Assembly: GCA_965656535.1 (NCBI GenBank)
Contig: CBFHKX010000003.1
Span: 101,595 to 165,594, forward strand
Source: Lishizhenia sp.
GTDB taxonomy: Bacteria > Bacteroidota > Bacteroidia > Flavobacteriales_D > Crocinitomicaceae
Direction of reading: 5' to 3'
Length of the DNA stretch: 64,000 nucleotides
This document shows positions 1 through 64,000 of this stretch, piece after piece. Numbering within the stretch: position 1 is the stretch's first letter; each line of letters starts with the position of its first letter. The notes beneath the pieces are model-generated. The model searched no databases. It had not been told where the DNA came from and was given only the letters and a program-made list of their open reading frames with translations. Both the position numbers and the translations under genes were made by a program.

Positions 1-1104
1 TTCTTGTTTTCCTAGTCCTGGTGTAGCATAAAATCCGCTACATGGAGCCATCATTACAGTTGCTCCTTTGTATTCAAAATCTTCTAATAACCATTGACAA
101 AATTTTTCTGTGTCGTCAACAGGGAATTTTGCTACACAGTAGAAAGCACCTTTAGGTTTAGGGCAAGTAACACCTTCTATTGCGTTTAACCCGTCTACCA
201 TTATGTTTCTGCGCTCTACATATTCGTCTACAACTTCTGTAAAGTATGATTGCGGGGTTTGCAATGCAGCTTCAGATGCAATTTGTGCATAGGTCGGAGG
301 AGAAAGTCTAGCTTGGGCAAACTTTAATGCCGACTGCATTACTTCTTTGTTTTTCGTAAGCATAGCACCAATTCTTGCTCCACACATGGAGTAACGTTTA
401 GATACAGAGTCTACAAGCACAACGTTCTGGTCTAATCCTTCTAAGTTCATAACACTAAAAGGTTGCGCACCGTCGTAACAAAATTCTCTATATACTTCAT
501 CTGCAAATAGAAACAAATCATGCTTCTTTACAATATCTTTTAATTGCCCTAATTCTTCTTTACTGTAAAGGTATCCTGTAGGATTTCCTGGGTTACAGAT
601 TACAATACACTTCGTTTTATCTGTTATCTTTTTTTCAAACTCCTCAACAGCAGGTAATGCAAACCCATTTTCAATTGAAGAGGTTACAGGTACCACTGTT
701 AAACCTGCTGCTACAGCAAAACCGTTATAGTTTGCGTAAAAAGGTTCAGGTATGATTATTTCATCTCCTGGGTTACAGCAAGACATCATTCCAAACAATA
801 GTGCTTCAGAACCTCCTGTGGTAACAAGGATTTCTTCTTTCGTAACTTTAATTCCGTTTGAAGCATAATACTTTGAAAGACCTTCTCTGTAAGATTCAAA
901 TCCAGCTGAATGTGAATATGCAAGTACAGATATGTCAGAATTTTTAATTGCATCTCTTGCAACCTTGGGTGTTTCAATGTCGGGTTGACCTATATTTAAA
1001 TGAAATACCATCTTACCGAGCTTCTTGGCTTTTTCTGCATAAGGCACAAGCTTTCTAATTGGTGACGCAGGCATTTGTATTGCTTTTTCTGAAATATTTG
1101 GCAT
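1..1104 (-). CDS. Pyridoxal-phosphate-dependent aminotransferase (class I/II, AspAT-like); 3' end runs off the window
   Basis: Not in the ORF track. Manual translation from ATG at 1104 gives MPNISEKAIQMPASPIRKLVPYAEKAKKLG..HLNIGQPDIETP, typical of Bacteroidota class I/II aminotransferases. A minus-strand -7 element (caaattta, 1126-1133) lies upstream. Confidence 0.9.
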   Translation of the reverse strand, partial: MPNISEKAIQMPASPIRKLVPYAEKAKKLGKMVFHLNIGQPDIETPKVARDAIKNSDISVLAYSHSAGFESYREGLSKYYASNGIKVTKEEILVTTGGSEALLFGMMSCCNPGDEIIIPEPFYANYNGFAVAAGLTVVPVTSSIENGFALPAVEEFEKKITDKTKCIVICNPGNPTGYLYSKEELGQLKDIVKKHDLFLFADEVYREFCYDGAQPFSVMNLEGLDQNVVLVDSVSKRYSMCGARIGAMLTKNKEVMQSALKFAQARLSPPTYAQIASEAALQTPQSYFTEVVDEYVERRNIMVDGLNAIEGVTCPKPKGAFYCVAKFPVDDTEKFCQWLLEDFEYKGATVMMAPCSGFYATPGLGKQE

Positions 1105-1373
1105 ATTCTTAATTTTTTTGCACGCCAAATTTAAGTATACAGAACCAATTTTATTGAAGTTTTTCTAGAGAAAGCAAAAAAACTTCTGAATTAGCCAACC
1201 AATAGACAATAAACAACGTTAATTACAGAGCAAGGGAATAACTTTTTTTGGTTTGAAAATTGCACAACGATTAGAAATTGCTATATTGCCGACTCAAAAC
1301 AAAACAAAATAACGCGTATACGGAACATTTTACTCTTAACAATTTATTGAATATCATTAATTAATAGAGTACT

Positions 1374-1970
1374 ATGGATATGCTACAGCTTGAAGACCAT
1401 GTTTTGGTTTCTAATTACATTAGCGGAGAGGAGAAGGCCTTTGAGACACTCTTGCTAAGACACAAAGATAAAATCTATAATTTTATTTACATGAAAATAA
1501 AAGATCCTGCACGGTCGCAAGATATTTTTCAGGATACTTTTGTTAAAATTGTGAATACGCTAAGAAAAGGTGCATATAACGAAGAGGGTAAGTTTTTACC
1601 ATGGGCAATGCGTATTGCACACAATCTAGTTATTGACTATTTTAGAAAGGCTAATAAAGTAAGAATGATTTCTGAGACGAGCTATAAGACAGATGATTTC
1701 AATATTTTTTCAATTCTTAAAATAGAAGATGAAAATGTGCAGGAATCGTGGTCTAGAACTGAATTAGAAAACCAAATGGTTGATTTAATTGATCATTTAC
1801 CGGATTCTCAAAAGAATATATTAAACATGCGAATTTTTCAAGAGATGTCTTTTAAGGATATTGCAGAAAAAGAAAATATTAGTATTAATACAGCTTTAGG
1901 TAGAATGCGTTACGCTTTAATCAATATGAGGAAATTGATTGAAAAGCATGATTTAGTAACAGAAATTTAA
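1374..1970 (+). CDS. ECF-type sigma-70 family RNA polymerase sigma factor
   Basis: Region 2 (DIFQDTFVKI..FLPWAMRIAHNLVIDYFRK) and region 4 HTH (MSFKDIAEKENISINTALGRMRYA). Confidence 0.92.
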   Translation: MDMLQLEDHVLVSNYISGEEKAFETLLLRHKDKIYNFIYMKIKDPARSQDIFQDTFVKIVNTLRKGAYNEEGKFLPWAMRIAHNLVIDYFRKANKVRMISETSYKTDDFNIFSILKIEDENVQESWSRTELENQMVDLIDHLPDSQKNILNMRIFQEMSFKDIAEKENISINTALGRMRYALINMRKLIEKHDLVTEI

Positions 1971-2015
1971 TTTAAAGATAGGCAAGGAATAAATAAGAGG
2001 TACAACTAGTACTTC

Positions 2016-2696
2016 TTATTTTTTTGCTCTAATTTTTTTGATTATTTCCTTTTCAATTCCGTCACCATTTCGCAGGATATTCTTACACCATTCAATTTTA
2101 GTTTCAATTTGTTCATTCTTAGATAGTTTCCAGTTTAAGTTAGATTCTTCTAAACGCTGACGAACAGTATGCATTGTTAATGCAGCTGAAACTGAAACAT
2201 TGAAACTTTCTGTAAAGCCATACATAGGTAAATGAACATATCCGTCTGCACAGTCTAGAGCTTCTTGTGTTAAACCTTCTAGCTCCGTACCAAAAACAAG
2301 AGCCGTTTTTTGCGATAAATCTAAGTCATGTATGGTTATATTCGATTCGTGTGGTGTAGTAGCAATTATTTTATATCCTTTACTTTTTAGCTGTGATAGA
2401 CATTCATGCGTTGCATTTTCTGAAGTGTACTGATGTAAATTAACCCATTTACCTGCACCCATTGCAATTTCTCTGTCTACTTTATATTCATTTCTATCTT
2501 CAATAACATGTAAATCTTGAACACCGAAACAGTCACAACTCCTCATAACAGCGCTCGCATTATGCAGTTGAAACATATTTTCTAATACAATTGTGAAATA
2601 TCGGGTTCTTTCAGATGCATGTAAATCAAACATATTTTGTTTGCTTTTTGTAACAATATTATAAAAAGCTTCAAGTACTTTTTCTCTTTCTGTCAT
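2016..2696 (-). CDS. trmH: TrmH/SpoU family RNA 2'-O-methyltransferase
   Basis: SPOUT motifs HNASAVMRSCDCFG, VFGTELEGL and LPMYGFTESFNVSVSAA. Confidence 0.85.
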   Translation of the reverse strand: MTEREKVLEAFYNIVTKSKQNMFDLHASERTRYFTIVLENMFQLHNASAVMRSCDCFGVQDLHVIEDRNEYKVDREIAMGAGKWVNLHQYTSENATHECLSQLKSKGYKIIATTPHESNITIHDLDLSQKTALVFGTELEGLTQEALDCADGYVHLPMYGFTESFNVSVSAALTMHTVRQRLEESNLNWKLSKNEQIETKIEWCKNILRNGDGIEKEIIKKIRAKK

Positions 2697-2713
2697 ACTG
2701 TATAGAACAAAAA

Positions 2714-2736
2714 AAAGGGAGCGTAAAGCTCCCTTT
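2714..2736 (-). terminator. Intrinsic terminator after hup
   Basis: aaagggagc-gtaaa-gctcccttt hairpin with an A-run on its left (U-tract on the minus strand). Confidence 0.8.
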
Positions 2737-2753
2737 CTTCTAAATAAACATAA

Positions 2754-3026
2754 TTAGTTTACTTTACCTTGTAAATCAGCTCCTGCTTTGAACTTTACAA
2801 CGTTCTTTGCAGCGATTTGAATTTCTTTACCAGTTTGAGGATTTCTTCCTGTTCTAGCAGCTCTTTCAGAAACTGAGAAAGATCCGAAACCGATTAATGA
2901 GATTCTATCTCCTTTTTTTAACGCATCAGCTGTTGCGTCAATGAATCCGTCTAATGCTTTTTTTGCATCAGCTTTTGATAATCCAGCGTTTGAAGCCATT
3001 GCCTCAATTAATTCTGCTTTGTTCAT
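2754..3026 (-). CDS. hup: DNA-binding protein HU
   Basis: MNKAELIEAMA...GFGSFSVSERAARTGRNPQTGKEIQI. Start moved from 3131 to the ATG at 3026, supported by family length (90 aa) and a -7 element caaatata at 3063-3070. Confidence 0.97.
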   Translation of the reverse strand: MNKAELIEAMASNAGLSKADAKKALDGFIDATADALKKGDRISLIGFGSFSVSERAARTGRNPQTGKEIQIAAKNVVKFKAGADLQGKVN

Positions 3027-3330
3027 AGTTTTGGTTTTTTTTGTTTTCAAAATTAACTGAAACAAATATATACGAATATCCGCATGAAACAAGGGATTGA
3101 TGAAAAAAAATGAAAAAATGTTGATAAACACGTCAGTATGTTGAAAAAAATGGTGTTTTTCCTAATGTTTACAAGGGTTTAGACGTATTATTCCTTATTT
3201 ATAGGTTTGTATTTGTTAAAAAAGTAGAATATTGGTCTACTTGATTCTAGGCATAATACGAGATTTATGATTTCTTTTTCTGTTTTTTAAACGTTTTAAA
3301 ATATTATTTTTGACGAAATTTTAATCAAAA

Positions 3331-4299
3331 TTAATAACCTGCTATTTTCCAGTCTGTTGGACTAAAACCAAGAATGAACTGCTCCGCTTTAAGTCGTTTT
3401 TTACCCTCTAGTTGTAATTCTTTAATTTCTAAAGATCCAGAGTTTAGAAGAACTAAGAGCGACTTATCTTTAATTATCAACTCAATATTTTGATGTTGGG
3501 TTGTTTCATCGCAAATGGAAGCAGAAAACACTTTTACAGTTTTTTCTAGGTTGTCTTTTATTCGAATTAATTTAAACCAAGCTGTAGGGTAGGGAGAAAG
3601 TCCTCTTATAAAATTATGTACCGTTAAGGCAGGCTGTTCAAAATTTATTTTACAATCGGGTTTAAATATCTTAGGAGCACTTTTTAATTCACCTTTTAAT
3701 AACAGCGATTGTGCGGTTCTTTCAACTTCTCCTTTCGCAATCTTAAGAACAGACTGTAATGTGAGCTTTGCTCCAAGATGCATGAGTTTATCATGTAAAT
3801 CACCAGCTGTATCGGTGTTTTGTATTTCAATGGCTTCTTGTTCTATTACTAAACCAGTATCAATTTCTTGTTCAATAAAGAATGTAGTAACACCTGTTTT
3901 TTCTTCTCCATTTATTACTGCCCAATTTATAGGTGCAGCACCTCTGTACTGCGGTAATAAACTTGCGTGTAAGTTTATGGTTCCTTTAGATGGCATATTC
4001 CAAACTATCTCGGGTAACATCCTAAAGGCAACTACTACAAATAAGTCTGCATTAATTTCTTGTAACTCTTCTACAAAGCTTGTTTCTTTTAGATTGGCGG
4101 GCTGTAAACACCGAAGATTATTTGCTTCTGAAAATAGTTTTACAGCACTTTTATTAATTTTTTGACCTCTACCTGCTGGTTTGTCCGGCGCAGTTAGTGT
4201 TGCCAGAACATTAACATTTTCGTTTTCGTTTAGCGTTTTTAAAATGGTCACAGCAAATTCAGGCGTTCCCATAAAAATAATATTTATTTTTTGCATCAA
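3331..4299 (-). CDS. fmt: Methionyl-tRNA formyltransferase
   Basis: IIFMGTPEFA, INLHASLLPQYRGAAPINWA and HNFIRGLSPYPTAW motifs. Confidence 0.96.
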   Translation of the reverse strand: MMQKINIIFMGTPEFAVTILKTLNENENVNVLATLTAPDKPAGRGQKINKSAVKLFSEANNLRCLQPANLKETSFVEELQEINADLFVVVAFRMLPEIVWNMPSKGTINLHASLLPQYRGAAPINWAVINGEEKTGVTTFFIEQEIDTGLVIEQEAIEIQNTDTAGDLHDKLMHLGAKLTLQSVLKIAKGEVERTAQSLLLKGELKSAPKIFKPDCKINFEQPALTVHNFIRGLSPYPTAWFKLIRIKDNLEKTVKVFSASICDETTQHQNIELIIKDKSLLVLLNSGSLEIKELQLEGKKRLKAEQFILGFSPTDWKIAGY

Positions 4300-5645
4300 A
4301 TAATCTTTTTTTGCCAGTTAAAAAATTTCAAATAAACAAGAGATAAAACTCCCATAACTCCGAAATAAATATACTCAACAAACCACACATTATAGATATG
4401 TAGTTCAAATACTTTTATAAACAAAAAAGCAAAGACTAAATAAATTAGAATACTTGATATTTCTATAATCAACGTTGCTCTTGTATTGCCAGAACCGTTA
4501 ATCGTTTGAAAAAAGGGAGTAAAAAGTGCGAACATAAAAATTGATCCAAATACCATTCTTAAGATTGCAGCACTATCGTTTAAATATGTTTTGTCCGGGT
4601 TAACTAAATTAATCAACGTTTCCGGATAAAATAATGTACCATGAAAAAGTAAGATTACAAATAATGCACTCAGCAAGAGTATACGGTATTGGACTTTTTT
4701 TATTTGCTTAAAATCTTTTGCTCCCATAAAATGAGAAACATATGTTTTTGTAGTTGCTGCAAAACCAAAAATTGGAACAAAAGCAATCATATATATAAAG
4801 CGAATATTCTGCGATACTGTTAAGTCGTACCTGCTTCGTTGTTCTATAAATGTAAAAAAGACAGTCCATGTTGCAAGGGCAAGAAAACCCTGAAAGAGCA
4901 GAGGAGATCCAACTTTCCACAAAGAGGTTAATGTTTCTTTTTTGATCCGGAATGTACTGAAAATCTCAAACTTTTTGCGCTCGTCTACACGTAGCATCAT
5001 AATAAAAAGAAAGATTACGGCTGTACCTTCAGCAATGTTGCTGGCAATAGCAGCGCCTTCTAGCCCTAAACTTGGTATACTGCCTTCTATCCCAAAAACT
5101 AAAATTATATCTAATGTAATATTACTTACAGCAAAAATCAAAGCACTTACCAGTATTATCCAAGTTTTACCGATAGCCAAGAAGAATGCATTAAACGTAA
5201 TCATCAAGGATGCTACAAAAAATCCAATGCTTCTAATCGATATAAAGTCTACTTGCTTTTGAGCTAAGTTTAAATCACTAGAGTAAGAGAAAAGCATACT
5301 CGGTATAAGGAATTGAACCAAAGAAAAGAATAACAAGGCTAGAAATAGATTGCTAAAAATACTTGATGGAATTAAATGCTTTACAGCGTTTATTCGTTTT
5401 TCTCCAATCCGATTAGATATTAAAATTTGTGCTCCATCACCTAATCCGCTCATACCCATAAACAGCGTAACGTATATGAGTCCGGCATTTCCGCTGGCAT
5501 CAAAGCTCAAGCTACTCAGATTATTCAGTATATCATACCGATTTAATATAGCAGCGTCAGTAATCATTACAACAGACTGAATAAACATCCCAACCATCAT
5601 CGGTAGGGCAATTTTTAAGATAGATATGTAGTTTGTTTTCAGCAT
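4296..5645 (-). CDS. MATE family efflux transporter
   Basis: About 12 hydrophobic segments in two repeats, with IALPM and GLEGAAIAS motifs. Overlaps the fmt start and the rlmI stop (coupled operon). Confidence 0.88.
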   Translation of the reverse strand: MLKTNYISILKIALPMMVGMFIQSVVMITDAAILNRYDILNNLSSLSFDASGNAGLIYVTLFMGMSGLGDGAQILISNRIGEKRINAVKHLIPSSIFSNLFLALLFFSLVQFLIPSMLFSYSSDLNLAQKQVDFISIRSIGFFVASLMITFNAFFLAIGKTWIILVSALIFAVSNITLDIILVFGIEGSIPSLGLEGAAIASNIAEGTAVIFLFIMMLRVDERKKFEIFSTFRIKKETLTSLWKVGSPLLFQGFLALATWTVFFTFIEQRSRYDLTVSQNIRFIYMIAFVPIFGFAATTKTYVSHFMGAKDFKQIKKVQYRILLLSALFVILLFHGTLFYPETLINLVNPDKTYLNDSAAILRMVFGSIFMFALFTPFFQTINGSGNTRATLIIEISSILIYLVFAFLFIKVFELHIYNVWFVEYIYFGVMGVLSLVYLKFFNWQKKII

Positions 5646-6823
5646 TAATCTACTTGAATAACTAAACCTTTTAAGTATTCTCCTTCTGGATGGAAGGCAT
5701 TTATAGGGTGGTCTGCTGGCTGGTGTAACTGTTCAAGTATGCGAACATTTCTTTTACATTCAATAGCAGCTGCAATAACCGCCTTGTTAAATAAAAACTT
5801 ATCAACTACCTGCGAACAAGAGAACGTAAAAATAATTCCACCTGGCTTTATTTGTCTAATCGCATTTGCATTTAAACGCGTGTAGGCTTTGATGGCTTTG
5901 TGACGCTTGTCTCTATGTTTTGCAAATGCCGGTGGATCTAGAATAATTACATCATAATCAGTTTCTACATCATTCATATGTTTTACTGCATCAGCCTTTA
6001 TTGAGGTATGGTTTTTATTGTTTTTAATTAAAGCTAAGTTTTGTTCTACCAGTGTAATTGCTTTTTCGCTGCTATCTAAACTATGTACTTCTTTGGCGCC
6101 AGCTTCTAGGGCATACATGCTAAAACCGCCAGAATAACAAAAGGTGTTGAGTACTTTTTTTCCTGCACTGTATTTAGCTAAAAGTGCTCTATTTTCTCTT
6201 TGGTCAATAAAAAAACCAGTTTTTTGCCCCGTAATCCAATTAACGGAAAAAGGAATTCCATTTTCTTTGGCAATATGAGGTACAGTTGTTTCTCCGAATA
6301 AATATTTGTTTTCAGCGTCTACACGATTAGGTAAGGTTTCCTTACTTTTCGAGTAAACAGCTATTAGCTTATCTCCTAAAGCATTTTGAAGCGCAGTACA
6401 AATTTGCTCTTCAGCTAAAAACATTCCGGTAGAGTGTGCTTGAACAACAGCAACACCAGCATAATAATCAATAATTAGACCGGGTAAATTATCACCTTCT
6501 CCATGAATTAGTCTGCAAATTTGATTTTTTTCCGATAATAAGCCAAGTGTGTAACGAATGTCTACAGCATTTTTAATCTTTTTATTCCAAAAATCTTGAT
6601 TGATTCTTTCTTGTTCATTAAATGTGAGAATTCTAACAGCAATTGATCCGGGTTGGAAATGACCGCGTGCTAAAAATTGTTGATTCCTAGTTATTAAGTC
6701 TATTGTGCACCCGTCTTCAAAATCTTGTGTTTCTGATTCTATTGCTCCAGAAAATACCCAAGGATGTTTTCTTAGGAGAGCATCAAGTTTTGATTTTCTG
6801 ACTATTGCGGTATTGTTTTTCAT
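5645..6823 (-). CDS. rlmI: Class I SAM-dependent rRNA methyltransferase, RlmI-like (23S m5C1962)
   Basis: RKHPWVFSG PUA region, HGEGDNLPGLIID, QKTGFFIDQRENR, LNTFCYSGGFS, IILDPPAFAK and TFSCS. Start taken at ATG 6823 (MKNNTAI). Confidence 0.88.
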   Translation of the reverse strand: MKNNTAIVRKSKLDALLRKHPWVFSGAIESETQDFEDGCTIDLITRNQQFLARGHFQPGSIAVRILTFNEQERINQDFWNKKIKNAVDIRYTLGLLSEKNQICRLIHGEGDNLPGLIIDYYAGVAVVQAHSTGMFLAEEQICTALQNALGDKLIAVYSKSKETLPNRVDAENKYLFGETTVPHIAKENGIPFSVNWITGQKTGFFIDQRENRALLAKYSAGKKVLNTFCYSGGFSMYALEAGAKEVHSLDSSEKAITLVEQNLALIKNNKNHTSIKADAVKHMNDVETDYDVIILDPPAFAKHRDKRHKAIKAYTRLNANAIRQIKPGGIIFTFSCSQVVDKFLFNKAVIAAAIECKRNVRILEQLHQPADHPINAFHPEGEYLKGLVIQVD

Positions 6824-6998
6824 TATCTTGGAAATTTCTACTAATTTACAGCAGCGAAGGTATAAATTGATACCCACTTTCAGTCCTTTTTTTTTCTTAG
6901 TTTTAATTTAACTACCCAAAGTCTGGAAGTAAAGTAAGTATGCTTGTTTTATTTAAATGCAGAAATTTTAAAAAGCAAAATATAATTACCTTTACATT

Positions 6999-7424
6999 AT
7001 GAAGTTAAATGCACATTTTTTTCTTTTAAATATTGACTTTTCACAAGAACACGCAGATGCAAACCACAATGGAGAAGAGTCAGAGAATAACCTGAAATAT
7101 GAGTGGGAAGATCATCTGAGTCTTTCTAATGAAATAAAAACGGTTAAAACACACGAAGGTAGTTTTCCTTTACAAGGAGAATTACCAGATGGAACGTCCT
7201 TTAAAGAAGAGGTTGACAAAATGGTATTGTTTGAATGTGAGGGTGACGATAATTCTAAAACTTACTTTGCTTGTTCTAAACAATTAATTGAATCTTATGA
7301 AATTAAAGAACAAGAAGATACCATTACATTAAATGTTTACTTTAAAGATTATGAGCCCTTGTCTAATCCTACTCCTGGAGTATATATTGCTGCTCAAGAT
7401 TTTCCAAAGAAATTGATATTTTAA
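6999..7424 (+). CDS. Hypothetical acidic protein (141 aa)
   Basis: Clean ORF immediately upstream of the ABC ATPase; no family recognised. Confidence 0.7.
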   Translation: MKLNAHFFLLNIDFSQEHADANHNGEESENNLKYEWEDHLSLSNEIKTVKTHEGSFPLQGELPDGTSFKEEVDKMVLFECEGDDNSKTYFACSKQLIESYEIKEQEDTITLNVYFKDYEPLSNPTPGVYIAAQDFPKKLIF

Positions 7425-7427
7425 GGT

Positions 7428-8351
7428 ATGCTAAAAGTAGATAGTCTTTCATTTTCATATGAAGATAGAACTATTTTTAGTAAACTAGATTTATCTTTAG
7501 CCCCAGGAGAAGTAATCGCTGTTGTTGGCCCAAGTGGTATTGGTAAGTCGACCCTTCTTAAATGTATTGCTGGCTTTTTACAGCCATTGAGTGGTAAAGT
7601 ATTGTTTGAAAAAAAACGTGTATATGGTATAAACGAAGTGTTGGTTCCAGGACACGAAGATATTGCTCTAGTAAATCAAGATTACGCCTTAGATACCTAT
7701 CATACCGTAGAAGAGAATATTCGAAATATAGTGTTACATCTATCAAAACAAGATAGAGATGAGTTTGTCAATGAATTGCTTGACCTTGTAGATTTGAAGA
7801 AATTGAAAGATGCGCAGGCAATTCAATTATCTGGCGGAGAACAACAGCGTTTAGCTTTGGCAAGAGCATTAGCCAAAGAGCCTAAACTGCTTTTGTTAGA
7901 TGAACCCTTTACGCATTTAGATATTCACTTAAGGCGAAGAGTTGGACAATACATAAAAACACTTTCCAAATTGCGGAAGATGAGTGTAATTTTAGTAACA
8001 CATGAAGGAGAAGAAGCCCTTTCTTGGGCGCAGAATTTGTATTTTTTTGACGAAACTCGGTTACATTTTTTAGGCAATCCTGTTGAAGTTTACTCTAATC
8101 CTTGCGATACTTATCGTGCTCGGTTTTTTGGAGAAGTGAACGAAATAGTTATAAATAACCGTTCTTTTTTATTCAGACCAAGCCAATATAGTTTAGCAAA
8201 GTCTAATTTTACTCAAGTTATTAATTTACATTTCGAGTATGCTGATTTTAGGGGAAGTTACTTTGCAAATTATTTTAAGACCGAAGAAGAGGTAACCGTT
8301 GTACTGTATAGTAAAAGTAGAATGGATTTAATTAAACGCTGCTATGTCTGA
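7428..8351 (+). CDS. ABC transporter ATP-binding protein (FbpC/PotA-like)
   Basis: Walker A GPSGIGKS, signature LSGGEQQR, Walker B LLLLDEP and H-loop LVTHE. Confidence 0.9.
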   Translation: MLKVDSLSFSYEDRTIFSKLDLSLAPGEVIAVVGPSGIGKSTLLKCIAGFLQPLSGKVLFEKKRVYGINEVLVPGHEDIALVNQDYALDTYHTVEENIRNIVLHLSKQDRDEFVNELLDLVDLKKLKDAQAIQLSGGEQQRLALARALAKEPKLLLLDEPFTHLDIHLRRRVGQYIKTLSKLRKMSVILVTHEGEEALSWAQNLYFFDETRLHFLGNPVEVYSNPCDTYRARFFGEVNEIVINNRSFLFRPSQYSLAKSNFTQVINLHFEYADFRGSYFANYFKTEEEVTVVLYSKSRMDLIKRCYV

Positions 8352-9231
8352 TAAAAAAGTAAGACGACTTTCTTGGAAAGAAATATATAAGCTTTGTAAA
8401 ACAAGTTTTATAGAATTTATAAAAGACGACAGTTTTACGCATGGAGCTGCTTTAGCGTATTACGCTATTTTTGCACTTGTTCCAATAATGTATTTAGCCA
8501 TTAGCATCTTTGGTTTTATTGTTGGCGACGCAACCGTAATATCCATCATAGAAGATGTAATGCAAAAGAATATGGGGATTCAGGATGTCTCAGGTATTAC
8601 TTCTTTTATGAAACAAATAGAAATTGGAGATGGTGGATTTACATTGAAAATTATTGGTTCTATAGTTCTCCTTTTTTCGGCAACGGCTATTTTAAATGCC
8701 TTGAGAAATAGCATAAATACTTTTTTTCATATTGATACGGTTGAATCAAAAAGAAATGCGGTTTTACAAAATTTAATAGGAAGAGCAATAAGTTTGGGTA
8801 TACTATCTCTTTTTGGCGTTTGTTTAATAATTATGTATTTCGCTCAAACGGTTATATTTTCTGTTGCAGATAATTTGTTTGATAATCAAAGTGGAATCAG
8901 GTATTTCTTTTATCAAATAATAGAGCATGGTTCAATTATTCTAGTTAATGTAATTATGTTTGCTTTCATATTTAAGTATTTACATGACGGGAAAGTAAAA
9001 TGGAAACTCGCCTGGGGTGGTAGTTTGTTTACATCTATTTTACTTTACCTCGGACAATTGCTTATTAAATTTTACCTCGTTAATTTTTTCTTTGCAAAAG
9101 ATGGTGGAGTAGCAGGTACTTTACTTGTTATACTTACATGGATGTTTTATACTTCTCAAATTATTTTTCTGGGCGCAAAATTCACATCAGTGTATGCTAG
9201 AATGGTTGGAGAACCTATTGTTGCAAAATAA
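8344..9231 (+). CDS. YihY/BrkB family membrane protein
   Basis: HGAALAYYAIFAL, LNALRNSINTFF and GTLLVILTWMFYTSQIIFLGA motifs; multiple TM segments. Confidence 0.9.
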   Translation: MSDKKVRRLSWKEIYKLCKTSFIEFIKDDSFTHGAALAYYAIFALVPIMYLAISIFGFIVGDATVISIIEDVMQKNMGIQDVSGITSFMKQIEIGDGGFTLKIIGSIVLLFSATAILNALRNSINTFFHIDTVESKRNAVLQNLIGRAISLGILSLFGVCLIIMYFAQTVIFSVADNLFDNQSGIRYFFYQIIEHGSIILVNVIMFAFIFKYLHDGKVKWKLAWGGSLFTSILLYLGQLLIKFYLVNFFFAKDGGVAGTLLVILTWMFYTSQIIFLGAKFTSVYARMVGEPIVAK

Positions 9232-9266
9232 TTCATCTTATTTTTGATTAGGAAATAATCGTTTTG

Positions 9267-9295
9267 TATATTTGACTATTATTTAATCAGTCAAA
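9267..9295 (+). promoter_or_regulatory. Bacteroidota -7 promoter element (tatatttg) overlapped by palindrome TTTGACT-N11-AGTCAAA
   Basis: TAnnTTTG at 9267-9274 and a perfect 7-bp inverted repeat at 9271-9295, ending 16 nt before the start of the XRE-S24 gene. Confidence 0.6.
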
Positions 9296-9311
9296 CGGTA
9301 ATTTTATAATC

Positions 9312-10130
9312 ATGCATCTAGGCGGAAATCTCAAATTGTTAAGAAAGTTAAAGAAAAAATCTCAAGAAGATATTTCTAAAGAATTAGGTTTAACACGCTC
9401 TACTTACAGCGGGTATGAAAATGGTGTAGCTGAGCCAGGAATAGAAACCTTGGTTGGTATTTCAAACTATTATTCACTTCCTTTAGATGATTTGATTAAA
9501 AAGGATTTTTCTAAGCTAAAAGAAAAAGATTGGGAGTCTATAGACAAAGGTGTATATGCAGATATTAAAGGACAACAACTTCGTATTTTAACAACAACCG
9601 TAAACGCTGAAAATGAAGAGATAATAGAAATGATATCTCAAAAAGCATCTGCAGGATACACTTCTGGATATGCTGATCCAGATTATATTAAAGTATTACC
9701 AACATTTAGCTTACCTTTTTTATCTAAAAATAGAAAGTACAGGTCTTTCCCTATTCAGGGAGACAGCATGCCTCCGGTTGGTCCAGGGTCTCACGTGGTA
9801 GGAGAGTTCGTTCAAAATTGGGCAACTATTAAATCGGGAACTCCTTGTGTAATTGTTACCAAAGAAGATGGGATTGTATTTAAAATGGTCAACAACAAAT
9901 TGGAAAGTACACAGTCTTTTCAATTGTGTTCTACTAATCCGTTATATACACCTTACATGGTGCACGTGAATGAAATCATAGAGATTTGGAAGTTTGTTAA
10001 CTACATTTCGCCAGACTTACCCGATGTTAAAATAGATGAAGGAGAAATGATACAAACAATGAAGCAGCTGCAAGCTGAAGTCCACGAATTAAAGAACTCG
10101 TTTATACCAAAAAATAAAGCGTTGAATTAA
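9312..10130 (+). CDS. XRE-HTH + S24 peptidase-like transcriptional repressor (LexA/CI-like)
   Basis: N-terminal HTH (SQEDISKELGLTRSTYSGYENG), Ala-Gly site (KASAGY), Ser motif QGDSM and Lys motif GIVFK. Confidence 0.88.
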   Translation: MHLGGNLKLLRKLKKKSQEDISKELGLTRSTYSGYENGVAEPGIETLVGISNYYSLPLDDLIKKDFSKLKEKDWESIDKGVYADIKGQQLRILTTTVNAENEEIIEMISQKASAGYTSGYADPDYIKVLPTFSLPFLSKNRKYRSFPIQGDSMPPVGPGSHVVGEFVQNWATIKSGTPCVIVTKEDGIVFKMVNNKLESTQSFQLCSTNPLYTPYMVHVNEIIEIWKFVNYISPDLPDVKIDEGEMIQTMKQLQAEVHELKNSFIPKNKALN

Positions 10131-10165
10131 AAAAATCCAACGCCTCATTTTATTTGTAGTAAAGG

Positions 10166-11113
10166 TTACTTCTTTTTCTCTCTATAGTTTTTCATGGTAT
10201 ATGCTAAACCAACACCAATTACTTGTTTGAATTGGGTTCTTGGTCCGCCAATATCACCATCTATATCAGGATTTCTTATTGTTATATCATGGTCGTAAAT
10301 CAAGTTTGCTTGAATACTAGCACTCAGCCATTTGTTTACTTTCATTGATATAATTAATTCAGCATTAATATCTATGTTTTGAGGGTTGTTAACGTAGTTT
10401 GAGAAAAGTTCAATACTGGACTTCATATTTACGTTTTCCATTAACTCTTTGTTGTACAGAATTCTTGCGTAAGCACCAAGCTCATATCTAAATTGCTCTC
10501 CAGGTGTTACAATTGCATTCATGTCATCTAAAATAGCAGGAGCTACACCAAATGCACCGGCATTTGCCAATGTTTCATCTTGTACAAATGTAAATTTGGA
10601 AGAAATTGGAGAAAAGAATACATTAAAATTATCGTTAGGAGCAAATTCAATACCGGCTGATAAATTTAAGTAACCAGGTGCCATAAAAGCCGAATTTCTG
10701 ATAGAGTCATTCGGAAAACTAAACCCATCTAAAAATTGTGTTCTAAAACCTGCAAGTGCAGTAATATACCACGGCTTTTTTAGTCCATAACCAAAAGAAG
10801 ATTGAAAGTCAATCTGATCATCTGTTTTTTGTAGATTGTCTTCAAAATATTGAATACCTCCTAATGCCAACTTTAATCGGTTGTCCCACTTAACTTTATC
10901 TTTTGAATAATTAGCAGAAGCATCTGCAAAGGCTAGGCCAGAGATATTGTTTCTACCACCTGCAGCCCAGTTTGTGAAAGTTGCCTGTGTTAAATTCAAT
11001 CCAGTTAATGCTTTTAGTTTCCAGTTTGGATCTGTAGGCTTTTCGTTTTCCTCTTGTGCCACGGAGGTGAATCCAAATGCTATAAAAAGTCCAAATGTAA
11101 TTATTCGCTTCAT
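10166..11113 (-). CDS. DUF3078-like outer-membrane beta-barrel protein
   Basis: Signal peptide, GLNLTQATFTNWAAGG, QFKQVIGVGLAY C-terminus and alternating beta pattern. Confidence 0.8.
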   Translation of the reverse strand: MKRIITFGLFIAFGFTSVAQEENEKPTDPNWKLKALTGLNLTQATFTNWAAGGRNNISGLAFADASANYSKDKVKWDNRLKLALGGIQYFEDNLQKTDDQIDFQSSFGYGLKKPWYITALAGFRTQFLDGFSFPNDSIRNSAFMAPGYLNLSAGIEFAPNDNFNVFFSPISSKFTFVQDETLANAGAFGVAPAILDDMNAIVTPGEQFRYELGAYARILYNKELMENVNMKSSIELFSNYVNNPQNIDINAELIISMKVNKWLSASIQANLIYDHDITIRNPDIDGDIGGPRTQFKQVIGVGLAYTMKNYREKKK

Positions 11114-11292
11114 GTTTTTGATTTTGACAAATGTCTTTTAAATCTTTCGGCAAAAGAAGTTATCTTTCAAATAATTATCACCATTTAATCGTTAAAAACC
11201 TCTTTTTCTTCGACGAATGTTTCTGTTTCAACAGTAAATAAACGTTAAAGATTTATTATTTTCGCAGGATATAACATCACTAAAATAATAAA

Positions 11293-12468
11293 ATGAAAGA
11301 AGTTTACATCATATCTGCTGTAAGAACTCCAATGGGAAGCTTTTTAGGAGGTTTATCATCTGTTCCAGCAACACAACTAGGTACCACAGCTATTAAAGGT
11401 GCAATAGATAAATCTAAAATAGACGTAAATACGATAGATGAAGTGTTTATGGGAAATGTTTTACAAGCAAATTTAGGTCAAGCTCCAGCAAGACAAGCAG
11501 CTATGGGTGCAGGTGTTGATGAAAATGTACCTTGTACAACTGTGAATAAAGTGTGTGCTTCTGGAATGAAATCTATTTCTTTAGCAGCACAAACTATTTT
11601 AGCTGGCGATAATCATATTGTTGTAGCAGGAGGAATGGAAAACATGAGTTCTGTACCACATTATGTACAAGGTCGCTCAGCAACGAAGTTGGGAGATATA
11701 AAAATGGTTGACGGAATGGTTAAAGACGGATTAACTGACGTTTATAACCGTGTGCACATGGGAAATTGTGCAGAGAAATGTGCTGCAGAGCATAACTTTT
11801 CTAGAGAAGACCAAGATCAGTTTGCTATTGATTCTTACAATAAATCTGCTGCTGCATGGAAGGCTGGTAAGTTTAACGATGAAGTAGTTCCTGTTGAAGT
11901 ATCTCAAAGAAGAGGTGATGCAATTATTGTTTCTGAGGATGAGGAGTATAAAAATGTGAAAATGGATAAAATTGCAACTTTAAGACCTGCTTTTGATAAA
12001 GAAGGAACTGTAACAGCTGCGAATGCATCTACTTTGAACGACGGAGCCTCAGCACTTATTTTAGCATCTAAAGAAGCTGTAGAAAAGTACGGTTTAACGC
12101 CTATTGCTAAAATTGTTAGCTATGCTGATGCTGCTCAAGCTCCAGAATGGTTTACAACCGCTCCAGCAAAAGCGTTGCCAATAGCAATAGGTAAGGCTGG
12201 TTTAACTAATGATGATATTGATTATTGGGAGTTAAATGAAGCATTTTCAGTAGTAGGATTAGCAAATACCAAATTATTAGGTATAGATCCTGCGAAGGTA
12301 GATGTAAATGGAGGAGCCGTTGCTTTAGGTCACCCATTAGGTTCTTCTGGTTCGCGTATTATTGTTACTTTAATTAATGTTTTAAAGCAAAACGGAGGAA
12401 AGTATGGAGCTGCCGGAATTTGTAATGGAGGCGGAGGAGCTTCAGCAATGGTAATAGAGAATATTTAA
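11293..12468 (+). CDS. Acetyl-CoA C-acyltransferase (thiolase)
   Basis: TVNKVCASGMK, ELNEAFS, VNGGAVALGHPLGSSG and GICNGGGGASA. Confidence 0.96.
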   Translation: MKEVYIISAVRTPMGSFLGGLSSVPATQLGTTAIKGAIDKSKIDVNTIDEVFMGNVLQANLGQAPARQAAMGAGVDENVPCTTVNKVCASGMKSISLAAQTILAGDNHIVVAGGMENMSSVPHYVQGRSATKLGDIKMVDGMVKDGLTDVYNRVHMGNCAEKCAAEHNFSREDQDQFAIDSYNKSAAAWKAGKFNDEVVPVEVSQRRGDAIIVSEDEEYKNVKMDKIATLRPAFDKEGTVTAANASTLNDGASALILASKEAVEKYGLTPIAKIVSYADAAQAPEWFTTAPAKALPIAIGKAGLTNDDIDYWELNEAFSVVGLANTKLLGIDPAKVDVNGGAVALGHPLGSSGSRIIVTLINVLKQNGGKYGAAGICNGGGGASAMVIENI

Positions 12469-12488
12469 AAGCTACATTTTATAAAGTA

Positions 12489-12520
12489 AAAAAGGATAAT
12501 CACACTTGATTATCCTTTTT
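12489..12520. terminator. Bidirectional intrinsic terminator between thiolase and prfC
   Basis: aaaaggataatca-cact-tgattatcctttt hairpin with A/T tails, between convergent genes. Confidence 0.8.
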
Positions 12521-12618
12521 TTTTAGAGCAACAACACTCTAATCATATCATAAACTGTATTCAAAAACCGAATAAATATTGGTCGTATAACTTTTATTAA
12601 CCTTACTATTTTACAGAA

Positions 12619-14211
12619 TTAATGTTTTACTTTAAATTCTGATGTCTTATGAAATGTTATTTCTGGATAGTCTCTTTCTGCCATTTGAAGTAAAAAAGGC
12701 GTTTCAGCTAAAAACACCAAATTTTCGTCTTTATCAACAGCAATGTTACCTGTTTTTGCACGTTGAAATTTTTCTATTTGTTCTTCATTGTCTGACGTTA
12801 TCCAACAGGCAAGATGGTAAGGTTTTGGAGTGAAAGAACATTTAGCTCCATATTCATGGGTTAATCTATGTAAGATTACATCAAACTGAAGTTGACCAAC
12901 AGTACCTACAATCTTCCTATTTCCAGGTTGCTGAATGAATAATTGAGCTACTCCTTCGTCCATAAGTTGTTTAATACCCTTGTCTAGTTGTTTAGACTTC
13001 ATTGGGTCGTTGTTTTGCAGTTCTTGGAAAATTTCTGGAGAGAAAGATGGAATACCTGTAAAGTTCATTATTTCTCCTTCGGTAAGTGTATCTCCGATTT
13101 TAAAGTTTCCAGAGTCGTATAAACCAACAACATCCCCTGGGAAAGCTTCTTCTACTACAGATTTATCGTTAGCCATGAAGGAAGTGGGGTTAGGGAACTT
13201 TAGTTTTTTATTTAATCGAATGTGCTTGTAGAATGTATTTCTTTCAAATTTACCGGATACAATTCTTAGAAAGGCAATTCTATCTCTATGCTTTGGGTCT
13301 AGGTTTGCATGGATTTTAAATACAAAGCCTGAGAATTTCGGATCGTTTGGCTCTACCCGTTTTACGTCTGTATCTCGTCCCCTAGGAGATGGAGATATTT
13401 GTACAAACGCGTCTAGTAATTCTTTTACCCCAAAATTATTTACTGCAGATCCAAAAAATACTGGAGCAATTTCTCCAGACAAATAAGTTTCAGCGTCAAA
13501 CGGTTCGTAAACGCCATTTATAAGCTCAACCTCTTCTCTAAGTTCATCTGCAAAAGATTCTCCTATTAAGGTATCTAGTTCTGGGTTATTTAAATCGCTA
13601 AAGGAAACAACTTCTTCGGCAATTTTAGTTTTGTTGGCAGAGAATAAATTTAAGTTTTGATCAAAAAGATTGTAAACTCCTTTAAATCGATCACCCATTC
13701 CTATAGGCCAGGCGAGAGGTCTTACTTTAATGTCGAGCTTTGTTTCAAGTTCGTCCAAAAGGTCAAAGGCTTCTTTCCCGTCTCTGTCCATCTTATTTAC
13801 AAAAACGATTACGGGAGTTTTTCGCATTCTACATACCTCCATTAAGCGTTCGGTCTGTGCCTCAACACCATTTGCACAATCTATAACAAGTATTACACTA
13901 TCAACTGCGGTTAATGTTCGGTAAGTATCTTCAGCAAAGTCTTTGTGACCTGGTGTATCTAAGATGTTTACTTGCTTTCCTTTGTATTTAAAAGCCATTA
14001 CGGATGTAGCTACAGAAATACCTCTCTGTTTTTCTATTTCCATAAAGTCAGATGTAGCCGTTTTTTTTATTTTGTTATTTTTCACAGCTCCAGCGGTTTG
14101 AATAGCTCCACCGAAGAGAAGTAATTTTTCCGTTAAGGTTGTTTTACCAGCATCTGGGTGAGAGATTATACCAAAGGTTCTTCTTTTGTCTACAGCTTCT
14201 TTATACTTCAT
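12619..14211 (-). CDS. prfC: Peptide chain release factor 3
   Basis: [34 protein letters not shown] and [15 protein letters not shown]. Confidence 0.97.
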
Positions 14212-14261
14212 AATTCAATCGATCTGATTTATAGATTTTTAACAGCGATTTCTATAAGTCG

Positions 14262-15026
14262 GTGACAAAGGTACTGAGATTTTGTTTATTTTCGCTAGCT
14301 GTGAAATTAAAAGAAGTGAATAAAATAGGTTGGTTAATCGTAGTTTTTCTTTTTTCATTCAATGCTTTCTGCGCTCATGATTCTGATTCCATATCGGTAT
14401 CCAAAATTGAAAATTGGAAACTAAGTATTGAGCAAAAGTACGAATGTCTGCAGGATACTACACTTAGTTTCGAGGCGTATGAGGAAGCCTTAAGAGGATA
14501 TACTTTATTAAAATCTGAGGAAAAGCTACCGTCTTCTAAGTATATTACCATTATTGATTTTAGTCAGCATTCTTCTAAAAAAAGACTATACATCATAAAT
14601 GTAACTGATAATGTTATTGTTAAACGCACTTTTTGTGCACATGGTAAACGAACAGGAAATGAATTAGCCAAAAACTTTAGTAATGAACACGGTAGTAATA
14701 TGAGCAGTCTAGGCTTTTATCTTACAGAAGATACTTACAGCGGTAAGTTCGATTTAGCTTTGCGTTTGCAAGGTTTGGAAGCATCAAATAATAAGGCGAG
14801 GAGCAGAGGTGTTGTAATTCATGGTGCAGAATATGCTACTGAAGATTTTTTGATGGAGAATGGAAGATTAGGCCGAAGTTTAGGTTGTCCTGCAATACCC
14901 TTAAATGAAGCTCCTGAAATTATAAGCAGTATTAAAGATGGAAGTCTGGTTTACATTTATCACCCCACGAAAAGTTACCGACGACAATCTCGTATCCTAA
15001 GGAATTATGATTTTTTAGAATTATAG
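14262..15026 (+). CDS. Murein L,D-transpeptidase catalytic-domain family protein (YkuD-like); start uncertain
   Basis: IIDFSQHSSKKRLY, SSLGFYLT, VVIHGAEYA and GRSLGCPA (His/Cys dyad). Confidence 0.85.
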   Translation: MTKVLRFCLFSLAVKLKEVNKIGWLIVVFLFSFNAFCAHDSDSISVSKIENWKLSIEQKYECLQDTTLSFEAYEEALRGYTLLKSEEKLPSSKYITIIDFSQHSSKKRLYIINVTDNVIVKRTFCAHGKRTGNELAKNFSNEHGSNMSSLGFYLTEDTYSGKFDLALRLQGLEASNNKARSRGVVIHGAEYATEDFLMENGRLGRSLGCPAIPLNEAPEIISSIKDGSLVYIYHPTKSYRRQSRILRNYDFLEL

Positions 15027-15043
15027 TTGATTAGTTAGCATAG

Positions 15044-16432
15044 CTAGAATATTTTTCCAGGATTTAAAATCCCGTTCGGATCGAACACTTTTTTTATTTC
15101 TCGCATTAAATTCAACTGAACTTCAGAAAAAGCAATTGGCATATATCTTTTTTGAACTAAACCAATACCGTGTTCGCCAGATATTGTACCTCCTAAACGA
15201 ACCACTAATTCAAATATTTCAGTTATTGCTTTTGGTAGTTCATCGTTCCATTGCACATCGGTTAATTCACCCTTAATTATATTAACATGCAGGTTTCCGT
15301 CTCCAGCATGACCATAACAAACGGATTTAAAACCATATCTGCATCCAATTTCCTTAACACCTGCTAATAGTTTAGGCAACTCATACCTCGGTACAACGGT
15401 ATCTTCTTCTTTATAAACAGAATGCGCCTTTACAGCTTCACCTACCTTACGTCTTAACTTCCAAAGTGTATCTTTTTGTGCTTCGCTTTCAGCAAATAGA
15501 ATTTCGTCTGTTTTAAAATCTTCCAACAAGACCATTATTTTTTCACAGTCTTTAAATAACAAGTCGGGATTAAAACCATCTACCTCAATTAAAAGATGTG
15601 CAGCATGATTTTCTTTTACTTCAACAGAAATGTCATCGTTGTATTGGATTGTCCATAAAAGCGCATCACGCTCCATAAATTCTAAACCGCTTGGCGTTAT
15701 GCCGGCTTTAAATATTTCTGCAACAGCTCTGCATGCTTCTTCGGCAGCATAAAATGGCACTAGCATTAATAAAGTATGCGTCGGATGCGGAATTAGTTTT
15801 AAAACAATTTTAGTAATTATACCTAAAGTTCCTTCACTTCCTACAACAAGTTGAGTTAAATTATAACCCGTAGCATTTTTCAATACATTCGCACCTGTCC
15901 AAATAATTTCACCAGTCGGCAAAACAACTTCTAAGTTTAAAACATACTCGTTTGTAACGCCGTACTTTACGGCTTTCGGACCACCACTATTTTCTGAAAC
16001 ATTACCACCAATAAAACAGCTTCCTTTGCTCGCAGGATCTGGAGGATAAAAAAGTCCTTTTTCTTTTACAGTATTTTGTAGAACCTCTGTAATTACACCC
16101 GGCTCGGTTGTAACTTGATGGTTGTTGGTGTCAATTTCAATAATTTTGTTAAAACGTTCCATACTCAAGGCAATCCCATTTTTGTTTGGAATTGCTCCTC
16201 CGCTTAAACCTGTTCTAGCTCCTTGCGGTGTAACTGTGATATTATTGGCATTACAATAAGCCAATATCGCAGCAATTTCTTTTGTGTTTTCTGGTACCAA
16301 AACCATGGCAGGCAAAACAGATAAATCTTCGGTTTCGTCTTTACTATGTTTATATAAACTGTCAGAGTCAACCTTACATCGGTCTCCAAGTAGAGTGGAA
16401 AAGTAAGTTATATGGGTTTTAATTGTGTTCAT
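15044..16432 (-). CDS. FAD-binding oxidoreductase, GlcD/D-lactate dehydrogenase family
   Basis: PQGARTGLSGGA, YPPDPASKGSCFIGGNV, YGHAGDGNLHVN, GTISGEHGIG and FDPNGILNPGKIF. Confidence 0.92.
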   Translation of the reverse strand: MNTIKTHITYFSTLLGDRCKVDSDSLYKHSKDETEDLSVLPAMVLVPENTKEIAAILAYCNANNITVTPQGARTGLSGGAIPNKNGIALSMERFNKIIEIDTNNHQVTTEPGVITEVLQNTVKEKGLFYPPDPASKGSCFIGGNVSENSGGPKAVKYGVTNEYVLNLEVVLPTGEIIWTGANVLKNATGYNLTQLVVGSEGTLGIITKIVLKLIPHPTHTLLMLVPFYAAEEACRAVAEIFKAGITPSGLEFMERDALLWTIQYNDDISVEVKENHAAHLLIEVDGFNPDLLFKDCEKIMVLLEDFKTDEILFAESEAQKDTLWKLRRKVGEAVKAHSVYKEEDTVVPRYELPKLLAGVKEIGCRYGFKSVCYGHAGDGNLHVNIIKGELTDVQWNDELPKAITEIFELVVRLGGTISGEHGIGLVQKRYMPIAFSEVQLNLMREIKKVFDPNGILNPGKIF

Positions 16433-16998
16433 TATAAGTTTCGCTCTACAAAGTCAATTAAACTATGAATTACCTTGATGTGTATTTCTTGAGCTCTATC
16501 TGCATATTTAGACTTTGGTGCTCTTATTTCTACATCGCATATTGATGCCATTTTACCACCGTCTTTTCCTGTTAAACCAATAACTTTCATTCCTTTAGCT
16601 TTTGCAGCGTTTATAGCTTTAATAATGTTTTTAGAGTTTCCACTGGTTGAGATTGCTAAAAGAACATCTCCAGTTCTTCCAACTCCCTCTATGTATCTAG
16701 AAAATACATCTTCGTATCCGTAATCATTACTAACGCACGACATGTGTGATACATCAGATATTGAAATAGCGCCAATTGCCGGACGATTATCTCTATATCT
16801 ACCTGTTAATTCTTCAGCAAAATGCATGGCATCACACATAGAGCCTCCATTTCCACAAGAAATAACTTTACCTTCTTTTCTAAAGCTTGTAACCAAGAGG
16901 TTTCCTGCTCGTTCTATAGCTTTGAAGTTTTCATCATTACTGTTAAATAAGTGTAAAATTTCGGCTGCCTCCAAAAAATGGTCTGCAATTTGTTTCAT
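16432..16998 (-). CDS. gmhA: D-sedoheptulose-7-phosphate isomerase (SIS domain); start at 16998 or 17022
   Basis: [26 protein letters not shown] and [14 protein letters not shown]. Confidence 0.9.
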
Positions 16999-17122
16999 GC
17001 TGTTTGAAATTGATTTCTTCAAAAATAAATAAAAATGGAAGTTAGCAATCTGTAATTTTAAACAAGTTTGCTATATTTGACAACCGTGATACTGTTAAGG
17101 TACACAAAAACAACGAAATATT

Positions 17123-17548
17123 ATGAAAAAAACGTTACTTGCACTGTTTGCATTTTTCTTAACTACGGCAGTTTTTGCCCAAGAACCTACGTGTTTTGAA
17201 AGATTAGAAAAAGCTTTTGAGAAAAGAGGTTCATATACAGTAGCAGATGATATGCACCGAAATGTTATTATTAGTTTTTTCGAAGACGGTGATTCTTTTT
17301 GTGTAAAAGGAAAAGCAAGAGTAGAAAATGGAGTAGTGGTTGCTATTTTTGTTTTTTATGAAGATGCGACTTCAGAGTTATTCGACAAGAAGTTTTATAA
17401 TAAAACAAAGAAAGAGCCGGTAATCACCAATGGAATATCTGAAATGATATATACAGCAGACGGTGAACAGCTTAGAATTGTATTTATTGATAAGTTAAAA
17501 CCAAAATCTAAAAGATATCAGGCAGTAGAGTTGCCTTCTGATCTATAA
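17123..17548 (+). CDS. Hypothetical secreted protein
   Basis: Sec signal peptide (..TAVFA/QE), own -7 element tatatttg at 17072-17079 and its own terminator. Confidence 0.75.
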   Translation: MKKTLLALFAFFLTTAVFAQEPTCFERLEKAFEKRGSYTVADDMHRNVIISFFEDGDSFCVKGKARVENGVVVAIFVFYEDATSELFDKKFYNKTKKEPVITNGISEMIYTADGEQLRIVFIDKLKPKSKRYQAVELPSDL

Positions 17549-17565
17549 AATATATTTAAAAAATG

Positions 17566-17591
17566 AAAAGCCTTACTTGTGTAAGGCTTTT
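17566..17591 (+). terminator. Intrinsic terminator
   Basis: aaaagccttac-ttgt-gtaaggctttt followed by a T-run. Confidence 0.8.
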
Positions 17592-17757
17592 TTTGTTTAT
17601 CCTATTTTACAAATCAATTTATTAGTTATTGATTTTCGCATTTTAACTGATTAATTTACAGCTAGCTAAAACATAATTAATGGGTTGTGATATGCCGTTA
17701 TTGCTAGATTTGTTAATAACCCTAAAGATTATAGTTGAATTTACCGATTTGAAATGA

Positions 17758-17765
17758 TATATTTG
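17758..17765 (+). promoter_or_regulatory. Bacteroidota -7 promoter element of secDF
   Basis: tatatttg matches the TAnnTTTG consensus, 35 nt upstream of the ATG. Confidence 0.6.
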
Positions 17766-17800
17766 CCAGCTATATTTAAACACAAACATAAGATTACGAC

Positions 17801-20800
17801 ATGCGTAACAAAGGATTTTTTTGGTTTTTCACAATTGTATTAGCAGTTGTTTGTATCTACCAGTTATCGTTCACTTTCATTGCTAATGGAGTTGAATCAG
17901 AAGCAGAAGCAAATGCAGACGCTAGTGTAGAAGAAATGTTTGCTTCGGCAGCAGAACTAGATACATTGCTCTTACCTAACGGTACTAAAGTTGCTAAAAA
18001 CGACCCAGAGGCTAGAGATTTGGCTAAGTCGGCTTTTGTAAACGACATTCTCAAGAACAAGAACGAAGAGGAAGTATTTTTAGGAAGTACTTACAAAGAT
18101 GTTAAAGGTAAAAGTATCGCTTTAGGGCTTGACTTGAAAGGTGGGATGTCTGTGACATTGCAGTTATCTATGCCGGATTTAGTCAAAAACTATGCTGTTA
18201 GTCCTAAAATTGAACGTTTCAGTAAACCTTTTAATACAGCTGTAGATGCCTACAATGCAGAAGGAGGAGATTTTATTACACTTTTCGCTCAAGAATTTAA
18301 AAAGGCACATCCAGAAAGACCTTTGATTAAGGAGTTTTCAACTGAAGCCGTGATAGGTGAAATTGGATCTAAGGCAACCGATGAAGAAGTTATTAATTAT
18401 CTAACTGGCTTAGCAGACAATGCTTTGGATGGAGTTGAAACCATAATGGCCAACAGAATTAACCAATTCGGTGTTGCACAACCAAACATTACAAAAGATG
18501 TAGAGTCTAACAGAATATACATTGAATTACCAGGTGTTAAGGATCAAGAAACGGTAAGGTCGCGTATACAAGGTTCTGCTAACTTAGAATTTTACCATGC
18601 TTTAAAAGGTACGCAAGTTGGTGGTATTTTGAATGCTTTAGCTACATCTGAAGAAGATTTATTAGAAGCATTGGAAGAAACTGAGACAAACGATTCGACT
18701 GATATTGCTTCCTCAGACTCATTATCTAACCCTGCAGACTCATTGAACCTAGATGATATTTTAGGCGAAGAAACAGAAGACTTAGCAGAAGATAAGGAGC
18801 AGAATGAATTCTTAAAATATTTTAGAATAAACGCTTCTGAAGAAGGTTTTCTTCCTAGTCCGCAATTAGGATACGCTAAAGCTGCAGATACAGCTAAGGT
18901 TAATCAATTAATAGCGGAGCGTTATGACGAGTTAGGAATCGAAAACGTTTTATTTGCTTGGGGTAATGCCGGTATTAAATTATTACAAGATAACGATACG
19001 CTATACCACGCTTTATATGCTTTAGAAATACCAGAAGACGGAAAAGCTAGAGTAGGTGGAGCAGATATTGATGAAGCTAGAGTAGGATCTAACGAAGGTA
19101 AGATTGTTATTTTGGTTGATATGACATCTGAAGGTCAGGAAGAATGGAAAAACATGACTTCTGATTATCAGCCTAGAGGAAATCAGCCGAATGATTTTGA
19201 GTTTGTTGCCATAGCGATGGATGGAAAAGTATTTAGTGCACCTTCTATCAATTCAGTAATTGAAGGAGGAAGTACAGAAATTTCAGGTAACTTTAAGCTA
19301 GACGAAGCACAAGAAATTGTAAATCTATTAAATGGTGGTGCTTTACCAGCGCCTGTTGTAATTGTAGAAGAAGCAGTAGTTGGACCTACAATTGGTGCGG
19401 AAAACGCATCATCTGGACTTTTATCTTTCGGTTTTGCTCTTGCATTGGTCTTAATTTATATGATTTTTTACTACGGTAAAGCTGGTGTAGTTGCAGATAT
19501 TGCACTTGTTGCAAACATTATATTTATTTTAGGTTGTCTTGCTTCCTTCGGAGCCGTACTTACTTTGGCAGGTATTGCAGGTATTGTACTTACTATTGGT
19601 ATGTCTGTTGATGCAAACGTACTTATCTTTGAAAGAATAAGAGAGGAAGTTGCTGAAGGAAAAGGAATGAAATTAGCTGTTAAAGATGGTTACAAGAAAG
19701 CACTGTCTTCTATTCTAGATGCAAACGTTACCACTTTATTAGTTGCTTTCGTATTGAAGTCATTTGGTTCAGGACCCATAGAATCTTTTGCTTCTACTTT
19801 AATCATAGGTATTTTTACATCTGTATTCGCTGCTGTTGTAATTACTAGATTGATTTTTGAATGGCAACTTGCTAAAAACGGATCAATTAATTTCTCAACA
19901 AAACTTACAAAAGGCGCATTTAAAAACTTAAACTTTAAGTTTATTAAAAATAGAAAGAAGTTTTACATTGTTTCTGGGTTATTAGTAATACTAGGTTTAG
20001 TTGCAATATTTACAAGAGAGCTCAAGCCTTCTGTAGAATTTTCTGGAGGTAGATCTTATGAGATGCTTTTTGATAAGCAAGTAGGAAACCGGATCGATGC
20101 AATTGAAAAAGACTTAAGAGCGGTTTTAGTTACTGAAGATGGAAAAAAAGCATCTGTAGAAGTAAAATCAAGAAATTCGGATTTCAGATTAGAGATTGCA
20201 ACTGACTTCTTATCGGGTGTTCCACAATCAGAAACACGTGTTCAGGACAAGATTAAAGAAGCCTTGAACGGAGAGAAATATGGTTCTGCAACAATAGAGA
20301 ATTCTAGATCAGTTTCTGCTGGTGTTTCAGAAGAATTAAAGTCGTCATCTTATATTTCGATTTTCTTATCATTAATCATCATCTTCGTATATATCTTAAT
20401 TAGATTTGGAAGATGGCAATATGGTTTAGGCGCTTTACTTGCAATGGCACATGATGTTATCATTGTTTTAGGAGTGTTTGCTGGTTTACACGGAATTATG
20501 CCATTTAACATGGAAGTAGATCAAGCATTTATTGCTGCGATTTTAACAGTTGTTGGTTATTCAATCAACGATACAGTTGTTGTATTTGACAGGATTAGAG
20601 AATATTTAGCTAAGTACAGAGGTACAGATAGAAAAGAAGTTATTAATACTGCGTTGAACTCTACTCTAAGTAGAACAATCAATACATCGTTATCTACTTT
20701 TGTGGTACTTCTAACTATTTTCATTTTTGATAGTGGAGCAATTAAAGGCTTTGTATTTGCCTTAATGATTGGTGTGGTTGTAGGTACTTACTCATCTATT

Positions 20801-20884
20801 TGTATTGCAACTCCAGCTATTGTAGATTTAGTAAAAGACAAAATTTCACCAAAGAAAAAGGAAGAAGCTACAGCTAAGGCTTAA
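17801..20884 (+). CDS. secDF: Protein translocase subunit SecDF (fused)
   Basis: LGLDLKGG, RINQFGVAQP, IGMSVDANVLIFERIREE, GYSINDTVVVFDRIRE and VGTYSSICIA. Confidence 0.97.
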   Translation: MRNKGFFWFFTIVLAVVCIYQLSFTFIANGVESEAEANADASVEEMFASAAELDTLLLPNGTKVAKNDPEARDLAKSAFVNDILKNKNEEEVFLGSTYKDVKGKSIALGLDLKGGMSVTLQLSMPDLVKNYAVSPKIERFSKPFNTAVDAYNAEGGDFITLFAQEFKKAHPERPLIKEFSTEAVIGEIGSKATDEEVINYLTGLADNALDGVETIMANRINQFGVAQPNITKDVESNRIYIELPGVKDQETVRSRIQGSANLEFYHALKGTQVGGILNALATSEEDLLEALEETETNDSTDIASSDSLSNPADSLNLDDILGEETEDLAEDKEQNEFLKYFRINASEEGFLPSPQLGYAKAADTAKVNQLIAERYDELGIENVLFAWGNAGIKLLQDNDTLYHALYALEIPEDGKARVGGADIDEARVGSNEGKIVILVDMTSEGQEEWKNMTSDYQPRGNQPNDFEFVAIAMDGKVFSAPSINSVIEGGSTEISGNFKLDEAQEIVNLLNGGALPAPVVIVEEAVVGPTIGAENASSGLLSFGFALALVLIYMIFYYGKAGVVADIALVANIIFILGCLASFGAVLTLAGIAGIVLTIGMSVDANVLIFERIREEVAEGKGMKLAVKDGYKKALSSILDANVTTLLVAFVLKSFGSGPIESFASTLIIGIFTSVFAAVVITRLIFEWQLAKNGSINFSTKLTKGAFKNLNFKFIKNRKKFYIVSGLLVILGLVAIFTRELKPSVEFSGGRSYEMLFDKQVGNRIDAIEKDLRAVLVTEDGKKASVEVKSRNSDFRLEIATDFLSGVPQSETRVQDKIKEALNGEKYGSATIENSRSVSAGVSEELKSSSYISIFLSLIIIFVYILIRFGRWQYGLGALLAMAHDVIIVLGVFAGLHGIMPFNMEVDQAFIAAILTVVGYSINDTVVVFDRIREYLAKYRGTDRKEVINTALNSTLSRTINTSLSTFVVLLTIFIFDSGAIKGFVFALMIGVVVGTYSSICIATPAIVDLVKDKISPKKKEEATAKA

Positions 20885-20908
20885 TTCTTTTAAAATAAAT
20901 AGATTAGT

Positions 20909-20936
20909 AGTCCTTTCTCTTAATTGAGGAAGGACT
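20909..20936 (+). terminator. Intrinsic terminator after secDF
   Basis: agtcctt...aaggact hairpin followed by a T-run. Confidence 0.75.
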
Positions 20937-21027
20937 TTTTTTGTTGTTCACATTTAAGGCTGAATATCTAATTTCTTTAGCTGTGAAAAGCGAGTAAAGA
21001 ATTCTTAATTTCATAAAAATATTTCTA

Positions 21028-22389
21028 ATGAATATACATTTCATAGCTATAGGAGGAAGCGCAATGCACAATTTAGCAATCGCTTTATCTCGAAAAGGGG
21101 AAAACGTTACAGGTTCTGATGACGAGATATTTGAACCTTCCAAAGGAAGATTAAAACGAGAAGGAATTTTGCCGGAAACAATAGGTTGGAGTGAAAATAA
21201 TATTCATACGGAATTAGATGCCGTAATTTTAGGGATGCATGCTAGAGAAGATAATCCAGAATTATTAAAAGCAAAGTCGCTGAATATTCCAATTTATAGT
21301 TATCCAGAATATTTGTACGAGCAGGCGAAGAATAAAAAACGGATTGTAATTGGAGGATCGCATGGAAAAACAACAATAACATCAATGCTTTTACACGTTG
21401 TAAACGAATTAGGTATAAATGTAGATTATATGGTTGGTGCACAACTTGAGGGTTACGATTGTATGGTTAAGATTACCAAAGATGCAAATATGATGATTTT
21501 AGAGGGTGATGAGTATTTGAGTTCTCCAATTGACAGAAGGCCTAAGTTTCATCTATACTATCCAGATATTGCATTGATTAGTGGAATTGCTTGGGATCAT
21601 ATTAACGTTTTTCCTACTTGGCCAAATTATATAGAACAGTTTAAGATTTATGCAGACAAGATTACTGAAAATGGATCGCTAGTTTACAATCAAGAAGATA
21701 AAGAAGTAAAGAAGATTGGAGAAAACACACGTAACGATATTAATGCTGTAGCCTACCAAACCCCAAATTATGAAATTAGAGATGGTAAAACAATACTAAT
21801 TTTTAATAATGAAGAATACCCATTACAAATTTTTGGTGCTCATAATTTACAAAATATGATGGGAGCAATGCAAGTTGCCAAAGCTATGGGAATAGCAGAC
21901 AAAGATTTTTTGAAAGCAATTCAGTCGTTTAACGGAGCAGGAAAGAGATTAGAAAAGGTTTTTGAGAAAGATAATTTTGTTTTGTTTAAAGATTTCGCAC
22001 ATTCGCCTTCTAAATTAAAAGCTACCACAAGTGCAGTAAAAGAACAGTACGAAGAAAGAACAGTGATTGCCTGTATGGAATTACACACTTTTTCTAGTTT
22101 AAAGAAAGAGTTTCTATCGCATTATAAAGATGCTATGGTAAAGGCAGATCATGCACTTGTTTATTTTAGTCATGACGTTGTAAAACATAAAAAACTAGAA
22201 CCAATAACGGCAGAGCAAGTAAAAGAAGCATTTGGCGGAAATGTAAAAGTGGTTACCTCAAGCATTGCCGTAATGAGCTTTTTAAAAGAATTTGATTACG
22301 ATAATACAGCGCTACTAATGATGAGTTCTGGTAATTTCGATGGGATAAATTATGATGAGTTGGCTAGAGAGCTTTTTACAGAAAAATAG
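21028..22389 (+). CDS. mpl: Mur ligase family protein, Mpl/MurC-like
   Basis: IHFIAIGGSAM, GGSHGKTTITSM, LEGDEY, WDHINVF and KDFAHSPSK. The Mpl assignment is by family resemblance only. Confidence 0.75.
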   Translation: MNIHFIAIGGSAMHNLAIALSRKGENVTGSDDEIFEPSKGRLKREGILPETIGWSENNIHTELDAVILGMHAREDNPELLKAKSLNIPIYSYPEYLYEQAKNKKRIVIGGSHGKTTITSMLLHVVNELGINVDYMVGAQLEGYDCMVKITKDANMMILEGDEYLSSPIDRRPKFHLYYPDIALISGIAWDHINVFPTWPNYIEQFKIYADKITENGSLVYNQEDKEVKKIGENTRNDINAVAYQTPNYEIRDGKTILIFNNEEYPLQIFGAHNLQNMMGAMQVAKAMGIADKDFLKAIQSFNGAGKRLEKVFEKDNFVLFKDFAHSPSKLKATTSAVKEQYEERTVIACMELHTFSSLKKEFLSHYKDAMVKADHALVYFSHDVVKHKKLEPITAEQVKEAFGGNVKVVTSSIAVMSFLKEFDYDNTALLMMSSGNFDGINYDELARELFTEK

Positions 22390-22449
22390 CGCAATACAAT
22401 CTGAATTATTTTCGTTTAAATTTCCAAACAAAAAAAAGTTGTATAAAAA

Positions 22450-22472
22450 AGGTCGGTATTCAATACCGACCT
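22450..22472. terminator. Bidirectional terminator
   Basis: Perfect stem aggtcggtatt-c-aataccgacct between convergent genes. Confidence 0.75.
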
Positions 22473-22479
22473 AGTTATT

Positions 22480-23065
22480 TTATTTACCTCCTGGTCTATT
22501 TCTATAGTAGTCTCGCAGTAATATTCTTCTAAAAATTATGGTAATAAAAATGGCATAAGTAAAAGCCAATACCATCAACCCTAGTAAAGAGAATGTAAAG
22601 AGTGCTGTAGGATCGTAAGCGGACGAAATCTCTGTTTTCATTTTTCCTAAAATCTCGTCATTAGACATAACCTCAAACTCAGGTGTTTGTTGCCTTAAAG
22701 AATCAACGTATGTAGGTCTTTGCAATGCATCATAAACTAAATCTACACGTTCACTAACCTTGGTTTCTACAAATGTTGGATTAATATCAGAATAATAGAA
22801 ATACATAAACCCTGAAACGATAAGGACGTACGGAGCTCCTGCTACCATAGCACTTTTTATATCTGATAATGCAGTTCCTTCACCATACCCTTCTTTTTTC
22901 TTTTCAAAATACAAGCCCAATGAAATGGCAATTAGAAGTCCTAAGTTATTTAACAGCCCAGGTACAAAAATATCAAACTGAAATACATTTAATGCCATGA
23001 AAAGTAGTTTAATACTTATCCAACAAAGTGCTACGAGTATTCCAAATTTTAACGCTGATCGCATA

Positions 23066-23073
<8 letters not shown>
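22480..23073 (-). CDS. DUF4199-like membrane protein
   Basis: Four hydrophobic segments with a soluble helical loop; overlaps the rho stop. Confidence 0.65.
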
Positions 23074-24700
<1,627 letters not shown>

Positions 24701-24916
24701 ATAAATGAACTATAAATTATTTAAGAATTCTTGTATTTAAAATTGAATTGTCTAGTGGTTTCTGGAAAAACACTGTATAAACGACGCTACAATGATACAA
24801 ATATTATCTGCTTAGACAAATATTTTCGTGAAAAAACCGATAAACCCGGATAATAAAATTGAAATTCTTGTTCCTCTCTTCTAACTATACCCTTATCTTT
24901 GACAAAAAATAATACA

Positions 24917-25492
24917 ATGATTCAAAGGATACAAACTTTATATTATGGAATAGCAGCAATTTGCTTAATCGCGATAACGCTTGGTATAAATGTTTTTAGT
25001 TTTCATATCTCTGCAGAAAGTGCTGCATCTTTAAACTTAGATTTTTCTAGTTATGGTGTTTCAGGAAGCGCAGATTTTATGCAAGTAGATCTTAATCAAC
25101 CGCAATACGAAGAGCTTAGAGAGATAGCTAAATTAGAAAATGGAGTAGTTAAATACGACTATAAAGTGTTGGTGTATTTTCCGTTTTATGCGATTACTAT
25201 TTTACTTAGTCTCATGGTAATTGCTGCGGTATTTATGTTTAAAAAAATGCCTTTACAAGTGAGAACGGGTAGGGCAGTATTCTTTTTTACATTGCTGCTT
25301 TTTATTTTTGTTATTGTGATGTATTATGTTGGTGGTAGTCAGTTTACAGAGGTTCTCCCAAATTCAGAAGCCACAAAATCATTAGGTTTAGGCTTTTATT
25401 TACTAAGCATTGCAATTGCTTTTTTATTTCTTGGCAATTTAGGGGTCCGCAGAGATATAAAACTGGTTAAAAGCCTCGACCGTTTAAGATAA
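24917..25492 (+). CDS. DUF4293-like membrane protein
   Basis: MIQRIQTLY N-terminus and RRDIKLVKSLDRLR C-terminus. The track's TTG start at 24899 lies inside the -7 element tatctttg (24894-24901), so ATG 24917 is used. Confidence 0.8.
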   Translation: MIQRIQTLYYGIAAICLIAITLGINVFSFHISAESAASLNLDFSSYGVSGSADFMQVDLNQPQYEELREIAKLENGVVKYDYKVLVYFPFYAITILLSLMVIAAVFMFKKMPLQVRTGRAVFFFTLLLFIFVIVMYYVGGSQFTEVLPNSEATKSLGLGFYLLSIAIAFLFLGNLGVRRDIKLVKSLDRLR

Positions 25493-25496
25493 ATTT

Positions 25497-27401
25497 ATGA
25501 ACTACCTTTCAGTAGAAAATTTCACTAAAAGTTTTGGTGATCGTATTATTTTTGAAGACCTAAATTTTGGAATAGACCAAGGTCAAAAAGTTGCCATTGT
25601 AGCCAAAAATGGAAATGGTAAATCTACCTTATTAAAATGTTTGTTAGGAATAGACCAACCAGATGACGGACGAGTTGTATTTAGAAATGGAATTCGCATT
25701 GGTTACCTAGATCAAACTGAAGAATTAGATCCTTCTCTAACCATTATTCAAGAAGTATTTAACCACGATTTGCCAAAGTTAAAAGTAGTTAAAGAGTATA
25801 ACCAAGCTTTAAAGGATAAAGATGAAGATAAAATGGCTAGTCTCTTTGAACAATTATCTGAATTAGATGCTTGGGATACAGAGGTTAAAGTTCAACAAAT
25901 TTTATCAAAACTTAAATTTGATAATGTTGATTTACCGATTTCGGTACTTTCGGGTGGACAAAAAAAACGTGTTGCTCTTGCTAAGGTTTTGATAGCTGAA
26001 CCAGACTTTTTAATTCTAGATGAACCTACAAACCACCTTGACTTAGACATGATAGAGTGGTTAGAAGATTATCTAGGTACTTCTAAGTCAACCATGCTGA
26101 TGGTAACACACGATAGATATTTCTTAGAAGTGGTGTGTGATTCAATTCTTGAATTAGAAGATAAAACGATTTATACATACAAAGGTAATTTTTCTTATTA
26201 CTTAGAGAAAAAAGCAGAAAGAGAAGAGCAGTTGGCTACTACCGTAGGTAAGGCACGGGGTAAGATGCGAACCGAATTAGAGTGGATGCGCAGACAGCCA
26301 AAGGCTAGAGGTACTAAGCAAAAAGCTAGGATAGATTCTTTTCATGATCTAAAAAAAGTTGCAAAAACTGACATTAGTAAAGATGAGTTAGAGATTGGTA
26401 CCAAGATGGAACGTTTGGGATCGAAAATTTTAGAAATACATAAAATTGGAAAAGCCTACGGAGATAAACCGATAATTAACGATTTTTCTTACAACTTTAA
26501 ACGAAAAGAACGTTTGGGAATTGTTGGAAATAACGGGGCTGGAAAGTCTACCTTTTTAAACCTAATTCAAGGGATAGAAGAACTAGATAAAGGAAAAATT
26601 GTAGTAGGTGAAACAGTTAAATTTGGTTATTACTCACAAGAAAATATACAAGTAGACGAAAATAAAAAGGTTATTGATGTAATTAGAGAAATAGCTGAGT
26701 ATATTCCCTTAGAAAAAGGAAGGGAGATGTCTGCAGCTCAATTCTTAGAAAAGTTTCTTTTTTCTCGAGATATGCACTACAACTATGTGTACAAACTGAG
26801 TGGTGGAGAAAAGAGAAGGTTAAAATTGATGACTATTTTAATGTCTAACCCCAACTTCTTAATTTTAGATGAACCTACAAACGATCTAGATATTTTTGTT
26901 CTAAATGTTTTAGAAGATTACCTCAGAAGTTTTCAAGGTTGTTTAGTAGTGGTTTCTCACGATAGGTATTTTATGGATAAAATGGTGGATCATTTGTTTG
27001 TGTTTGATGGTTCAGGAGAGATCAAAGACATTATCGGTAACTACAATGCATATAGAAAACATCAAAAGGAAATTAAAGAGGAAGCAAAAGAAGAAAAACG
27101 ACAAGAAGTGAAAGCCGAGAAAAAGGCGGAAGCTCTAGAAAAAGAAGCTGAAGATAAACGCAAGCTTGAAGAGTCCAAAACGGAAAAACGAAAATTAAGT
27201 TTTAAAGAGAAATCAGAGTTTGAGCATTTGGATGAAGAAATTATGTCGTTAGAAGAAGAAAAAGAAAAACTAACCGCCGTTTTATCTAGTGGAATTGAGG
27301 ATTCTGAAAAATTGAACGAAGCCAGTAAAAGACTTGGAGAGGTAATGCAAATAATTGAAGATAAGAGCGCGAGGTGGATGGAACTCGCAGCGTTTATTTA
27401 A
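25497..27401 (+). CDS. ABC-F family ATPase (Uup-like)
   Basis: Two NBDs (NGNGKST/LSGGQKKR/LDEPTNHLD and GNNGAGKST/LSGGEKRR/LDEPTNDLD), no TM segments, C-terminal coiled coil. Confidence 0.92.
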   Translation: MNYLSVENFTKSFGDRIIFEDLNFGIDQGQKVAIVAKNGNGKSTLLKCLLGIDQPDDGRVVFRNGIRIGYLDQTEELDPSLTIIQEVFNHDLPKLKVVKEYNQALKDKDEDKMASLFEQLSELDAWDTEVKVQQILSKLKFDNVDLPISVLSGGQKKRVALAKVLIAEPDFLILDEPTNHLDLDMIEWLEDYLGTSKSTMLMVTHDRYFLEVVCDSILELEDKTIYTYKGNFSYYLEKKAEREEQLATTVGKARGKMRTELEWMRRQPKARGTKQKARIDSFHDLKKVAKTDISKDELEIGTKMERLGSKILEIHKIGKAYGDKPIINDFSYNFKRKERLGIVGNNGAGKSTFLNLIQGIEELDKGKIVVGETVKFGYYSQENIQVDENKKVIDVIREIAEYIPLEKGREMSAAQFLEKFLFSRDMHYNYVYKLSGGEKRRLKLMTILMSNPNFLILDEPTNDLDIFVLNVLEDYLRSFQGCLVVVSHDRYFMDKMVDHLFVFDGSGEIKDIIGNYNAYRKHQKEIKEEAKEEKRQEVKAEKKAEALEKEAEDKRKLEESKTEKRKLSFKEKSEFEHLDEEIMSLEEEKEKLTAVLSSGIEDSEKLNEASKRLGEVMQIIEDKSARWMELAAFI

Positions 27402-27433
27402 AAAAAAGGCTTCTTAATAAAGAAGCCTTTTTT
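27401..27433. terminator. Bidirectional terminator
   Basis: aaaaaaaggcttctt-aat-aagaagcctttttt. Confidence 0.85.
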
Positions 27434-27450
27434 GATTTAGGTAGCTTATT

Positions 27451-28443
27451 TTATCTAGCCATTAACCCTAACAAAACATAGGTAGTTGGGTCAGTTGTGT
27501 CAATCGGTTGTAAAGGTTCATGTGTTACAAAAAAACCGCTGTAAACTGTTGTTAAACTAGTAAACGACTCAGTGCTTATTTGACTTGTAGAAGCCATTCC
27601 GCCGTTACCATTAATCATACTAGCTAATACATTTCCATTTGGTGTTTCGTTGTATGGAGTACCATTTGGAGTTGTGGAAGGGTCTGCAGAATCATGAGAA
27701 TGAACCATATAGCTCTCACCACTTACTGTATTCATTAAAGTAACTGTTACACGTGTTTGATCTCCTGCAATTGCCTGTACATCAATTTTACCAGAAAGAT
27801 TCATTGCGTGTGGTCCTGCATAAGCAAACGAGGGATCAATTTGGCCTGTGTTAAAATCATAGTCAAAAGTTGCACGCATTAATCCGTCATCGGCTTGCGT
27901 CCTAGCAAAAGTGCCAACAATTAAATACGTAGAAATGTCTGCTGTATTAATTGCTTGTAGTGGATCGTGAACCACGAAAAATCCATTATACGTTGTAACG
28001 ATTTCATCATAAGACATAGAAGTTGTCTGCTCAACAGAAACAGTTCCACCATTACCGGTTACCATTTGTGTTAATACAGATGAATTTGGTGTCTCGTTGT
28101 AAGGTGTTCCATTTGGAGTAGTACTAGGATCTGCTGCATCATGTGCATGTATCATGTACATTTCTCCGTCAACCGTATTTGTTAATGTAACCGAAATTTT
28201 TGCTTCACCTGAGGCCAATTGATCAACTACCATAGTTGCAGTAAGGTCATCCTTGTGCATTCCGTTGTAATGGGTTCCCATTGCTACTTGTCCGTTGTTA
28301 AATTTATAGTCAAACGTACTACTTTGGTCCATTGGCATAGGAGCAGTTCCTTCCATTGGATCTTCATCATCTTTTTTACAGCTTGTTGCTAAAGCTAAAC
28401 TAGAAGCAAGAACTGACAGTGTTAAAAGTCTTGTAATTTTCAT
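27451..28443 (-). CDS. Lipoprotein with two tandem His-containing CHRD-like domains
   Basis: Lipobox ALATSC after MKITRLL (start 28443). Internal duplication: YMIHAHDAADPSTTPNGTPYNETPN / YMVHSHDSADPSTTPNGTPYNETPN. Confidence 0.7.
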   Translation of the reverse strand: MKITRLLTLSVLASSLALATSCKKDDEDPMEGTAPMPMDQSSTFDYKFNNGQVAMGTHYNGMHKDDLTATMVVDQLASGEAKISVTLTNTVDGEMYMIHAHDAADPSTTPNGTPYNETPNSSVLTQMVTGNGGTVSVEQTTSMSYDEIVTTYNGFFVVHDPLQAINTADISTYLIVGTFARTQADDGLMRATFDYDFNTGQIDPSFAYAGPHAMNLSGKIDVQAIAGDQTRVTVTLMNTVSGESYMVHSHDSADPSTTPNGTPYNETPNGNVLASMINGNGGMASTSQISTESFTSLTTVYSGFFVTHEPLQPIDTTDPTTYVLLGLMAR

Positions 28444-28581
28444 AATATTATTTTTGTTTGACTTATCTACGCTCACTTTTTTAGATTGGATTTACTTCAT
28501 TAAAAAAAAATTAAAAATGCTTTGTTAGTCATTACTTTCTGATTTTGTTTTTTTTTTGAAAGAAATTAAGAACTTAGTAAA

Positions 28582-29829
28582 ATGTTACTGAACAGACTTT
28601 GGATAGGACTTTTTTTAGTTTCTATGACAGTGGGTTTAATCAAGCTTACTTTTCTTGGCGATACCTTGGTTTTTAAAGCCATGGTAGATTCTATTTTTGA
28701 GACAGCAAAACTTGCCTTTGAAATAGCCTTGTTTTTAACCGGTGCGCTTTGTTTTTGGATGGGCGTAATGGAGATTGGAGAGAAAGCTGGAGCTGTGCGT
28801 ATACTCTCAAAAGCAGTTGCACCTTTTTTTAACAGACTTTTCCCAGAAATACCGAAAAATCATCCGGCGTTTGGTTCAATGATGATGAATTTTAGTGCAA
28901 ACATGCTTGGCTTAGATAATGCAGCAACTCCCTTAGGACTTAAAGCGATGAACCAGCTGCAAGATATAAACCCTAAGAAAGATACGGCTTCAAATGCGCA
29001 AATTATGTTCTTAGTTTTAAATACATCAGGTTTAACTATAATACCTGTTAGTATTTTTGCGTACAGAAGCGCTGAGGGATCCGTGCACGTAACAGATGTC
29101 TTTTTGCCTATTTTATTTGCTACTTATTTTGCGTCGTTAATTGGATTGATTGCAGTTTCAATTAAGCAAAAGATAAACTTATTTCAACCTGTAATTTTAC
29201 TTTATTTGGGTGCTATTTCAACCTTTGTATTTGGTTTGTTATTTGCGGTTATTAAGAATCCTAGTTGGGTAGATCCAATCTCTAATGTAGGTGGAAATCT
29301 ATTGCTTTTTGGAATAATTGTTCTTTTCATTTTGATGGCTGTTAGAAACAAAGTAAATGTGTACGATGTTTTTATTGAGGGAGCAAAAGGTGGTTTTACT
29401 GTGGCCATTAAAATTATTCCATTTTTAGTTGCGATTTTAGTTGCAATCGGTGTTTTTAAAGCTTCTGGAGCAATGGAATTGCTTTTTGATTCTATAAAAG
29501 TTGGTTTAATGTACTTTGGATTTACGGCTTTAGAATTTATTGATGCACTTCCTGTTGCATTTATGAAACCTTTTAGTGGTGGTGCTGCACGAGGTATGAT
29601 GGTAGATATTTTTCAAGATCCGGCATATGGCCCTGACTCTTTTGTTGGTTTCTTGGCGTCTACTTTCCAAGGTTCAACAGAAACTACTTTTTATGTATTG
29701 GCAGTTTACTTTGGTTCTGTGGGAGTTAAAAAAACAAGATATGCAGCGGGAGTTGGTTTGCTGGCCGACTTTGCAGGAATCGTCGCTGCAATAATAATCA
29801 GTTATATCTTTTTTGCAGACGCCATTTAA
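28582..29829 (+). CDS. SpmA/SpmB-fusion nucleoside-recognition (Gate) domain membrane protein
   Basis: SANMLGLDNAATPLGLKAM, MFLVLNTSGL and GSTETTFYVLAVYFGSVG. Confidence 0.88.
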   Translation: MLLNRLWIGLFLVSMTVGLIKLTFLGDTLVFKAMVDSIFETAKLAFEIALFLTGALCFWMGVMEIGEKAGAVRILSKAVAPFFNRLFPEIPKNHPAFGSMMMNFSANMLGLDNAATPLGLKAMNQLQDINPKKDTASNAQIMFLVLNTSGLTIIPVSIFAYRSAEGSVHVTDVFLPILFATYFASLIGLIAVSIKQKINLFQPVILLYLGAISTFVFGLLFAVIKNPSWVDPISNVGGNLLLFGIIVLFILMAVRNKVNVYDVFIEGAKGGFTVAIKIIPFLVAILVAIGVFKASGAMELLFDSIKVGLMYFGFTALEFIDALPVAFMKPFSGGAARGMMVDIFQDPAYGPDSFVGFLASTFQGSTETTFYVLAVYFGSVGVKKTRYAAGVGLLADFAGIVAAIIISYIFFADAI

Positions 29830-29848
29830 TTCCTCGTTAATTAGAAAA

Positions 29849-30520
29849 TTACAGTAGGTCCGGACGTCTATCTTTAGTTCTTTCCAAGGCTTTTTGCTCC
29901 CTGTACGCTTCAATTTTTTTAAAGTCGCCAGATAATAAAACCGCAGGTACTTTCATTCCTTCAAATTCTTCAGGTCTTGTGTAAACGGGCGGACTCAATA
30001 GGTTGTCTTGAAAACTATCTGTCAAAGCAGAAGTTTCATCGTTTAATACTCCTGGTATTAATCTTACAATACTATCAACTAAAACAGCAGCAGCTAACTC
30101 ACCGCCAGAAAGAACATAACTTCCAATAGAAATTTCTTTAGTGATATATTTCTCTCTAATACGCTCATCTACCCCCTTGTAATGTCCGCACAAAATCATT
30201 ATATTCTCATGTAACGAGAGGGTGTTACAACAATTTTGCTCTAGTATTTCACCATCTGGAGTCATATAAATAATATCCCCGTATTCTCTTTCAGAACAGA
30301 GCTTATTAATACAGTCTGCGATCGGTTGTGCACTCATAACCATACCAGCACCACCACCATATTGATAATCATCTACACTTTTTTGCTTTGACGTAGAGTA
30401 GTCCCTAATGTTATGAAAGTGAATTTCTACATGTCCCTTATCTTTTGCACGTTGCATTATAGATGCGTTGAAAGGACTTTCTAGTAAACCTGGCAATATA
30501 GTTAAGATGTCAATTCTCAT
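29849..30520 (-). CDS. trmD: tRNA (guanine-N1)-methyltransferase
   Basis: [23 protein letters not shown] and [14 protein letters not shown]. Confidence 0.97.
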
Positions 30521-30653
30521 GCTACAAATTTAGTATACTTTATTATTTGTTGTACAAATGTGATTTTCTTATTTATAGATTGTTTTTTCTACCGCAATAT
30601 GCGGTCTCAATTTTAACTATATAGTAATCTGTATAACAGTATTTTGAAACCAT

Positions 30654-32480
30654 TTGTTGATGATAAATAAAAGGATTATTTTTGCAACATATTTAACCAC
30701 TACGAATAGAAAAAATTCTGTTTTAACCACAGTTTTGTTTACTTGTTTTTCCTTATTTGGGCAAGTTTTCGGACCAAATAGTCCGAGTACTCAAACTACT
30801 TCTGGAATTGGTAATAATTGGAGTAACACCGCAGGTGTAGTATCTTCTGATAACCAAAGAGCAACGGTTGCCACAGCAGGTACCTCTAGAGAATTAATAG
30901 CCAGAGATTTCGGATTTAACCTAGATAATACTGATCTTGTAGAAGGCATAGAATTGGAAATAGAAAGGAGATCAACCTTAGGAAATGCAATTAGTTTAAT
31001 TACTCCGTGGCAAGCTGGAGAAAACTCTGAAATATTAAATTTTCCAATTAATGCAGGAATAAATAGAACACTTATACTTTTTGTTGGTGCAGAAAACGGA
31101 ACAGATGTTCTTATAAATAATGTATCAATAGGCGGTAGACAAATGACGCGTTTGTTAGAAACCTCGTATGAAACATCATTTTGGGCCCACACAGAATGCT
31201 GGTATTTACAAGAAGCTGATATTGCTCTGTTAACTCCCGGTAATTAAGACATTGATGTTACCTACGACGCCTTTACAAACAATCAATTTTTTGATATTCT
31301 TTCAGCTGCCCTTTTTTCAAATGTAGTTCAAGGTAATCCATTTTTCAGTTTTATAGAACATACAGTAAACGGAGCAAACCCTGTAACAACAGATTTTAAT
31401 GGTCAATCCATCAGTGCTGGTGAAGGAGGAATGTATTTAACAAATATATTTTGTGGAAACAATACATCTCCGGCTTCTACAAATGGTGATTCAAATACGT
31501 TTACTATAAATAGTGGTTTTATTGAAGGACATGATAGATATAGAGCAAATGTATCAGTTTCCCCAACATCTGGAGGGTGTATGCAAACCGCATATAAATT
31601 TGCGCCATCAGGAGGTACGGAAAGTCCAAGCTTTACCTTTAACGGTAGTGCAAATAGAAGGTTGGCTATAGGAATTGGACTAAGAAAAGTGTCGGCGGTA
31701 GACATTTCAGTTTATTTACAGAAAAATAGCGTAAATACAGGAATTAATCAGGCAAGTATAACTGTGTTTTGGCCAACAATTGATGAATATGTAATGTATG
31801 GTGGTCCTGCAGACCTTTGGGGAACAACTTGGGATTACATAGATATAAACAATACAGGATTTGGTGCAGCAATGGCAGTTGAGGTTTACAACGGTTCTGC
31901 TCAGGTTGACCACATGCGAATTACCGTTTATACATCCAGTATATTGCCTGTTGAATTAGTTGATTTCTACGCTACAAAAACTGAAAACAGAACGGTTATG
32001 ACCAATTGGGTTACTGGCTCTGAATTAAATAGTGATTATTTTGAAATTCAACGGTCTTCAAATGGTAGCGTTTTCGAAACAATAGGAGTTGTGCAAGCCT
32101 CTGGAAGTTCCAATAACTTAATCACCTATCAATTTGAAGATGACAATCCATTAAACGGAATGGTGTATTATAGATTAAAACAAGTAGATTTCGACGGTTC
32201 CTTTGAATATTCTGACATAAGACAAATTGAGCTGAAAGGAGAGGAAGCTTTAATTTATCCGAATCCTGTTACAGATTGGGCTACAGTTAGTTTGGATAAT
32301 AAAAACGTGACGGTTTCAATTGTTTCTTCAACAGGAAAGATAATTGATATACAAGAAGGATATTTCTTTAATCAAAACTATCATTTCAATGTTTCTTCTT
32401 ACCCAGATGGTGTTTATTATCTAGTTGTGAATGAATTTGGTAGCACTACAACTAAGAAATTTGTAAAACAATCCAAATAA
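30654..32480 (+). pseudogene. T9SS type-A sorting-domain protein interrupted by one in-frame TAA (31245-31247)
   Basis: ORFs 30654-31247 and 31431-32480 share a frame, and the 61 codons between them are open. The C-terminus has LPVELVDF..YYRLKQVDFDG..IYPNP..KKFVK. Confidence 0.82.
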
Positions 32481-32521
32481 CCTATGGATTAAAATAGGTA
32501 GTTTTACTTCAAACAATAATT

Positions 32522-34222
32522 ATGAAGTGGATCAATCTTTTATTTTTTTTCATATCACTTAATGGCTTTTCTCAAACTAATACAACTCCAACTTATAATG
32601 AGTTAATAGATTATTATTCTAACTTGGCAAAATTAAATCCAGATATTTCATTGTTTAATATGGGAGAATCTGACTATGGAGAAGCTATTTATCTTTGTGT
32701 GCTTGGAGCAGAAAATGACAGTATATCAACATTTGAATCACTTCAAGAGTCAACCACTTTATTAATAAATAACGCTATTCATGCAGGTGAACCTTGTGGT
32801 GTAAACGCATCTATACAAATCGTAAAAGAGTATGTTGTATTAACGTCAGAAGAGAAAAAACAGTATCCAAAAATTGCCATAATACCAGCTTACAACGTTG
32901 GTGGTATGTACAACAGAAGTAGTACTTCAAGAGCAAATCAAATTGGACCTGAGGAATATGGTTTTAGAGGAAATGCCCAAAATTTAGACTTGAATCGAGA
33001 TTTTATTAAAATGGATTCAAGAAACATGGAAGTCTTTTCTAAAATATATCACGGAATAGATCCAGACGTATTTATTGATACACATACAAGTAATGGAGCA
33101 GACTATCAGTATACGATTACGTACATTGCATCCTTACGAGAAAGAATGTCTAATAGTTTGGCAGATATAGTTTATGATGAGATGTTACCTGAGTTAACTA
33201 CAAAAATCAAATCAAACTATAATTACGACTTATTTCCTTACATAGCAATGGCTGGTGATAGAATTCGAGAAGGTATCGTAGCCTTTAACGATTTACCACG
33301 TTATTCAATGGGGTATTGTAATTTATTTAATACCATTTCGTTTACAACAGAAACGCATATGCTTAAACCATTTGAGGAGCGTGTGAGATCTACCTTTGCA
33401 TTTATAAAGGAAACCATTGAGTACATGCAAATTAATAGTGAAGCAATAGAAAAAGCGAGGGTTTTGGCCTTTAAAGAAGACAGTGCCAAGCATTTTTATA
33501 CATACAACTATGTTATAGATTCTGTTAAAAATAATAATTCTAAAATAACGTTTAAAGGATATGACTACCAAGATATTCCAAGTCAGTTAACACCGCAAAA
33601 AAGATTGTTTTACAACAGAGAAAAACCATTCGAAGATGAAATACCGTTTTATTTTCATTATTCGCCCCAAGATACGCTTCGCATACCTACTCATTATATC
33701 ATTGGTAAACAAGCCAAAGATGTAATTCAAAGATTAAAGTTAAATGGGGTAGATGTAGACTTTTTTAATAAAGATACGACTGTAATTGCAAATAGAATTA
33801 AAGTAAATTCGTATGAAACTAGAAACGCTCCATATGAGGGTCATTACTTGCATTATAACACTAAAGTGGAGAGAGCAACCCAAGCGGTGTTAATTAAAAA
33901 GGGCGACATATTAATTAAAACAGACCAAAAGAAGCGTAAATTTATAGTGTCAGTGCTTGCTCCAGAAACGGAAGACAGTTATTTCTCCTGGAATTTTTTC
34001 GATAGTTATCTGCAACAAAAAGAATACTTTTCACCCTACGTTTTTGAAGAAAAGGCAATAGAAATTTTAGACAAAAAACCGGAATTGAAAATAGCTTATA
34101 ATAAAAAGCAAAAAGAAGAAGGATTTGTCGATAGTAGGTGGAATCAGCTGTATTTTATTTATGAGAACTCTCCTTATTATGAGCCTACACATCTCATTTT
34201 ACCAGTATTTGAATTAAATTAA
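32522..34222 (+). CDS. M14-like zinc carboxypeptidase family protein, secreted
   Basis: NAIHAGEPCG (HxxE), NLDLNRDF and FIDTHTSNG; signal peptide. Confidence 0.85.
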   Translation: MKWINLLFFFISLNGFSQTNTTPTYNELIDYYSNLAKLNPDISLFNMGESDYGEAIYLCVLGAENDSISTFESLQESTTLLINNAIHAGEPCGVNASIQIVKEYVVLTSEEKKQYPKIAIIPAYNVGGMYNRSSTSRANQIGPEEYGFRGNAQNLDLNRDFIKMDSRNMEVFSKIYHGIDPDVFIDTHTSNGADYQYTITYIASLRERMSNSLADIVYDEMLPELTTKIKSNYNYDLFPYIAMAGDRIREGIVAFNDLPRYSMGYCNLFNTISFTTETHMLKPFEERVRSTFAFIKETIEYMQINSEAIEKARVLAFKEDSAKHFYTYNYVIDSVKNNNSKITFKGYDYQDIPSQLTPQKRLFYNREKPFEDEIPFYFHYSPQDTLRIPTHYIIGKQAKDVIQRLKLNGVDVDFFNKDTTVIANRIKVNSYETRNAPYEGHYLHYNTKVERATQAVLIKKGDILIKTDQKKRKFIVSVLAPETEDSYFSWNFFDSYLQQKEYFSPYVFEEKAIEILDKKPELKIAYNKKQKEEGFVDSRWNQLYFIYENSPYYEPTHLILPVFELN

Positions 34223-34280
34223 GGTTTTTTGTGATTTATTAGTAGAACAATATTGATTTTCATGTTGTTGTAAAAGGAAA

Positions 34281-35054
34281 ATGAAAATTCTAAACGCAGC
34301 AATTTTAGCCTTGATTCTATCTTCATGTGCTATAGTAGGGCCCAATCAAATGGCAGTTAAACAAAAATTAGGTAGAATTTTAGACGACACCTACAATCCT
34401 GGACCTGTTGGTTTTAACCCATTTACTACAAAGGTGGTCATGGTAAACATCAATACAAGTAATATGGAAGTATCTATTGGATTACCGTCTAAAGAAGGTT
34501 TAACTATAGAATCTGTGGTTTCTGTGTTGTATCATATTGATTCTGAAAAAATAAAGGAATTACTTACGAATACTGGATATAGATACGAAGAAACCGTAGT
34601 TTTCCCAGTGTTTAGATCTGCAGCAGCTGACGTAACCGCAAGATTTTTTGCGAAAGATTTACATAGCGGTGAGCGTTCTGTTATAGAAAAAGAAATAAAA
34701 GAAAGAATGAAGGATCTTTTAGCAGATAGAGGAATAATTATTGAGGCTGTATTGATGAAGAGTATAAAACTCCCTCCAGGACTATATTCTTCTATTGAAT
34801 CTAAATTGGAAGCCGAGCAAGACGTTCAGCGTATGCAATTTGAACTTGAGCAAGAAAAATTAGAAGCCCAAAGAAAAGAAATTGAGGCAACCGGTGTAAA
34901 AAACTCACAGCAAATTATTTCTGAAGGTTTGGATAGTAGGATTTTAGAGTACATGCGCATAGAAGCCTTAAAAGCGCTCTATAATTCGCCGAATTCAAAA
35001 ATTATTATTGGAAACCAAAACTCAAATTCTTCTATACTTATCGATAGTAAGTAA
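34281..35054 (+). CDS. SPFH/prohibitin (band 7) family lipoprotein
   Basis: Lipobox LILSSC; LPSKEGLTI..SVLY, FRSAAADV and IESKLEAEQ coiled coil. Confidence 0.85.
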   Translation: MKILNAAILALILSSCAIVGPNQMAVKQKLGRILDDTYNPGPVGFNPFTTKVVMVNINTSNMEVSIGLPSKEGLTIESVVSVLYHIDSEKIKELLTNTGYRYEETVVFPVFRSAAADVTARFFAKDLHSGERSVIEKEIKERMKDLLADRGIIIEAVLMKSIKLPPGLYSSIESKLEAEQDVQRMQFELEQEKLEAQRKEIEATGVKNSQQIISEGLDSRILEYMRIEALKALYNSPNSKIIIGNQNSNSSILIDSK

Positions 35055-35143
35055 TATAAAAATCGCATTAATATAAATACCTCGACATTTGTGTTGGGGT
35101 ATTTTTTTATTCTATTTTTACACTAATTAGAGCTAAAAATAAG

Positions 35144-35812
35144 GTGGAAATAACCGAAGAAAAAAATAAAAAAAAAGCATGGCCAACAAAAGATGTTATG
35201 CAGCAGATATATGCTTTAAATTTTTGGGGAGAAAATAATACACCATTTTATTCTGGCGAAGGTTCGCATGCAGAACAGATTGTAGCGCCTTACATAAAAG
35301 TAGTACAGTCTTTTTTAAATGAGTTTAAAGGTCAGTTATCTATTTGTGATTTGGGATGTGGAGATTTTAATATTGGTCAACAATTACTTCCGTTTACCAA
35401 GCAATATACAGCCGTAGATATAGTTCCGGAGTTAATAACCTACAATAAAAAGAAGTTTAAGTATTCTAATTTAACTTTCTCACTATTAGATATTTCTAAT
35501 GATTTATTACCCGTTGCAGATTGTGCTATTATTAGGCAAGTTTTACAACATCTATCAAATTCAGAAGTTAAGCGTATTGTTAAGAAATTAAATCAATACA
35601 AGTATATTATCTTAACTGAGCATATATCAAACGGTGATTTTGTTCCCAATATTGATATTATTTCAGGAAGAGGAATTCGCTTAAAGAAGAATAGCGGAAT
35701 TAATCTATTTGAACCGCCATTTAATTTTAAGGCAAAACATCTTAAAAAAATAGTAACTGTAAACCTAAATGGCAAGAAAGGAAGGATAGTAACATGGCTA
35801 ATTACGCTTTAA
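35144..35812 (+). CDS. Class I SAM-dependent methyltransferase
   Basis: YSGEGSH, CDLGCGDF, VDIV and RQVLQHL motifs. Confidence 0.82.
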   Translation: MEITEEKNKKKAWPTKDVMQQIYALNFWGENNTPFYSGEGSHAEQIVAPYIKVVQSFLNEFKGQLSICDLGCGDFNIGQQLLPFTKQYTAVDIVPELITYNKKKFKYSNLTFSLLDISNDLLPVADCAIIRQVLQHLSNSEVKRIVKKLNQYKYIILTEHISNGDFVPNIDIISGRGIRLKKNSGINLFEPPFNFKAKHLKKIVTVNLNGKKGRIVTWLITL

Positions 35813-37109
35813 GATACTGTCTTAAATAACTTTTTGTAAATAATTTAAAACCTGTTTTTTTTGCGTAAAATAAATAATCATTTTCAATCTTAAGTAATTG
35901 TTCAGGTTCTCTTTGAAGTAAACTAAAGATTTGATATTCAATTAGTTTATAAAAAATAAAGGTGTAGTCTTTATATGAGTCATTAAATTTAAAAGTATTG
36001 ATTAATTCAAATGATTTTTTCGCTTCTAGGAGTCGATCTTCACATAAATTCTGAAGAGAATAACCCAATAATACAATAGCGTGTGTGTTATGTCCACTCC
36101 AGTTTGTAGGTTTTAATAGCTCTTCGTAATATTCTTTAATTAATATGGCGATTTTCTTTATATCCTTTACAATTAGTAGAGCAGGAAAAATTTCAATACT
36201 AAATAAGAAAATATCGGTTTCTTTCTTGCGCAAGTACACCATTTGACTATTCCAAATTTCTTCATATTTATCAGTGTTATTCTGCTCTTTATAAAACATT
36301 AAATTATAAGCAAAGCATCTTCCTTTAAGTACAGGGTGAAAATTATTTTTAATTCTATCGATGGAAATTTCTGCTAAATTCTTATCAGCTGATAAATAAG
36401 TGTTAAATCCTAATAGTAATTCATAGAATAGTTTTTCGTGACTCTCATTTTCAGCATACTGCAATGATGATTTGATAAATTTACCATAATACCCATTCAA
36501 ATAAGAATAGTCTATAAACCAATGTAAAACATTTTCTCTGAAGCTGATTATCGGAGTTAAAACAGTAATGATTTCGTTTATAGTTGTAGAATTAAGACTA
36601 CGAAACAAAAGACAAATTTGCGCAGCAAACTTTAGTCGATTTGATTCATCAAATTGCAGTAATTTAGGATCAAAAAGTATTGGGAGCGTTTCAATTTCGT
36701 TTCTGTAGACTTTAGATTTAATGATGTTAGACAATTTCATATGAAATTGAAAGGTGTGTATTTGTGTGTGTAGCCAGTCTAAATCTTCTTGAGTTATTTT
36801 AGTGTTAAGTTCAATATTCAGTACTTTTTTCCACGCATACCATTCGAGGTCACTTGCATAGGTTTTTAAATAGGCTCCGTAATTTTTATAACCTAAATAT
36901 TGACAAAGGCTATTAATTGTTTTTCTTGAGGGGTTGGTTTGAGGCAAAAAACCAAAAAATCTTCGTAATGTATTATAGCTTATTTTTTCATTAATAGCAT
37001 ATTCAACGGCATCTTGAAATAGCTTTAAGTCTGCAACGGATGATACTGGCGCACCAAATTGCCTGTATAAATCAAGTTTTAATTGCTGAAAGTTTTCTTT
37101 GTTATACAT
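35802..37109 (-). CDS. Hypothetical protein with an N-terminal HTH-like segment and a helical C-terminal domain
   Basis: N-terminal ISYNTLRRFFGFL..PSRKTINSLCQYLGY resembles Bacteroidota XRE-like regulators. The rest is helical with no recognisable motif. Confidence 0.6.
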   Translation of the reverse strand: MYNKENFQQLKLDLYRQFGAPVSSVADLKLFQDAVEYAINEKISYNTLRRFFGFLPQTNPSRKTINSLCQYLGYKNYGAYLKTYASDLEWYAWKKVLNIELNTKITQEDLDWLHTQIHTFQFHMKLSNIIKSKVYRNEIETLPILFDPKLLQFDESNRLKFAAQICLLFRSLNSTTINEIITVLTPIISFRENVLHWFIDYSYLNGYYGKFIKSSLQYAENESHEKLFYELLLGFNTYLSADKNLAEISIDRIKNNFHPVLKGRCFAYNLMFYKEQNNTDKYEEIWNSQMVYLRKKETDIFLFSIEIFPALLIVKDIKKIAILIKEYYEELLKPTNWSGHNTHAIVLLGYSLQNLCEDRLLEAKKSFELINTFKFNDSYKDYTFIFYKLIEYQIFSLLQREPEQLLKIENDYLFYAKKTGFKLFTKSYLRQYLKA

Positions 37110-37226
37110 ATTACCTTGGGTGATTGGAATAGGAGTTAAAATTAAACGTTTCTATCAAGTTTTCTTAAAAAAAGATGAAACAGAATTTGTATTTGAACTG
37201 TGCATGCATCAATTTTGTTTAAAAAA

Positions 37227-37271
37227 AATCAAGCCTCAGTAGTAGACACGCTATGTTCTGAGGCTTGATTT
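37227..37271 (-). terminator. Terminator hairpin downstream of the 37344 lipoprotein gene
   Basis: aatcaagcctcag...ctgaggcttgatt inverted repeat with an A-run on its left. Confidence 0.65.
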
Positions 37272-37343
37272 GTTAAGTTGTAGGTGTGTTATAAATTTGA
37301 TTTAAGTTTAAAGCCCGTTTACTTAATTTACTCAGGAGCAAAA

Positions 37344-37643
37344 CTATCTGCACTTGTTTAGTGCTTGCATTAAGGCTTCAGTAAATTGTTTTTGACCTTC
37401 TATGTTGCTATATCTTTGTTGTATCGCATCTTCTTCGTTTTGAGCTCTTTTTAAAAGTTGAATGCTTTTGGGTAGGGCAGTAGTGTCCCCATCAATGGTC
37501 TTTTGAATTAAATGTTGAGCTTTACATTTAAGGGTTGCAATTTTCTCGGCATCTTTCTCTAAAGAGCTAGAACAAGAGGTTGAAAATATTAGAAGCAAAT
37601 ATAAAAAAGGCGCTAGATTTTTTAACTGTCTCATTATTCTCAA
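37344..37643 (-). CDS. Small hypothetical lipoprotein
   Basis: Lipobox FSTSC; helical body with two further Cys. Confidence 0.7.
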   Translation of the reverse strand: MRIMRQLKNLAPFLYLLLIFSTSCSSSLEKDAEKIATLKCKAQHLIQKTIDGDTTALPKSIQLLKRAQNEEDAIQQRYSNIEGQKQFTEALMQALNKCR

Positions 37644-37681
37644 TTTGTGAACAAAGAACGGAATTATTTAATGCCCCACGA

Positions 37682-37753
37682 GCCCATTTTTAGCCCATAA
37701 AAAAAGAAACAACATTTAATGCTGTTTCTTTTTAATGGTGTTTCGTGTAAAAA
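37682..37753 (-). repeat. Copy A of a ~72-bp intergenic cassette (terminator plus ATGGGCT-N4-ATGGGC motif)
   Basis: About 90% identical to 38547-38619 by manual alignment. Confidence 0.85.
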
Positions 37754-37758
37754 TTAGG

Positions 37759-38490
37759 TTAGAATTTGTACATGTCTTTAGCTTGTTCCATAGCTTCTTT
37801 TTGCATTTCTTTAGCTTGTTTCATAGCTTCCTCTTGCATTTCTTTAGCCGTTTCCATGGCTTGGTCAGTAAAATCTTTCGCATTATCCATAATGTCGCTC
37901 ACATCATCAAAACTTCCGCTATTTAATTCAGTATCTTCATCTAATTCACCATCCCATTTTGACGTTGTATTACCATTTGGATGAGTTCCAGAAATATCTG
38001 TCATGTATAATTCAAAATTAACAGTCTTATCCATAATCTTACTTGCATCACCCTCTACCATACCAAACATTGAGTTTGTTACTGTAAAATTTAATGTTAC
38101 TTCTGTTCCTGCTTCACTACCTAAGAAAGTGCTAACTTTTTCAGAATCTGTTGAAAGTTCTGGTGATCCGAAAGTCACACCGGCTGCGTCAAGTAATTTG
38201 AGACTTAGGTATCCCATACCCGGATCTTTTAAACCAATTTCTTCCTTTAATTTAAATGTAACAGGCAGAAGTATTCTTTCTGTTTCTCCGTCTTTAGAGT
38301 ATTGTAATTCATAACTGCCATCAGTTACCTCAATATAGTTAGACGCGATTCCTGGAACGAAAACGTCTTTCACTTCTAAAGTTTTTGCATTAGGTATACT
38401 ACTGCCACAACTTGTAACGCTAGAAAGCACAATAGAAGACAGCAAAACTGTTCCAGCTAAACTCCAAATTTTTTCTTTAAATTTTTTCAT
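37759..38490 (-). CDS. Hypothetical lipoprotein with C-terminal 11-residue amphipathic repeats
   Basis: Start MKKFKEK (38490), lipobox SVTSC, tail QAMETAKEMQE/EAMKQAKEMQK/EAMEQAKDMYK. Confidence 0.75.
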   Translation of the reverse strand: MKKFKEKIWSLAGTVLLSSIVLSSVTSCGSSIPNAKTLEVKDVFVPGIASNYIEVTDGSYELQYSKDGETERILLPVTFKLKEEIGLKDPGMGYLSLKLLDAAGVTFGSPELSTDSEKVSTFLGSEAGTEVTLNFTVTNSMFGMVEGDASKIMDKTVNFELYMTDISGTHPNGNTTSKWDGELDEDTELNSGSFDDVSDIMDNAKDFTDQAMETAKEMQEEAMKQAKEMQKEAMEQAKDMYKF

Positions 38491-38546
38491 AATGTATATT
38501 TTGATTTTGGTTGACACAAATAAACTGCGAAAAAATATATATCGCT

Positions 38547-38619
38547 GCCCATTTTTAGCCCATCACAAAAAGAAACAACATGTAATGTTCTTTCTTTTTA
38601 ATGGTGTTTGGTGTAAAAA
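38547..38619 (-). repeat. Copy B of the ~72-bp intergenic cassette
   Basis: gcccatttttagcccat..aaaaagaaacaacat..tttctttttaatggtgttt.gtgtaaaaa, 865 bp from copy A. Confidence 0.85.
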
Positions 38620-38622
38620 AAA

Positions 38623-38751
38623 TTAATATCCGCCTAATCCTTTCATCATTTCTTCTGTCTGCTTTTGCATATCTTCTGACATTTTTTTGGATTGTTCTTG
38701 GATATCTTTTACCATTTCTTGAGCCTCAATGGCATATTCATTTCCATAGTT
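38623..38751 (-). pseudogene. 3' remnant of a paralogue of the 37759-38490 lipoprotein
   Basis: Manual translation gives NYGNEYAIEAQEMVKDIQEQSKKMSEDMQKQTEEMMKGLGGY*, with the same Met/Gln/Lys/Glu heptad-like tail. It is followed by the same terminator cassette and has no 5' part. Confidence 0.65.
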
Positions 38752-38934
38752 TTATAAGGCTTTTTAGAAAGTTCTCTTTTTTAATTGGCACTATAGCTTA
38801 GTTAAAATTTCCACAAGATTGAAAAAAGTGTAGATATTGATTTTGACTTTTTTAAAATTTAGAAGACTTGAAAGTGGATACTTTAAATCCTTGACATTTT
38901 GTTATATTATCATATTTTTTTTAGTACGACTAGG

Positions 38935-40893
38935 TTAATTTATTACGTATTTTAAATGCTCATAAATCATAACCATTGCAAGTGTATCTAGTTCGCAATA
39001 CTTGAGTAAAGCATTTGAAATTTCTTCTCTTTCATTCTCTTCCATATCATTAAATTGCAACTTTCCATAGGCCGTAAGAGCTACTCCACCATCAGATATG
39101 TTCTCGAGTCCTGAAATTATATTATCTTTTTGCTTTTCTGTCCAATTTGAAAATAGACTTGGAAGCTGTTTATAGGGATCTATAAAACCATCCTTTTCTT
39201 TTCTTAACCATATATGTGAATCATTGTAGTTCAAGCTAGAAAGATTTATCGAAATAATAGGCTGTGTATATTTTTCTTGTAAAAACGAACATGTGCTTAA
39301 TATTGCAGGTAATATTGCTTTAATTGAGTTAGATCCTTTTGTTAGTGGATGGTAGTAATACCGTAACATGATTTGTCTAAGATCAACGAAATTTCTTTTC
39401 GGATTCCATTTTTGAACTACATTTCCGGTTGGAGTCGCGATGTTCCTAATAAATTGAATGAGTTTATGTCTGTCTTTATAATCACTTTGTTCTAATTGTT
39501 CTTTAATTGTATTCAAAATACTGTTTTCATGAGAAGCAAATCTGAAAATTGTACCATTGTCATGATCTATTGCATCTTTTAGAGATTCGATAAATTTAAA
39601 ATTTGGGAAGTCTCCTGTTTTGTTATTTAGATACTGTGATTTGTGTGTAATTTTGCCGTTCTCGTCTATCTGGTGATGTGAAAATTGAAAAGCAACTTGT
39701 TCATAGGGTTTCATGTTTTTTGTAAATGGAATTGCCACAGCACTGGTTTCAAAATCAATAAAATGAAGTGGAAACTTCCATTTTTTCATCTCTTTACTTA
39801 ATTCTTTACAATTAATAAATGGTTGCTTATCTTCAGATACCGCTTTTTTTATTTGAATCCATCTTCTATCGATGGCAGTCAGTTGTTTGGAGGTATTTGT
39901 TGTATTGAAGTCAGCTTTATTTACAGTTTTAAGTAAGATTTTGCCTTTGTTTAAAAATTTTTGACCTCTGAAATTCCATATTTCAAAAATATTGGGTAAT
40001 TCAAATTCTTTTTCTGATATGTTATGCATTGTTTTGAAACAATTTTTAAAGCCTGAGAGCTTGCCTAATTTTTCTTCTTCTGGGTTTGTTTTAAATTCAC
40101 AGTTCTTACATGAGCTGTAGTTAGTTGTCCAATTTGGAAAAGTATTGTTTTTTATTGTTTTTTCGAATTGATTTAGTGCTTTAGAAAATGTTAGCGATCC
40201 TTTATAGGATTGTTCGTTTAATAAAATTTCTTTGATCAAATTAGAAATGTTCACTTTTGTCAGTACAGATGTTTTTATTGCAGTTTCTGGCGAAATCAGA
40301 GTTTTTATATTTTTCCTTTCTTTTCCCTTTTTAGGTAGTCTAATAAGTTGATTCAGTCCGTTAATTGTTGATTTCTTTGATTTATCAGCTAGAATAAAAT
40401 ATGACTCAATTTTTAAATGAGGCATGCAGCGTTGAATTACGTGTTTTTGAAAAGCAACATCGAAAAAATATGGCTTCCAATTACTGTAAATCTTTCCGTT
40501 CTTGCCAATAAAAGAATTTGAATTAGTTGAGTCAAATGATTTAGCTTTAACTTCTATTAGCTTTAAGGTATTGCCTTTTTTAACAATTATGTCGCTCATG
40601 ACGAACAAATTATTCATTAAGAAAGATGCTTCATATATGACTACTTCATCTTGTTTCAATAGAGTTTTGGTTTCTTCCCAAGCAGATTGGTAATCACCTC
40701 GTTGGGCTTCTAAAAAAAAACCATTAGGGTAGTGCATTCTGGCTAAGGCTTCGACTTGAAATCCACCCTCTGCCAAAGAAGCTAAGAATGAATCTTCGGA
40801 AGATCTATTAGCGTAGCGGTCATCAAAAGTATACACGATTTTATTAGGACAACTTAGACCTATTTTAAATTTGGATTTTGTAAGTACCTTCAT
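38935..40893 (-). CDS. DUF2779-domain protein: PD-(D/E)xK (Cas4/RecB-like) nuclease fused to an RNase H-like domain
   Basis: LTKSKFKIGLSCP N-terminus, SDIIVK..LIEVK, CKNCEF..C, FIDFET..PYEQVAFQFSHH, GSNSIKAILPA and LLKYCELDTLAMV. Confidence 0.82.
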   Translation of the reverse strand: MKVLTKSKFKIGLSCPNKIVYTFDDRYANRSSEDSFLASLAEGGFQVEALARMHYPNGFFLEAQRGDYQSAWEETKTLLKQDEVVIYEASFLMNNLFVMSDIIVKKGNTLKLIEVKAKSFDSTNSNSFIGKNGKIYSNWKPYFFDVAFQKHVIQRCMPHLKIESYFILADKSKKSTINGLNQLIRLPKKGKERKNIKTLISPETAIKTSVLTKVNISNLIKEILLNEQSYKGSLTFSKALNQFEKTIKNNTFPNWTTNYSSCKNCEFKTNPEEEKLGKLSGFKNCFKTMHNISEKEFELPNIFEIWNFRGQKFLNKGKILLKTVNKADFNTTNTSKQLTAIDRRWIQIKKAVSEDKQPFINCKELSKEMKKWKFPLHFIDFETSAVAIPFTKNMKPYEQVAFQFSHHQIDENGKITHKSQYLNNKTGDFPNFKFIESLKDAIDHDNGTIFRFASHENSILNTIKEQLEQSDYKDRHKLIQFIRNIATPTGNVVQKWNPKRNFVDLRQIMLRYYYHPLTKGSNSIKAILPAILSTCSFLQEKYTQPIISINLSSLNYNDSHIWLRKEKDGFIDPYKQLPSLFSNWTEKQKDNIISGLENISDGGVALTAYGKLQFNDMEENEREEISNALLKYCELDTLAMVMIYEHLKYVIN

Positions 40894-41660
40894 TGTAGTT
40901 TGTATTCGAATCCAATCAATAAATCAGAATCATAATTTTGAATATCAATATAAGGTGTGTTGTGATAACGATACAATCCTTTTAAATAGAATGAAACTTT
41001 TTCTAAATCATAGTAAAATCTAGGTTCAATAAATATTCTAAAATCATTCTTTTGTGCAGCGTTTAATTGAAAGTAAGTAACCATTAGAAATCTACATTTT
41101 TTCTTAAGGTGAAATTGAGAATAAGAGGATAGATTGAGTCTTATATTTTCAATAGTTAGTAATGAATTGTTTTTTTTTTGGTAAACCTCGTTTTCGTAGA
41201 ACACACCATAACCAATGTCAAAATAATTGTTCGATGATTTTTTTTTAAGCAGAGCTTGTCTAAAGCCAGCACCTGAAACGAGTCTTTTGTTGAGTTGAAG
41301 AGATAAGGCGTTTTGTAATTGAAAAAAAGTGTAAAAAGAATTTTTTCGAACAAATAGATTGTATCTAAGTTGTCCGCTTATATCAGAGGATATTTTATTC
41401 TTCTTTTCAGATAAAAAATCATAATTTACAAAAGCTCTTACAAGGTGATTATTTTTTTTAAAACCACTCAAAACAGTGCTATTGAATTGAAATAGATTAA
41501 TATTACCTGATTTAAAATCGCCTTCTGCATTGAGGCTAAGGAAAATACTACTGTCAATTTCCTTCATTAGAGTTTCTGTATTTATTATTGCCTGGCTAAG
41601 GGAATATTTTATAAAAAAGAAGTTGCCTAAAATAGATAGAATAAGAATGGAAACTCTCAT
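40890..41660 (-). CDS. DUF481-like outer-membrane beta-barrel protein
   Basis: Signal peptide (..YSLS/QAIINTE), alternating beta strands, terminal LIGFEYKL. ATGA and TAATG overlaps with both neighbours. Confidence 0.7.
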   Translation of the reverse strand: MRVSILILSILGNFFFIKYSLSQAIINTETLMKEIDSSIFLSLNAEGDFKSGNINLFQFNSTVLSGFKKNNHLVRAFVNYDFLSEKKNKISSDISGQLRYNLFVRKNSFYTFFQLQNALSLQLNKRLVSGAGFRQALLKKKSSNNYFDIGYGVFYENEVYQKKNNSLLTIENIRLNLSSYSQFHLKKKCRFLMVTYFQLNAAQKNDFRIFIEPRFYYDLEKVSFYLKGLYRYHNTPYIDIQNYDSDLLIGFEYKLQ

Positions 41661-41986
41661 TATCTTACTCTTTTCATTCGTTCTCTCGCTCTTTTGATAT
41701 CTTCTCGAAAACCTTTAATTTTATCACGATACGATACTATTTGGTCTTTCTCTCTTTTTATCTGTCTAGCATACGAATCCCAATCTCTCTTTTTTTGAGC
41801 CCTAATTGAATGTCTAGCTGCAGTAGAAGAAGCATTTTTAAGCTTTCTCGCGAAACGATCTGTATCTCGACTTTTTCTAATTTTAATTTTTGCAATATCT
41901 TCTTTGCAAGATGCAATTTTGGATTTTATTCTGTCAATATCTCTTTTATAGCCTTCTATTTGTCGCTTGATATATTCTTTGCTCAT
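41660..41986 (-). CDS. Small highly basic coiled-coil protein (108 aa)
   Basis: Heptad pattern (IEGYKRDIDRIKSKIASCKEDI..IKREKDQIVSYRDKIKGFREDIKR), Lys/Arg-rich. Confidence 0.7.
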   Translation of the reverse strand: MSKEYIKRQIEGYKRDIDRIKSKIASCKEDIAKIKIRKSRDTDRFARKLKNASSTAARHSIRAQKKRDWDSYARQIKREKDQIVSYRDKIKGFREDIKRARERMKRVR

Positions 41987-41997
41987 ATTTTATGTTT

Positions 41998-42750
41998 TCA
42001 TAAATTGTAAGTAATGGGGTTAGAAGCACCCCTTTTTTTCTTATGTGCAATAGATTTGTTGATATACATTGATCGAACATTTTCAGGTGCAATTTTTCCA
42101 TTAAAACCATACCCCATATAAATCTTCCCTTTTTTTCTTCCTGATTTATAAGGTCGTTCTGTTTGATACCAATGATCAACTTCAAAAACCTCTACAATTA
42201 GCCCTTTGTATTCACTTAAAACATATTTTAACTTCCCATCCCGTGGGTCAGACATTCGCCAAGTCTCTTTGGTCGCGTTGTATATTTTTTCTTCACCTGA
42301 TGCATGTTTATAACTTCCATTTATATTAATGATTACAAAATCACTAGGAATGCGGTTTAATGGAGTTGCATTATATTTTCTTATAATTTCAGAAGCACTC
42401 ATTAACCCGTTTTCAATAGAATTTATTCCACCTTGTAAATTCCCTCTTCTAAATGAACTAAAACTAGGTATGAATTTAAAGGTGTCAAGAAGTGAAGCCT
42501 CGATATTAAATGCAGTTTTTTCATTTAGTCCATGTCTAACTATAACATGTTTTATTTCTTTTCCCTTTTTGAGAAATTCTTGGATGGTATCAAGTTTTTC
42601 AGTGCCAGAATTTCCATTTTTTGCATTTTCTAAATGGTTAAAAACTCTATTTCCTTTTCCTTTTCCAACATAAAAAGGAAGATCCGTTTCAGGGTCTAGA
42701 AGCAAATACACGTAATACTGAAGTTCTTCAATAGTTTTAGGGTCAAACAT
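41998..42750 (-). CDS. LEM-3-like GIY-YIG nuclease domain protein
   Basis: YYVYLLLDPETDLPFYVGKGKGNRVFNH, IVRHGL..AFNIEASL. Confidence 0.85.
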   Translation of the reverse strand: MFDPKTIEELQYYVYLLLDPETDLPFYVGKGKGNRVFNHLENAKNGNSGTEKLDTIQEFLKKGKEIKHVIVRHGLNEKTAFNIEASLLDTFKFIPSFSSFRRGNLQGGINSIENGLMSASEIIRKYNATPLNRIPSDFVIININGSYKHASGEEKIYNATKETWRMSDPRDGKLKYVLSEYKGLIVEVFEVDHWYQTERPYKSGRKKGKIYMGYGFNGKIAPENVRSMYINKSIAHKKKRGASNPITYNL

Positions 42751-42755
42751 ATTTC

Positions 42756-43151
42756 TTATATAATGTTATCTTGAATGATTTTTTTTATCTTTTTTGCATC
42801 TCGAATAAAAAAATGCTTAGCTCTTATGCTCTCGTTTCCTTCGCTTGAGATAATTATAGCAGAACGTATAACTCCACGATCAATTTTTACATAAGAAATA
42901 CTAGAAAAGGAGAGAAGTGATCTATCTATTCCAATAAGGTATTTATTTCTTTTTTCGTAAGTTACTCCTATCTGATCTAGTATTATTTTATCTGGCGTAA
43001 GCAGATGGCCTCCTACAAAAATACTAGACGAAAACACATACCTAAAATTGCTCGCGTTACTTTGTTCTTTGGGTATTTTAACTTTATTACCGCACTTTGA
43101 ACAAAAATTGCCATCGGATATATTTAGAAATCCACAATTACTACAATACAT
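42756..43151 (-). CDS. Zinc-ribbon plus PH-like domain protein
   Basis: MYCSNCG..NFCSKCG, then a beta-rich domain (TPDKIILDQIGVTYEKR..ISYVKIDRGV..IIISS) ending in a helix. Confidence 0.7.
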   Translation of the reverse strand: MYCSNCGFLNISDGNFCSKCGNKVKIPKEQSNASNFRYVFSSSIFVGGHLLTPDKIILDQIGVTYEKRNKYLIGIDRSLLSFSSISYVKIDRGVIRSAIIISSEGNESIRAKHFFIRDAKKIKKIIQDNII

Positions 43152-43152
43152 T

Positions 43153-43512
43153 CTAATCTCTTGCAGCGTTTCCTAGCGTAAGATCGTTGTCAATTAAATG
43201 CTTCGCTGATTTATCTTTAATTTGAACTTTGACTCCAAATGTATTTTCAAATAAATCTTCCACTTCTCCAACTTTCATACTAGCTTTAATTTTTAAATCT
43301 GCTTTACTCGATGTATTCACAGATTTTGTTGTTTTTTTGTTTAGGGCAGCCAATGTTAAATCACCTTCTGCAATTCTATTTCCTTTGTAAAAAACTAATG
43401 CTAAATTAAAACTTGATTTAAAATCCTTTGATATCGTTTTTAGTTTTTTATTCGGAGCAACAGAAAACTCCGCTTTATTAAATCTGTCTTTGATGTTGTT
43501 CAGTAATCCCAT
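43153..43512 (-). CDS. Small protein with two ubiquitin-like (beta-grasp-like) repeats, paralogue 2
   Basis: Two internal repeats; aligns end to end with 43567-43872. The fold call is by eye. Confidence 0.65.
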   Translation of the reverse strand: MGLLNNIKDRFNKAEFSVAPNKKLKTISKDFKSSFNLALVFYKGNRIAEGDLTLAALNKKTTKSVNTSSKADLKIKASMKVGEVEDLFENTFGVKVQIKDKSAKHLIDNDLTLGNAARD

Positions 43513-43526
43513 TGTTTTATTTTAAT

Positions 43527-43559
43527 TTATTGAGCCCAGTTGAAATTTGGGCTCAATAA
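43527..43559. other. Perfect 12-bp inverted repeat between the two paralogues
   Basis: ttattgagccca-N9-tgggctcaataa. Confidence 0.8.
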
Positions 43560-43566
43560 TATATGT

Positions 43567-43872
43567 TTATAATTTTCCTGCTTGAGTCAATGTCATTGAG
43601 TTATCAGCCAATTTACTATCATCGGCGTTAGAGATTTGAACTTTTATACCAAAAGTTTCTTTAAAATAACGTTCAACATTTTCTACTCTACTTCTTGCTC
43701 CTAATTCAAGAGATCCACCTGGGTCGTTTGTTTTAGATAAGTCAGTAATTTTCATTTTGTCATCAGCAAATTTTGCTCCTTTGTACATTCTGATGTTACA
43801 GTTAAACTCTTTTTCAAACTGTTTTTTGATACTGTTTACTGTACTTGCTTTGGTTACTTTAATAGTCGCCAT
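43567..43872 (-). CDS. Small protein with two ubiquitin-like (beta-grasp-like) repeats, paralogue 1
   Basis: IKVTKASTVNSIKKQFEKEFN..YKG..ADDKMKI / LELGARSRVENVERYFKETFGIKVQI..ADNSMTL. Confidence 0.65.
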   Translation of the reverse strand: MATIKVTKASTVNSIKKQFEKEFNCNIRMYKGAKFADDKMKITDLSKTNDPGGSLELGARSRVENVERYFKETFGIKVQISNADDSKLADNSMTLTQAGKL

Positions 43873-43938
43873 GTATTTTGTTTTAAATTTTGTCTACTTC
43901 TTTTTAGGGTAGTGTTTCGACTTATTTCTACCGATTTG

Positions 43939-45747
43939 TTAATTTGTTATTCCTGATGTAATATCGTCTAACATAGATTTATACCTTTCGCCTAATTCAC
44001 TATATATATTATAGTCTATTACAAGGTCTTTTTGGTCTGATATAAAAAGATTCTCACTTTCTTCAAGTCCATATTTAGATAAAATAAGTTGATATATTTC
44101 GTTCACTTTACCAGTATTGCTTTTTACCCAAATTTTCATTCCCATTGCTTTTTTAGATGGGTTAGAACAATAAATAAGTTGTTGATTTCCTCGCCCTATT
44201 CGAGTTTCATCATTGAATGAAGTACCGGTTTTGGCAAATGAAATTCTATATTTATTTGGTTGTTCTGTTTGCTTGTTACTCAAAGGGTTCCATAGATTTC
44301 CATAATTAATAACAGCTTGATCTGGATAGCCAGCTTCGGATAATTGAAGCAGTTTTGTTTCTACTCCATCAAAAATTGTTTTGTTGCCAACTTTTTGAAC
44401 TGCTTGCTTGGTTTCCACATCATCTTCTACACTTGTAATAGATGCAAAAGCCATCGCGTTTTCGAGTTCTTCCTCCAATGAGTCTTTATATTTATCTCTT
44501 AATAGGTTCAATAGTTCTAAGATCGCGAATGCCCTTGATTTTAGGTATGAATCGGTTTGGCAAGCTCCCCATGTAACTTGTTCCCACTCTTCATCAATTA
44601 GTTCGGATTCACCAAACTTTTTAATTTTTTCTTGAATTTCATCCCACTCGACTCCAAATTTGTTCCCGAAGCCTTTTGTCCATTGAGTAAAATTTGGACT
44701 TTGGGTTAGTAACCTGAAAATTTTCGGATAAGAAATTTGAATTCCTAATACTGCAAATAGCATGAAATCTTCTCCCTTAGGTTGTTCTTCATCAACCTCT
44801 ATTTCTCTTAAGTGATTAATTAGACTAAAAGAGTTTAGGTATCTTTTAAGACTTCGCGGGTTGTAACCAATACTAAAACGAACCGCTTTCGCGTATAGAT
44901 CTTTTTCATCTTCATTTATTTTAATTCCTAGTTCATGTAATTTTTCTACTAAGAAATTTTCGATGTCATAAGTTCCTATTGGCATAGAAAAAGGAACCTG
45001 TATAATTTTGTCAAAGAAGGATCTAAACTCCCTTTCATTTTCTTCTGTTTTAGGTCCAAACTTACTTTCTAATCCCTTTACAACTACGTCATAGTCGATG
45101 GCAAGTATAAAAACACAATTTGGAATATCAAATATATTTTTTAGTGCTTCTAACACCTCTACAGCGTCTCCTGGTGGTATACGATCTAAGTCATCAACAA
45201 AAAATACTACTTTTTTTACTGGGTTTTTTTCATCATTAATCAAATCTTTTATAAGGTCGCTGATAAGTGCTTTAATTTCAGCAATTTCTGCCGTATTTTT
45301 TTGTTTAACTTCTCCTTGTGCTGCATTCTGAACATCTACACCTGTCTGCTTGGCTACAACTTGGTTCGCTAAACCTCCTAGAAATTTTGCTGCAGATTTA
45401 AATTTTGCTTTACTTTCATCTTTTAAAGTCCAAATACCTCTTTCTTCGCAGGAAATTTTTAATTTTTCCAACATTCCTCTTAGTACACCTGGCGTTGTTT
45501 CATTTGCACCACGAAACATACTGTATTCCCAAGTGTTCACCCACGAACATGCAATATTATTTTTATTGAAATCTTCTAAAAGAAGAGACATCAGTGAGGT
45601 TTTTCCTGTACCCCATTCACCTTGTAAACCCACAGTTATAGGTGTATCACTAGATATAATAAAATTAGAGAGTGCTGCGCTATACTTCTCTACCTTTAAT
45701 AGATCTTGAGATTTTGTTGATATTGGCTTATCTGTAATTGACCCCAT
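43939..45747 (-). CDS. KAP family P-loop NTPase with an uncharacterised C-terminal domain
   Basis: VGLQGEWGTGKTSLM (Walker A), VNTWEY, VFFVDDLDR (Walker B), FFDKIIQVPFSMP and NPRSLKRYLN. Confidence 0.9.
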   Translation of the reverse strand: MGSITDKPISTKSQDLLKVEKYSAALSNFIISSDTPITVGLQGEWGTGKTSLMSLLLEDFNKNNIACSWVNTWEYSMFRGANETTPGVLRGMLEKLKISCEERGIWTLKDESKAKFKSAAKFLGGLANQVVAKQTGVDVQNAAQGEVKQKNTAEIAEIKALISDLIKDLINDEKNPVKKVVFFVDDLDRIPPGDAVEVLEALKNIFDIPNCVFILAIDYDVVVKGLESKFGPKTEENEREFRSFFDKIIQVPFSMPIGTYDIENFLVEKLHELGIKINEDEKDLYAKAVRFSIGYNPRSLKRYLNSFSLINHLREIEVDEEQPKGEDFMLFAVLGIQISYPKIFRLLTQSPNFTQWTKGFGNKFGVEWDEIQEKIKKFGESELIDEEWEQVTWGACQTDSYLKSRAFAILELLNLLRDKYKDSLEEELENAMAFASITSVEDDVETKQAVQKVGNKTIFDGVETKLLQLSEAGYPDQAVINYGNLWNPLSNKQTEQPNKYRISFAKTGTSFNDETRIGRGNQQLIYCSNPSKKAMGMKIWVKSNTGKVNEIYQLILSKYGLEESENLFISDQKDLVIDYNIYSELGERYKSMLDDITSGITN

Positions 45748-45830
45748 ATTCTTTTACTAATTTTAAAATGATATTATATAATCCTACATGAAAACATATG
45801 TAAAGTTGAAAGATTTTAAAAAGACTTGAG

Positions 45831-45847
45831 GCTCATTTACAGCCCAT
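45831..45847 (-). promoter_or_regulatory. Third copy of the direct-repeat motif (ATGGGCTGTAAATGAGC) upstream of the KAP gene
   Basis: gctcatttacagcccat versus gcccatttttagcccat at 37682 and 38547; same 22-nt spacing to a -7-like element. Confidence 0.6.
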
Positions 45848-46013
45848 AGAATTAGTTGAATTCTATATTTCTATTTTAAATACTTGGTATTCAAGGATGA
45901 AACATTTATATTTTTTTTGATAATCTTTTGATTTTGAAAAGTGTAATGTGTAGTCAAATTTATCTGTGAACTAGTCGTTGAGTTATGAACAAGAAATAGT
46001 AATTTTTTTAGTT

Positions 46014-46112
46014 GTTTTAAAAGCAAAAGCCCCAAGACATTGATACATCTTGAGGATTTCTGTTTCCTACGGCCATATAGGAATTATCTTTTTGGCGGTC
46101 TGGACAGGACTC
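46014..46112 (-). repeat. att-like duplicate of the tRNA-Asp 3' end plus downstream terminator
   Basis: 99 bp matching 46183-46281 with 5 mismatches; includes the last 20 nt of the tRNA (tggcggtctggac.ggactc). Confidence 0.9.
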
Positions 46113-46194
46113 TCTGTCTGCCGACTGGCAGGGAGCCAAGCTTCTTCTTAGAAGATTTGGTGATTATTATGAAAATAGAAGTGTTTTAAAAGCA

Positions 46195-46229
46195 AAATCC
46201 TCAAGACATTGATACATCTTGAGGATTTC
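46195..46229 (-). terminator. Terminator of the tRNA-Asp pair
   Basis: aaatcctcaaga-N10-tcttgaggattt hairpin. Confidence 0.75.
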
Positions 46230-46261
46230 TGTTTCCTACAGCCATATAGGACTTATCTTTT

Positions 46262-46339
46262 TGGCGGTCTGGACGGGACTCGAACCCGCGACCCCATGCG
46301 TGACAGGCATGTATTCTAACCAAGCTGAACTACCAGACC
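46262..46339 (-). tRNA. tRNA-Asp(GTC), copy 2
   Basis: GGTCTGG/CCAGACC acceptor stem, CATGC-CTGTCAC-GCATG anticodon arm, TTCGAGT T-loop, encoded CCA. Confidence 0.97.
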
Positions 46340-46378
46340 GTTTGTATAATTTTTTATACACGTTTAACTTCGTGTCCT

Positions 46379-46456
46379 TGGCGGTCTGGACGGGACTCGA
46401 ACCCGCGACCCCATGCGTGACAGGCATGTATTCTAACCAAGCTGAACTACCAGACC
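46379..46456 (-). tRNA. tRNA-Asp(GTC), copy 1
   Basis: Identical 78-nt cloverleaf; -7 element caaaatta at 46486-46493 upstream. Confidence 0.97.
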
Positions 46457-46550
46457 TTAACCGTATTCCTCGTTCGGAACGGGTGCAAAATTACCTATTA
46501 TTTGTAATATAACAAGCATTTGAGCCATAAAAAAATAAAATATTTTCAAG

Positions 46551-47612
46551 CTACTGATTTACAGACTTTTTAAAAAAAGACCTTAGTTTATCTTCTGCTA
46601 ATTTATTTTGAGGAGTAAACCGGTCGTTCGTAGGACCACCAGAATTAGGATACGGGAACCATTTCCACAGAAAACCTCCAGCAAACCAATTTTCATTATA
46701 CAATGTTTCAAAAACGGCAGAGTATGCGTATAGTTGGTTTTCTTGGCTAACTTCTAAATTTTCTGAATAATCCCAAGGCTTCAAACCATTATATACTGTA
46801 CTTCTATATCCCCATTCAGTAAAAAGTATAGGTTTATTTAGTTCTTTAGAAAACTGTTTAAGTTTTTGTTTCCAAGGTTTCCAGCCTTCAATGAAATCTG
46901 ACACTGACGGATATTTTTTGTCTGAAATAGGGTAGTAGGCATCCGAACCAATAAAATCGAGTAGGTTCCAGAAAGGAAAAGCATCAACCGAATCCCAATT
47001 TTCTGCATATGTGAGTTTACCATTGTAGACTTTTTTAACCTCTTCAATAAGTTTTTTCCAAAATTTAGATCGTGCTTTAACAAAACGAGCTAATTCAGTA
47101 CCAATACAGTACATTTCAACTTTTGAATCCGCTGCAATTTTTGCGTAAAACAATATAAAATCCAAGTAATCATTTTCGAAGGTCTGCCAGTCTTTATCTT
47201 TTTCAAAGCCAAAGGTTCCAGTAAAAATATCGTGTCCCCATAACTGTGGCTTTAACATCACTTTTAGCCCTTTTTCTTTTGCAGCTTTTACTGCTTTTAA
47301 AACACCTTCTTCTTTTTCGCTTGCCCATTGCCATTCTAGGTTAAATCGAACCTCGGCACTTCCTTTTTTAATCATACCAAAGGGCATATTTGAAACCCAA
47401 TTTGCGCCGAGTTCTTGAATTGGTATAAAGTGCAATTGTTCGAGTAAAAAATTGGGAGAAACAAAACTAATACCTTTAACTTTTTCAGAAGTCAGAGATA
47501 ATTTAGTCTCTTTCAACGAAGAATATGACTTTTTTTCTTTTTCATTTCCACAGGTGAAAAAAAAGAAGCAGACCACTAAAGTAAGTGTAAGGTTTATTTT
47601 TTTGAATACCAT
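46551..47612 (-). CDS. Glycoside hydrolase family 113-like TIM-barrel lipoprotein
   Basis: VMLKPQLW, CIGTEL, YAENWD, FTEWGY and GGFLWKWF; N-terminal hydrophobic stretch with Cys. Confidence 0.8.
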   Translation of the reverse strand: MVFKKINLTLTLVVCFFFFTCGNEKEKKSYSSLKETKLSLTSEKVKGISFVSPNFLLEQLHFIPIQELGANWVSNMPFGMIKKGSAEVRFNLEWQWASEKEEGVLKAVKAAKEKGLKVMLKPQLWGHDIFTGTFGFEKDKDWQTFENDYLDFILFYAKIAADSKVEMYCIGTELARFVKARSKFWKKLIEEVKKVYNGKLTYAENWDSVDAFPFWNLLDFIGSDAYYPISDKKYPSVSDFIEGWKPWKQKLKQFSKELNKPILFTEWGYRSTVYNGLKPWDYSENLEVSQENQLYAYSAVFETLYNENWFAGGFLWKWFPYPNSGGPTNDRFTPQNKLAEDKLRSFFKKSVNQ

Positions 47613-48583
47613 CTTTTAATAACCCTTTCAACAGGTTTATGTTGCGGAGTATAGTCGTTATTTTTGAAATTAAGGTATAAATTATCTTCTGCATACCATT
47701 TCCACAAAAAGCCACCAGCTACAAATGGTTGTGAGTACACCTCCTCAAAAAACACTTCGTATCCAAGTTCTTGTAAGGCTAAATTCACCTCTAATTCCTT
47801 CTGGTATTCAATTTCCCATTGCTTTCCAAGGGCTTTGTTCGTACTTCTATATCCAAACTCAGTAAAAACAATCTTTTTATTGTGTTTTAAGCTGGTTTCT
47901 TTCATGCGTTTAACCCGCTTTTGCCAACTTTTTTTGAGTTCATGCTTTGATGGATTGTTTTCATTTGAGATTGGAAAGTAGCAATCAATCCCAATATAAT
48001 CAAGTTCTTCCCAAAATGGGACGTTAAAGTAGTTATCCCAATTCGCTGCGTAGGTTATTTTCCCCGAGTATATTGCTCTTACTTTGTTAATAAGAAGTAC
48101 AAAGAAATCTGGATCGTGATTAACGGCATTTTTTAATTCTACTCCAATGCAAAAAGCTTCAATTTGTTGATCTTCTGCAAAATGTGCAAAATCTAGGATT
48201 CTTTTCTCGTAAGTATTTTGCCAAATTTTCCAATCTGAATTAGAGAAATTTAGATTGCCTGCCCAACCTACATTTTTAATCCAAATATGAGGTTTTAGCA
48301 TTATTTTTTTCTTAGAAAAGTGCGCTTGATTAATAACAGCAATCATGTTTTCCTTAAAGTCGCCATAATAGTTGTCTTTAGTTTCATAGGCTATTTCTGT
48401 ATTTCCTTCATGCATAATCATAAAAGGAGTAAGTGCAATATAATTTGCATTTATTCTATCGAGTGGGGTAATATAATTAGTTATACCTTCACTTTGAGCA
48501 GAAACAAAGTTTACACCATTTATTTTTTGTCCAAAACCAAGAGTAGCTATAACAAGACAGGAAAAGACAATTAATTTACACAT
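47594..48583 (-). CDS. Glycoside hydrolase family 113-like TIM-barrel protein (paralogue)
   Basis: IMLKPHIW, CIGVEL, YAANWD, FTEFGY and GGFLWKWY; signal peptide. Confidence 0.8.
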   Translation of the reverse strand: MCKLIVFSCLVIATLGFGQKINGVNFVSAQSEGITNYITPLDRINANYIALTPFMIMHEGNTEIAYETKDNYYGDFKENMIAVINQAHFSKKKIMLKPHIWIKNVGWAGNLNFSNSDWKIWQNTYEKRILDFAHFAEDQQIEAFCIGVELKNAVNHDPDFFVLLINKVRAIYSGKITYAANWDNYFNVPFWEELDYIGIDCYFPISNENNPSKHELKKSWQKRVKRMKETSLKHNKKIVFTEFGYRSTNKALGKQWEIEYQKELEVNLALQELGYEVFFEEVYSQPFVAGGFLWKWYAEDNLYLNFKNNDYTPQHKPVERVIKRWYSKK

Positions 48584-48586
48584 ACT

Positions 48587-49327
48587 TTAAGGTGTGTTAA
48601 ATGATTTTTGAGCAAAAGAATTTACCCAATTATCATCACTAACAGACATTAACGTAAAGGTGTAGTTTTTATTATTTTCTAAAGTTGGATTTATTTCAGA
48701 AGTAATGTTTAATACAACATTTGAAAGGTCATAAAATGTAAAGTTGGATTCTTGAGTGTATGTTCCAGAGATTAAGTTATTCTCATGATTTGAGATTACT
48801 TGGAAATGTATAACATCTTCTGGTCCATTTTCCCAGCTAAAGGAAGGGTTTAAATTGGTGCTTGAAATCGAAATTGTTTCTGGGTTCCAAACAGTTGGTT
48901 TATCTTGTATTTTGATTTGAACAGGATCGCATATTCGGATAGAATCATTTACCAAATAAGTCATAATTGCCCATCTGTTATTTTTGTTTTTACCTAAAGG
49001 GAGTCGCTTTAAGTATCCATTGAATAGATCTTTACTAAGCACCTCTTTTTCAAAATATAAAGAATGGTCTGTTTCATCTAAATTTACGTCGTTTGTTTCG
49101 TAGTATCTAAAATTTGTAGCACCTTCTACTGGATAGAAAAAGAAGGACACAGGGTTATTTTTATCTCCCATAAATCCATCTTGCATTCCGGCAGCACAAG
49201 CGATAATGAATTCATCCGATCTTTTAATATTTTGCAAATCATCTTGCAGACTTTCGGTGGAGTTTTTTGTGCAAGCAGAAAAACATACCACAAGTAGAAG
49301 CAATAAGCTATTGAGTTTAGTGTACAT
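48587..49327 (-). CDS. Hypothetical lipoprotein
   Basis: Lipobox CFSAC; beta-rich; overlaps the upstream gene. Confidence 0.7.
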   Translation of the reverse strand: MYTKLNSLLLLLVVCFSACTKNSTESLQDDLQNIKRSDEFIIACAAGMQDGFMGDKNNPVSFFFYPVEGATNFRYYETNDVNLDETDHSLYFEKEVLSKDLFNGYLKRLPLGKNKNNRWAIMTYLVNDSIRICDPVQIKIQDKPTVWNPETISISSTNLNPSFSWENGPEDVIHFQVISNHENNLISGTYTQESNFTFYDLSNVVLNITSEINPTLENNKNYTFTLMSVSDDNWVNSFAQKSFNTP

Positions 49328-50921
49328 ATCGGATACCGATGTTAAACGTATTTCCTAAGCCTGAATTTGTACCGCGTAGAAACTTTGTATAGAGTAGTTC
49401 TAGATTTATTTTTTTAGATAGCTGATATTTAGTTCCTATTCCTGCAGCACTAAAGTCGGCTGCTGTAGTAATTCCGTCATTAAAAGAATTGGGGTTGAGT
49501 TGATGTCTGATTGTATGCGAAGCCAAAGCATAAAACGTAAGTTTATTCGTAGGGAAATAGGAGTATATGGCAGTAAATGGAATGTCTAGCGCACTGGCTT
49601 GTTCATCTCGGTAACCGAATCGATACCATAAATCACCCTCTAAAAATAATTGCGATTTTCTAAAGTCTTTAACATAGAAAAACTGTGTCCAAGACTGTAT
49701 TCTGTCCCAGTCTAAAAAGAAAAGGGCTTCATTTTGAGGTGTTGCATCGTCATTTGGCCTACCTTCTGCGTTGTTTGTGGTTGGAAAAAGTAGACTACTT
49801 TGTATAGTAAAGTTAGATTCGCTTTTAAAGGGCTGAATCTTTATTCTTGGACCTACATAAGATACTCCAACACGAGAGGTAGGAGTATTTGTTAGCGTAA
49901 ACGCTTCACTAATACCGCCGAAATCTTCACTATCTCTGACAATTCCAGAGCTTGCAAATTTTATATCTGCTCCTAAATTAATGCGAGCATTCTTAGTTAT
50001 ACCAAAGGTTACTTGTAAAAGAGTTGAGTAAAAGGATTCTCTAAAACCGCTAAATGTTTGACCCATCCACTCAGATTTTTTCTGTGTGTATAATGCGTTG
50101 AATACAGAGATATCAAATTTCCCAAGTTTTAATAAACTACCGGCATTGTAAGTTTGTAAGTTAAAACCAACTTCGCTAGTAGAACCAGGTTGGTACGTAG
50201 GGTTAGGTATTATTTCATTTTTATCATTTATACTCCAATCATATGCATAATAATCGTATTTTGATTTTGAAATAGGGTTGTCACGGTAACTGTTTATATA
50301 GTCTACAACCGATTTGCCATCTGTTGTAAAATCTTCCGTGTACCACTTAAATATTTCAGATATTAGTAATTTTTCGCTCGTTACTTTAATAAAGTTTGGG
50401 TTGTTTAATGCTTTTTTAGTTTGCTGCTCGAGTTGTTGTTCTAATTTTTCAGGTGTATAAGCTTGGTTTATAATTGGAGGACAACCAATTGCACCACAAA
50501 CGAGGACAAAGTGTAATCGCGCGTCAAGATAGCTTGGTCGCATAAAATCATTTTCTAAACTATTTAAGGTTAGCATTACACCTCCTATATTGTGTTTTTT
50601 TACATCAAAAAAACCACTAATATTCATTGGAGATGTAGTAGGGTAGTTCTCAGTTAATTGCTGAATTACTAGTAGATTATAAGCATTAATTAAAAATGCT
50701 TTCTGCGTAGTTTTTTCTAAAGAAGTATAGTCGATTTTTGCTATTGCATCTATTAACTCGGCTAAGTTATTTTCATTTTTAATGTTTTGATAATCAACTT
50801 TTCCAGCGCTTACATACTGTTCTAATAAAGTGTTAGTTTTACTAAAAAACGAAGAAATATCTTGTGCAAAATTGTTCACTGTTAAGCAGATAGGTAGTAA
50901 AATAGCAATTAGTTTTATCAT
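49317..50921 (-). CDS. DUF547 domain protein fused to a C-terminal beta-barrel-like domain
   Basis: [35 protein letters not shown] and YDWSIN, then amphipathic beta strands ending FNIGIRYVH. Confidence 0.78.
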
Positions 50922-51087
50922 GGTTTCTCTTTTATTCTTCTCTTGGTCGATATACTACATACATACTTACAGAAGCTTGACATTTATTTTTAGACAAATT
51001 GATATGCACCTTACTGTTGTTGATTTTATTTGTTTTTTGCATTTTTTTAAAAACATATCTTACATTTGTTTCAAATACAAAATTGGT

Positions 51088-51903
51088 ATGTCTGTACACA
51101 CAAAAATAAAGAGAGTAACTACCCACGTTTTACAAGAAATGAAGAATGCAGGTGTTAAAATTTCTATGCTTACGGGATATGATTTTTCTATGGCTAGAAT
51201 TATCGATACTGCAGGTATTGATGTTATTCTTGTTGGAGATTCGGCTTCTAACGTAATGGCTGGTCATGAAACAACACTTCCCATTACCTTAGATCAAATG
51301 ATTTATCATGCTTCTTCTGTTGTGAGAGCAGTAGAACGAGCTTTAGTAGTGGTAGATATGCCTTTTGGATCTTACCAAGGTAATTCAAAAGAAGCTTTGT
51401 CTAATGCTATTCGTATTATGAAAGAGTCGGGTGGTCATGCTGTAAAATTAGAAGGTGGACAAGAAGTTATCGAATCCATTTCAAGAATTTTAACGGCTGG
51501 TATTCCTGTTATGGGACATTTAGGTTTAACACCTCAATCCATATATAAATTTGGAACATACGTAGTAAGAGCCAAAGAAAATGAAGAAGCAGAAAGATTA
51601 ATTGAAGACGCTAAAGCTCTTGAAGAAGCTGGTTGTTTTGCTATAGTGTTAGAAAAAATTCCGGCAGATTTAGCAGCAAAAGTTGCCAAAGAGGTTACTA
51701 TTCCTATTATAGGAATTGGAGCTGGGAATGGAGTAGATGGTCAGGTATTGGTTGTTCATGATATGCTCGGTATAAACAACGAGTTTAATCCAAGGTTTTT
51801 AAGAAAATACAATAATTTATACGAAGAAATGTTAGGTTCTTTTCACCGCTACATTGAAGATGTGAAAAGTGGAGATTTCCCAAATGAAGAAGAGCAGTAC
51901 TAA
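51088..51903 (+). CDS. panB: 3-methyl-2-oxobutanoate hydroxymethyltransferase
   Basis: [36 protein letters not shown] and IGIGAG. Start corrected to ATG 51088. Confidence 0.97.
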
Positions 51904-51925
51904 TTAATAAGTAGATTTAAATATT

Positions 51926-52495
51926 CTAAAAAACGGAAGGTAATGTACTTTTCGTTTTTTTTATATCTTCTATTTTTAAGTTATGACCCGAAAATTTGGC
52001 ACTTAGATGTATTATTTTGGATTTGTGTTGATCGAGTTGTTTGATGTTTTTCAGCTTGCAACTGGTTTCAAAATATATACTTCCGTTTTGTAGGTCAACT
52101 TTAGTAATTTTATTTGTTCCGTCAAGAGATATGTACATTTCATGCTCATAAATAAACGTTACTCTACAATATCCGTCTTTTAAAGAATACTGTTTCGCGA
52201 GCAAAATGTTTTTATCTCTTATTTCTAAAAATAAAGATGAATTTTGATTGAATACCAACGAAGCGATTAGGGTTTCATCTTCAAAACTGAGTTTACTTTC
52301 TGGTCTAAGTTGATTGTATAGAATAGTTGAAGAGCTTCCTATCGAAAACTGAAAATTTCCTGCAGCTTTTAAATCAGGCTCTTTAACCGTAGTTTCTTTT
52401 TGAATAGTTTCTTTTTTTAAAGGCATATCTATTTTTATGCTTTCCTCACAAGAAAGCACCATTGATACAAATATTAGATACGAAAAAAAACGCAT
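51926..52495 (-). CDS. Hypothetical lipoprotein
   Basis: Lipobox MVLSC; no family recognised. Confidence 0.6.
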   Translation of the reverse strand: MRFFSYLIFVSMVLSCEESIKIDMPLKKETIQKETTVKEPDLKAAGNFQFSIGSSSTILYNQLRPESKLSFEDETLIASLVFNQNSSLFLEIRDKNILLAKQYSLKDGYCRVTFIYEHEMYISLDGTNKITKVDLQNGSIYFETSCKLKNIKQLDQHKSKIIHLSAKFSGHNLKIEDIKKTKSTLPSVF

Positions 52496-52578
52496 TCACT
52501 TTTTTTTCAAAGAAACAAAAGCGCTTGAAAAACGAATAATATATTCGATAAAGGATTGACTGTTAGGGTTGAATGTAG

Positions 52579-53046
52579 TTAAATTACCTTTTTAAGTGTT
52601 AAATCAAAGATTAAGACTGAATTTGCTGGTACAAGTCCTGTTTCATTATCTGCATAGCCTAAGTGAGGAGGAATAATTATTTTTATTTTACCCATTGGAG
52701 ATATCAATTGTAAGGCTTCTTGCCAGCCATATATTAACTCTTTTACCTTAAATTTCAATGCATCCTTTTCTTCAATTTCTTGGAAAACTTCCCCGTCAAT
52801 AAGACTTCCTGTGTAGTAAAACAGAACTTCATCGTTCATTAATAGTTGTGTAGTGTTAATTGTATCTTTTTCTTGTTCAAAAATATGGTAATAGAGTCCG
52901 GATTCCGTTTTGTTAAACTCAAGTTCTTGTGATAAGAGATACTCTTCTATTTGAGAATTGAAATTTTCTTTATCCTTTTCAGAATAGGTTTCTCCACAGC
53001 CTATAAATAAGAACGACAAAGCGAAAGATAAGAGAGATAAACGCAT
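52579..53046 (-). CDS. FKBP-type peptidyl-prolyl cis-trans isomerase, lipoprotein
   Basis: KTESGLYY, YYTGSLIDGEVF, LIYGWQEAL, IIPPHLGY and PANSVLIFDL. Start corrected to 53046 (MRLSLL..FIGC). Confidence 0.88.
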   Translation of the reverse strand: MRLSLLSFALSFLFIGCGETYSEKDKENFNSQIEEYLLSQELEFNKTESGLYYHIFEQEKDTINTTQLLMNDEVLFYYTGSLIDGEVFQEIEEKDALKFKVKELIYGWQEALQLISPMGKIKIIIPPHLGYADNETGLVPANSVLIFDLTLKKVI

Positions 53047-53047
53047 T

Positions 53048-53965
53048 TTAAAGGTGTATTGGGGTAAGTGTATAATTTTCCTTTTGTAGTAATTCAATAA
53101 TACCTTCTTTACCGTAAAGGTGTGCTGCGCCAACTGCAATAAAGGCATTGTTTTTTTTAATAATCTTCTTAATTTTAGGTATCCAATTTTTGTTTCTGTT
53201 TTCAAGAAGTTGCACTTCAGTTGGATCGAGGTTTTTGCCTTCATCTTTGACCATGTAATACAGAGAGTCTATCCTTTGGTTTTTGTATAAACGCTGCATG
53301 TCGTTTAACTCATTTTCATATGTATCATAGGTTCTTATTACTTGCATAACCATTTCTGCCTGTTCGGACTTATTTAGATTATCAAATAGCTCCATTTGTT
53401 CCTGCGCAGTTTCTAAGCCAATTGTTTCTATTTCATTTTCTTTGGCTATGTTGTTCATATTAACCTCGTAGCTCTTTGCATCCTGACCAAATTGTTTAAC
53501 GGTTGCCATTTGTACAACGGCTAAGGGTTTCATTTTGGAAAAAGAAAGGTCTACCAATCTTTTCTCCAATCCTAATTGCTCTTTTAAAAACGTATAAACC
53601 GAATCTAATTGTTCTTCATTAAAAAAATCAAAAAAAGATCCTTCTTCTAACGTTATAAGAGCCAAACTCTCTTGTACATTTGGTATACCATTAATTTCTA
53701 GAACTAATTTTTCTGCTTTTTCAATTCTCTGTTTTAAACTTTCTGGAAAAAACCAATACTTTTCTTGAATTAGATGCATGGTTCCAAATAAATAAGACGG
53801 ATTTTTCAAATTTTTTCCATCAATTCTCCAGAGTAACGACATATCTGTTGGAGTATCGTTACCGACATCAATTTGTTCTTTAAGGATTTTGTTTTTAACC
53901 GGGTTAAAGCAACTCGATAGAAAAAAAATAGGGAAAAGTAGAGGTAGGAATAGTTTTGTTCTCAT
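53048..53965 (-). CDS. TraB/GumN family lipoprotein
   Basis: LLWRIDG..SYLFGTMHL, GLETAQEQM, RNKNWIPKI and FIAVGAAHL. Confidence 0.88.
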   Translation of the reverse strand: MRTKLFLPLLFPIFFLSSCFNPVKNKILKEQIDVGNDTPTDMSLLWRIDGKNLKNPSYLFGTMHLIQEKYWFFPESLKQRIEKAEKLVLEINGIPNVQESLALITLEEGSFFDFFNEEQLDSVYTFLKEQLGLEKRLVDLSFSKMKPLAVVQMATVKQFGQDAKSYEVNMNNIAKENEIETIGLETAQEQMELFDNLNKSEQAEMVMQVIRTYDTYENELNDMQRLYKNQRIDSLYYMVKDEGKNLDPTEVQLLENRNKNWIPKIKKIIKKNNAFIAVGAAHLYGKEGIIELLQKENYTLTPIHL

Positions 53966-54672
53966 GTTAATCGTTTTAGTTCTGCCAGATAGCTGTAACC
54001 ATCTTCAATTACTAGACGTATTTCAAGTCCCACATTTGTAGCTGCTTCTTTAAGTTTTTCATAATCAACATAGAGCCAGTTAAACTCTTCACTCTCCACG
54101 CCATCGTATTCATTTTTGAATTGAAACTCTCCGTAGTAGTTCGTATTGAGGTCTACCCAAAAACCACCTTCGTCATCTTCATATAAATACTTAATGTCAG
54201 TTGAATCGCAAAGCATTATTCCGCCGGGAGAAAGTCGTTCTTTGGCTTTCAGTAGCGTGTTTTCTAAGTTGGCAAGTGTTCCGGCAATACCTATACCATT
54301 CATCATCCAGAGTAAGGTGTCAAACCCTGTTTCTTTAAAAAGATAAAAATCTTGATGATGAGCAGATAATCCGATTGACTTCTGGTATTCTACTGCACCT
54401 TTAGAGGTGTCTAGCGTGGTTACTTGAAACCCTTTATCAATTAAATACTGGGCATGCACACCTGCACACGCACCAACATCCAATATTTTACCTTTACACA
54501 TGTTTAAAGCAATTTGCTCTATTTTTGGCATTTCATCAAAGGTTCTAAACAGATAATCAACGGGCATTACGTCGTCATCGCACATGTCTGAATGCACAAT
54601 AATTTCTTCACCTTTTTTTCCATTAATATAGGCTGATATGGCTTTTCCGTAGGGGTCGTTAATAAATTTCAT
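53962..54672 (-). CDS. Class I SAM-dependent methyltransferase
   Basis: ILDVGACAGVHA and FDTLLWMMNGIGIAG. Confidence 0.85.
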   Translation of the reverse strand: MKFINDPYGKAISAYINGKKGEEIIVHSDMCDDDVMPVDYLFRTFDEMPKIEQIALNMCKGKILDVGACAGVHAQYLIDKGFQVTTLDTSKGAVEYQKSIGLSAHHQDFYLFKETGFDTLLWMMNGIGIAGTLANLENTLLKAKERLSPGGIMLCDSTDIKYLYEDDEGGFWVDLNTNYYGEFQFKNEYDGVESEEFNWLYVDYEKLKEAATNVGLEIRLVIEDGYSYLAELKRLT

Positions 54673-55232
54673 TAAATGTCAAGATCATCTATATTGTCAA
54701 ATTCTTGTTCGGAATACTCATCTAGTTCCTCATCAAAATCGTCAAATCCTTCTAAATAGTGATTTGCGTCCATTTTTTCGGAGGTAAACTGTAAGTCAAC
54801 ATTATCTATATCTCCTTTAGAGTTTTCATCTGGAGCTTCGCCTACTTTTAGTACAACTTGTGCCATGGAAACTGGGTTTTTCTCAATCCCTAACAATTCA
54901 ATCAAGAAAATCCACATGTTTAGGAAGTCGTGCACCAAAATTAACTTCTGGTTGGGAGCTTCTATGTGTTGCCTAATCATTGTATTGTTCATTAATGAAG
55001 GAGCACTATCATCTTCGTTAAACGACATATCCATAAGCGTTATTTCATGGCCTTTATCCCAATCTTCATTACTTACATAGAACGATGCCATTTGTTCTCC
55101 TTGAAAGTTAAAAGCAGTTAAAATAGTTTTATAAAGTCTTTCAAAACTATCTCCATCGTTAATCAAGATATCTCTAAATACTTCTTCTTTAGATTCAGAA
55201 TCTAATAATACACGGAATTTTAATGCTGGCAT
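54672..55232 (-). CDS. pRiA4b ORF-3-like family protein with an acidic tail (chromosomal Bacteroidota type)
   Basis: KFRVLLD..VFRDI..FERL..AF.F..MASFY..D.WD.G.EI and VHDFLNMWIF.IEL. Confidence 0.75.
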   Translation of the reverse strand: MPALKFRVLLDSESKEEVFRDILINDGDSFERLYKTILTAFNFQGEQMASFYVSNEDWDKGHEITLMDMSFNEDDSAPSLMNNTMIRQHIEAPNQKLILVHDFLNMWIFLIELLGIEKNPVSMAQVVLKVGEAPDENSKGDIDNVDLQFTSEKMDANHYLEGFDDFDEELDEYSEQEFDNIDDLDI

Positions 55233-55275
55233 TCTTTTTTATTATTATATACAAATATAAGGTTAAGTTGTTGGC

Positions 55276-56700
55276 TTAATTAACAGATTGCTCTGAAATG
55301 TTAAGCTCTTTTGCTATTTCTAGCATCATTTGAAATGCAGGTGCATACTCATTTGGTATTTCGCCCTCAAGTATTGCTTCTTTAATGCGTGATTTTATAA
55401 CACCAATTTCATGACACGGTTGAATATTGAATGTTTCCATAATTATTTGACCTGAAATTGGTGGTTGGAAATTTCTAACGTGGTCTTTTTCTTCTACAGA
55501 TTTTAGTTTTTCTCTTACGAGGTCAAAGTTTTTCTTATATTTTTTTACTTTGAATTCATTTTTAGAGGTGATATCTGCATTACACAGAGTCATTAAATCC
55601 TCAATATCGTCACCAGCTTCATTGAGCAATCTACGAATTGCACTATCGGTTACATCTCCTTTAACAAGAGAAATAGGTCTTAAATGTAGTCGTACTAATT
55701 TTTGAACATATTTCATCTTATTGTCTAAAGGTAAGCGCAAACGTTTAAAAATACGAGGAGTAATTTTAGCTCCAAGATCTTCATGACCATGAAAGGTCCA
55801 CCCAATTTTAGGATGAAATCTCTTTGTTGGTGCTTTTGCGATATCGTGCATAATAGCTGACCAGCGCAACCAAAGGTTTTCTGTGTTTTCAGAAATATTA
55901 TCTAACACCTCTAATGTGTGGTAGAAATTATCTTTATGCGATTTACCATTTATGGTTTCTATCCCTTTCAAAGCAACAAGTTCAGGAAAAAATCGATTTA
56001 ATAAATCCGTTGCTTGTAAAAGTTTAAATCCTCGTGATGGAGTAGTGGAAAGTATAATTTTATTTAACTCATCTGTTATGCGTTCTTTTGAAATAATATC
56101 TAAACGTTCCGCATTCGCTTTTATGGCTTCTAAACTTTTGTGTTCTATTTTAAAATCGAGTTGTGTAGCAAAACGAATAGCTCGCATCATTCTTAGCGGG
56201 TCATCTGAGTAAGTGGTAGAAGGTTCAAGTGGAGTTTTTATTACTTGGTTATCTAAATCTTCCAATCCATTAAAAGGATCAATTATATCACCAAATGTAT
56301 CTTCATGCAGAGAAAGCGCCAGTGCGTTAATCGTAAAATCTCTTCTTTCTTGATCCTCTTGTAAGGTTCCGTTTTCTACAATTGGTTTTCTGCTATCCCT
56401 GTTGTAAGATTCTTTTCTTGCACCTACAAACTCTACTTCTAAATCTTTATAAACAAACTGCGCTGTACCGAAATTTTTGAAAATAGATACTTTTTTAACC
56501 CGTAATTTGTTGGCCATTTTCTGAGCCAAATCCATTCCATTACCAATCACAACTATATCTATGTCTTTAGAAGGTCTGTTTAAGATCAAATCTCGTACGT
56601 AACCACCAATAACATAAGCTTCTAGCTTTTCTTCAGTAACAAGTTGTTTGGCAACTTTAAAAACTGGGTGTTTGAGGTGTTCTGCGTAATTTGTTTTCAT
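55276..56700 (-). CDS. cca: CCA tRNA nucleotidyltransferase / HD-domain protein
   Basis: VIGGYVRD..DIDI, RRDFTINA, DDPLRMMRAIRF and HDIAK. Start at 56700 is supported by the -7 element caaatata near 56710. Confidence 0.9.
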   Translation of the reverse strand: MKTNYAEHLKHPVFKVAKQLVTEEKLEAYVIGGYVRDLILNRPSKDIDIVVIGNGMDLAQKMANKLRVKKVSIFKNFGTAQFVYKDLEVEFVGARKESYNRDSRKPIVENGTLQEDQERRDFTINALALSLHEDTFGDIIDPFNGLEDLDNQVIKTPLEPSTTYSDDPLRMMRAIRFATQLDFKIEHKSLEAIKANAERLDIISKERITDELNKIILSTTPSRGFKLLQATDLLNRFFPELVALKGIETINGKSHKDNFYHTLEVLDNISENTENLWLRWSAIMHDIAKAPTKRFHPKIGWTFHGHEDLGAKITPRIFKRLRLPLDNKMKYVQKLVRLHLRPISLVKGDVTDSAIRRLLNEAGDDIEDLMTLCNADITSKNEFKVKKYKKNFDLVREKLKSVEEKDHVRNFQPPISGQIIMETFNIQPCHEIGVIKSRIKEAILEGEIPNEYAPAFQMMLEIAKELNISEQSVN

Positions 56701-56865
56701 TTGACCGTGCAAATATAAGGAGTCTATTCTAATTGGTAGTTAAGAAGAGTAAAACCCTACTAATAAAATCATTTATGAGACTATTAGATAATTGTTATTG
56801 TATGTTTTTTTAGATAAAAAAAAGAGGACATTGATAGCCCTCTTTTATCTGTAATTCGGAATACT

Positions 56866-59409
56866 TTATTTTTCTTCTTCTTCGGTTTTCTTTTTTCCCT
56901 TAATAATTGCAATATCTAAATCTGTTTTATCTTTATTGCCTTTAATTTTAATTGTATCTCCTTCTTCAAGGTTAGATTTGATTATTTCTTCGGCAAGTGG
57001 ATCTTCAACATATTTTTGAATGGCTCTTTTTAATGGTCTAGCTCCAAATTTTTCATCATATCCTTTGTCTACAATAAAATCCTTCGCATCATCAGAAATT
57101 TCAATTTGATAACCTAAATCGTTGATTCTACCATAGAGTTTAACTAATTCTAAATCAATGATTTTATGAATTGCATCTCTGTCTAAGGATTTAAATAAAA
57201 TCATATCGTCAACACGGTTTAAGAATTCAGGAGAGAATGCTTTTCTGAGTGCGTTTGAAATTACCGCTTTTTTATCCGCTTCTTGCGCATCTGTTTTGGC
57301 TTTAGTTCCAAATCCCACACCGGTTCCAAAATCTTGCAGTTGACGTGCACCAATGTTAGATGTCATGATTAAAATAGTATTCTTAAAATCAATTTTTCTT
57401 CCTAAACCATCAGTCATATGTCCGTCATCTAAGGCTTGTAACAATAAATTGAAAACATCTGGATGTGCTTTTTCAATCTCATCTAAAAGGATAATAGAAT
57501 AGGGCTTGCGTCGAACTTTTTCGGTTAATTGTCCACCTTCTTCATACCCAACATACCCCGGAGGCGCACCTACGAGTCTAGAAATAGAAAATTTCTCCAT
57601 GTATTCAGACATGTCTACTCTAATCAAGGCTTCTTCAGTGTCAAACACTTGTCTTGCCAGTACCTTAGCTAATTGCGTTTTACCTACACCAGTTGGACCT
57701 AGAAAGAAAAACGAACCAATCGGTTTATTGGGATCTTTTAGTCCAGCTCTATTTCTTTGTATAGCGCGTACAACTTTGTCCACAGCTTCGTCTTGGCCAA
57801 TTACTTGACCTTTCATAGTTTCGGCCATTTTAACGAGCTTTCCGCTTTCCTTTTCAGCAACTCTATTTAAAGGTATACCGGTCATCATAGAAACAACTTC
57901 GGCAACATGGGTTTCTGTAACCGTAACACGATGTGTTTTCGTGTCTTCTTCCCATTTGGCTTTTTCAGTTTCTAATTTTTCTTGAAGCTTACGTTCTGTA
58001 TCTCTTAATTCGGCAGCTTTTTCATACTGCTGAGATTTGATTACATTGTTCTTTTCTTCTTTAACCTCTTCAATTTTTGCTTCAATATCCACAATTTCCT
58101 TGGGAACATTAATATTGGTTAAGTGAACACGAGAACCTACTTCATCAAGCGCATCAATAGCTTTATCTGGCAAATGTCTGTCTGAAAGGTATCTGTCTGT
58201 TAACTTAACACAAGCTTCAATTGCTTCTTCTGTGTAGGTAACCGAGTGATGCTCTTCATAGCGTTCTTTAATGTTGTCTAGAATTTGAATTGTTTCATCT
58301 ACTGAAGTAGGTTCAACAATTACTTTTTGGAACCTTCTTTCTAGTGCTCCGTCTTTTTCTATGTATTGTCTGTACTCGTCTAAAGTAGTTGCTCCAATTG
58401 CCTGCATTTCTCCTCTTGCTAAGGCTGGCTTAAACATATTTGAAGCATCTAAAGATCCGCTTGCTCCACCGGCACCAATAATAGTATGGATTTCATCTAT
58501 AAAAAGAATAATGTCTGGATTTTTTTCAATCTCTGCCATTACAGCCTTCATTCTTTCTTCGAATTGACCTCTGTATTTCGTACCTGCAACTAAAGATGCT
58601 AAATCAAGAGATATAATTCTTTTGTCGAACAAAACACGCGAAACCTTTCTCTGAACAATTCTTAAAGCTAGTCCTTCAGCAATTGCAGATTTTCCAACTC
58701 CTGGTTCTCCGATAAGTATAGGGTTGTTTTTTTTTCTTCTAGATAAGATTTGACTAACGCGTTCTATTTCTTTTTCTCTACCAACAATTGGATCTAATTT
58801 TCCTACTTCGGCCATTTTGGTTAAATCTCTACCGAAATTGTCTAATACAGGAGTTTTTGATTTAGAATCGCCTGCTTTTCTAGCTCCACCAGAATTTCCG
58901 CTACCGGTAAAGCCCGTATCGTTCTCTCCATCATCGGTAGAACCTGGGAATTCTGCATTCGGCATTTTTTCTTCTTCTATCATTGCTTCAATTTCGTCTT
59001 TAATGTTGTTGTATATTACGCCGTACTTATTCAGTGTTCTGCAAGCTACATTGTTTTCATCTTTTAATATAGACAATAATAAATGTGCTGTTCCTATTAC
59101 CGGACTTTTAAACAGTTTTGCCTCCAAATAAGTAACTTTTAATACCTTTTCTGCTTGTTTGACAAGAGGTATATTAGCTAAGTTAATGTTTGATTTAGAC
59201 GATCGAGTAAGGTAAGCTTCAATTTCTGTGCGTATCTGCTTGAGGTCGAGGTTAAATTCTTTCAACGCTCGAATTCCTAAACCTTCTCCCTCTCGAATTA
59301 AACCAAGTAGCAAATGTTCAACTCCAATAAAGTCATTTCCTAATCGCAAGGCTTCCTCTCTACTAAAGTTAATTACATCTTTTACTCTGGGTGAAAATTT
59401 TGCTTCCAT
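56866..59409 (-). CDS. clpC: ATP-dependent Clp protease ATP-binding subunit ClpC
   Basis: Clp-N repeats, NBD1 GEPGVGKS, UVR coiled coil, NBD2 GPTGVGKT, DEIEKAHPD and GARPLKRAI. Confidence 0.93.
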   Translation of the reverse strand: MEAKFSPRVKDVINFSREEALRLGNDFIGVEHLLLGLIREGEGLGIRALKEFNLDLKQIRTEIEAYLTRSSKSNINLANIPLVKQAEKVLKVTYLEAKLFKSPVIGTAHLLLSILKDENNVACRTLNKYGVIYNNIKDEIEAMIEEEKMPNAEFPGSTDDGENDTGFTGSGNSGGARKAGDSKSKTPVLDNFGRDLTKMAEVGKLDPIVGREKEIERVSQILSRRKKNNPILIGEPGVGKSAIAEGLALRIVQRKVSRVLFDKRIISLDLASLVAGTKYRGQFEERMKAVMAEIEKNPDIILFIDEIHTIIGAGGASGSLDASNMFKPALARGEMQAIGATTLDEYRQYIEKDGALERRFQKVIVEPTSVDETIQILDNIKERYEEHHSVTYTEEAIEACVKLTDRYLSDRHLPDKAIDALDEVGSRVHLTNINVPKEIVDIEAKIEEVKEEKNNVIKSQQYEKAAELRDTERKLQEKLETEKAKWEEDTKTHRVTVTETHVAEVVSMMTGIPLNRVAEKESGKLVKMAETMKGQVIGQDEAVDKVVRAIQRNRAGLKDPNKPIGSFFFLGPTGVGKTQLAKVLARQVFDTEEALIRVDMSEYMEKFSISRLVGAPPGYVGYEEGGQLTEKVRRKPYSIILLDEIEKAHPDVFNLLLQALDDGHMTDGLGRKIDFKNTILIMTSNIGARQLQDFGTGVGFGTKAKTDAQEADKKAVISNALRKAFSPEFLNRVDDMILFKSLDRDAIHKIIDLELVKLYGRINDLGYQIEISDDAKDFIVDKGYDEKFGARPLKRAIQKYVEDPLAEEIIKSNLEEGDTIKIKGNKDKTDLDIAIIKGKKKTEEEEK

Positions 59410-59638
59410 ATTTACAAATGATGTGTTGTTTGACAGTTCCTGCTAATCAAGAATTAATCCATTTACCAAATATAAAACGTTTTAAGTTTAAAATGTTTTA
59501 AGTTGTTCACAATTTTTCACAGATTTTTGTTAGTAATTTGACTTCTAAAAGGTTTTTTTAAAGGTTTAAATGGCTATTTTCGAATCTTTGAAACAAATCG
59601 TCGTTGTATACGACAAACATTAATATTTAGCTGACAAC

Positions 59639-62209
59639 ATGGCAGAAGGAGAAAGAATAATTCAGATAAACATTGAAGACGAAATGAAATCCGCATACAT
59701 TGATTATTCAATGTCTGTAATCGTATCAAGAGCTTTACCTGATGTTAGAGATGGATTTAAACCCGTGCATCGACGCGTTTTATACGGTATGCAAGATTTG
59801 GGTGTTTATTCTAACAGACCTTATAAGAAATCCGCAAGAATTGTTGGAGAAGTACTGGGTAAGTATCATCCACATGGAGATAGTTCGGTTTATGATACAA
59901 TGGTAAGAATGGCTCAACCTTGGTCGTTGCGTTATCCTTTAGTTGATGGTCAAGGAAACTTTGGATCGGTAGATGGTGATAGTCCGGCAGCAATGCGTTA
60001 TACTGAGGCAAGATTAAAGAAAATCTCTGAGGAGATGCTCGGAGATCTAGATAAAGAAACAGTTGATTTCGCACCTAACTTTGACGATAGTCTTAAAGAA
60101 CCAACCGTACTGCCTACTAAAATACCTAATCTTTTAGTAAACGGTGCTTCTGGTATTGCAGTGGGTATGGCTACCAATATGGCGCCACATAACTTAACTG
60201 AAGTAGTAAACGGTGCAATTGCTTACGTAGAAAATAAAGACATTGACGTAGAAGAGCTTGTACAGTTTGTAAAAGCGCCTGATTTTCCTACTGGTGGAAT
60301 TATTTACGGATATGAGGGAGTGAAATCTGCTCTAACCACAGGTAAAGGTAGAGTTGTAATTAGAGCGAAAGCCGAAATTGAAGTAACAAAGTCAGACAGA
60401 GAACAGATTATTGTAACGGAGATTCCTTATTTAGTGAATAAGGCAGATATGATTAAGAAAACTGCCGACTTAGTTAACGATAAAAAAATTGATGGTATAT
60501 CAGATATTAGAGATGAGTCTGATAGAAACGGAATGCGAATTGTATACGAAATTAAGAGAGATGCAATCGCAAATGTGGTTTTAAATAAATTATTTAAATA
60601 TACTGCGTTACAATCTTCATTTTCAGTAAACAACATCTGTTTAGTTAATGGTAGACCAAAGCTTTTAAATTTAAAAGAAATGATTGGCTACTTCATTGAT
60701 TTTAGACATGAAGTAATTGTTCGTAGAACGAAATATGATTTAAGAAAAGCTGAAGAAAGAGCGCATATATTAGAAGGATTAATTATTGCTTCTGATAACA
60801 TTGACGAGGTAATCGCTTTAATAAGAGGTTCAAAGTCTCCAGATGAAGCAAGAGAAAAGTTAATTTCTAGGTTCGATCTGTCTGATATTCAAGCTAGGGC
60901 AATTGTTGAAATGCGTTTGAGACAATTAACCGGACTTGAGCAAGATAAGTTAAGAGCTGAATATGATGATTTAATGACTCTTATAGCTGATTTAAAGGAT
61001 ATTCTTGAAAATGAAGATAGACGAATGTCTATCATTAAGGAGGAATTAATTTACGTGAGAGACAAGTACGGAGACGAAAGAAGGTCTATTATAGAATACT
61101 CTGCGTCTGAAATGCGAATCGAAGATTTAATTCCTGATGATGAGGTTGTGGTAACAATTTCAAATGCAGGTTACGTTAAAAGAACCTCTTTAAATGAATA
61201 TAAAGTTCAGAAAAGAGGAGGAATGGGATCTAAAGGCTCAACGACTAGAGATAAAGATTTTCTCCAAGAAATATTTGTTGCGACAAATCACAATTATTTA
61301 ATGATTTTTACCGAAAAAGGTAAATGTTTCTGGATGCGTGTATTTGATATTCCAGAGGGTAACAAAACATCTAAAGGAAGAGCTATTCAAAACTTAATTA
61401 ATATTGAGCGCGAAGACTCTATAAAAGCTTACATCTGTGTTAATGACTTAAAGGATGAAGACTATGTGAACGGACATTACATTGTAATGTGTACTAAGCA
61501 AGGAATTATCAAGAAAACTTCATTAGAAGCGTATTCTCGACCACGAACAAATGGTATTAATGCAATAAACATTAATGAGGGAGATGAATTACTAGAAGCA
61601 AAGTTAACGGATGGTGCAAACGAAATCATCTTAGCAAAGCGTTCTGGATATGCAATACGTTTCAATGAATCTACGGTAAGAACAGTAGGTAGAAATTCTA
61701 TCGGTGTTAAAGGAGTTAGGTTTAAAGATGCTTCTGATGAAGTTATTGGAATGATCTGTATTAAAGAAGATACAACCAATACAATTTTAGTGGTTTCTGA
61801 AAATGGATATGGAAAACGCTCTTACTTAAATGATCCTGAAACTGGTGATCCTGTATATCGTGTAACAAATAGAGGAGGGAAAGGTGTGAAAACTATTTCT
61901 GTAACCGAAAAAACGGGTGCACTTATCTCTATTAAAAACGTTACTAACGATGATGATTTAATGATTATTACTAAATCAGGTATAACAATACGATTAGATC
62001 TATCTGAGGTAAGAGTAATAGGAAGAGCTGCACAAGGTGTTAAAATGATAAACCTTAAAAAGAATGCAGAAATTGCTGCTGTAGCCAAGGTGCCAAAATC
62101 TGACGAAGAAGAACCACAAGCTTTTGATGAGGACGGAAATCCAATACTTGTTGAAGGTACAGAAGATGCTTCAAATGAAAATACATCTGCTTCTCAGGAA
62201 GAAGAGTAG
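59639..62209 (+). CDS. gyrA: DNA gyrase subunit A
   Basis: [30 protein letters not shown], GyrA-box QKRGGMG, beta-pinwheel repeats and acidic tail. Confidence 0.97.
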
Positions 62210-62226
62210 ATAACTAAAGTACACAG

Positions 62227-62258
62227 GCGATTAGTGTTGAATTTTCAGCGCTAATCGC
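62227..62258 (+). terminator. Terminator after gyrA
   Basis: gcgattagtgttgaa/ttttcagcgctaatcgc hairpin followed by a T-run. Confidence 0.75.
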
Positions 62259-62359
62259 TTTTTTATTGGAAATAACAATAGGTGTCAGTATTTTTGGCAT
62301 AGAATGTGTAATTTCACTTATGGAAATTAACATTAAATACATCACAAAGAAAATATAAT

Positions 62360-63511
62360 ATGAGTATGAATACAATAAAAACGGTTACGTTAGGATTAGG
62401 TTTACTAGTTGGATCTACTGCTGTTGCACAGAAATCTGATATGGTTAATGCAATTTTAGAATATCAAAAAACACCTAGACAAGCAGCAGAGAAAGACTAT
62501 ACATCTCTAGTCAAAACATTGCTTTCTGCAGAAGATTACATTGATGATGTTTTAGAGCATGAGCAGACTAAAAAAGGAACGAAAGATGGACCAAAAGCAC
62601 ATTACTATTATGGCGCTATTTACTATGATCTTGCTATGTATGCTGAAATGCCTAAATTACAAAAAGAGTTTAGTGCATTTTCAAACGAAGAGACCTTGAA
62701 TAAAGCAATTGATGCATTAAATTATGCTTACGCAAATGGCAAAAGTAGAATAAAAGGAGATGCTGAGAACTTTGTTTTAATAAAAGCACAGAACCTATCT
62801 AAAGACGCAACTAAAAGTTTTCAAGATAGTTCTTATTTAGCATCTTTTGAAGCCTTTGCATTTGCATACGATTTAAAGAAGAGAGTTTTAGAGCAAGATG
62901 ATACGGATACGAAAACGAATGCGCAGGTTGCAGCAAGTAATGCACTTGTTCAATTGAAAAAAGAAGGAGATAATCAAAAAACATTGCGATTTATTAAGTC
63001 TGCATATGAAATTTTCCCAGGTGATTTAGCACTTGCGTCTGAAGGTGTACAAGTCGCACTAAAAGCAGGAGATGAAGAAAATGCAATGCAATATGCAAAT
63101 TCAGCACTTGAAGCAAACACAGATAATGCTTTAGCTTATGGTACTTTCGGTACAGTGTTTTTGTCTGAAGGAAAAGAGGATAAAGCAGAGCAATTTTTAA
63201 TTAAAGCTACAGAGTTAGAACCAACAAATGTGGATTACCAATATAACCTAGGTGCGCTTTATATTGGAAAAGGTCAAAAATTACAAGAAGGCCTTCGCGA
63301 TCTAGATTTGGGAGATCCGAGAAGAGCGAAAATGGAAAAAGAGGTAGAAGAAACTTATTCTAAAGCTGTTGCTCCATTAGAAGTTTACTTATCCCAAGAA
63401 CCAGATAACGTGCAAGTGGTTAGAACCTTAATGCAAGTAAGTAATTTTGCTGGAGACGAAGAGAAAAAGCAAATGTATTACGAGCGCATGAAAGAGTTGA
63501 AGAATAAGTAA
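62360..63511 (+). CDS. Secreted tetratricopeptide-repeat protein
   Basis: Signal peptide (..TAVA/QK) and TPR-like repeats (ALAYGTFG..KATELEP, YQYNLGALY). Confidence 0.82.
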   Translation: MSMNTIKTVTLGLGLLVGSTAVAQKSDMVNAILEYQKTPRQAAEKDYTSLVKTLLSAEDYIDDVLEHEQTKKGTKDGPKAHYYYGAIYYDLAMYAEMPKLQKEFSAFSNEETLNKAIDALNYAYANGKSRIKGDAENFVLIKAQNLSKDATKSFQDSSYLASFEAFAFAYDLKKRVLEQDDTDTKTNAQVAASNALVQLKKEGDNQKTLRFIKSAYEIFPGDLALASEGVQVALKAGDEENAMQYANSALEANTDNALAYGTFGTVFLSEGKEDKAEQFLIKATELEPTNVDYQYNLGALYIGKGQKLQEGLRDLDLGDPRRAKMEKEVEETYSKAVAPLEVYLSQEPDNVQVVRTLMQVSNFAGDEEKKQMYYERMKELKNK

Positions 63512-63620
63512 AAACTATAATATTTGGAGAGAGGGACAATTATTTTGTCCCTCTTTTTTTATATCTACATTTTAATTTGTTTAATCCTCTGTCTACAGTT
63601 AATTTAGCAAAAAAACACAG

Positions 63621-64000
63621 ATGAAAATTACTATTCTCGGTTCTGGAACATCTCAAGGCGTGCCTGTTATAGCTTGTAACTGTTCAGTATGTAGTTCTGG
63701 TAATTCAAAGGACGTACGACTCAGATCGTCTATCATGTTTACGGTTAATGATGAAAACTATGTTGTAGACTCTGGACCAGACTTTAGGCAACAAATGTTA
63801 AGAGAAAATGTCCAGTCGTTAAGAGCCGTCTTGTATACACATGAGCACAAAGATCATATTTCAGGTATGGATGATGTACGCGCTTTTAATTTTAAAGAAA
63901 AAAGAGATATGGAAATCTTTTGCTCTAATTCTGTAGAAGAAGCCTTACGTAGAGAATTCTATTACGTTTTTGGAGCCAATACTTATCCAGGTATACCCAA
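63621..64000 (+). CDS. MBL-fold metallohydrolase, PhnP-like; runs off the window
   Basis: Not in the ORF track. Manual translation gives MKITILGSGTSQGVPVIACNCSVC..VVDSGPDFRQQ..YTHEHKDHISGMDD. Confidence 0.9.
   Translation, partial: MKITILGSGTSQGVPVIACNCSVCSSGNSKDVRLRSSIMFTVNDENYVVDSGPDFRQQMLRENVQSLRAVLYTHEHKDHISGMDDVRAFNFKEKRDMEIFCSNSVEEALRREFYYVFGANTYPGIP

What the first reader, a model, noticed from the sequence alone, without database searches (positions are those of the whole stretch)
37652..45847. Three island promoters share a direct-repeat motif exactly 22 nt from a degenerate -7 box
Seen: on the minus strand ATGGGCTAAAAATGGGC occurs at 37682-37698 and 38547-38563, and ATGGGCTGTAAATGAGC at 45831-45847. 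The two hexamers are 11 bp apart, one helical turn. Each copy lies exactly 22 nt upstream of an imperfect TAnnTTTG element: GTtcTTTG 37652-59, TTtaTTTG 38517-24 and CAacTTTA 45801-08. These precede the two lipoprotein genes and the KAP gene. The first two copies share ancestry by duplication, but the third has unrelated flanks. Inference: an activator site, or an alternative-sigma element, at the -33 position that switches on the KAP run and the lipoproteins together.
Basis: partly seen in the sequence, partly recalled or inferred. Interest (0 to 1): 0.72.

Follow-up and report, generated by a model that had tools for sequence, protein, structure and literature searches.

The report
Direct-repeat operator for orphan regulator family
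Three promoters in a Flavobacteriaceae genomic island share a 7-4-7 direct repeat at a fixed distance from the promoter's -7 box; about 40 other loci show the same layout next to genes of an unannotated ~430-residue protein family, the likely regulator, which here would control two small lipoproteins and a KAP-type phage-defence operon.

Summary
ATGGGCT-N4-ATGRGC occurs at exactly the three stated places and nowhere else in the 3.02 Mb genome.

It is not a local oddity. The same architecture (7-mer, 4 nt, 7-mer, 21 nt, TAnnTTTG) recurs at 43 promoters in unrelated Flavobacteriaceae loci. It lies directly upstream of the KAP gene in 12 of 14 homologous KAP loci. It also lies next to nearly every homologue of the island's 435-aa orphan protein (window 35802-37109), usually on the opposite strand about 8 nt from that gene's ATG.

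The half-site differs between clades of that protein (ATGGGCT, ATGTATC, ATGTACC, ATGTACT), while the geometry stays the same.

One prediction was tested. Scanning the window's own genome for the ATGTATC class found one perfect site, and an undetected 423-aa family member starts 7 nt from it.

Best reading: these repeats are the operator of a new regulator family with a small all-helical N-terminal domain and a TPR-like body. The operator sits at about -51 to -34, a class-II activator position, on sigma-A promoters that lack a -33 element.

Three things are not shown: transcription start sites, DNA binding, and the sign of regulation. The "HTH" label found no support in fold or profile searches.

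The parts
45831..45847 (-). Direct repeat copy 3 (ATGGGCT gtaa ATGAGC[C]), operator of the KAP operon promoter. It is the most degenerate second half-site of all those seen.
   Evidence: Equivalent repeats lie upstream of KAP in L013, L015, L016, L017, L022, L023, L073, L074 and L075.
45801..45808 (-). -7-like box CAACTTTA (4/6 of TAnnTTTG), 22 nt after the hexamer. The predicted start site is near 45796, giving a leader of about 49 nt.
   Evidence: Box position -12..-5 is taken from PMC9723704. The start site is inferred, not mapped.
38935..45747 (-). Eight-gene KAP operon: KAP NTPase, two ~100-aa paralogues, Zn-ribbon protein, GIY-YIG (PD-T4-3-like), coiled-coil protein, DUF481, DUF2779.
   Evidence: The gene order is conserved in L015, L016, L017 and L019.
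38766..45830 (-). Segment present here but absent from the related strain L025. It is bounded by motif copies 3 and 1.
   Evidence: blastn of the window against L025.
38623..38751 (-). Headless gene fragment, equal to the 3' end of L025's 134-aa gene.
   Evidence: L025 894-1111 aligns to window 38765-38547 at 91%.
38566..38600 (-). Intrinsic-terminator hairpin immediately upstream of copy 1.
   Evidence: dG -12.1 kcal/mol, z -3.7.
38547..38563 (-). Direct repeat copy 1 (ATGGGCT aaaa ATGGGC[A]).
38517..38524 (-). -7 box TTTATTTG (5/6). The orthologous box in L025 is a perfect TATATTTG.
37759..38490 (-). Lipoprotein A (243 aa, lipobox SVTSC). This slot is variable: L025 has 110-aa and 134-aa genes here.
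37701..37733 (-). Intrinsic-terminator hairpin immediately upstream of copy 2.
   Evidence: dG -14.6 kcal/mol, z -6.0.
37682..37698 (-). Direct repeat copy 2 (ATGGGCT aaaa ATGGGC[T]).
37652..37659 (-). -7-like box GTTCTTTG (4/6).
37344..37634 (-). Lipoprotein B (96 aa, lipobox STSC). Its family is a repeat-controlled target in both the GGGCT and the TATC regulator clades.
35802..37109 (-). 435-aa orphan protein, the candidate cognate regulator. It has a small all-helical N-terminal domain with invariant N-T-L-R-R and a TPR-like superhelix.
   Evidence: No Pfam, NCBIfam, PADLOC or PDB sequence hit.

Best explanation
The three repeats are operators for the island's own 435-aa protein. That protein belongs to a previously unannotated family of Flavobacteriaceae regulators with a small helical N-terminal domain and a TPR-like body.

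Two copies of the protein, or two DNA-reading units, would bind head-to-tail to two 7-bp half-sites spaced one helical turn apart (ATGGGCT-N4-ATGGGCT). The second half-site ends 21 nt before the sigma-A -7 box. The operator therefore covers about -51 to -34, centred near -42, and takes the place of the missing -33 element. From that class-II position the protein most likely recruits or stabilises RNA polymerase. This would switch on the two small lipoprotein genes and the eight-gene KAP/PD-T4-3-like defence operon together, in response to whatever the TPR-like domain senses.

Shown by comparison: the conserved geometry, and the linkage of the repeat to this gene family. Inferred: DNA binding by this protein, activation rather than repression, and the start sites.
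For: 1. Uniqueness. These are the only 3 sites in the genome, all within 8.2 kb of the regulator gene.

2. Conservation against an unalignable background. blastn homology to other KAP loci stops at the coding block. Yet 10 of 14 KAP loci carry a GGGCT/GAGCT-type repeat upstream of KAP, and 2 more carry a TGTACT-type repeat with the same geometry.

3. Fixed spacing. Across 43 promoters the gap from the 7-mer end to the TA of the box is 21 nt in 36, 22 nt in 5 and 20 nt in 2. The box is perfect in 16 and 5/6 in 17.

4. Linkage. Loci fetched only by homology to the 435-aa protein carry such a repeat. It usually lies on the opposite strand 2-17 nt from the gene's ATG.

5. Negative controls. The 4 strict-motif hits in 40 relatives that lack the protein have no -7 box (8 hits for the control pattern). 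Motif plus 22 nt plus a perfect box gave 0 hits in 301 genomes. In G168, G092 and G264, only the sites next to the homologue have a box.

6. Covariation. The GGGCT class maps to one clade (support 99/96) and the TGTAYY classes to the other. The tree needs 10 label changes against a shuffled mean of 20.2 (0 of 200 shuffles as low). Paralogues with different classes coexist in one genome.

7. Prediction. An ATGTATC-class scan of the own genome found a perfect site at C5:71648-71665. A previously undetected 423-aa family member starts 7 nt away (family profile E 1e-64).

8. N-terminal residues. N-T-L-R-R is invariant, as is ATG in every half-site class. Residues about 21-27 differ by class (RGDCE against D-L/V-K).

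9. Terminators directly upstream of copies 1 and 2 show that these are separate promoters.
Against: The F. psychrophilum start-site tables hold no such repeat.

The N-terminal domain could not be shown to be a DNA-binding fold. Foldseek's best E-value was 1.8, with TP901-1 CI and EspR only at TM about 0.4. hhalign against HTH_3 gave probability 0.8%. No Pfam family matched.

Several KAP loci with the repeat show no regulator gene within the fetched DNA (L015, L017, L022). Regulation in trans has to be assumed there, or the regulator gene lies beyond the contig.

The clades are kin, so covariation on a tree overstates independence. A site at -51..-34 could equally serve a repressor. In the divergent arrangement the site overlaps the regulator's own upstream region, which suggests at least negative autoregulation.
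Confidence: 0.6

Rival explanations
1. Same protein and same site, but the protein is a repressor or a dual regulator. Bound repeats would occlude polymerase at -51..-34 and keep the defence operon and lipoproteins silent until a signal releases the protein.
For: 16 of 43 promoters have a perfect -7 box and should not need help. In divergent pairs the repeat sits 2-17 nt from the regulator's ATG, so it overlaps that gene's own promoter or leader. Costly defence operons are often kept repressed (general knowledge).
Against: No promoter shows a -33 TTG at the usual distance; the repeat replaces it. Several targets, including all three here, have weak boxes (4-5/6), which fits dependence on an activator. 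Repressor sites more often overlap the -7 box or the start site.
Confidence: 0.22
2. The repeat is bound by another, unlinked host factor, for example an OmpR/PhoB-type response regulator. The 435-aa protein is only a conserved neighbour, such as a sensor or co-factor.
For: 7-4-7 direct repeats replacing the -35 are the classic PhoB/SARP geometry (general knowledge). The 435-aa protein has no recognisable DNA-binding domain.
Against: Half-site class tracks the clade of the adjacent protein and differs between paralogues in one genome. Each genome has only 1-3 sites, all next to a family member. The only gene constant across loci is the 435-aa family gene; the targets vary.
Confidence: 0.1
3. 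The repeat is mainly a recombination site or cassette boundary. Gene cassettes are exchanged at it, and its promoter context is secondary.
For: The structural differences between the window and strain L025 break exactly at the motifs. The 7.1-kb KAP block is bounded by copies 3 and 1, and the 73-bp duplication ends at the motif. The genes between motifs differ between strains.
Against: No recombinase gene was found in the island. Most repeats elsewhere are single and sit in stable divergent gene pairs. A recombination role does not explain a constant 21-nt distance to a -7 box or the orientation toward genes. Short shared promoter motifs can act as passive crossover points.
Confidence: 0.05
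4. The repeat is the -35-type element of an alternative sigma factor promoter.
For: It lies where a -35/-33 element would lie.
Against: The downstream element is the sigma-A TAnnTTTG box, perfect in 16 of 43 cases. A tandem repeat is not a sigma -35 feature. Site classes differ within one genome and track a non-sigma protein. No sigma domains were found in the linked protein.
Confidence: 0.02
5. Chance plus duplication: copies 1 and 2 are one duplicated cassette and copy 3 is a coincidence.
For: Copies 1 and 2 are clearly duplicated. The three -7-like boxes are weak, and a 4/6 match at a given position has roughly 7% chance (my estimate).
Against: Expected 0.02 matches per window against 3 seen. 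There are no other sites in 3 Mb. The motif and spacing recur in dozens of unrelated loci.
Confidence: 0.01

Closest known systems
Pho box / PhoB (OmpR-family response regulators), class-II activation
   Same: Two 7-bp direct repeats separated by an A/T-rich 4-bp spacer (11-bp period). They abut the core promoter and replace the -35/-33 element. Binding would be head-to-tail and the site is centred near -42. (General knowledge, compared.)
   Different: The linked protein has no receiver domain and no winged helix. Its model is entirely helical and it has no Trans_reg_C or Response_reg hit. The regulon is 1-3 local promoters, not a global stimulon.
SARP regulators of Streptomyces (e.g. AfsR-type large SARPs with TPR)
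   Same: Heptameric direct repeats with 11-bp periodicity just upstream of the promoter's downstream element. Some members carry TPR-like sensor regions. They are pathway-local activators. (General knowledge.)
   Different: SARPs use an OmpR-type winged-helix domain plus a BTAD domain. None is detected here. The phylum and the promoter type also differ.
RRNPP receptors (PlcR, Rgg, NprR, PrgX, AimR)
   Same: Architecture: a small N-terminal helical domain plus a TPR-like superhelix of about 300-350 residues. Regulons are small and local, and include an adjacent small exported-protein gene. Weak Foldseek hits to AimR, RapF and Rgg2 (E 0.07-0.18).
   Different: The Foldseek matches are no better than those to generic TPR proteins. 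The XRE-type HTH is not confirmed. RRNPP boxes are palindromes, whereas these are direct repeats. The neighbours here are 96-157-aa lipoproteins, not ~40-aa propeptides. RRNPP systems are described in Firmicutes and their phages (PMC10075063, abstract only).
Bacteroidota sigma-A promoter (-33 TTTG / -7 TAnnTTTG)
   Same: The downstream element is the standard -7 box. In F. psychrophilum it lies at -12..-5 (PMC9723704).
   Different: The -33 element is absent and its place is taken by the second half-site.

Membership tests
OmpR/PhoB-type response regulator operator system | Direct repeats with about 11-bp period overlapping the -35 region | tested here: met
   7-4-7 repeats ending 21 nt before the -7 box in 36 of 43 promoters.
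OmpR/PhoB-type response regulator operator system | Cognate protein has a receiver domain and a winged-helix Trans_reg_C domain | tested here: not met
   The linked 435-aa protein has no Pfam hit. Its AlphaFold model is all-helical with no beta-strands.
SARP | OmpR-type DNA-binding domain followed by a BTAD domain | tested here: not met
   No Pfam hit. No such fold among the Foldseek matches.
RRNPP | C-terminal TPR-type peptide-binding superhelix | tested here: inconclusive
   High-confidence helical-repeat model (pLDDT 92.4). Foldseek E >= 0.03 to TPR proteins including AimR, RapF and Rgg2, but equally to TOM70, APC/C and OGT.
RRNPP | N-terminal XRE-type HTH | tested here: not met
   hhalign against an HTH_3 alignment gave probability 0.8%. 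Foldseek's best E was 1.8. Only 1 of 42 members touches HTH_26, at E 0.12.
RRNPP | Adjacent short secreted propeptide gene and peptide re-import | not testable with these tools
   The neighbours are 96-157-aa lipoproteins or secreted proteins. Processing and import cannot be assessed from sequence.
Alternative (ECF) sigma promoter | Distinct -35/-10 pair recognised by a sigma with regions 2 and 4 | tested here: not met
   The downstream element is the sigma-A TAnnTTTG box. There are no sigma domains in the linked protein.
Bacteroidota sigma-A promoter | TAnnTTTG at -12..-5 | tested here: met
   33 of 43 boxes score 5/6 or 6/6. The position relative to the start site is assumed from PMC9723704 and was not mapped here.
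Bacteroidota sigma-A promoter | -33 TTTG/TTG about 19 nt upstream of the box | tested here: not met
   The spacers listed carry no TTG at that place. The second half-site occupies it.
Site-specific recombination site (att / cassette boundary) | Associated recombinase, with identical core repeats flanking the mobile segment | tested here: not met
   No integrase or transposase domain among the island ORFs. The flanking copies differ at 3 of 17 positions.

The most novel reading that the evidence does not exclude
The 435-aa family is a Bacteroidota counterpart of RRNPP-type receptor-signal pairs. Each regulator would be wired through its private 7-4-7 operator to an adjacent small lipoprotein or secreted-protein gene, whose product or a fragment of it is the signal sensed by the TPR-like domain. 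In islands like this one, that circuit would gate a KAP/PD-T4-3-type anti-phage operon. Defence would then be switched on by a population-level or envelope-derived cue.
Probability: 0.1. Interest if true: 0.85.

Novelty: new variant of a known kind. Interest (0 to 1): 0.66.

Why it matters
Very few transcription factors and operators are defined in Flavobacteriaceae, a group with unusual promoters and few genetic tools. This analysis provides a testable regulator-operator pair with a clear geometry. It also provides a set of natural specificity variants (ATGGGCT, ATGTATC, ATGTACC, ATGTACT) that coexist in single genomes and so may be orthogonal. The family is sizeable and has no annotation: 989 clusters at 50% identity with E <= 1e-10. 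It also shows that a widespread KAP/GIY-YIG/DUF2779 defence-like operon of marine flavobacteria usually travels with a dedicated promoter switch. That makes the question of when this defence is turned on experimentally approachable.

Tried and rejected
- The fetch from genomes regions and the genome search closed later. The second family member on contig C5 could therefore not be made a locus. The phylum-wide distribution could not be sampled either.
- The strict motif in 40 relatives sits at chance level: 4 hits against 8 control hits, none with a -7 box. The motif is therefore not a genus-wide regulon signal.
- Motif plus N22 plus a perfect box gave 0 of 301 genomes. It is useful as a specificity control, but too strict to find real sites whose spacing or box departs from it.
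- The only lipoprotein A homologue, in G083 (33% identity), has no repeat upstream.
- The search for related loci with KAP returned only 3 genome loci and 6 metagenome loci. More loci came from the look-up of encoding contigs.
- Domain identity of the regulator: Pfam, NCBIfam, PADLOC, PDB sequence search, Foldseek on the full model and on the N-terminal model, and hhalign against HTH_3 were all negative or non-significant.
- The mini-hairpin before copy 3 is not significant (z 0.01).
- The sigma-70 consensus scan is uninformative for this phylum.
- Literature searches for the motifs, for KAP in flavobacteria and for RRNPP in Bacteroidetes found nothing relevant. The F. psychrophilum start-site supplement holds no such repeat.

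Full report
**1. The observation**

On the minus strand, ATGGGCTAAAAATGGGC lies at 38563-38547 and 37698-37682, and ATGGGCTGTAAATGAGC at 45847-45831. Each is followed by exactly 22 nt and then TTTATTTG, GTTCTTTG or CAACTTTA. The pattern has 3 matches in the window against 0.02 expected.

In the whole 3.02 Mb assembly (12 contigs, about 34% G+C) these are the only three matches, even to ATG[AG]GC-N5-ATG[AG]GC. A relaxed pattern adds one hit against two control hits.

Read as 7-mers, the element is ATGGGCT-N4-ATGGGCT: a direct repeat with an 11-bp period.

**2. Local anatomy**

Copies 1 and 2 are the last 17 nt of a 73-bp duplicated cassette (92% identical) that stops exactly at the motif's 3' end. 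The rest of the cassette is a strong hairpin followed by a U-run (dG -12.1 and -14.6 kcal/mol, z -3.7 and -6.0). So each motif starts a new transcription unit directly after a terminator.

The downstream genes are:
- a 243-aa lipoprotein;
- a 96-aa lipoprotein;
- for copy 3, an eight-gene run on the same strand: KAP NTPase (PifA/QatA/PDC-S20-like), two ~100-aa paralogues, a Zn-ribbon protein, a GIY-YIG protein matching PD-T4-3 at 1e-51, a coiled-coil protein, DUF481 and DUF2779.

The last gene of the run encodes a 435-aa protein with no Pfam, NCBIfam or PADLOC hit. The island lies beside two tRNA-Asp genes.

**3. Is it conserved elsewhere? KAP loci**

The KAP protein has hundreds of 72-91% identical relatives in marine Flavobacteriaceae. 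I fetched 14 distinct KAP loci. Nucleotide homology to the window stops at the coding block (45782-38948), and the upstream DNA is not alignable.

Even so, 10 of the 14 carry a GGGCT/GAGCT-type repeat 62-133 nt before the KAP ATG, for example:
- ATGGGCGtgttATGGGCT
- TTGGGCGcattATGGGCT
- ATGGACTagttGTGGGCT
- ATGGGCTaataATGGGCT
- ATGGGCAgattATGGGCT
- ATGAGCTaaatATGAGCT

In nearly all of them the -7 box follows at the same distance. The box is perfect in L022, L023, L073 and L075.

Two further loci (L019, L020) have ATGTACT-N4-GTGTACT or GTGTACT-N4-GTGTATC in the same place and geometry. One locus (L014) has the repeat in front of an intervening gene. One (L012, identical upstream to L021) has none.

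**4. Link to the 435-aa protein**

Homologues of the 435-aa protein lie beside KAP in 8 of the 14 loci, often divergently.

Loci fetched only through that protein's closer homologues (44-97% identical) all contain the GGGCT repeat, with a perfect TAnnTTTG 22 nt after the hexamer. In L027-L030 the repeat lies in the divergent intergenic region, with only 7-15 nt between it and the gene's ATG.

A blind sample of 301 family genomes gave 25 loci in 21 genomes. A generic scan for any 7-mer repeated at an 11-bp offset and followed by a -7 box found, in nearly all of them, a repeat on the opposite strand 2-17 nt (typically 8) from the homologue's ATG. In these distant homologues (21-28% identical) the half-site is ATGTATC, ATGTACC or ATGTACT.

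The generic scanner's background is about 53 hits per Mb-strand in the own genome. That gives about 0.003 expected hits per 60-nt window.

Tabulating 43 promoters:

| Measure | Value | Promoters |
|---|---|---|
| Gap, 7-mer end to TA | 21 nt | 36 |
| Gap, 7-mer end to TA | 22 nt | 5 |
| Gap, 7-mer end to TA | 20 nt | 2 |
| -7 box match | 6/6 | 16 |
| -7 box match | 5/6 | 17 |
| -7 box match | 4/6 | 10 |

It is therefore a constant of the whole family.

**5. Controls**

- Among 40 relatives, the strict motif occurs 4 times against 8 hits for the reversed control pattern. Those four genomes lack the protein, and none of the four sites has a -7 box.
- Motif plus 22 nt plus a perfect box gives 0 hits in 301 genomes.
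- In G168, G092 and G264, which carry GGGCT-clade homologues, only the genome-wide relaxed hits next to the homologue have a box.
- In G195, G231, G264 and G109, the clean TGTAYY repeats are those beside family genes. G109 has five half-sites in tandem.

**6. Covariation and a prediction**

In a maximum-likelihood tree of 37 family proteins, the GGGCT class occupies one clade (support 99/96). The TGTAYY classes occupy the other. The labels need 10 changes against a shuffled mean of 20.2, and 0 of 200 shuffles were as low. Relatives share labels, so this shows consistency rather than proof.

More telling, paralogues with different operator classes coexist in single genomes (G264, G195, G231).

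As a direct test, I scanned the window's own genome for the ATGTAYY class. The one perfect site, ATGTATCAATAATGTATC at C5:71648-71665, is followed after 21 nt by TAAATTTG. An ORF starts 7 nt from its other end and encodes a 423-aa protein that earlier protein searches had missed. It matches the family profile at E 1e-64 and is 22% identical to the island protein. The motif thus predicted the gene. The genome has exactly two family members, each with its own operator class.

**7. Targets**

Genes behind the repeats are mostly small lipoproteins (96-157 aa, with a lipobox) or signal-peptide proteins. The lipoprotein B family is a target in both the GGGCT and the TATC clades. The ancestral unit therefore looks like regulator + operator + small exported protein, with the KAP operon recruited to it in some lineages.

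**8. The protein**

AlphaFold with 42 homologues gives a confident all-helical model (pLDDT 92.4). It has four short helices at residues 8-71 and then a helical-repeat superhelix.

Foldseek finds only weak TPR-type matches (E >= 0.03). They include AimR, RapF, Rgg2 and MalT domain III, but equally TOM70, APC/C and OGT.

The N-terminal domain modelled alone (pLDDT 86.5) has no significant structural match. The best E is 1.8, and TP901-1 CI and EspR reach TM about 0.4. hhalign against the genome's own HTH_3 domains gives probability 0.8%. The "HTH" label is therefore unconfirmed.

What the sequence does show:
- an invariant N-T-L-R-R segment in all classes, paralleling the invariant ATG of all half-sites;
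- class-specific residues around positions 21-27 (RGDCE in the TGTAYY classes, D-L/V-K in the GGGCT class).

That these residues read the DNA is my inference.

The family is sizeable and has no annotation: 174 clusters at 50% identity with E <= 1e-30, 989 at <= 1e-10 and 3040 at <= 1e-3, almost all 405-445 aa.

**9. Mechanism**

In F. psychrophilum the sigma-A box TAnnTTTG lies at -12..-5 (PMC9723704). If that holds here, the repeat spans about -51 to -34 and is centred near -42. No -33 TTG is present at the usual distance.

This is the geometry of class-II activation by tandemly bound proteins, as in PhoB pho boxes and SARP heptamers (general knowledge). I therefore favour activation. My estimates:
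- that the repeat is a functional promoter-linked cis-element: about 0.9;
- that the 435-aa family protein binds it: about 0.7-0.75;
- that it activates, given that it binds: about 0.6.

Repression or dual control remains a serious rival. Many boxes are perfect. In divergent pairs the site also overlaps the regulator's own upstream region, which suggests negative autoregulation.

**10. Structural polymorphism**

A contig from a strain whose 435-aa protein is 97% identical (L025) shows the following order: the tRNA-Asp flank, one motif, the promoter that follows copy 1 here, a 110-aa and a 134-aa gene, the terminator plus motif, lipoprotein B, and the regulator gene.

blastn places the homologous segments as follows:

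| L025 segment | Window segment |
|---|---|
| 1-230 | 46059-45831 |
| 215-303 | 38562-38476 |
| 894-1111 | 38765-38547 |
| 1040-3093 | 37753-35700 (97.6%) |

So the 7.1-kb KAP block (45830-38766) is an insertion/deletion polymorphism bounded by motif copies 3 and 1. The "headless" fragment 38623-38751 is the tail of L025's 134-aa gene.

The motifs mark the breakpoints, but no recombinase is present. I read this as crossover at short shared promoter sequences, not as the element's primary function.

**11. Limits**

No paper on the motif or the family was found in the searchable library.

**12. Verdict**

- The regulatory reading is well supported by comparison.
- The binder is inferred from strong genomic linkage.
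- The sign of regulation is open.
- The mechanism belongs to a known kind, a promoter-proximal direct-repeat operator, and is carried out by an apparently undescribed protein family.

Noticed in passing
outside the window: G000 contig C5:71648-72942 (and 69368-71456): There is a second member of the regulator family (423 aa, not found by the earlier protein searches). A perfect ATGTATCAATAATGTATC lies 7 nt from its ATG on the opposite strand, then 21 nt, then TAAATTTG, driving a divergent 696-aa secreted protein.
   Followed up: yes
window 38766-45830 versus L025 1-303: The whole KAP block is absent from a strain whose regulator is 97% identical. The two flanks meet at a single motif there. 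The slot held by lipoprotein A here holds a 110-aa and a 134-aa gene in that strain.
   Followed up: yes
L042 (G109:C6:147119-147169) and L051: Five ATGTATC half-sites sit in perfect 11-bp tandem in front of a 142-145-aa acidic lipoprotein. This is an expanded operator.
   Followed up: no
L073 (Bizionia sediminis GCA_042684585.1) 5248-8001: The KAP operon has a perfect repeat and box. The 2.7 kb upstream has no called gene and no family ORF of 100 aa or more, although its DNA resembles the 5' end of the regulator gene in L075. The regulator may have decayed.
   Followed up: partly
L014 about 9770-9810: GGAAGTCCGTA is repeated with a 22-bp period about 230 nt upstream of that locus's KAP gene. 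It is unrelated to the 7-4-7 element.
   Followed up: no
window 46014-46112 and 46183-46281: An 85-99-bp direct duplication (95% identical) includes the 3' end of tRNA-Asp, next to the island. It appeared as a secondary blastn hit.
   Followed up: no
window 41998-42750: The GIY-YIG protein of the KAP run matches the single-gene defence system PD-T4-3 over its full length (1e-51). The KAP protein matches the PifA, QatA and PDC-S20 models.
   Followed up: partly
L074 (Flavobacterium GCA_039539185.1) 2195-4117 and 16183-17301: The same locus holds a second, different KAP NTPase gene and a weak second family-like ORF (E 1.5e-10).
   Followed up: no

Follow-up and report, generated by a model that had tools for sequence, protein, structure and literature searches.

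A modular gene array with a KAP NTPase and two nucleases in Lishizhenia sp., a candidate phage-defence locus of Bacteroidota

Described relatives of the array proteins

KAP NTPases with variable C-termini (EF_KAP and relatives) defend alone (PMC13552941). CMoRE/PD-T4-3 is an autonomous single-gene type IV restriction enzyme directed against 5hmC/glucosyl-hmC DNA; in E. coli it has a dedicated anti-phage role, and an acidic autoinhibitory lid prevents self-cutting (PMC12923530). DUF2779 proteins occur widely and have proved quasi-essential to a minimal Mycoplasma, an indication of roles in repair (PMC13621843, PMC3985635).

Homologues of these proteins are encoded in one array of Lishizhenia sp. 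(GCA_965656535.1, contig CBFHKX010000003.1, positions 101,595 to 165,594, forward strand; this whole stretch of 64,000 nt is called the window). The ORF calls place eight tightly packed minus-strand genes, all in one direction, at 38935-45747 (Table 1). The gaps from KAP to CC are 66, 54, 1, 5 and 11 nt, followed by start/stop overlaps of 1 and 4 nt, exactly as the preliminary description had listed them. That description recognised no named system in the combination; indeed, no named multi-gene system of PADLOC v2 matches the array, but GIY is a homologue of the known single-gene CMoRE/PD-T4-3. Among the eight proteins, GIY alone has a relative that has been characterised by experiment, with an identity of roughly 30%.

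Table 1. Position of the array genes and of neighbouring features in the window
Feature	Position	Strand	Remarks
Two identical tandem tRNA-Asp(GTC) genes	46262-46339, 46379-46456	-	ARAGORN; 79-nt exact repeat
Att-like direct repeat, two 100-nt copies, 95% identical	46013-46112, 46182-46281	.	Repeat search
Direct-repeat promoter motif ATGGGCTGTAAATGAGC (ATGGGCT-N4-ATGAGC), candidate operator	45831-45847	-	100 nt upstream of KAP start
KAP NTPase, soluble, 602 aa	43939..45747	-	Pfam KAP_NTPase 2.4e-38
Ubl1, 101 aa	43567..43872	-	Two ~45-aa beta-alpha-beta-beta-alpha repeats
13-bp perfect stem-loop	43527..43559	-	dG -17.3 kcal/mol; directly 3' of Ubl1 stop
Ubl2, 119 aa	43153..43512	-	Two-repeat fold of Ubl1 plus N-terminal helix
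ZnPH, Zn-ribbon (CxxC...CxxC) and PH-like domain, 131 aa	42756..43151	-	Pfam DZR/Zn_ribbon 4e-4
GIY-YIG nuclease (GIY), 250 aa	41998..42750	-	Pfam LEM-3-like GIY-YIG 1e-13; PADLOC PD-T4-3 1e-51
CC, basic coiled coil, 108 aa	41660..41986	-	Coiled-coil-type matches, weak
DUF481 outer-membrane beta-barrel, 256 aa	40890..41660	-	Pfam DUF481 4.6e-5; N-terminal signal-like segment
DUF2779 protein, 652 aa	38935..40893	-	Pfam DUF2779 1.7e-26
Two lipoprotein-like genes	37759-38517, 37344-37643 (region 37344..38563)	-	Repeated cassette in repeat search
Motif ATGGGCTAAAAATGGGC (array promoter motif) ahead of each lipoprotein-like gene	38547-38563, 37682-37698		
435-aa protein, candidate regulator	35802..37109	-	Helix-turn-helix look judged by eye only

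The window KAP shares with EF_KAP-type proteins an N-terminal KAP domain, with intact Walker A (G43-EWGTGKT-S51) and Walker B (D185-D186) motifs, and a variable C-terminal region. The last ~150 aa differ among homologues, and almost nothing beyond position 447 is at least 95% conserved (91 homologues). EF_KAP-type proteins stand alone, whereas the window KAP has no transmembrane helices and belongs to a recurrent multi-gene neighbourhood. The PADLOC models of PifA, PDC-S20 and QatA match its N-domain only; for PifA and PDC-S20, the match to the NTPase domain reaches 1.6e-27 and 7.4e-27, and the similarity to PifA is confined to profile positions 7-312 of 720. QatA of QatABCD is also a KAP-type ATPase, but the domain-level NCBIfam QatA match is weak (2.7e-25), the score of the window KAP, 89 bits, is below the cutoff of 600, and genes for QatB, QatC (QueC-like) and QatD (TatD) were not found. 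The window KAP also differs from KAP defence proteins in its high conservation, since the best 120 of 4286 homologues are 72-91% identical, across genera.

GIY is, by profile comparison, a CMoRE/PD-T4-3 homologue along its full length. The PD-T4-3 match covers residues 2-249 of 250, and residues 4-249 match 13-259 of 262 in PDB 9u75/9u7u (3e-32). The likeness spans the GIY-YIG domain (Y-x-Y, FYVGKG, GNR) and the C-terminal modification-sensing domain, and the Tyr/Tyr/Tyr and GNR positions align with CMoRE. On the other hand, identity is ~30%, and the autoinhibitory loop, AADDDD with its acidic DDDD in E. coli CMoRE, reads AKNGNSGTE in the window GIY. CMoRE stands alone, whereas the window-type GIY lies between the ZnPH and CC genes, with gaps of at most 12 nt, in dozens of loci. 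Two GIY subtypes were distinguished, type A between ZnPH and CC and type B directly after KAP. The acidic lid is missing from block-type GIYs and present in three stand-apart GIYs (L012, L118, L066); lid-less GIYs were found inside the array only.

The DUF2779 protein combines an N-terminal Cas4-like PD-(D/E)xK nuclease with four Cys and a C-terminal DEDD-type RNase H-like exonuclease. It shares the two-nuclease architecture and the conserved catalytic D/E/K with MMSYN1_0389 of the solo-Cas4/DUF2779 proteins (PF11074; PMC13621843, PMC3985635), but has all four Cas4-type cysteines against two in the Mycoplasma protein, and its gene is linked to a restriction nuclease. The predicted PD-(D/E)xK, four-Cys and DEDD residues are retained, and C15, D101, E114, K116, C262, C265, C285, D380, E382, Y632 and D636 are at least 95% conserved among 34 homologues. 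A PADLOC Cas4 match at the Cys cluster is weak; like those of CC and DUF481, the PADLOC matches of this protein are non-significant.

The domain labels of the preliminary description hold for KAP, Zn-ribbon-PH, GIY-YIG, barrel and DUF2779; the ubiquitin-like label found no significant fold match. Ubl1 and Ubl2 are paralogues (30% identity). Ubl1 has no Pfam, PADLOC or PHROG match, and neither Ubl2 nor ZnPH has a PADLOC match. For the AF2 model of Ubl2 (pLDDT 77.7), the best Foldseek matches are tandem ubiquitin-like proteins, local over ~40 residues and non-significant (E >= 0.08, TM 0.26). The ZnPH model (AF2 pLDDT 85) confirms a predicted PH-like fold: nearly all of the 50 Foldseek matches listed are to PH or PH-like domains, bacterial 3dcx and 3hsa among them (probability 1.0, TM(target) 0.54-0.60). 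The DUF481 match (24 bits, gathering cutoff 21.1) covers profile positions 6-209 of 210.

Promoter motif, stem-loop and neighbouring genes

The direct-repeat motif marks the predicted promoter of the array here and in other genomes, and its place upstream of KAP agrees with the single motif-bearing promoter described earlier. Three matches were observed in the 64-kb window against 0.06 expected; the 3.02-Mb genome contains five, three of them inside the array's island. In L010, L014, L021, L049, L057, L111, L112, L123, L129 and L163, the same motif precedes KAP, Ubl1 or DUF481 by 50-130 nt.

Among 52 distinct spacers behind Ubl1, 50 contain a stem-loop at the equivalent site (dG <= -8), and 94% of the 52 have z < -2 (median dG -17.2, median z -5.5). 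The sequences are unrelated between spacers; tails are T-rich in 15, and the window copy lacks a U-tract. No comparable stem-loop occurs in KAP->Ubl, other Ubl->Ubl or CC->DUF2779 spacers. Candidate roles of the element are those of an intra-array attenuator, a terminator or an RNA-stability element.

In 51 loci, a homologue of the 435-aa protein is encoded divergently from KAP or Ubl1, on its upstream side, with a median gap of ~155 nt. The N-terminus of the 435-aa protein ('ISYNTLRRFFG...PS..TL') has, by eye only, a helix-turn-helix look; no Pfam or PDB match was obtained, even with a 27-sequence profile. The two lipoprotein-like genes, each preceded by the array promoter motif, probably belong to the array's regulon. 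They have homologues in none of the 158 related loci and are considered island-specific cargo.

Recurrence across Bacteroidota

The preliminary description had proposed a search for conserved gene order around KAP homologues, and the same families do recur in conserved order, around KAP and Ubl homologues in more than 150 loci, whereas the genes that flank the window array never recur there. In the 78 KAP-baited loci, the recurring families are those of the array only (DUF481 in 36, Ubl in 31, the 435-aa protein in 27, GIY in 15, DUF2779 in 11, ZnPH and CC in 9 each), and genes flanking the window array are found in none. Where KAP-baited loci extend at least 4 kb to either side (41 loci), 35 include one or more partner families.

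The Ubl2 family profile search retrieved 1864 representative clusters. Metagenome contigs baited with Ubl2 show the order Ubl1-(Ubl)-Ubl2-ZnPH-GIY-CC-DUF2779-(DUF481) repeatedly, at amino-acid identities of 38-90%, and the block Ubl1-Ubl2-ZnPH-GIY-CC-DUF2779 keeps order and 0-40 nt spacing in 23 dereplicated lineages. Median gaps are 11 nt for Ubl->ZnPH, -1 for ZnPH->GIY, 12 for GIY->CC, 38 for CC->DUF2779 and -1 for KAP->DUF481; in 38 loci, CC is found 10-12 nt after GIY, and in 16, KAP and a DUF481 gene directly behind it overlap (-1 nt). The array families thus co-occur, and they also co-vary between lineages: the identity matrices of Ubl2, ZnPH, GIY, CC and DUF2779 correlate pairwise with r 0.55-0.90 over the 23 lineages, at identities down to 39-48% (30% for CC, a short protein), a pattern that can reflect co-inheritance alone.

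Composition and gene order vary. ZnPH is present in 34/60 dereplicated lineages, GIY in 30/56, CC in 32/54, DUF2779 in 25/41 and DUF481 in 10/39, so each partner is absent from 40-75% of them. Every array gene, KAP too, is absent from some lineages, and this frequent single-gene loss argues that the partners are not strictly interdependent. Of the 18 contigs baited with Ubl2 that extend at least 5 kb to either side, 9 carry KAP; in L091 and L151, KAP lies downstream of DUF2779. The full set of eight families is present in the window, L009, L105 and a few more loci; common subsets are KAP+DUF481, KAP+GIY, Ubl1+Ubl2+CC and ZnPH+DUF2779. Sister loci carry accessory cassettes (HNH, K+-channel-like, Castor/Pollux-RCK channel, OmpA/MotB-like with ZorB matches, TerB-like and SH3/TM proteins), and some cassettes interrupt the conserved genes, as in L111, where an insertion of 1.7 kb separates Ubl1 from Ubl2. 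Viral contigs contain virtually no copy of the array. Among 40 relatives searched at DNA level, KAP matched in one (G030), where none of the partner families was found at the locus.

Like defence islands in general, these loci show patchy spread, variable flanks, nuclease and membrane-effector cassettes and co-localised known defence genes. Unlike them, the array keeps gene order, start/stop coupling, a common promoter motif and an internal stem-loop, and is therefore operon-like rather than a loose island.

Interpretation of the array

There is, in our judgement, about an even chance that the array is one configuration of a conserved, modular chromosomal array of Bacteroidota, most likely for defence against phages or foreign DNA, and not an obligate eight-protein machine. 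Three sub-modules would have internal links much tighter than the links between them: the soluble KAP with its variable C-terminal domain, elsewhere usually translationally coupled to the DUF481 barrel; Ubl1 with its stem-loop; and Ubl2-ZnPH-GIY(CMoRE)-CC-DUF2779. Since it joins a known anti-phage nuclease and a KAP ATPase to five uncharacterised partners, the array is, on sequence grounds, a good candidate for a new phage-defence locus of several genes rather than a proven single system. The link to defence is drawn by analogy from the PD-T4-3/CMoRE match, the defence relatives of KAP and the effector-like accessory cassettes.

Transcription would start at the motif-bearing promoter, possibly under control of the 435-aa protein. 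The stem-loop would lower read-through, so that KAP and Ubl1 may be made in excess over the nucleases. Like its E. coli relative, GIY might cleave invading DNA that is hypermodified (hmC-type), and DUF2779 might then resect the ends, while KAP could be a separate or upstream ATP-dependent sensor/effector acting via its variable C-terminus. For block-type GIYs lacking the lid, we speculate that ZnPH, CC and perhaps the Ubl proteins supply control in trans.

Accretion only, with independent single-gene functions (KAP, CMoRE, solo-Cas4/DUF2779 and others) in an island moved or inherited as a block, is unlikely, though to be taken seriously. It supposes neither functional interplay nor common regulation beyond read-through, and fits the single action of CMoRE and KAP-type proteins in other hosts, the gene losses and changing side of KAP, the inserted cassettes and the correlated divergence, which linkage alone predicts. 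Yet start/stop overlaps and gaps of at most 12 nt persist between lineages at 40-50% identity, the block is conserved and its flanks are not, each GIY subtype is tied to array members, lid-less GIYs are confined to the array, and promoter motif and stem-loop are conserved.

That the array is instead a regulator-controlled envelope/DNA-stress regulon, in which KAP serves alongside barrel, ion channels and lipoproteins while the nucleases repair DNA, is improbable. KAP is most often accompanied by the 435-aa candidate regulator and the DUF481 barrel, the motif also precedes the two lipoprotein genes, and among the accessory families are many envelope or ion-transport proteins (channels, OmpA-like, TerB-like, SH3/TM), which fit such a regulon equally well. 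A stress function also agrees with the degree of conservation of KAP, unusual among defence genes, with the quasi-essential status of DUF2779 in a minimal cell, and with the near absence of the array from viral contigs. However, the CMoRE homologue is dedicated to an anti-phage role in E. coli, the distribution is patchy to the point of one partnerless KAP match among 40 relatives, and variable contexts with HNH and GIY-YIG nuclease cassettes are what defence islands typically show. Abortive-infection systems, too, commonly use membrane and ion effectors.

The single system of the preliminary description, in which KAP senses infection, Ubl/ZnPH/CC are adaptors, both nucleases are effectors and all eight proteins are needed, suits the tight packing, the one motif-bearing promoter and the few loci with all eight families, but is likewise improbable as an obligate unit, given the contigs lacking KAP, the scarcity of DUF481 (other partners each reach ~55-60% of lineages), the common subsets, the outer-membrane nature of DUF481 and the conserved stem-loop that splits the array.

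The modular array that we favour is also not bound to a tRNA. The accretion of modules at a tRNA hotspot, suggested earlier, stands as far as the modules are linked; the linkage is mutual and not to tRNAs, which are present in 14 of the 158 related loci. In the window, the tRNA-Asp and att-like repeat reported upstream of the array are both real, except that the tRNA-Asp genes are two, not one. The tRNA-Asp 3' end has three copies, and the DNA search found none elsewhere in the 64-kb window, nor a third att-like copy. The two att-like copies enclose 69 nt only, with the gene array outside the pair, and each carries the last ~20 nt of tRNA-Asp together with its terminator hairpin.

Gene order and co-occurrence across related genomes

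The eight genes of the array encode a KAP NTPase (KAP), two small proteins named for a ubiquitin-like fold (Ubl1 and Ubl2), a Zn-ribbon-PH protein (ZnPH), a GIY-YIG nuclease (GIY), a coiled-coil protein (CC), a barrel protein (DUF481) and a Cas4-like nuclease (DUF2779). All of these ORFs were found co-oriented on the minus strand, with the spacing reported in the preliminary description: gaps of 66, 54, 1, 5 and 11 nt, followed by overlaps of 1 and 4 nt. Every member is present in its own genome as a single copy.

Related loci were collected in two scans, in which ORFs are simple longest-ORF calls. A KAP alignment searched against species-representative genomes gave 78 loci, almost all from Bacteroidota, and clustering of all their ORFs revealed that the recurring families are exactly those of the array together with a 435-aa protein encoded near it. 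The glycoside-hydrolase genes, lipoproteins and distal genes of the window recur in none of the 78 loci. At least one partner family is present in 35 of the 41 KAP loci having at least 4 kb on both sides. The reverse scan, with an alignment of Ubl2 only as bait in metagenome contigs, gave 80 loci, which were dereplicated to 63 lineages and counted only on contigs long enough to judge. Among the contigs found with the Ubl2 bait alone and extending 5 kb to either side, 9 of 18 also have KAP. All these counts describe baited samples and are not a census.

Occurrence of the array families in KAP-baited loci and in dereplicated Ubl2-baited lineages
Family	KAP loci	Ubl2 lineages
DUF481	36/78	10/39
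Ubl	31/78	
435-aa protein	27/78	
GIY	15/78	30/56
DUF2779	11/78	25/41
ZnPH	9/78	34/60 (after Ubl2)
CC	9/78	32/54
KAP		19/40 (upstream)

The conserved gene order sought around KAP and Ubl2 homologues was found, since both the order and the short gaps of the block Ubl1-Ubl2-ZnPH-GIY-CC-DUF2779 are kept across lineages. Dozens of marine contigs, with proteins 38–90% identical to those of the window, carry Ubl1-(extra Ubl)-Ubl2-ZnPH-GIY-CC-DUF2779-(DUF481) in this order. A Wenyingzhuangia MAG (L009) has all eight genes in unchanged order, likewise behind tRNA-Asp, and the Bizionia sediminis locus has seven of the eight. Median gaps are 11 nt for Ubl to ZnPH, -1 for ZnPH to GIY, 12 for GIY to CC, 38 for CC to DUF2779 and -1 for KAP to DUF481; the spacing is operon-like and conserved. 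In 23 dereplicated core-block lineages, the pairwise-identity matrices of Ubl2, ZnPH, GIY, CC and DUF2779 are correlated (r 0.55–0.90; the Ubl1 column, in which paralogues were sometimes picked, is left aside), at identities down to 39–48%, or 30% for the short CC protein. The flanking genes vary from locus to locus. A phage-borne array was rejected: PHROG families exist for KAP and GIY, but viral contigs gave one small one for Ubl2 and none for KAP.

The array is modular. Its reading as one eight-gene machine is not supported, given that each family is absent somewhere and gene order varies between loci: KAP lies downstream of DUF2779 in L091 and L151, and Ubl genes lie upstream of KAP in L023–L028. 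Common subsets are KAP with DUF481; the 435-aa gene divergent to KAP, GIY, a channel gene and DUF481; Ubl1 with Ubl2 and CC; and KAP followed at some distance by ZnPH and DUF2779. Sister loci present further recurring cassettes, namely an HNH nuclease, a K+-channel-like protein, a Castor/Pollux-RCK channel, an OmpA/MotB-like protein (with ZorB-model matches), TerB-like proteins, SH3/TM lipoproteins and 435-aa paralogues.

Genomic setting and regulatory elements

The att-like repeat described upstream of the array is real: a direct repeat of 100 nt, 95% identical, which duplicates the 3′ end of the tRNA and its terminator. Both copies are upstream of the array, only 69 nt separate them, and there is no third copy within the window; the array therefore adjoins a scar-like duplication and is not within an att-bounded element. 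In addition, only 14 of the 158 related loci have a tRNA close to the array, so that neither the proposed tRNA-hotspot setting nor a tRNA-targeted integrative element was retained. No recombinase family is among the recurrent neighbours of related loci, and the GC content of the array region is not distinct from its surroundings in the window. An empty site was sought in the closest genomes: the tRNA-Asp region of G002 has no synteny to the window flanks, and in G030 the KAP is only 58% identical and the partner families are absent. With no usable empty site in these two genomes, the borders of the island cannot be set by comparison.

Features of the array island and related loci, with their coordinates
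Feature	Location	Remark
Array, eight genes	window 38935–45747 (-)	
tRNA-Asp, two identical copies in tandem		upstream of array
Gene of the 435-aa protein	window 35802–37109 (-)	candidate regulator
Lipoprotein-like genes	window 37344–38517	
Duplicated cassette, first copy	window 37682–37753	terminator hairpin and promoter motif
Duplicated cassette, second copy	window 38547–38619	terminator hairpin and promoter motif
Headless lipoprotein fragment	window ~38623–38751	
GIY loop site	window 42570–42650	residues ~40–55
Stem-loop	window 43527–43559	directly after the 101-aa Ubl1 gene; equivalent site in L009–L165
GIY with acidic run EEEEDEDE	L012:7114–7839	apart from block
GIY with acidic run EEDENEDE	L118:3690–4415	apart from block
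GIY with acidic run GDEDA	L066:9152–9916	apart from block
Second KAP NTPase, 1053 aa	own genome C4:134294–137452	outside window
435-aa paralogue, 22% identical	own genome C5:71670–72941	outside window

The window contains three copies of the direct repeat ATGRGY-N5-ATGRGY where 0.06 would be expected, and the whole 3.02-Mb genome has five. Three of these five copies are within the array island, 64–100 nt upstream of the starts of KAP and of two lipoprotein genes. The related loci, 1.77 Mb in all, contain 25 matches; 19 are found no more than 130 nt upstream of a gene (in most cases KAP, Ubl1 or DUF481), frequently in a divergent spacer shared with the 435-aa gene. This last arrangement makes the 435-aa protein a reasonable candidate regulator. 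Its helix-turn-helix is a by-eye reading; Pfam and PDB searches with the single sequence and with a 27-sequence profile returned none. The paralogue elsewhere in the genome shares the N-terminal pattern ISYNTLRR...TLN.L..F.G. A sigma-70 scan of promoters, with a model not made for Bacteroidota, gave sites no commoner than in shuffled sequences.

A stem-loop follows the Ubl1 gene in 50 of 52 distinct spacers, whose sequences are unrelated while the structure is conserved. These stem-loops have a median dG of -17.2 and a median z of -5.5, and 15 of them, about a third, carry T/U-rich tails; 94% of the spacers are at z < -2, against 18% of unrelated same-strand spacers. No other spacer of the array has one. 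The next start codon is only ~15–25 nt beyond the stem-loop, and the genes downstream of Ubl1 would consequently depend on read-through. The stem-loop resembles an attenuator within an operon or an element that stabilises the mRNA. The earlier proposal of one operon behind one promoter is thus kept in part: the motif is upstream of KAP, but the conserved stem-loop would make the array an attenuated operon instead.

The two copies of the ~72-bp duplicated cassette are 865 bp apart and precede the two lipoprotein-like genes, of which none of the related loci has a homologue. The same region also contains a headless lipoprotein fragment.

Protein families of the array

GIY matched the PADLOC model PD-T4-3 (PDLC04031; 1e-51, residues 2–249 against profile positions 6–253 of 256) and the structure 9u75_A (3.1e-32, residues 4–249 against 13–259); 9u7u was also matched. 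PD-T4-3 is another name for CMoRE; this type IV restriction enzyme, encoded by one gene, cuts 5hmC and glucosyl-hmC DNA and has Y17, Y19, Y31 and a catalytic Arg as catalytic residues in E. coli (PMC12923530). The similarity covers the full length of CMoRE, including the GIY-YIG domain and the C-terminal modification-sensing domain, and the Y-V-Y, FYVGKG and GNR of the window protein are opposite WYVY, FYVGKG and GNR of 9u75. The E. coli enzyme has an autoinhibitory loop, or lid, between alpha2 and alpha3 with four consecutive acidic residues, and its removal in E. coli makes CMoRE hyperactive, toxic and active on normal DNA (PMC12923530). In the window GIY, in contrast, this acidic loop is absent, with AKNGN opposite the E. 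coli AADDDD and a 4-residue deletion. All block-type GIY homologues present a loop DAKDGKxGTEKL or similar, and E. coli-like acidic runs occur in only three GIYs. The homologues form a type A, 58–91% identical to the window GIY and located between ZnPH and CC, and a type B, 39–44% identical and located directly after KAP. By its sequence, the array GIY belongs to a known defence family but lacks one of the defining features of that family, the acidic lid.

KAP matched the Pfam family KAP_NTPase (PF07693; 2.4e-38, residues 20–312 against profile positions 2–291 of 293). Among 91 homologues, Walker A (G43, K49, T50) and Walker B (D185, D186) are at least 95% conserved, and almost no residue is conserved beyond about position 447, so that the protein is a soluble KAP NTPase whose C-terminus varies. 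Proteins of this kind were recently shown to act as stand-alone phage defence in Enterococcus (PMC13552941), and the window KAP belongs to this recently validated defence class. The PADLOC models PifA, PDC-S20 and QatA matched only its NTPase domain. Full-length similarity to PifA, the T7 exclusion protein of the F plasmid, is lacking (profile positions 7–312 of 720 only); the NCBIfam QatA score is 89.1 bits against a cutoff of 600, and none of the other seven genes had a Qat match in PADLOC. A relationship of the KAP C-terminus to the Ubl repeat was rejected (hhalign probability 2%).

The second KAP NTPase of the genome is in a context unrelated to the array and, with hydrophobic segments within the NTPase domain, is of the classical membrane type. 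The subfamily of the array KAP is also present outside Bacteroidota, at 50–66% identity, in L043 (Luminiphilus), L066 (Chromatiales), L083 and L084 (Desulfobulbales), L078 (Bacteriovoracaceae) and L025 (a Rokubacteria bin). At some of these loci DUF481, a channel-like gene, GIY or ZnPH is close by, which suggests inter-phylum transfer of array parts.

The initial identifications of three other proteins agree with the searches. DUF2779 has a Pfam match of 1.7e-26 and keeps a PD-(D/E)xK triad, a Cas4-type cluster of four cysteines and DEDD residues; across 34 homologues, conservation is 95% or higher at D101, E114, K116, C15, C262, C265, C285, D380, E382, Y632 and D636. The family was published as a Cas4-like nuclease with a 3′-5′ exonuclease (PMC13621843, PMC3985635). 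ZnPH combines a Pfam Zn-ribbon with a PH fold: the AF2 model (pLDDT 85) has strands in residues 38–115 and a helix at 116–129, and nearly all 50 Foldseek matches listed are PH or PH-like domains, with probability 1.0. DUF481 matched the outer-membrane barrel family PF04338 over its full length, above the gathering score (24.0 bits, cutoff 21.1; residues 48–254 against profile positions 6–209 of 210); its signal peptide is a by-eye call. For CC, database searches returned nothing beyond coiled-coil-type noise.

The twin ubiquitin-like proteins of the preliminary description are indeed paralogues (30% identity), but the ubiquitin-like matches have no significance. Neither protein has a family match in Pfam, PADLOC or PHROG. 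The AF2 model (pLDDT 77.7) has two halves of beta-alpha-beta-beta-alpha, ~45 aa each, whose top Foldseek matches in the PDB are ISG15 and di-ubiquitin (E at least 0.08, probability at most 0.25, TM 0.26); the viral library gave only local matches of ~40 residues (E > 0.3). The predicted fold thus has at best a local resemblance to ubiquitin. Unlike in ubiquitin-like, Bil or Bub systems, the C-terminal Gly-Gly is missing (the C-termini are ...QAGKL and ...NAARD), and no E1, E2 or JAB domain was found in the array or in its recurrent neighbours. A profile search showed that the Ubl module is a large family, with 1864 representative clusters at 50% identity, 805 of them at E <= 1e-10, covered by no Pfam model. 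In most cases the module forms the first ~105 aa of a longer protein; behind a charged linker the C-termini are diverse, with BspA-type LRR, LRR_8, RCC1 and DUF6273 among them and many having no recognised fold.

Possible mode of action and relevance

By homology, the array encodes a CMoRE-type nuclease, a Cas4-like/DEDD nuclease and a KAP NTPase, all with intact catalytic residues. PADLOC v2 gave no multi-gene match and a literature search returned no description of this gene combination, in agreement with the earlier remark that it is not a named system. We classify the array as an operon-like, conserved locus of defence type, which brings together known single-gene defences and uncharacterised partners. 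In such a locus, GIY would act against DNA-modified phages and DUF2779 in end processing, and KAP would have an independent or upstream ATP-dependent role through its variable C-terminus. More speculatively, the stem-loop could keep KAP and Ubl1 in excess over the nucleases, and the lid-less GIY might depend on its coupled neighbours for safety or activation. Three rival readings are considered less likely: an island formed by accretion alone, an obligate system of all eight parts, and a regulon for envelope or DNA stress.

A bolder proposal, which we consider improbable, is that Bacteroidota widely carry a new modification-dependent restriction system of several components, whose lid-less CMoRE-type nuclease is restrained in trans by translationally coupled partners. 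The restraining partners would be ZnPH, the basic coiled coil and Ubl1/Ubl2, these last in excess owing to the stem-loop; the soluble KAP and the Cas4-like/DEDD DUF2779 would be trigger and processor; and the Ubl module, with its more than 1800 protein clusters and its fusions to LRR, RCC1 and other domains, would serve bacterial immunity as a new adaptor or sensor domain.

CMoRE has been understood so far as a self-contained, self-inhibited enzyme, and here a lid-less branch is locked in a conserved block that also encodes a second nuclease and four small uncharacterised proteins, often with KAP. Should these partners turn out to regulate the nuclease or to extend it, they would represent a new mode of control for a type IV restriction enzyme. 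The Ubl module, the Zn-ribbon-PH family of the array and DUF2779/solo-Cas4 would then gain a first functional handle, and more would be learned about the working of soluble KAP NTPases. Flavobacteriia that are abundant in marine and fresh waters carry the array, so it may matter to phage-host dynamics in the ocean. Under the more modest classification as a defence-type locus, it is still a clean, widely conserved candidate with cultured carriers, which include Bizionia sediminis KCTC 42587, Flavobacterium chungnamense JCM 17068 and F. cheonanense JCM 17069.

The loci of the two Flavobacterium species (L014 and L015, 21.8 kb) are an enlarged version of the array island: within ~21 kb they have three KAP, seven Ubl-family and two to three 435-aa-type genes, in addition to a K+-channel-like gene and a sodium:solute symporter.

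Follow-up and report, generated by a model that had tools for sequence, protein, structure and literature searches.

Paired bacterial proteins with a two-unit, ubiquitin-like module, a candidate docking domain, in a KAP NTPase and nuclease gene cluster of Lishizhenia sp.

Tandem ubiquitin-like proteins such as ISG15, linear di-ubiquitin, FAT10 and the tandem UBL of OASL carry two units of about 76 residues per chain, with a conserved (F/Y)-x-G...D..T-L signature in the beta3-beta4 region. In the beta-grasp fold, a mixed sheet with 4-5 strands wraps around a single helix (beta-beta-alpha-beta-beta-3(10)-beta). Ubiquitin, ISG15 and the bacterial Bil/Bub-type Ubls are conjugated modifiers, and in the eukaryotic adaptors Rad23 and parkin a non-conjugated ubiquitin-like domain serves as an N-terminal handle, followed by a linker and variable functional regions. 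NTPase conflict systems reportedly possess effector-associated (Death-like) adaptor domains, which Kaur, Iyer, Burroughs and Aravind are said to have set out in eLife in 2020; these are said to be all-helical and to occur in NTPase and effector alike. A KAP P-loop domain is found in PifA, in QatA of QatABCD and in the PADLOC candidate PDC-S20, and we know of no description of these systems with ubiquitin-like small partners. PD-T4-3 (CMoRE), a type IV restriction endonuclease, acts in E. coli as a one-gene system (PMC12923530).

We analyzed a stretch of 64,000 nucleotides from Lishizhenia sp. (contig CBFHKX010000003.1; hereafter the window), in which two small genes, A and B, follow a KAP NTPase gene on the minus strand:

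43939-45747, minus strand: KAP-family P-loop NTPase, 602 aa, soluble, a facultative partner (PF07693, 2.4e-38)
43567-43872, minus strand: gene A, 101 aa, one two-unit module, clade A (ORF, homologues, AlphaFold; clade support 100/99)
43723-43872, minus strand: A unit 1, aa 1-50 (DSSP on AlphaFold model; repeat statistics)
43570-43722, minus strand: A unit 2, aa 51-101 (DSSP on AlphaFold model; repeat statistics)
43527-43559, no strand assigned: hairpin in the 54-nt spacer between A and B (12 pairs as RNA, 13 in the DNA scan)
43153-43512, minus strand: gene B, 119 aa, N-terminal helix and one two-unit module, clade B/B-long (ORF, homologues, AlphaFold; clade support 96/89)
43474-43512, minus strand: possible amphipathic helix at the N-terminus of B, aa 1-13, GLLNNIKDRFNK (AlphaFold model; hydrophobic moment)
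43327-43473, minus strand: B unit 1, aa 14-62 (repeat statistics; AlphaFold model)
43156-43326, minus strand: B unit 2, aa 63-119 (repeat statistics; AlphaFold model)

Our preferred reading, to which we assign a probability of roughly 0.45, is that A and B are a co-inherited, non-enzymatic and non-conjugated cytoplasmic pair that acts as a docking piece in a modular anti-phage cluster. Each protein would be a single module of about 95 residues made of two units, and each unit would correspond approximately to the middle of the ubiquitin fold (strand, helix, strand, short strand and 3(10) turn), lacking the first and last strands and the conjugation tail of ubiquitin. The module would be a docking (adaptor) domain, which elsewhere in bacteria would form a conserved N-terminal handle for proteins with hypervariable tails. 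We infer both hetero-pairing and an adaptor role in anti-phage defence: A and B would most likely form a hetero-complex, and this complex may bridge or regulate the partners encoded in the cluster, namely the soluble KAP NTPase, a Zn-ribbon protein and a CMoRE-type GIY-YIG nuclease.

A and B are real genes. At E <= 0.01, 172 homologues of A (73-90% identical among the 120 listed) and 967 homologues of B were found, and across the 120 homologues listed for each gene the lengths were near-constant and the identities 64-92%. The preliminary description had recognized here two paralogous small proteins, each made of two related half repeats. Both minus-strand ORFs and the peptides quoted from them were present in the sequence, and A and B are paralogues (BLASTP E 2e-14, 30% identity over 105 columns). 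When units of about 45-50 aa were compared by local alignment against 500 shuffles, no shuffle reached the score observed for A unit 1 with A unit 2 (z 7.5), for the two first units (A1-B1, z 7.8) or for the two second units (A2-B2, z 13.5), which bears out the division of each protein into two related units. The remaining pairs were weaker (A1-B2, z 2.7; A2-B1, z 2.9; B1-B2, z 2.4). B begins with a further helix (residues 3-12 in the AlphaFold model) that is kept across the B-type clade; its hydrophobic moment of 0.51, which lies between the mean (0.27) and the 95th percentile (0.52) of shuffles, is only suggestive of an amphipathic character. The hairpin in the A-B spacer, folded as RNA of the mRNA strand, reached -17.3 kcal/mol (z -4.6), a stability matched by none of 200 shuffles, and no U-run follows it on that strand.

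Unlike the conjugated modifiers, A and B have no C-terminal Gly or Gly-Gly tail. Their C-termini read ...TQAGKL and ...GNAARD, and both chains end in a helix in the AlphaFold models. Pfam scans of the eight proteins of the gene run at 38935-45747 detected no E1, E2 or JAB domain. In the 99.97%-complete genome, ThiF (E1) had a single match over the family cut-off, on contig C1 and not on the contig of the window, where a weak sub-threshold match lies outside the window; Prok-JAB had no match anywhere in the genome. Because a Gly-Gly tail is lacking, the window holds no E1 and the genome no JAB, these results support the earlier proposal that A and B are not conjugated modifiers.

The AlphaFold models of A (pLDDT 88.3, pTM 0.75) and B (pLDDT 75.2) both showed a strand-helix-strand-3(10) order of elements twice per chain. 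DSSP on the model of A assigned a strand (3-7), a helix (12-23), a strand (25-31), a short strand (34-35) and a turn-helix (42-45) to unit 1, and a strand (54-58), a helix (63-74), a strand (77-82) and a helix (95-100) to unit 2. Each unit is thus predicted to have a strand-helix-strand-short strand-3(10) layout, in which no more than about three of the five strands of a beta-grasp are represented. When the models were searched against the PDB with Foldseek, the best 50 matches were all ubiquitin-like for A and for B alike, led by the tandem proteins ISG15, linear di-ubiquitin and FAT10, and the comparison did not place the models in a fold unrelated to the beta-grasp. Superposition of single units on ubiquitin-like domains of viruses covered 42-48 columns at 2.1-2.8 Å. 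A ferredoxin-like fold built from two beta-alpha-beta units had been considered and was dropped, because the Foldseek matches included no ferredoxin-like or ACT-like structure.

The sequence comparisons pointed in the same direction below significance. The best matches of a profile to PDB sequences were polyubiquitin, the ubiquitin-like domain of BAG6 and a ubiquitin variant (best E 0.074), with A unit 2 aligned to ubiquitin residues 17-65, and searches with two profiles gave no significant match. In Pfam searches with 40 aligned members, the weak matches were enriched in the ubiquitin clan (E 0.008-0.19, below cut-offs), and hhalign of the module against ubiquitin gave E 0.031. Thus, no significant similarity to a ubiquitin-clan family was found by hhalign, PDB profile or Pfam. 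In the family alignments, Y30, G32, A36 and T94-L95 are nearly invariant, together with F19 and F23 in helix 1. As read from the sequences, the signature Y-x-G...[F/L]-A-D-D-x-x-T-L parallels F45-A-G...L50-E-D-G-R-T55-L56 of ubiquitin, so that the aromatic-x-G, acidic loop and T-L elements of the beta3-beta4 signature of tandem ubiquitin-like proteins appear in the module as well, in units of 45-50 aa from which the first and last strands are absent. The models and alignments together support a ubiquitin resemblance that is more than an impression, as had been suggested by eye; the earlier claim stands in so far as these signals are consistent, and falls short in that all of them lie below significance. 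On these consistent but sub-threshold signals, the module may be homologous to ubiquitin.

The same data could be explained by convergence, with the module as a new small alpha/beta fold unrelated to the beta-grasp, composed of two beta-alpha-beta units that possibly share one sheet. This is a possible though somewhat unlikely alternative. It accords with the absence of any Foldseek match at E <= 1e-3 (all ubiquitin-like matches had E >= 3e-3 and TM 0.3-0.37, about 0.33, with full-length rmsd of 13-21 Å), with an hhalign probability of 1.6%, with the two ubiquitin strands missing from each unit, and with the best BFVD matches, which were unnamed phage proteins (TM about 0.5) and not ubiquitin. 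However, three independent weak signals converge on one superfamily, the Y-x-G...ADD..TL motif appears to coincide with the stretch that is best conserved among ubiquitin-like domains, and neither a ferredoxin-like nor any other fold was found among the matches. Further, one distant relative matched Pfam Ubiquitin_TPR1 at 7e-7, a match scored for the protein as a whole.

The A/B module is an unnamed, widespread, cross-phylum bacterial domain family. In Pfam, NCBIfam, PADLOC and PHROGs, no match of A or B reached or approached the cut-offs. The domain, roughly 95 residues long and strongly conserved, has hundreds of clusters in at least four phyla and stands in no family database by name. The family comprised 447 representative clusters (50% identity, E <= 1e-3) and was present in 97 of the 401 genomes of the family to which the window belongs, as well as in Campylobacterota, Proteobacteria and Nitrospinota. 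N-terminal modules 55-85% identical to the query were found from Helicobacteraceae to Alpha- and Gammaproteobacteria, and one of 41% identity in a Nitrospinota genome. Among the best 150 of the 447 clusters the module was N-terminal in 142, and 93 of these (95 with two non-N-terminal cases) carried tails of more than 80 aa after it. The 101 flanking stretches cut out for comparison (95 C-terminal tails and six N-terminal leaders) formed almost no clusters (the largest had 14) and were acidic, with a median D+E content of 23.5% against 8.4% for K+R. Longer relatives thus combine an N-terminal module with hypervariable tails that are acidic or made of repeats (LRR, HEAT, ankyrin, DUF4116). The recognizable fusion partners were binding repeats, with most of the listed proteins having no Pfam domain on record, and no enzyme or NTPase domain was fused to the module among 235 rows of multidomain relatives (lists of 115 and 120, with some proteins in both). 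The pI ranged from 4.9 to 9.7 across the family and the net charge varied widely, so that no single ligand type is implied; nucleic-acid binding, which charge had suggested, was rejected for this reason. The patchy distribution suggests that module genes are mobile, and tblastn with two family members found no match in phage and plasmid collections.

In Flavobacteriaceae the module is free-standing, usually in pairs of different clades that head mosaic clusters with ties to the envelope and to defence. In its placement before variable regions it would resemble the handle of Rad23 and parkin, but it is bacterial, is a doubled half-size unit and implies no proteasome-like receptor. With the effector-associated domains it would share a general design, in which a small domain without catalytic activity could connect variable proteins to an NTPase as the hub of a mosaic conflict locus; unlike them it is alpha/beta, and none of the examined relatives has it joined to an NTPase or an enzyme. 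Homotypic pairing, with a module on both NTPase and effectors, was not found, as HMM searches detected no module in the KAP protein itself. A bolder proposal, which we consider unlikely as it stands, is that the module is an undescribed cross-phylum "double half-ubiquitin" docking domain that tethers hypervariable recognition tails, or pairs of free subunits, to a conserved hub of the cell, which in Flavobacteriaceae would be an envelope-anchored KAP NTPase platform. If a docking handle that heads both hypervariable-tailed proteins and mosaic defence-type clusters derives from the ubiquitin fold, the logic of non-conjugated ubiquitin-like adaptors would extend to bacterial conflict systems, and the module would be a bacterial counterpart of such adaptor domains in immunity. 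It would then also be a practical marker for new defence cargo, including KAP NTPases, TerB, tail-anchored OmpA proteins and CMoRE-type nucleases with their accessory genes.

The gene association of the module is non-random. B was present in 10 of the 11 clade-A architectures, a co-inheritance that fits a hetero-pair, and paired module genes nearly always came from different well-supported clades. At six loci a clade-C gene was followed after 2-6 nt by a gene of 154-157 aa, and five of these six second genes were B-long. Other genes that recur beside the module encode a TerB protein, an ion channel, small membrane proteins, the Zn-ribbon protein, PD-T4-3 and a tail-anchored protein in which an OmpA domain may be present or absent. 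The preliminary description had expected homologues to be linked to NTPases or defence loci, and links to a KAP NTPase and to defence-type loci were indeed present.

The large neighbour of A was correctly described as a KAP NTPase, with the PF07693 match covering profile positions 2-291 of 293. It shares the full KAP P-loop domain with PifA, QatA and PDC-S20, which were its best PADLOC matches. However, these matches were partial, confined to the NTPase half; NCBIfam QatA scored 89 bits against a cut-off of 600, PADLOC detected none of QatB, QatC and QatD in the seven proteins scanned from the run, and the protein has no transmembrane segment. A PDB search with its C-terminal half was uninformative. 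According to the preliminary description, A and B would be adaptors or decoys for this NTPase, which amounts to a dedicated three-gene KAP-A-B system. A module gene lay within 2.5 kb at 10 of the 19 other loci of this KAP subfamily and at none of about 85 other KAP places; 11 loci combined KAP and module where a rough chance expectation is about 0.07; and KAP-A-B makes up a unit of its own in L121/L122, while in L001, in L127 and in the window it stands at the head of the cluster. These observations uphold a link to the NTPase, but an exclusive one was overstated and is decidedly improbable. The 11 loci are a minor part of about 124 module loci (about 9%), KAP was present in 5 of the 11 clade-A architectures, and A-B was kept without KAP in L004, L119, L120 (with 13 similar places), L123-L126 and L131. 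Conversely, KAP orthologues in G380 and G373 (67% identity) and in G102, G363 and G334 (54-55%) had no module gene nearby. The 81-aa ORFs that follow the KAP genes of G380 and G373 were considered as family members and rejected by HMM (E 0.1 and 0.7). Because A-B persists without KAP, KAP accompanies about 9% of the loci and no NTPase fusion was found, the module is best described as promiscuous, and KAP counts among its recurrent partners but does not define it.

Downstream of B, the run continues with three genes that recur beside A-B:

42756-43151, minus strand: Zn-ribbon protein, 131 aa, a frequent partner (start 1 nt after the stop of B; 8 of 11 architectures)
41998-42750, minus strand: GIY-YIG nuclease of PD-T4-3 (CMoRE) type, a frequent partner (PADLOC PD-T4-3, 1e-51; 8 of 11 architectures)
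41660-41986, minus strand: basic coiled-coil protein, 108 aa, a recurrent partner (ORF; context)

The nuclease matched PADLOC PDLC04031 at 1e-51 over residues 2-249 of 250 and Pfam LEM-3_GIY-YIG at 1e-13, and on this full-length sequence match it is of PD-T4-3/CMoRE type. A PDB search with the Zn-ribbon protein was uninformative. A and B might be part of a conserved block (A-B-ZnR-GIY-YIG-coiled coil-DUF2779-DUF481), where they would regulate or target the CMoRE-type nuclease, and KAP would be no more than an inserted neighbour. In the window the block is tightly spaced from B onward (gaps of 0-11 nt) and it is found again in several further architectures; the Zn-ribbon protein and the nuclease, the most frequent companions of A-B, each accompany it more commonly than KAP does (8 versus 5 of 11); and in a gammaproteobacterial genome a module-fusion gene is followed by a PvuRts1I/SRA nuclease targeting modified cytosine. 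Even so, we regard this explanation as improbable, since PD-T4-3/CMoRE functions as a single gene in E. coli, A-B occurs without the nuclease in L001, L121 and L131, and other module clades have quite different neighbours. PD-T4-3/CMoRE has been described as a single-gene system, whereas here a full-length match, two positions downstream of B, lies within a conserved multi-gene block headed by A-B, which raises the question of whether this "single-gene" nuclease has accessory proteins in Flavobacteriaceae.

A further recurrent gene lies at the far end of the run:

35802-37109, minus strand: HTHc1, HTH-like and helical protein, 435 aa, whose relatives flank most module loci

HTHc1 had no Pfam or PDB match. 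Neighbours of this kind (365-435 aa) were at one point taken for integrases, which was rejected because a recombinase domain is absent, the N-terminus is HTH-like and the rest of the protein is helical. A and B could be regulatory partners of HTHc1, for example co- or anti-regulators of island expression, and a relative of HTHc1 does stand upstream of A, in divergent orientation, in most of the clade-A architectures. A relative adjoined a module gene at 14 and lay within three genes at 19 of 36 loci, a sample partly biased in that some loci were picked through KAP. In the window, however, HTHc1 is about 6 kb from A-B, at the opposite end of the run; outside Bacteroidota, modules lack a neighbour of this kind; and in HTHc1, which has no recognised domain, DNA binding is itself presumed. 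We consider such a partnership highly improbable and favour the docking pair.

Some contexts speak against the preferred reading. In one genus, a singleton B-long gene lies between a gene that by its sequence reads as YggS-like and PLP-binding and another conserved gene that reads like an M16-type peptidase, with no defence genes. Some module copies outside Bacteroidota adjoin metabolic genes.

The preliminary description reported two paralogous ORFs of two repeats each beside a KAP NTPase gene (KAP; 43939..45747, minus strand):
43567-43872, minus strand: gene A, ORF of 101 aa
43153-43512, minus strand: gene B, ORF of 119 aa
The ORFs, BLASTP (30% identity, E 2e-14) and shuffle scores bore this out. 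A and B each contain two related units of 45-50 aa (A1, A2, B1 and B2), and each pair of units forms a module of ~95 aa. The alignments A1-A2, A1-B1 and A2-B2 gave z scores of 7.5, 7.8 and 13.5, each with 0 of 500 shuffles equalling the score; the remaining cross pairs were weak (z 2.4-2.9). At E <= 0.01, there were 172 homologues of A and 967 of B, and the 120 matches listed per gene were of near-constant length, 64-92% identical and mainly from marine Flavobacteriaceae. A and B are real genes. The 54-nt spacer between them contains a hairpin (43527-43559) that folds on the mRNA strand at -17.3 kcal/mol (z -4.6; 12 RNA pairs) and lacks a downstream U-run there. It may govern the ratio of A to B expression or serve as a putative protein-binding site.

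The AlphaFold2 model of A was confident (pLDDT 88.3, pTM 0.75), with a strand (3-7), helix (12-23), strand (25-31) and turn-helix (42-45) in the first unit and the same order in the second (54-58, 63-74, 77-82 and 95-100). The model of B was poorer (pLDDT 75.2); it repeats this order and adds a helix at the N-terminus (residues 3-12). When the PDB was searched using Foldseek, all top 50 matches of both models were ubiquitin-like, including ISG15, linear di-ubiquitin, FAT10, the OASL tandem UBL, ATG8/GABARAP and elongin B, and the alignments paired each unit with one ubiquitin domain. Neither model had a PDB match at E 1e-3 (best E 3e-3 and 5e-2); global TM was 0.3-0.37 and rmsd 13-21 A. Among viral models, small unnamed phage proteins matched best (TM about 0.5), followed by ubiquitin-like domains, on which single units superposed over 42-48 columns at 2.1-2.8 A.

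The PDB profile search gave weak matches to polyubiquitin (E 0.074), the BAG6 UBL (0.27) and a ubiquitin variant (0.35), the last aligning unit 2 with ubiquitin 17-65. Hhalign against ubiquitin returned a probability of 1.6% over the same 27 columns seen in the preliminary description. Further, the sub-threshold Pfam matches of 40 members included five ubiquitin-clan families, and the near-invariant Y-x-G...A-D-D-x-x-T-L of the module aligned with F45-A-G...E-D-G-R-T55-L56 of ubiquitin. This sequence evidence is weak and agrees with the equally weak structural evidence. The Foldseek top 50 and the profile matches all point to the proposed ubiquitin core, but every match was sub-threshold. We read each unit as a probable ubiquitin-like core trimmed of its first and last strands. 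We regard homology of the module to ubiquitin as likely rather than demonstrated, and a convergent fold as the less probable origin.

The further proposal that A and B are not conjugated modifiers was upheld: both lack a C-terminal Gly-Gly, and in their own genome (99.97% complete) the sole ThiF match above the family cut-off lay on another contig and Prok-JAB was absent. The closest structural relatives of the module are tandem ubiquitin-like proteins. By functional analogy, it comes closest to the unconjugated UBL at the N-terminus of eukaryotic adaptor proteins. The closest systems logic is that of the adaptor domains of NTPase-centred conflict systems; these are helical and present on the NTPase, and the module, neither helical nor on the NTPase, differs from them in these defining features.

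Scans with Pfam, NCBIfam, PADLOC and PHROGs found no model for A or B. Exhaustive phmmer against 1.8 billion representatives recovered 447 clusters at E <= 1e-3. In the best 150 of these, the module was N-terminal in 142. It was free-standing (about 100-155 aa), tandemly repeated (two modules in P0245, four in P0241) or extended by a C-terminal tail, which exceeded 80 aa in 93 of the 142. The 101 excised flanking stretches (95 C-terminal tails and six N-terminal leaders) were nearly unrelated to one another (largest cluster 14) and acidic (median D+E 23.5% versus K+R 8.4%). The Pfam record was empty for most tails; where known, the domains were binding repeats (DUF4116, LRR, HEAT/LRV, ankyrin, WG, DUF1566 and TM2), with no NTPase or enzyme domain among the multidomain relatives listed. 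We propose, at a probability of roughly 0.45, that the module is a conserved handle with a non-catalytic docking role, and that the free A-B pair would bridge or regulate its cluster partners, namely the KAP NTPase, a Zn-ribbon protein (ZnR) and a CMoRE-type nuclease.

Within the window's family, a profile detected the module in 17 of 29 genera and 97 of 401 genomes; among 390 other genomes sampled across the phylum, 18 had it. A narrower profile recovered copies 55-85% identical to the query from Helicobacteraceae, Sulfurimonas, Crenothrix and Alpha- and Gammaproteobacteria, and a copy at 41% from one Nitrospinota genome; leaving out the last, the seven proteins so recovered had unrelated tails. 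Since A and B are the only module genes of their genome and three genomes of the same genus have none, they are accessory genes. A 130-aa ORF beside a clade-D module gene (L032:10079-10471) is apparently a very divergent member (HMM E 0.002), so the profile-based family counts are lower bounds.

A and B had been suggested to act as an adaptor or decoy for KAP. We therefore cross-referenced about 140 module places (about 124 loci) with about 105 PF07693 places in the same 401 genomes. A KAP gene lay within 2.5 kb of eleven module loci in five genera, against a rough chance expectation of about 0.07, the genomes compared for KAP and neighbour counts being related rather than independent. All 11 KAPs belonged to the window's own subfamily. 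Among the 19 further loci of this subfamily, 10 had a module gene in the vicinity; about 85 KAP places outside it had none. The neighbourhoods thus show a link beyond chance, but about 91% of module loci lack KAP, and no module gene adjoined KAPs at 67% (G380, G373) or 54-55% identity (G102, G363, G334). The link is optional both ways, and a KAP-specific adaptor or decoy seems improbable. The window's KAP matched PifA, QatA and PDC-S20 over the NTPase domain only.

At two loci where KAP shares 67% identity with that of the window, two 81-aa ORFs occupy the A/B position after it (L086:7050-7543, L087:9914-10407). Neither ORF matched the family HMM (E 0.1 and 0.7); one has a ubiquitin-helix-like PNVDKIKQKLGEKTGI stretch. 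The own genome encodes a second, far longer KAP NTPase (C4:134357-135316; open frame 1053 aa) with no module gene nearby, A and B being the sole copies. Two tandem tRNA-Asp(GTC) genes just upstream of the window's KAP (46262-46456) are consistent with an island insertion site.

Eleven distinct neighbourhoods of clade-A orthologues (78-83% identical to A) were compared. B was present in ten and truncated in the eleventh; ZnR, a PD-T4-3-type GIY-YIG nuclease and a basic coiled-coil protein were each found in eight, and KAP (65-77% identical to the window's) in five. KAP-A-B stood without other companions in L121/L122, and A-B-ZnR-GIY-YIG-coiled coil-DUF2779-DUF481 without KAP in L004, L120 (with 13 similar places) and L123-L126; the window carries both. 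Because architectures exist with and without KAP or the nuclease block, the fixed element is A-B, with variable companions. That A and B are accessory subunits of the nuclease block is unlikely, if somewhat less so than a KAP-specific role.

The ZnR-nuclease-coiled coil block is tightly spaced and conserved (window 41660-43151, L004, L120, L123-L127): ZnR precedes the nuclease by 5 nt in the window and overlaps it in L123-L126, and a 108-aa basic coiled coil follows. DUF2779 and DUF481 extend it in the window, L004, L120 and L123-L126, and two DUF4230 genes in L127. In the published description (PMC12923530), PD-T4-3/CMoRE is a type IV restriction enzyme encoded by one gene, so its embedding in a conserved A-B-headed block is not taken as evidence for mechanism. 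In a gammaproteobacterial locus (L117:796-2702), a module-fusion gene directly precedes a PvuRts1I/SRA nuclease against modified cytosine, a second case of a module beside such an enzyme; with n = 2, this may be coincidence. Extremely basic AERKRxAEANKRERE-repeat proteins lie directly upstream of two A orthologues (L001:5702-5950, 82 aa; L131:4594-4950, 118 aa).

In a tally of 36 loci, partly biased by 16 chosen through KAP, module genes usually lay beside or near a relative of HTHc1 (435 aa, HTH-like plus helical; window 35802..37109, minus strand), at the head of mosaic clusters. The clusters included tail-anchored, TerB, UDG-like and Bro-N proteins, DUF481 barrels, a voltage-gated-type ion channel, three small membrane proteins and highly basic repeat proteins. 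An HTH-like protein of 413-430 aa lay upstream in eight of the eleven clade-A architectures; that A and B are partners of such a putative regulator is the most doubtful of the roles considered. The HTHc1 family (365-435 aa; HTH-like N-terminus, helical remainder) had no Pfam or PDB match and flanks mosaic clusters (window 35802-37109, L001, L004, L029-L035, L079-L094, L119-L127), frequently on each side and with several copies at one locus. This family is a candidate marker of a recombination hotspot or a possible regulator of the island.

At other loci, the docking partner of the module would be an envelope anchor. A candidate is the recurrent neighbour c5, because it directly follows the module gene in many loci; it combines a cytoplasmic domain (about 180 aa) with a single transmembrane helix (L127:5324-6469, L129:5385-6494, L079:8274-8906), and in some genomes adds a periplasmic OmpA peptidoglycan-binding domain. 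The tail-anchored protein directly after A in L127 and L129 has such a periplasmic OmpA domain. Further, paired module genes nearly always belonged to different well-supported clades, and at six loci a clade-C gene was followed, after 2-6 nt, by a gene of 154-157 aa (B-long in five); both patterns fit hetero-pairing.
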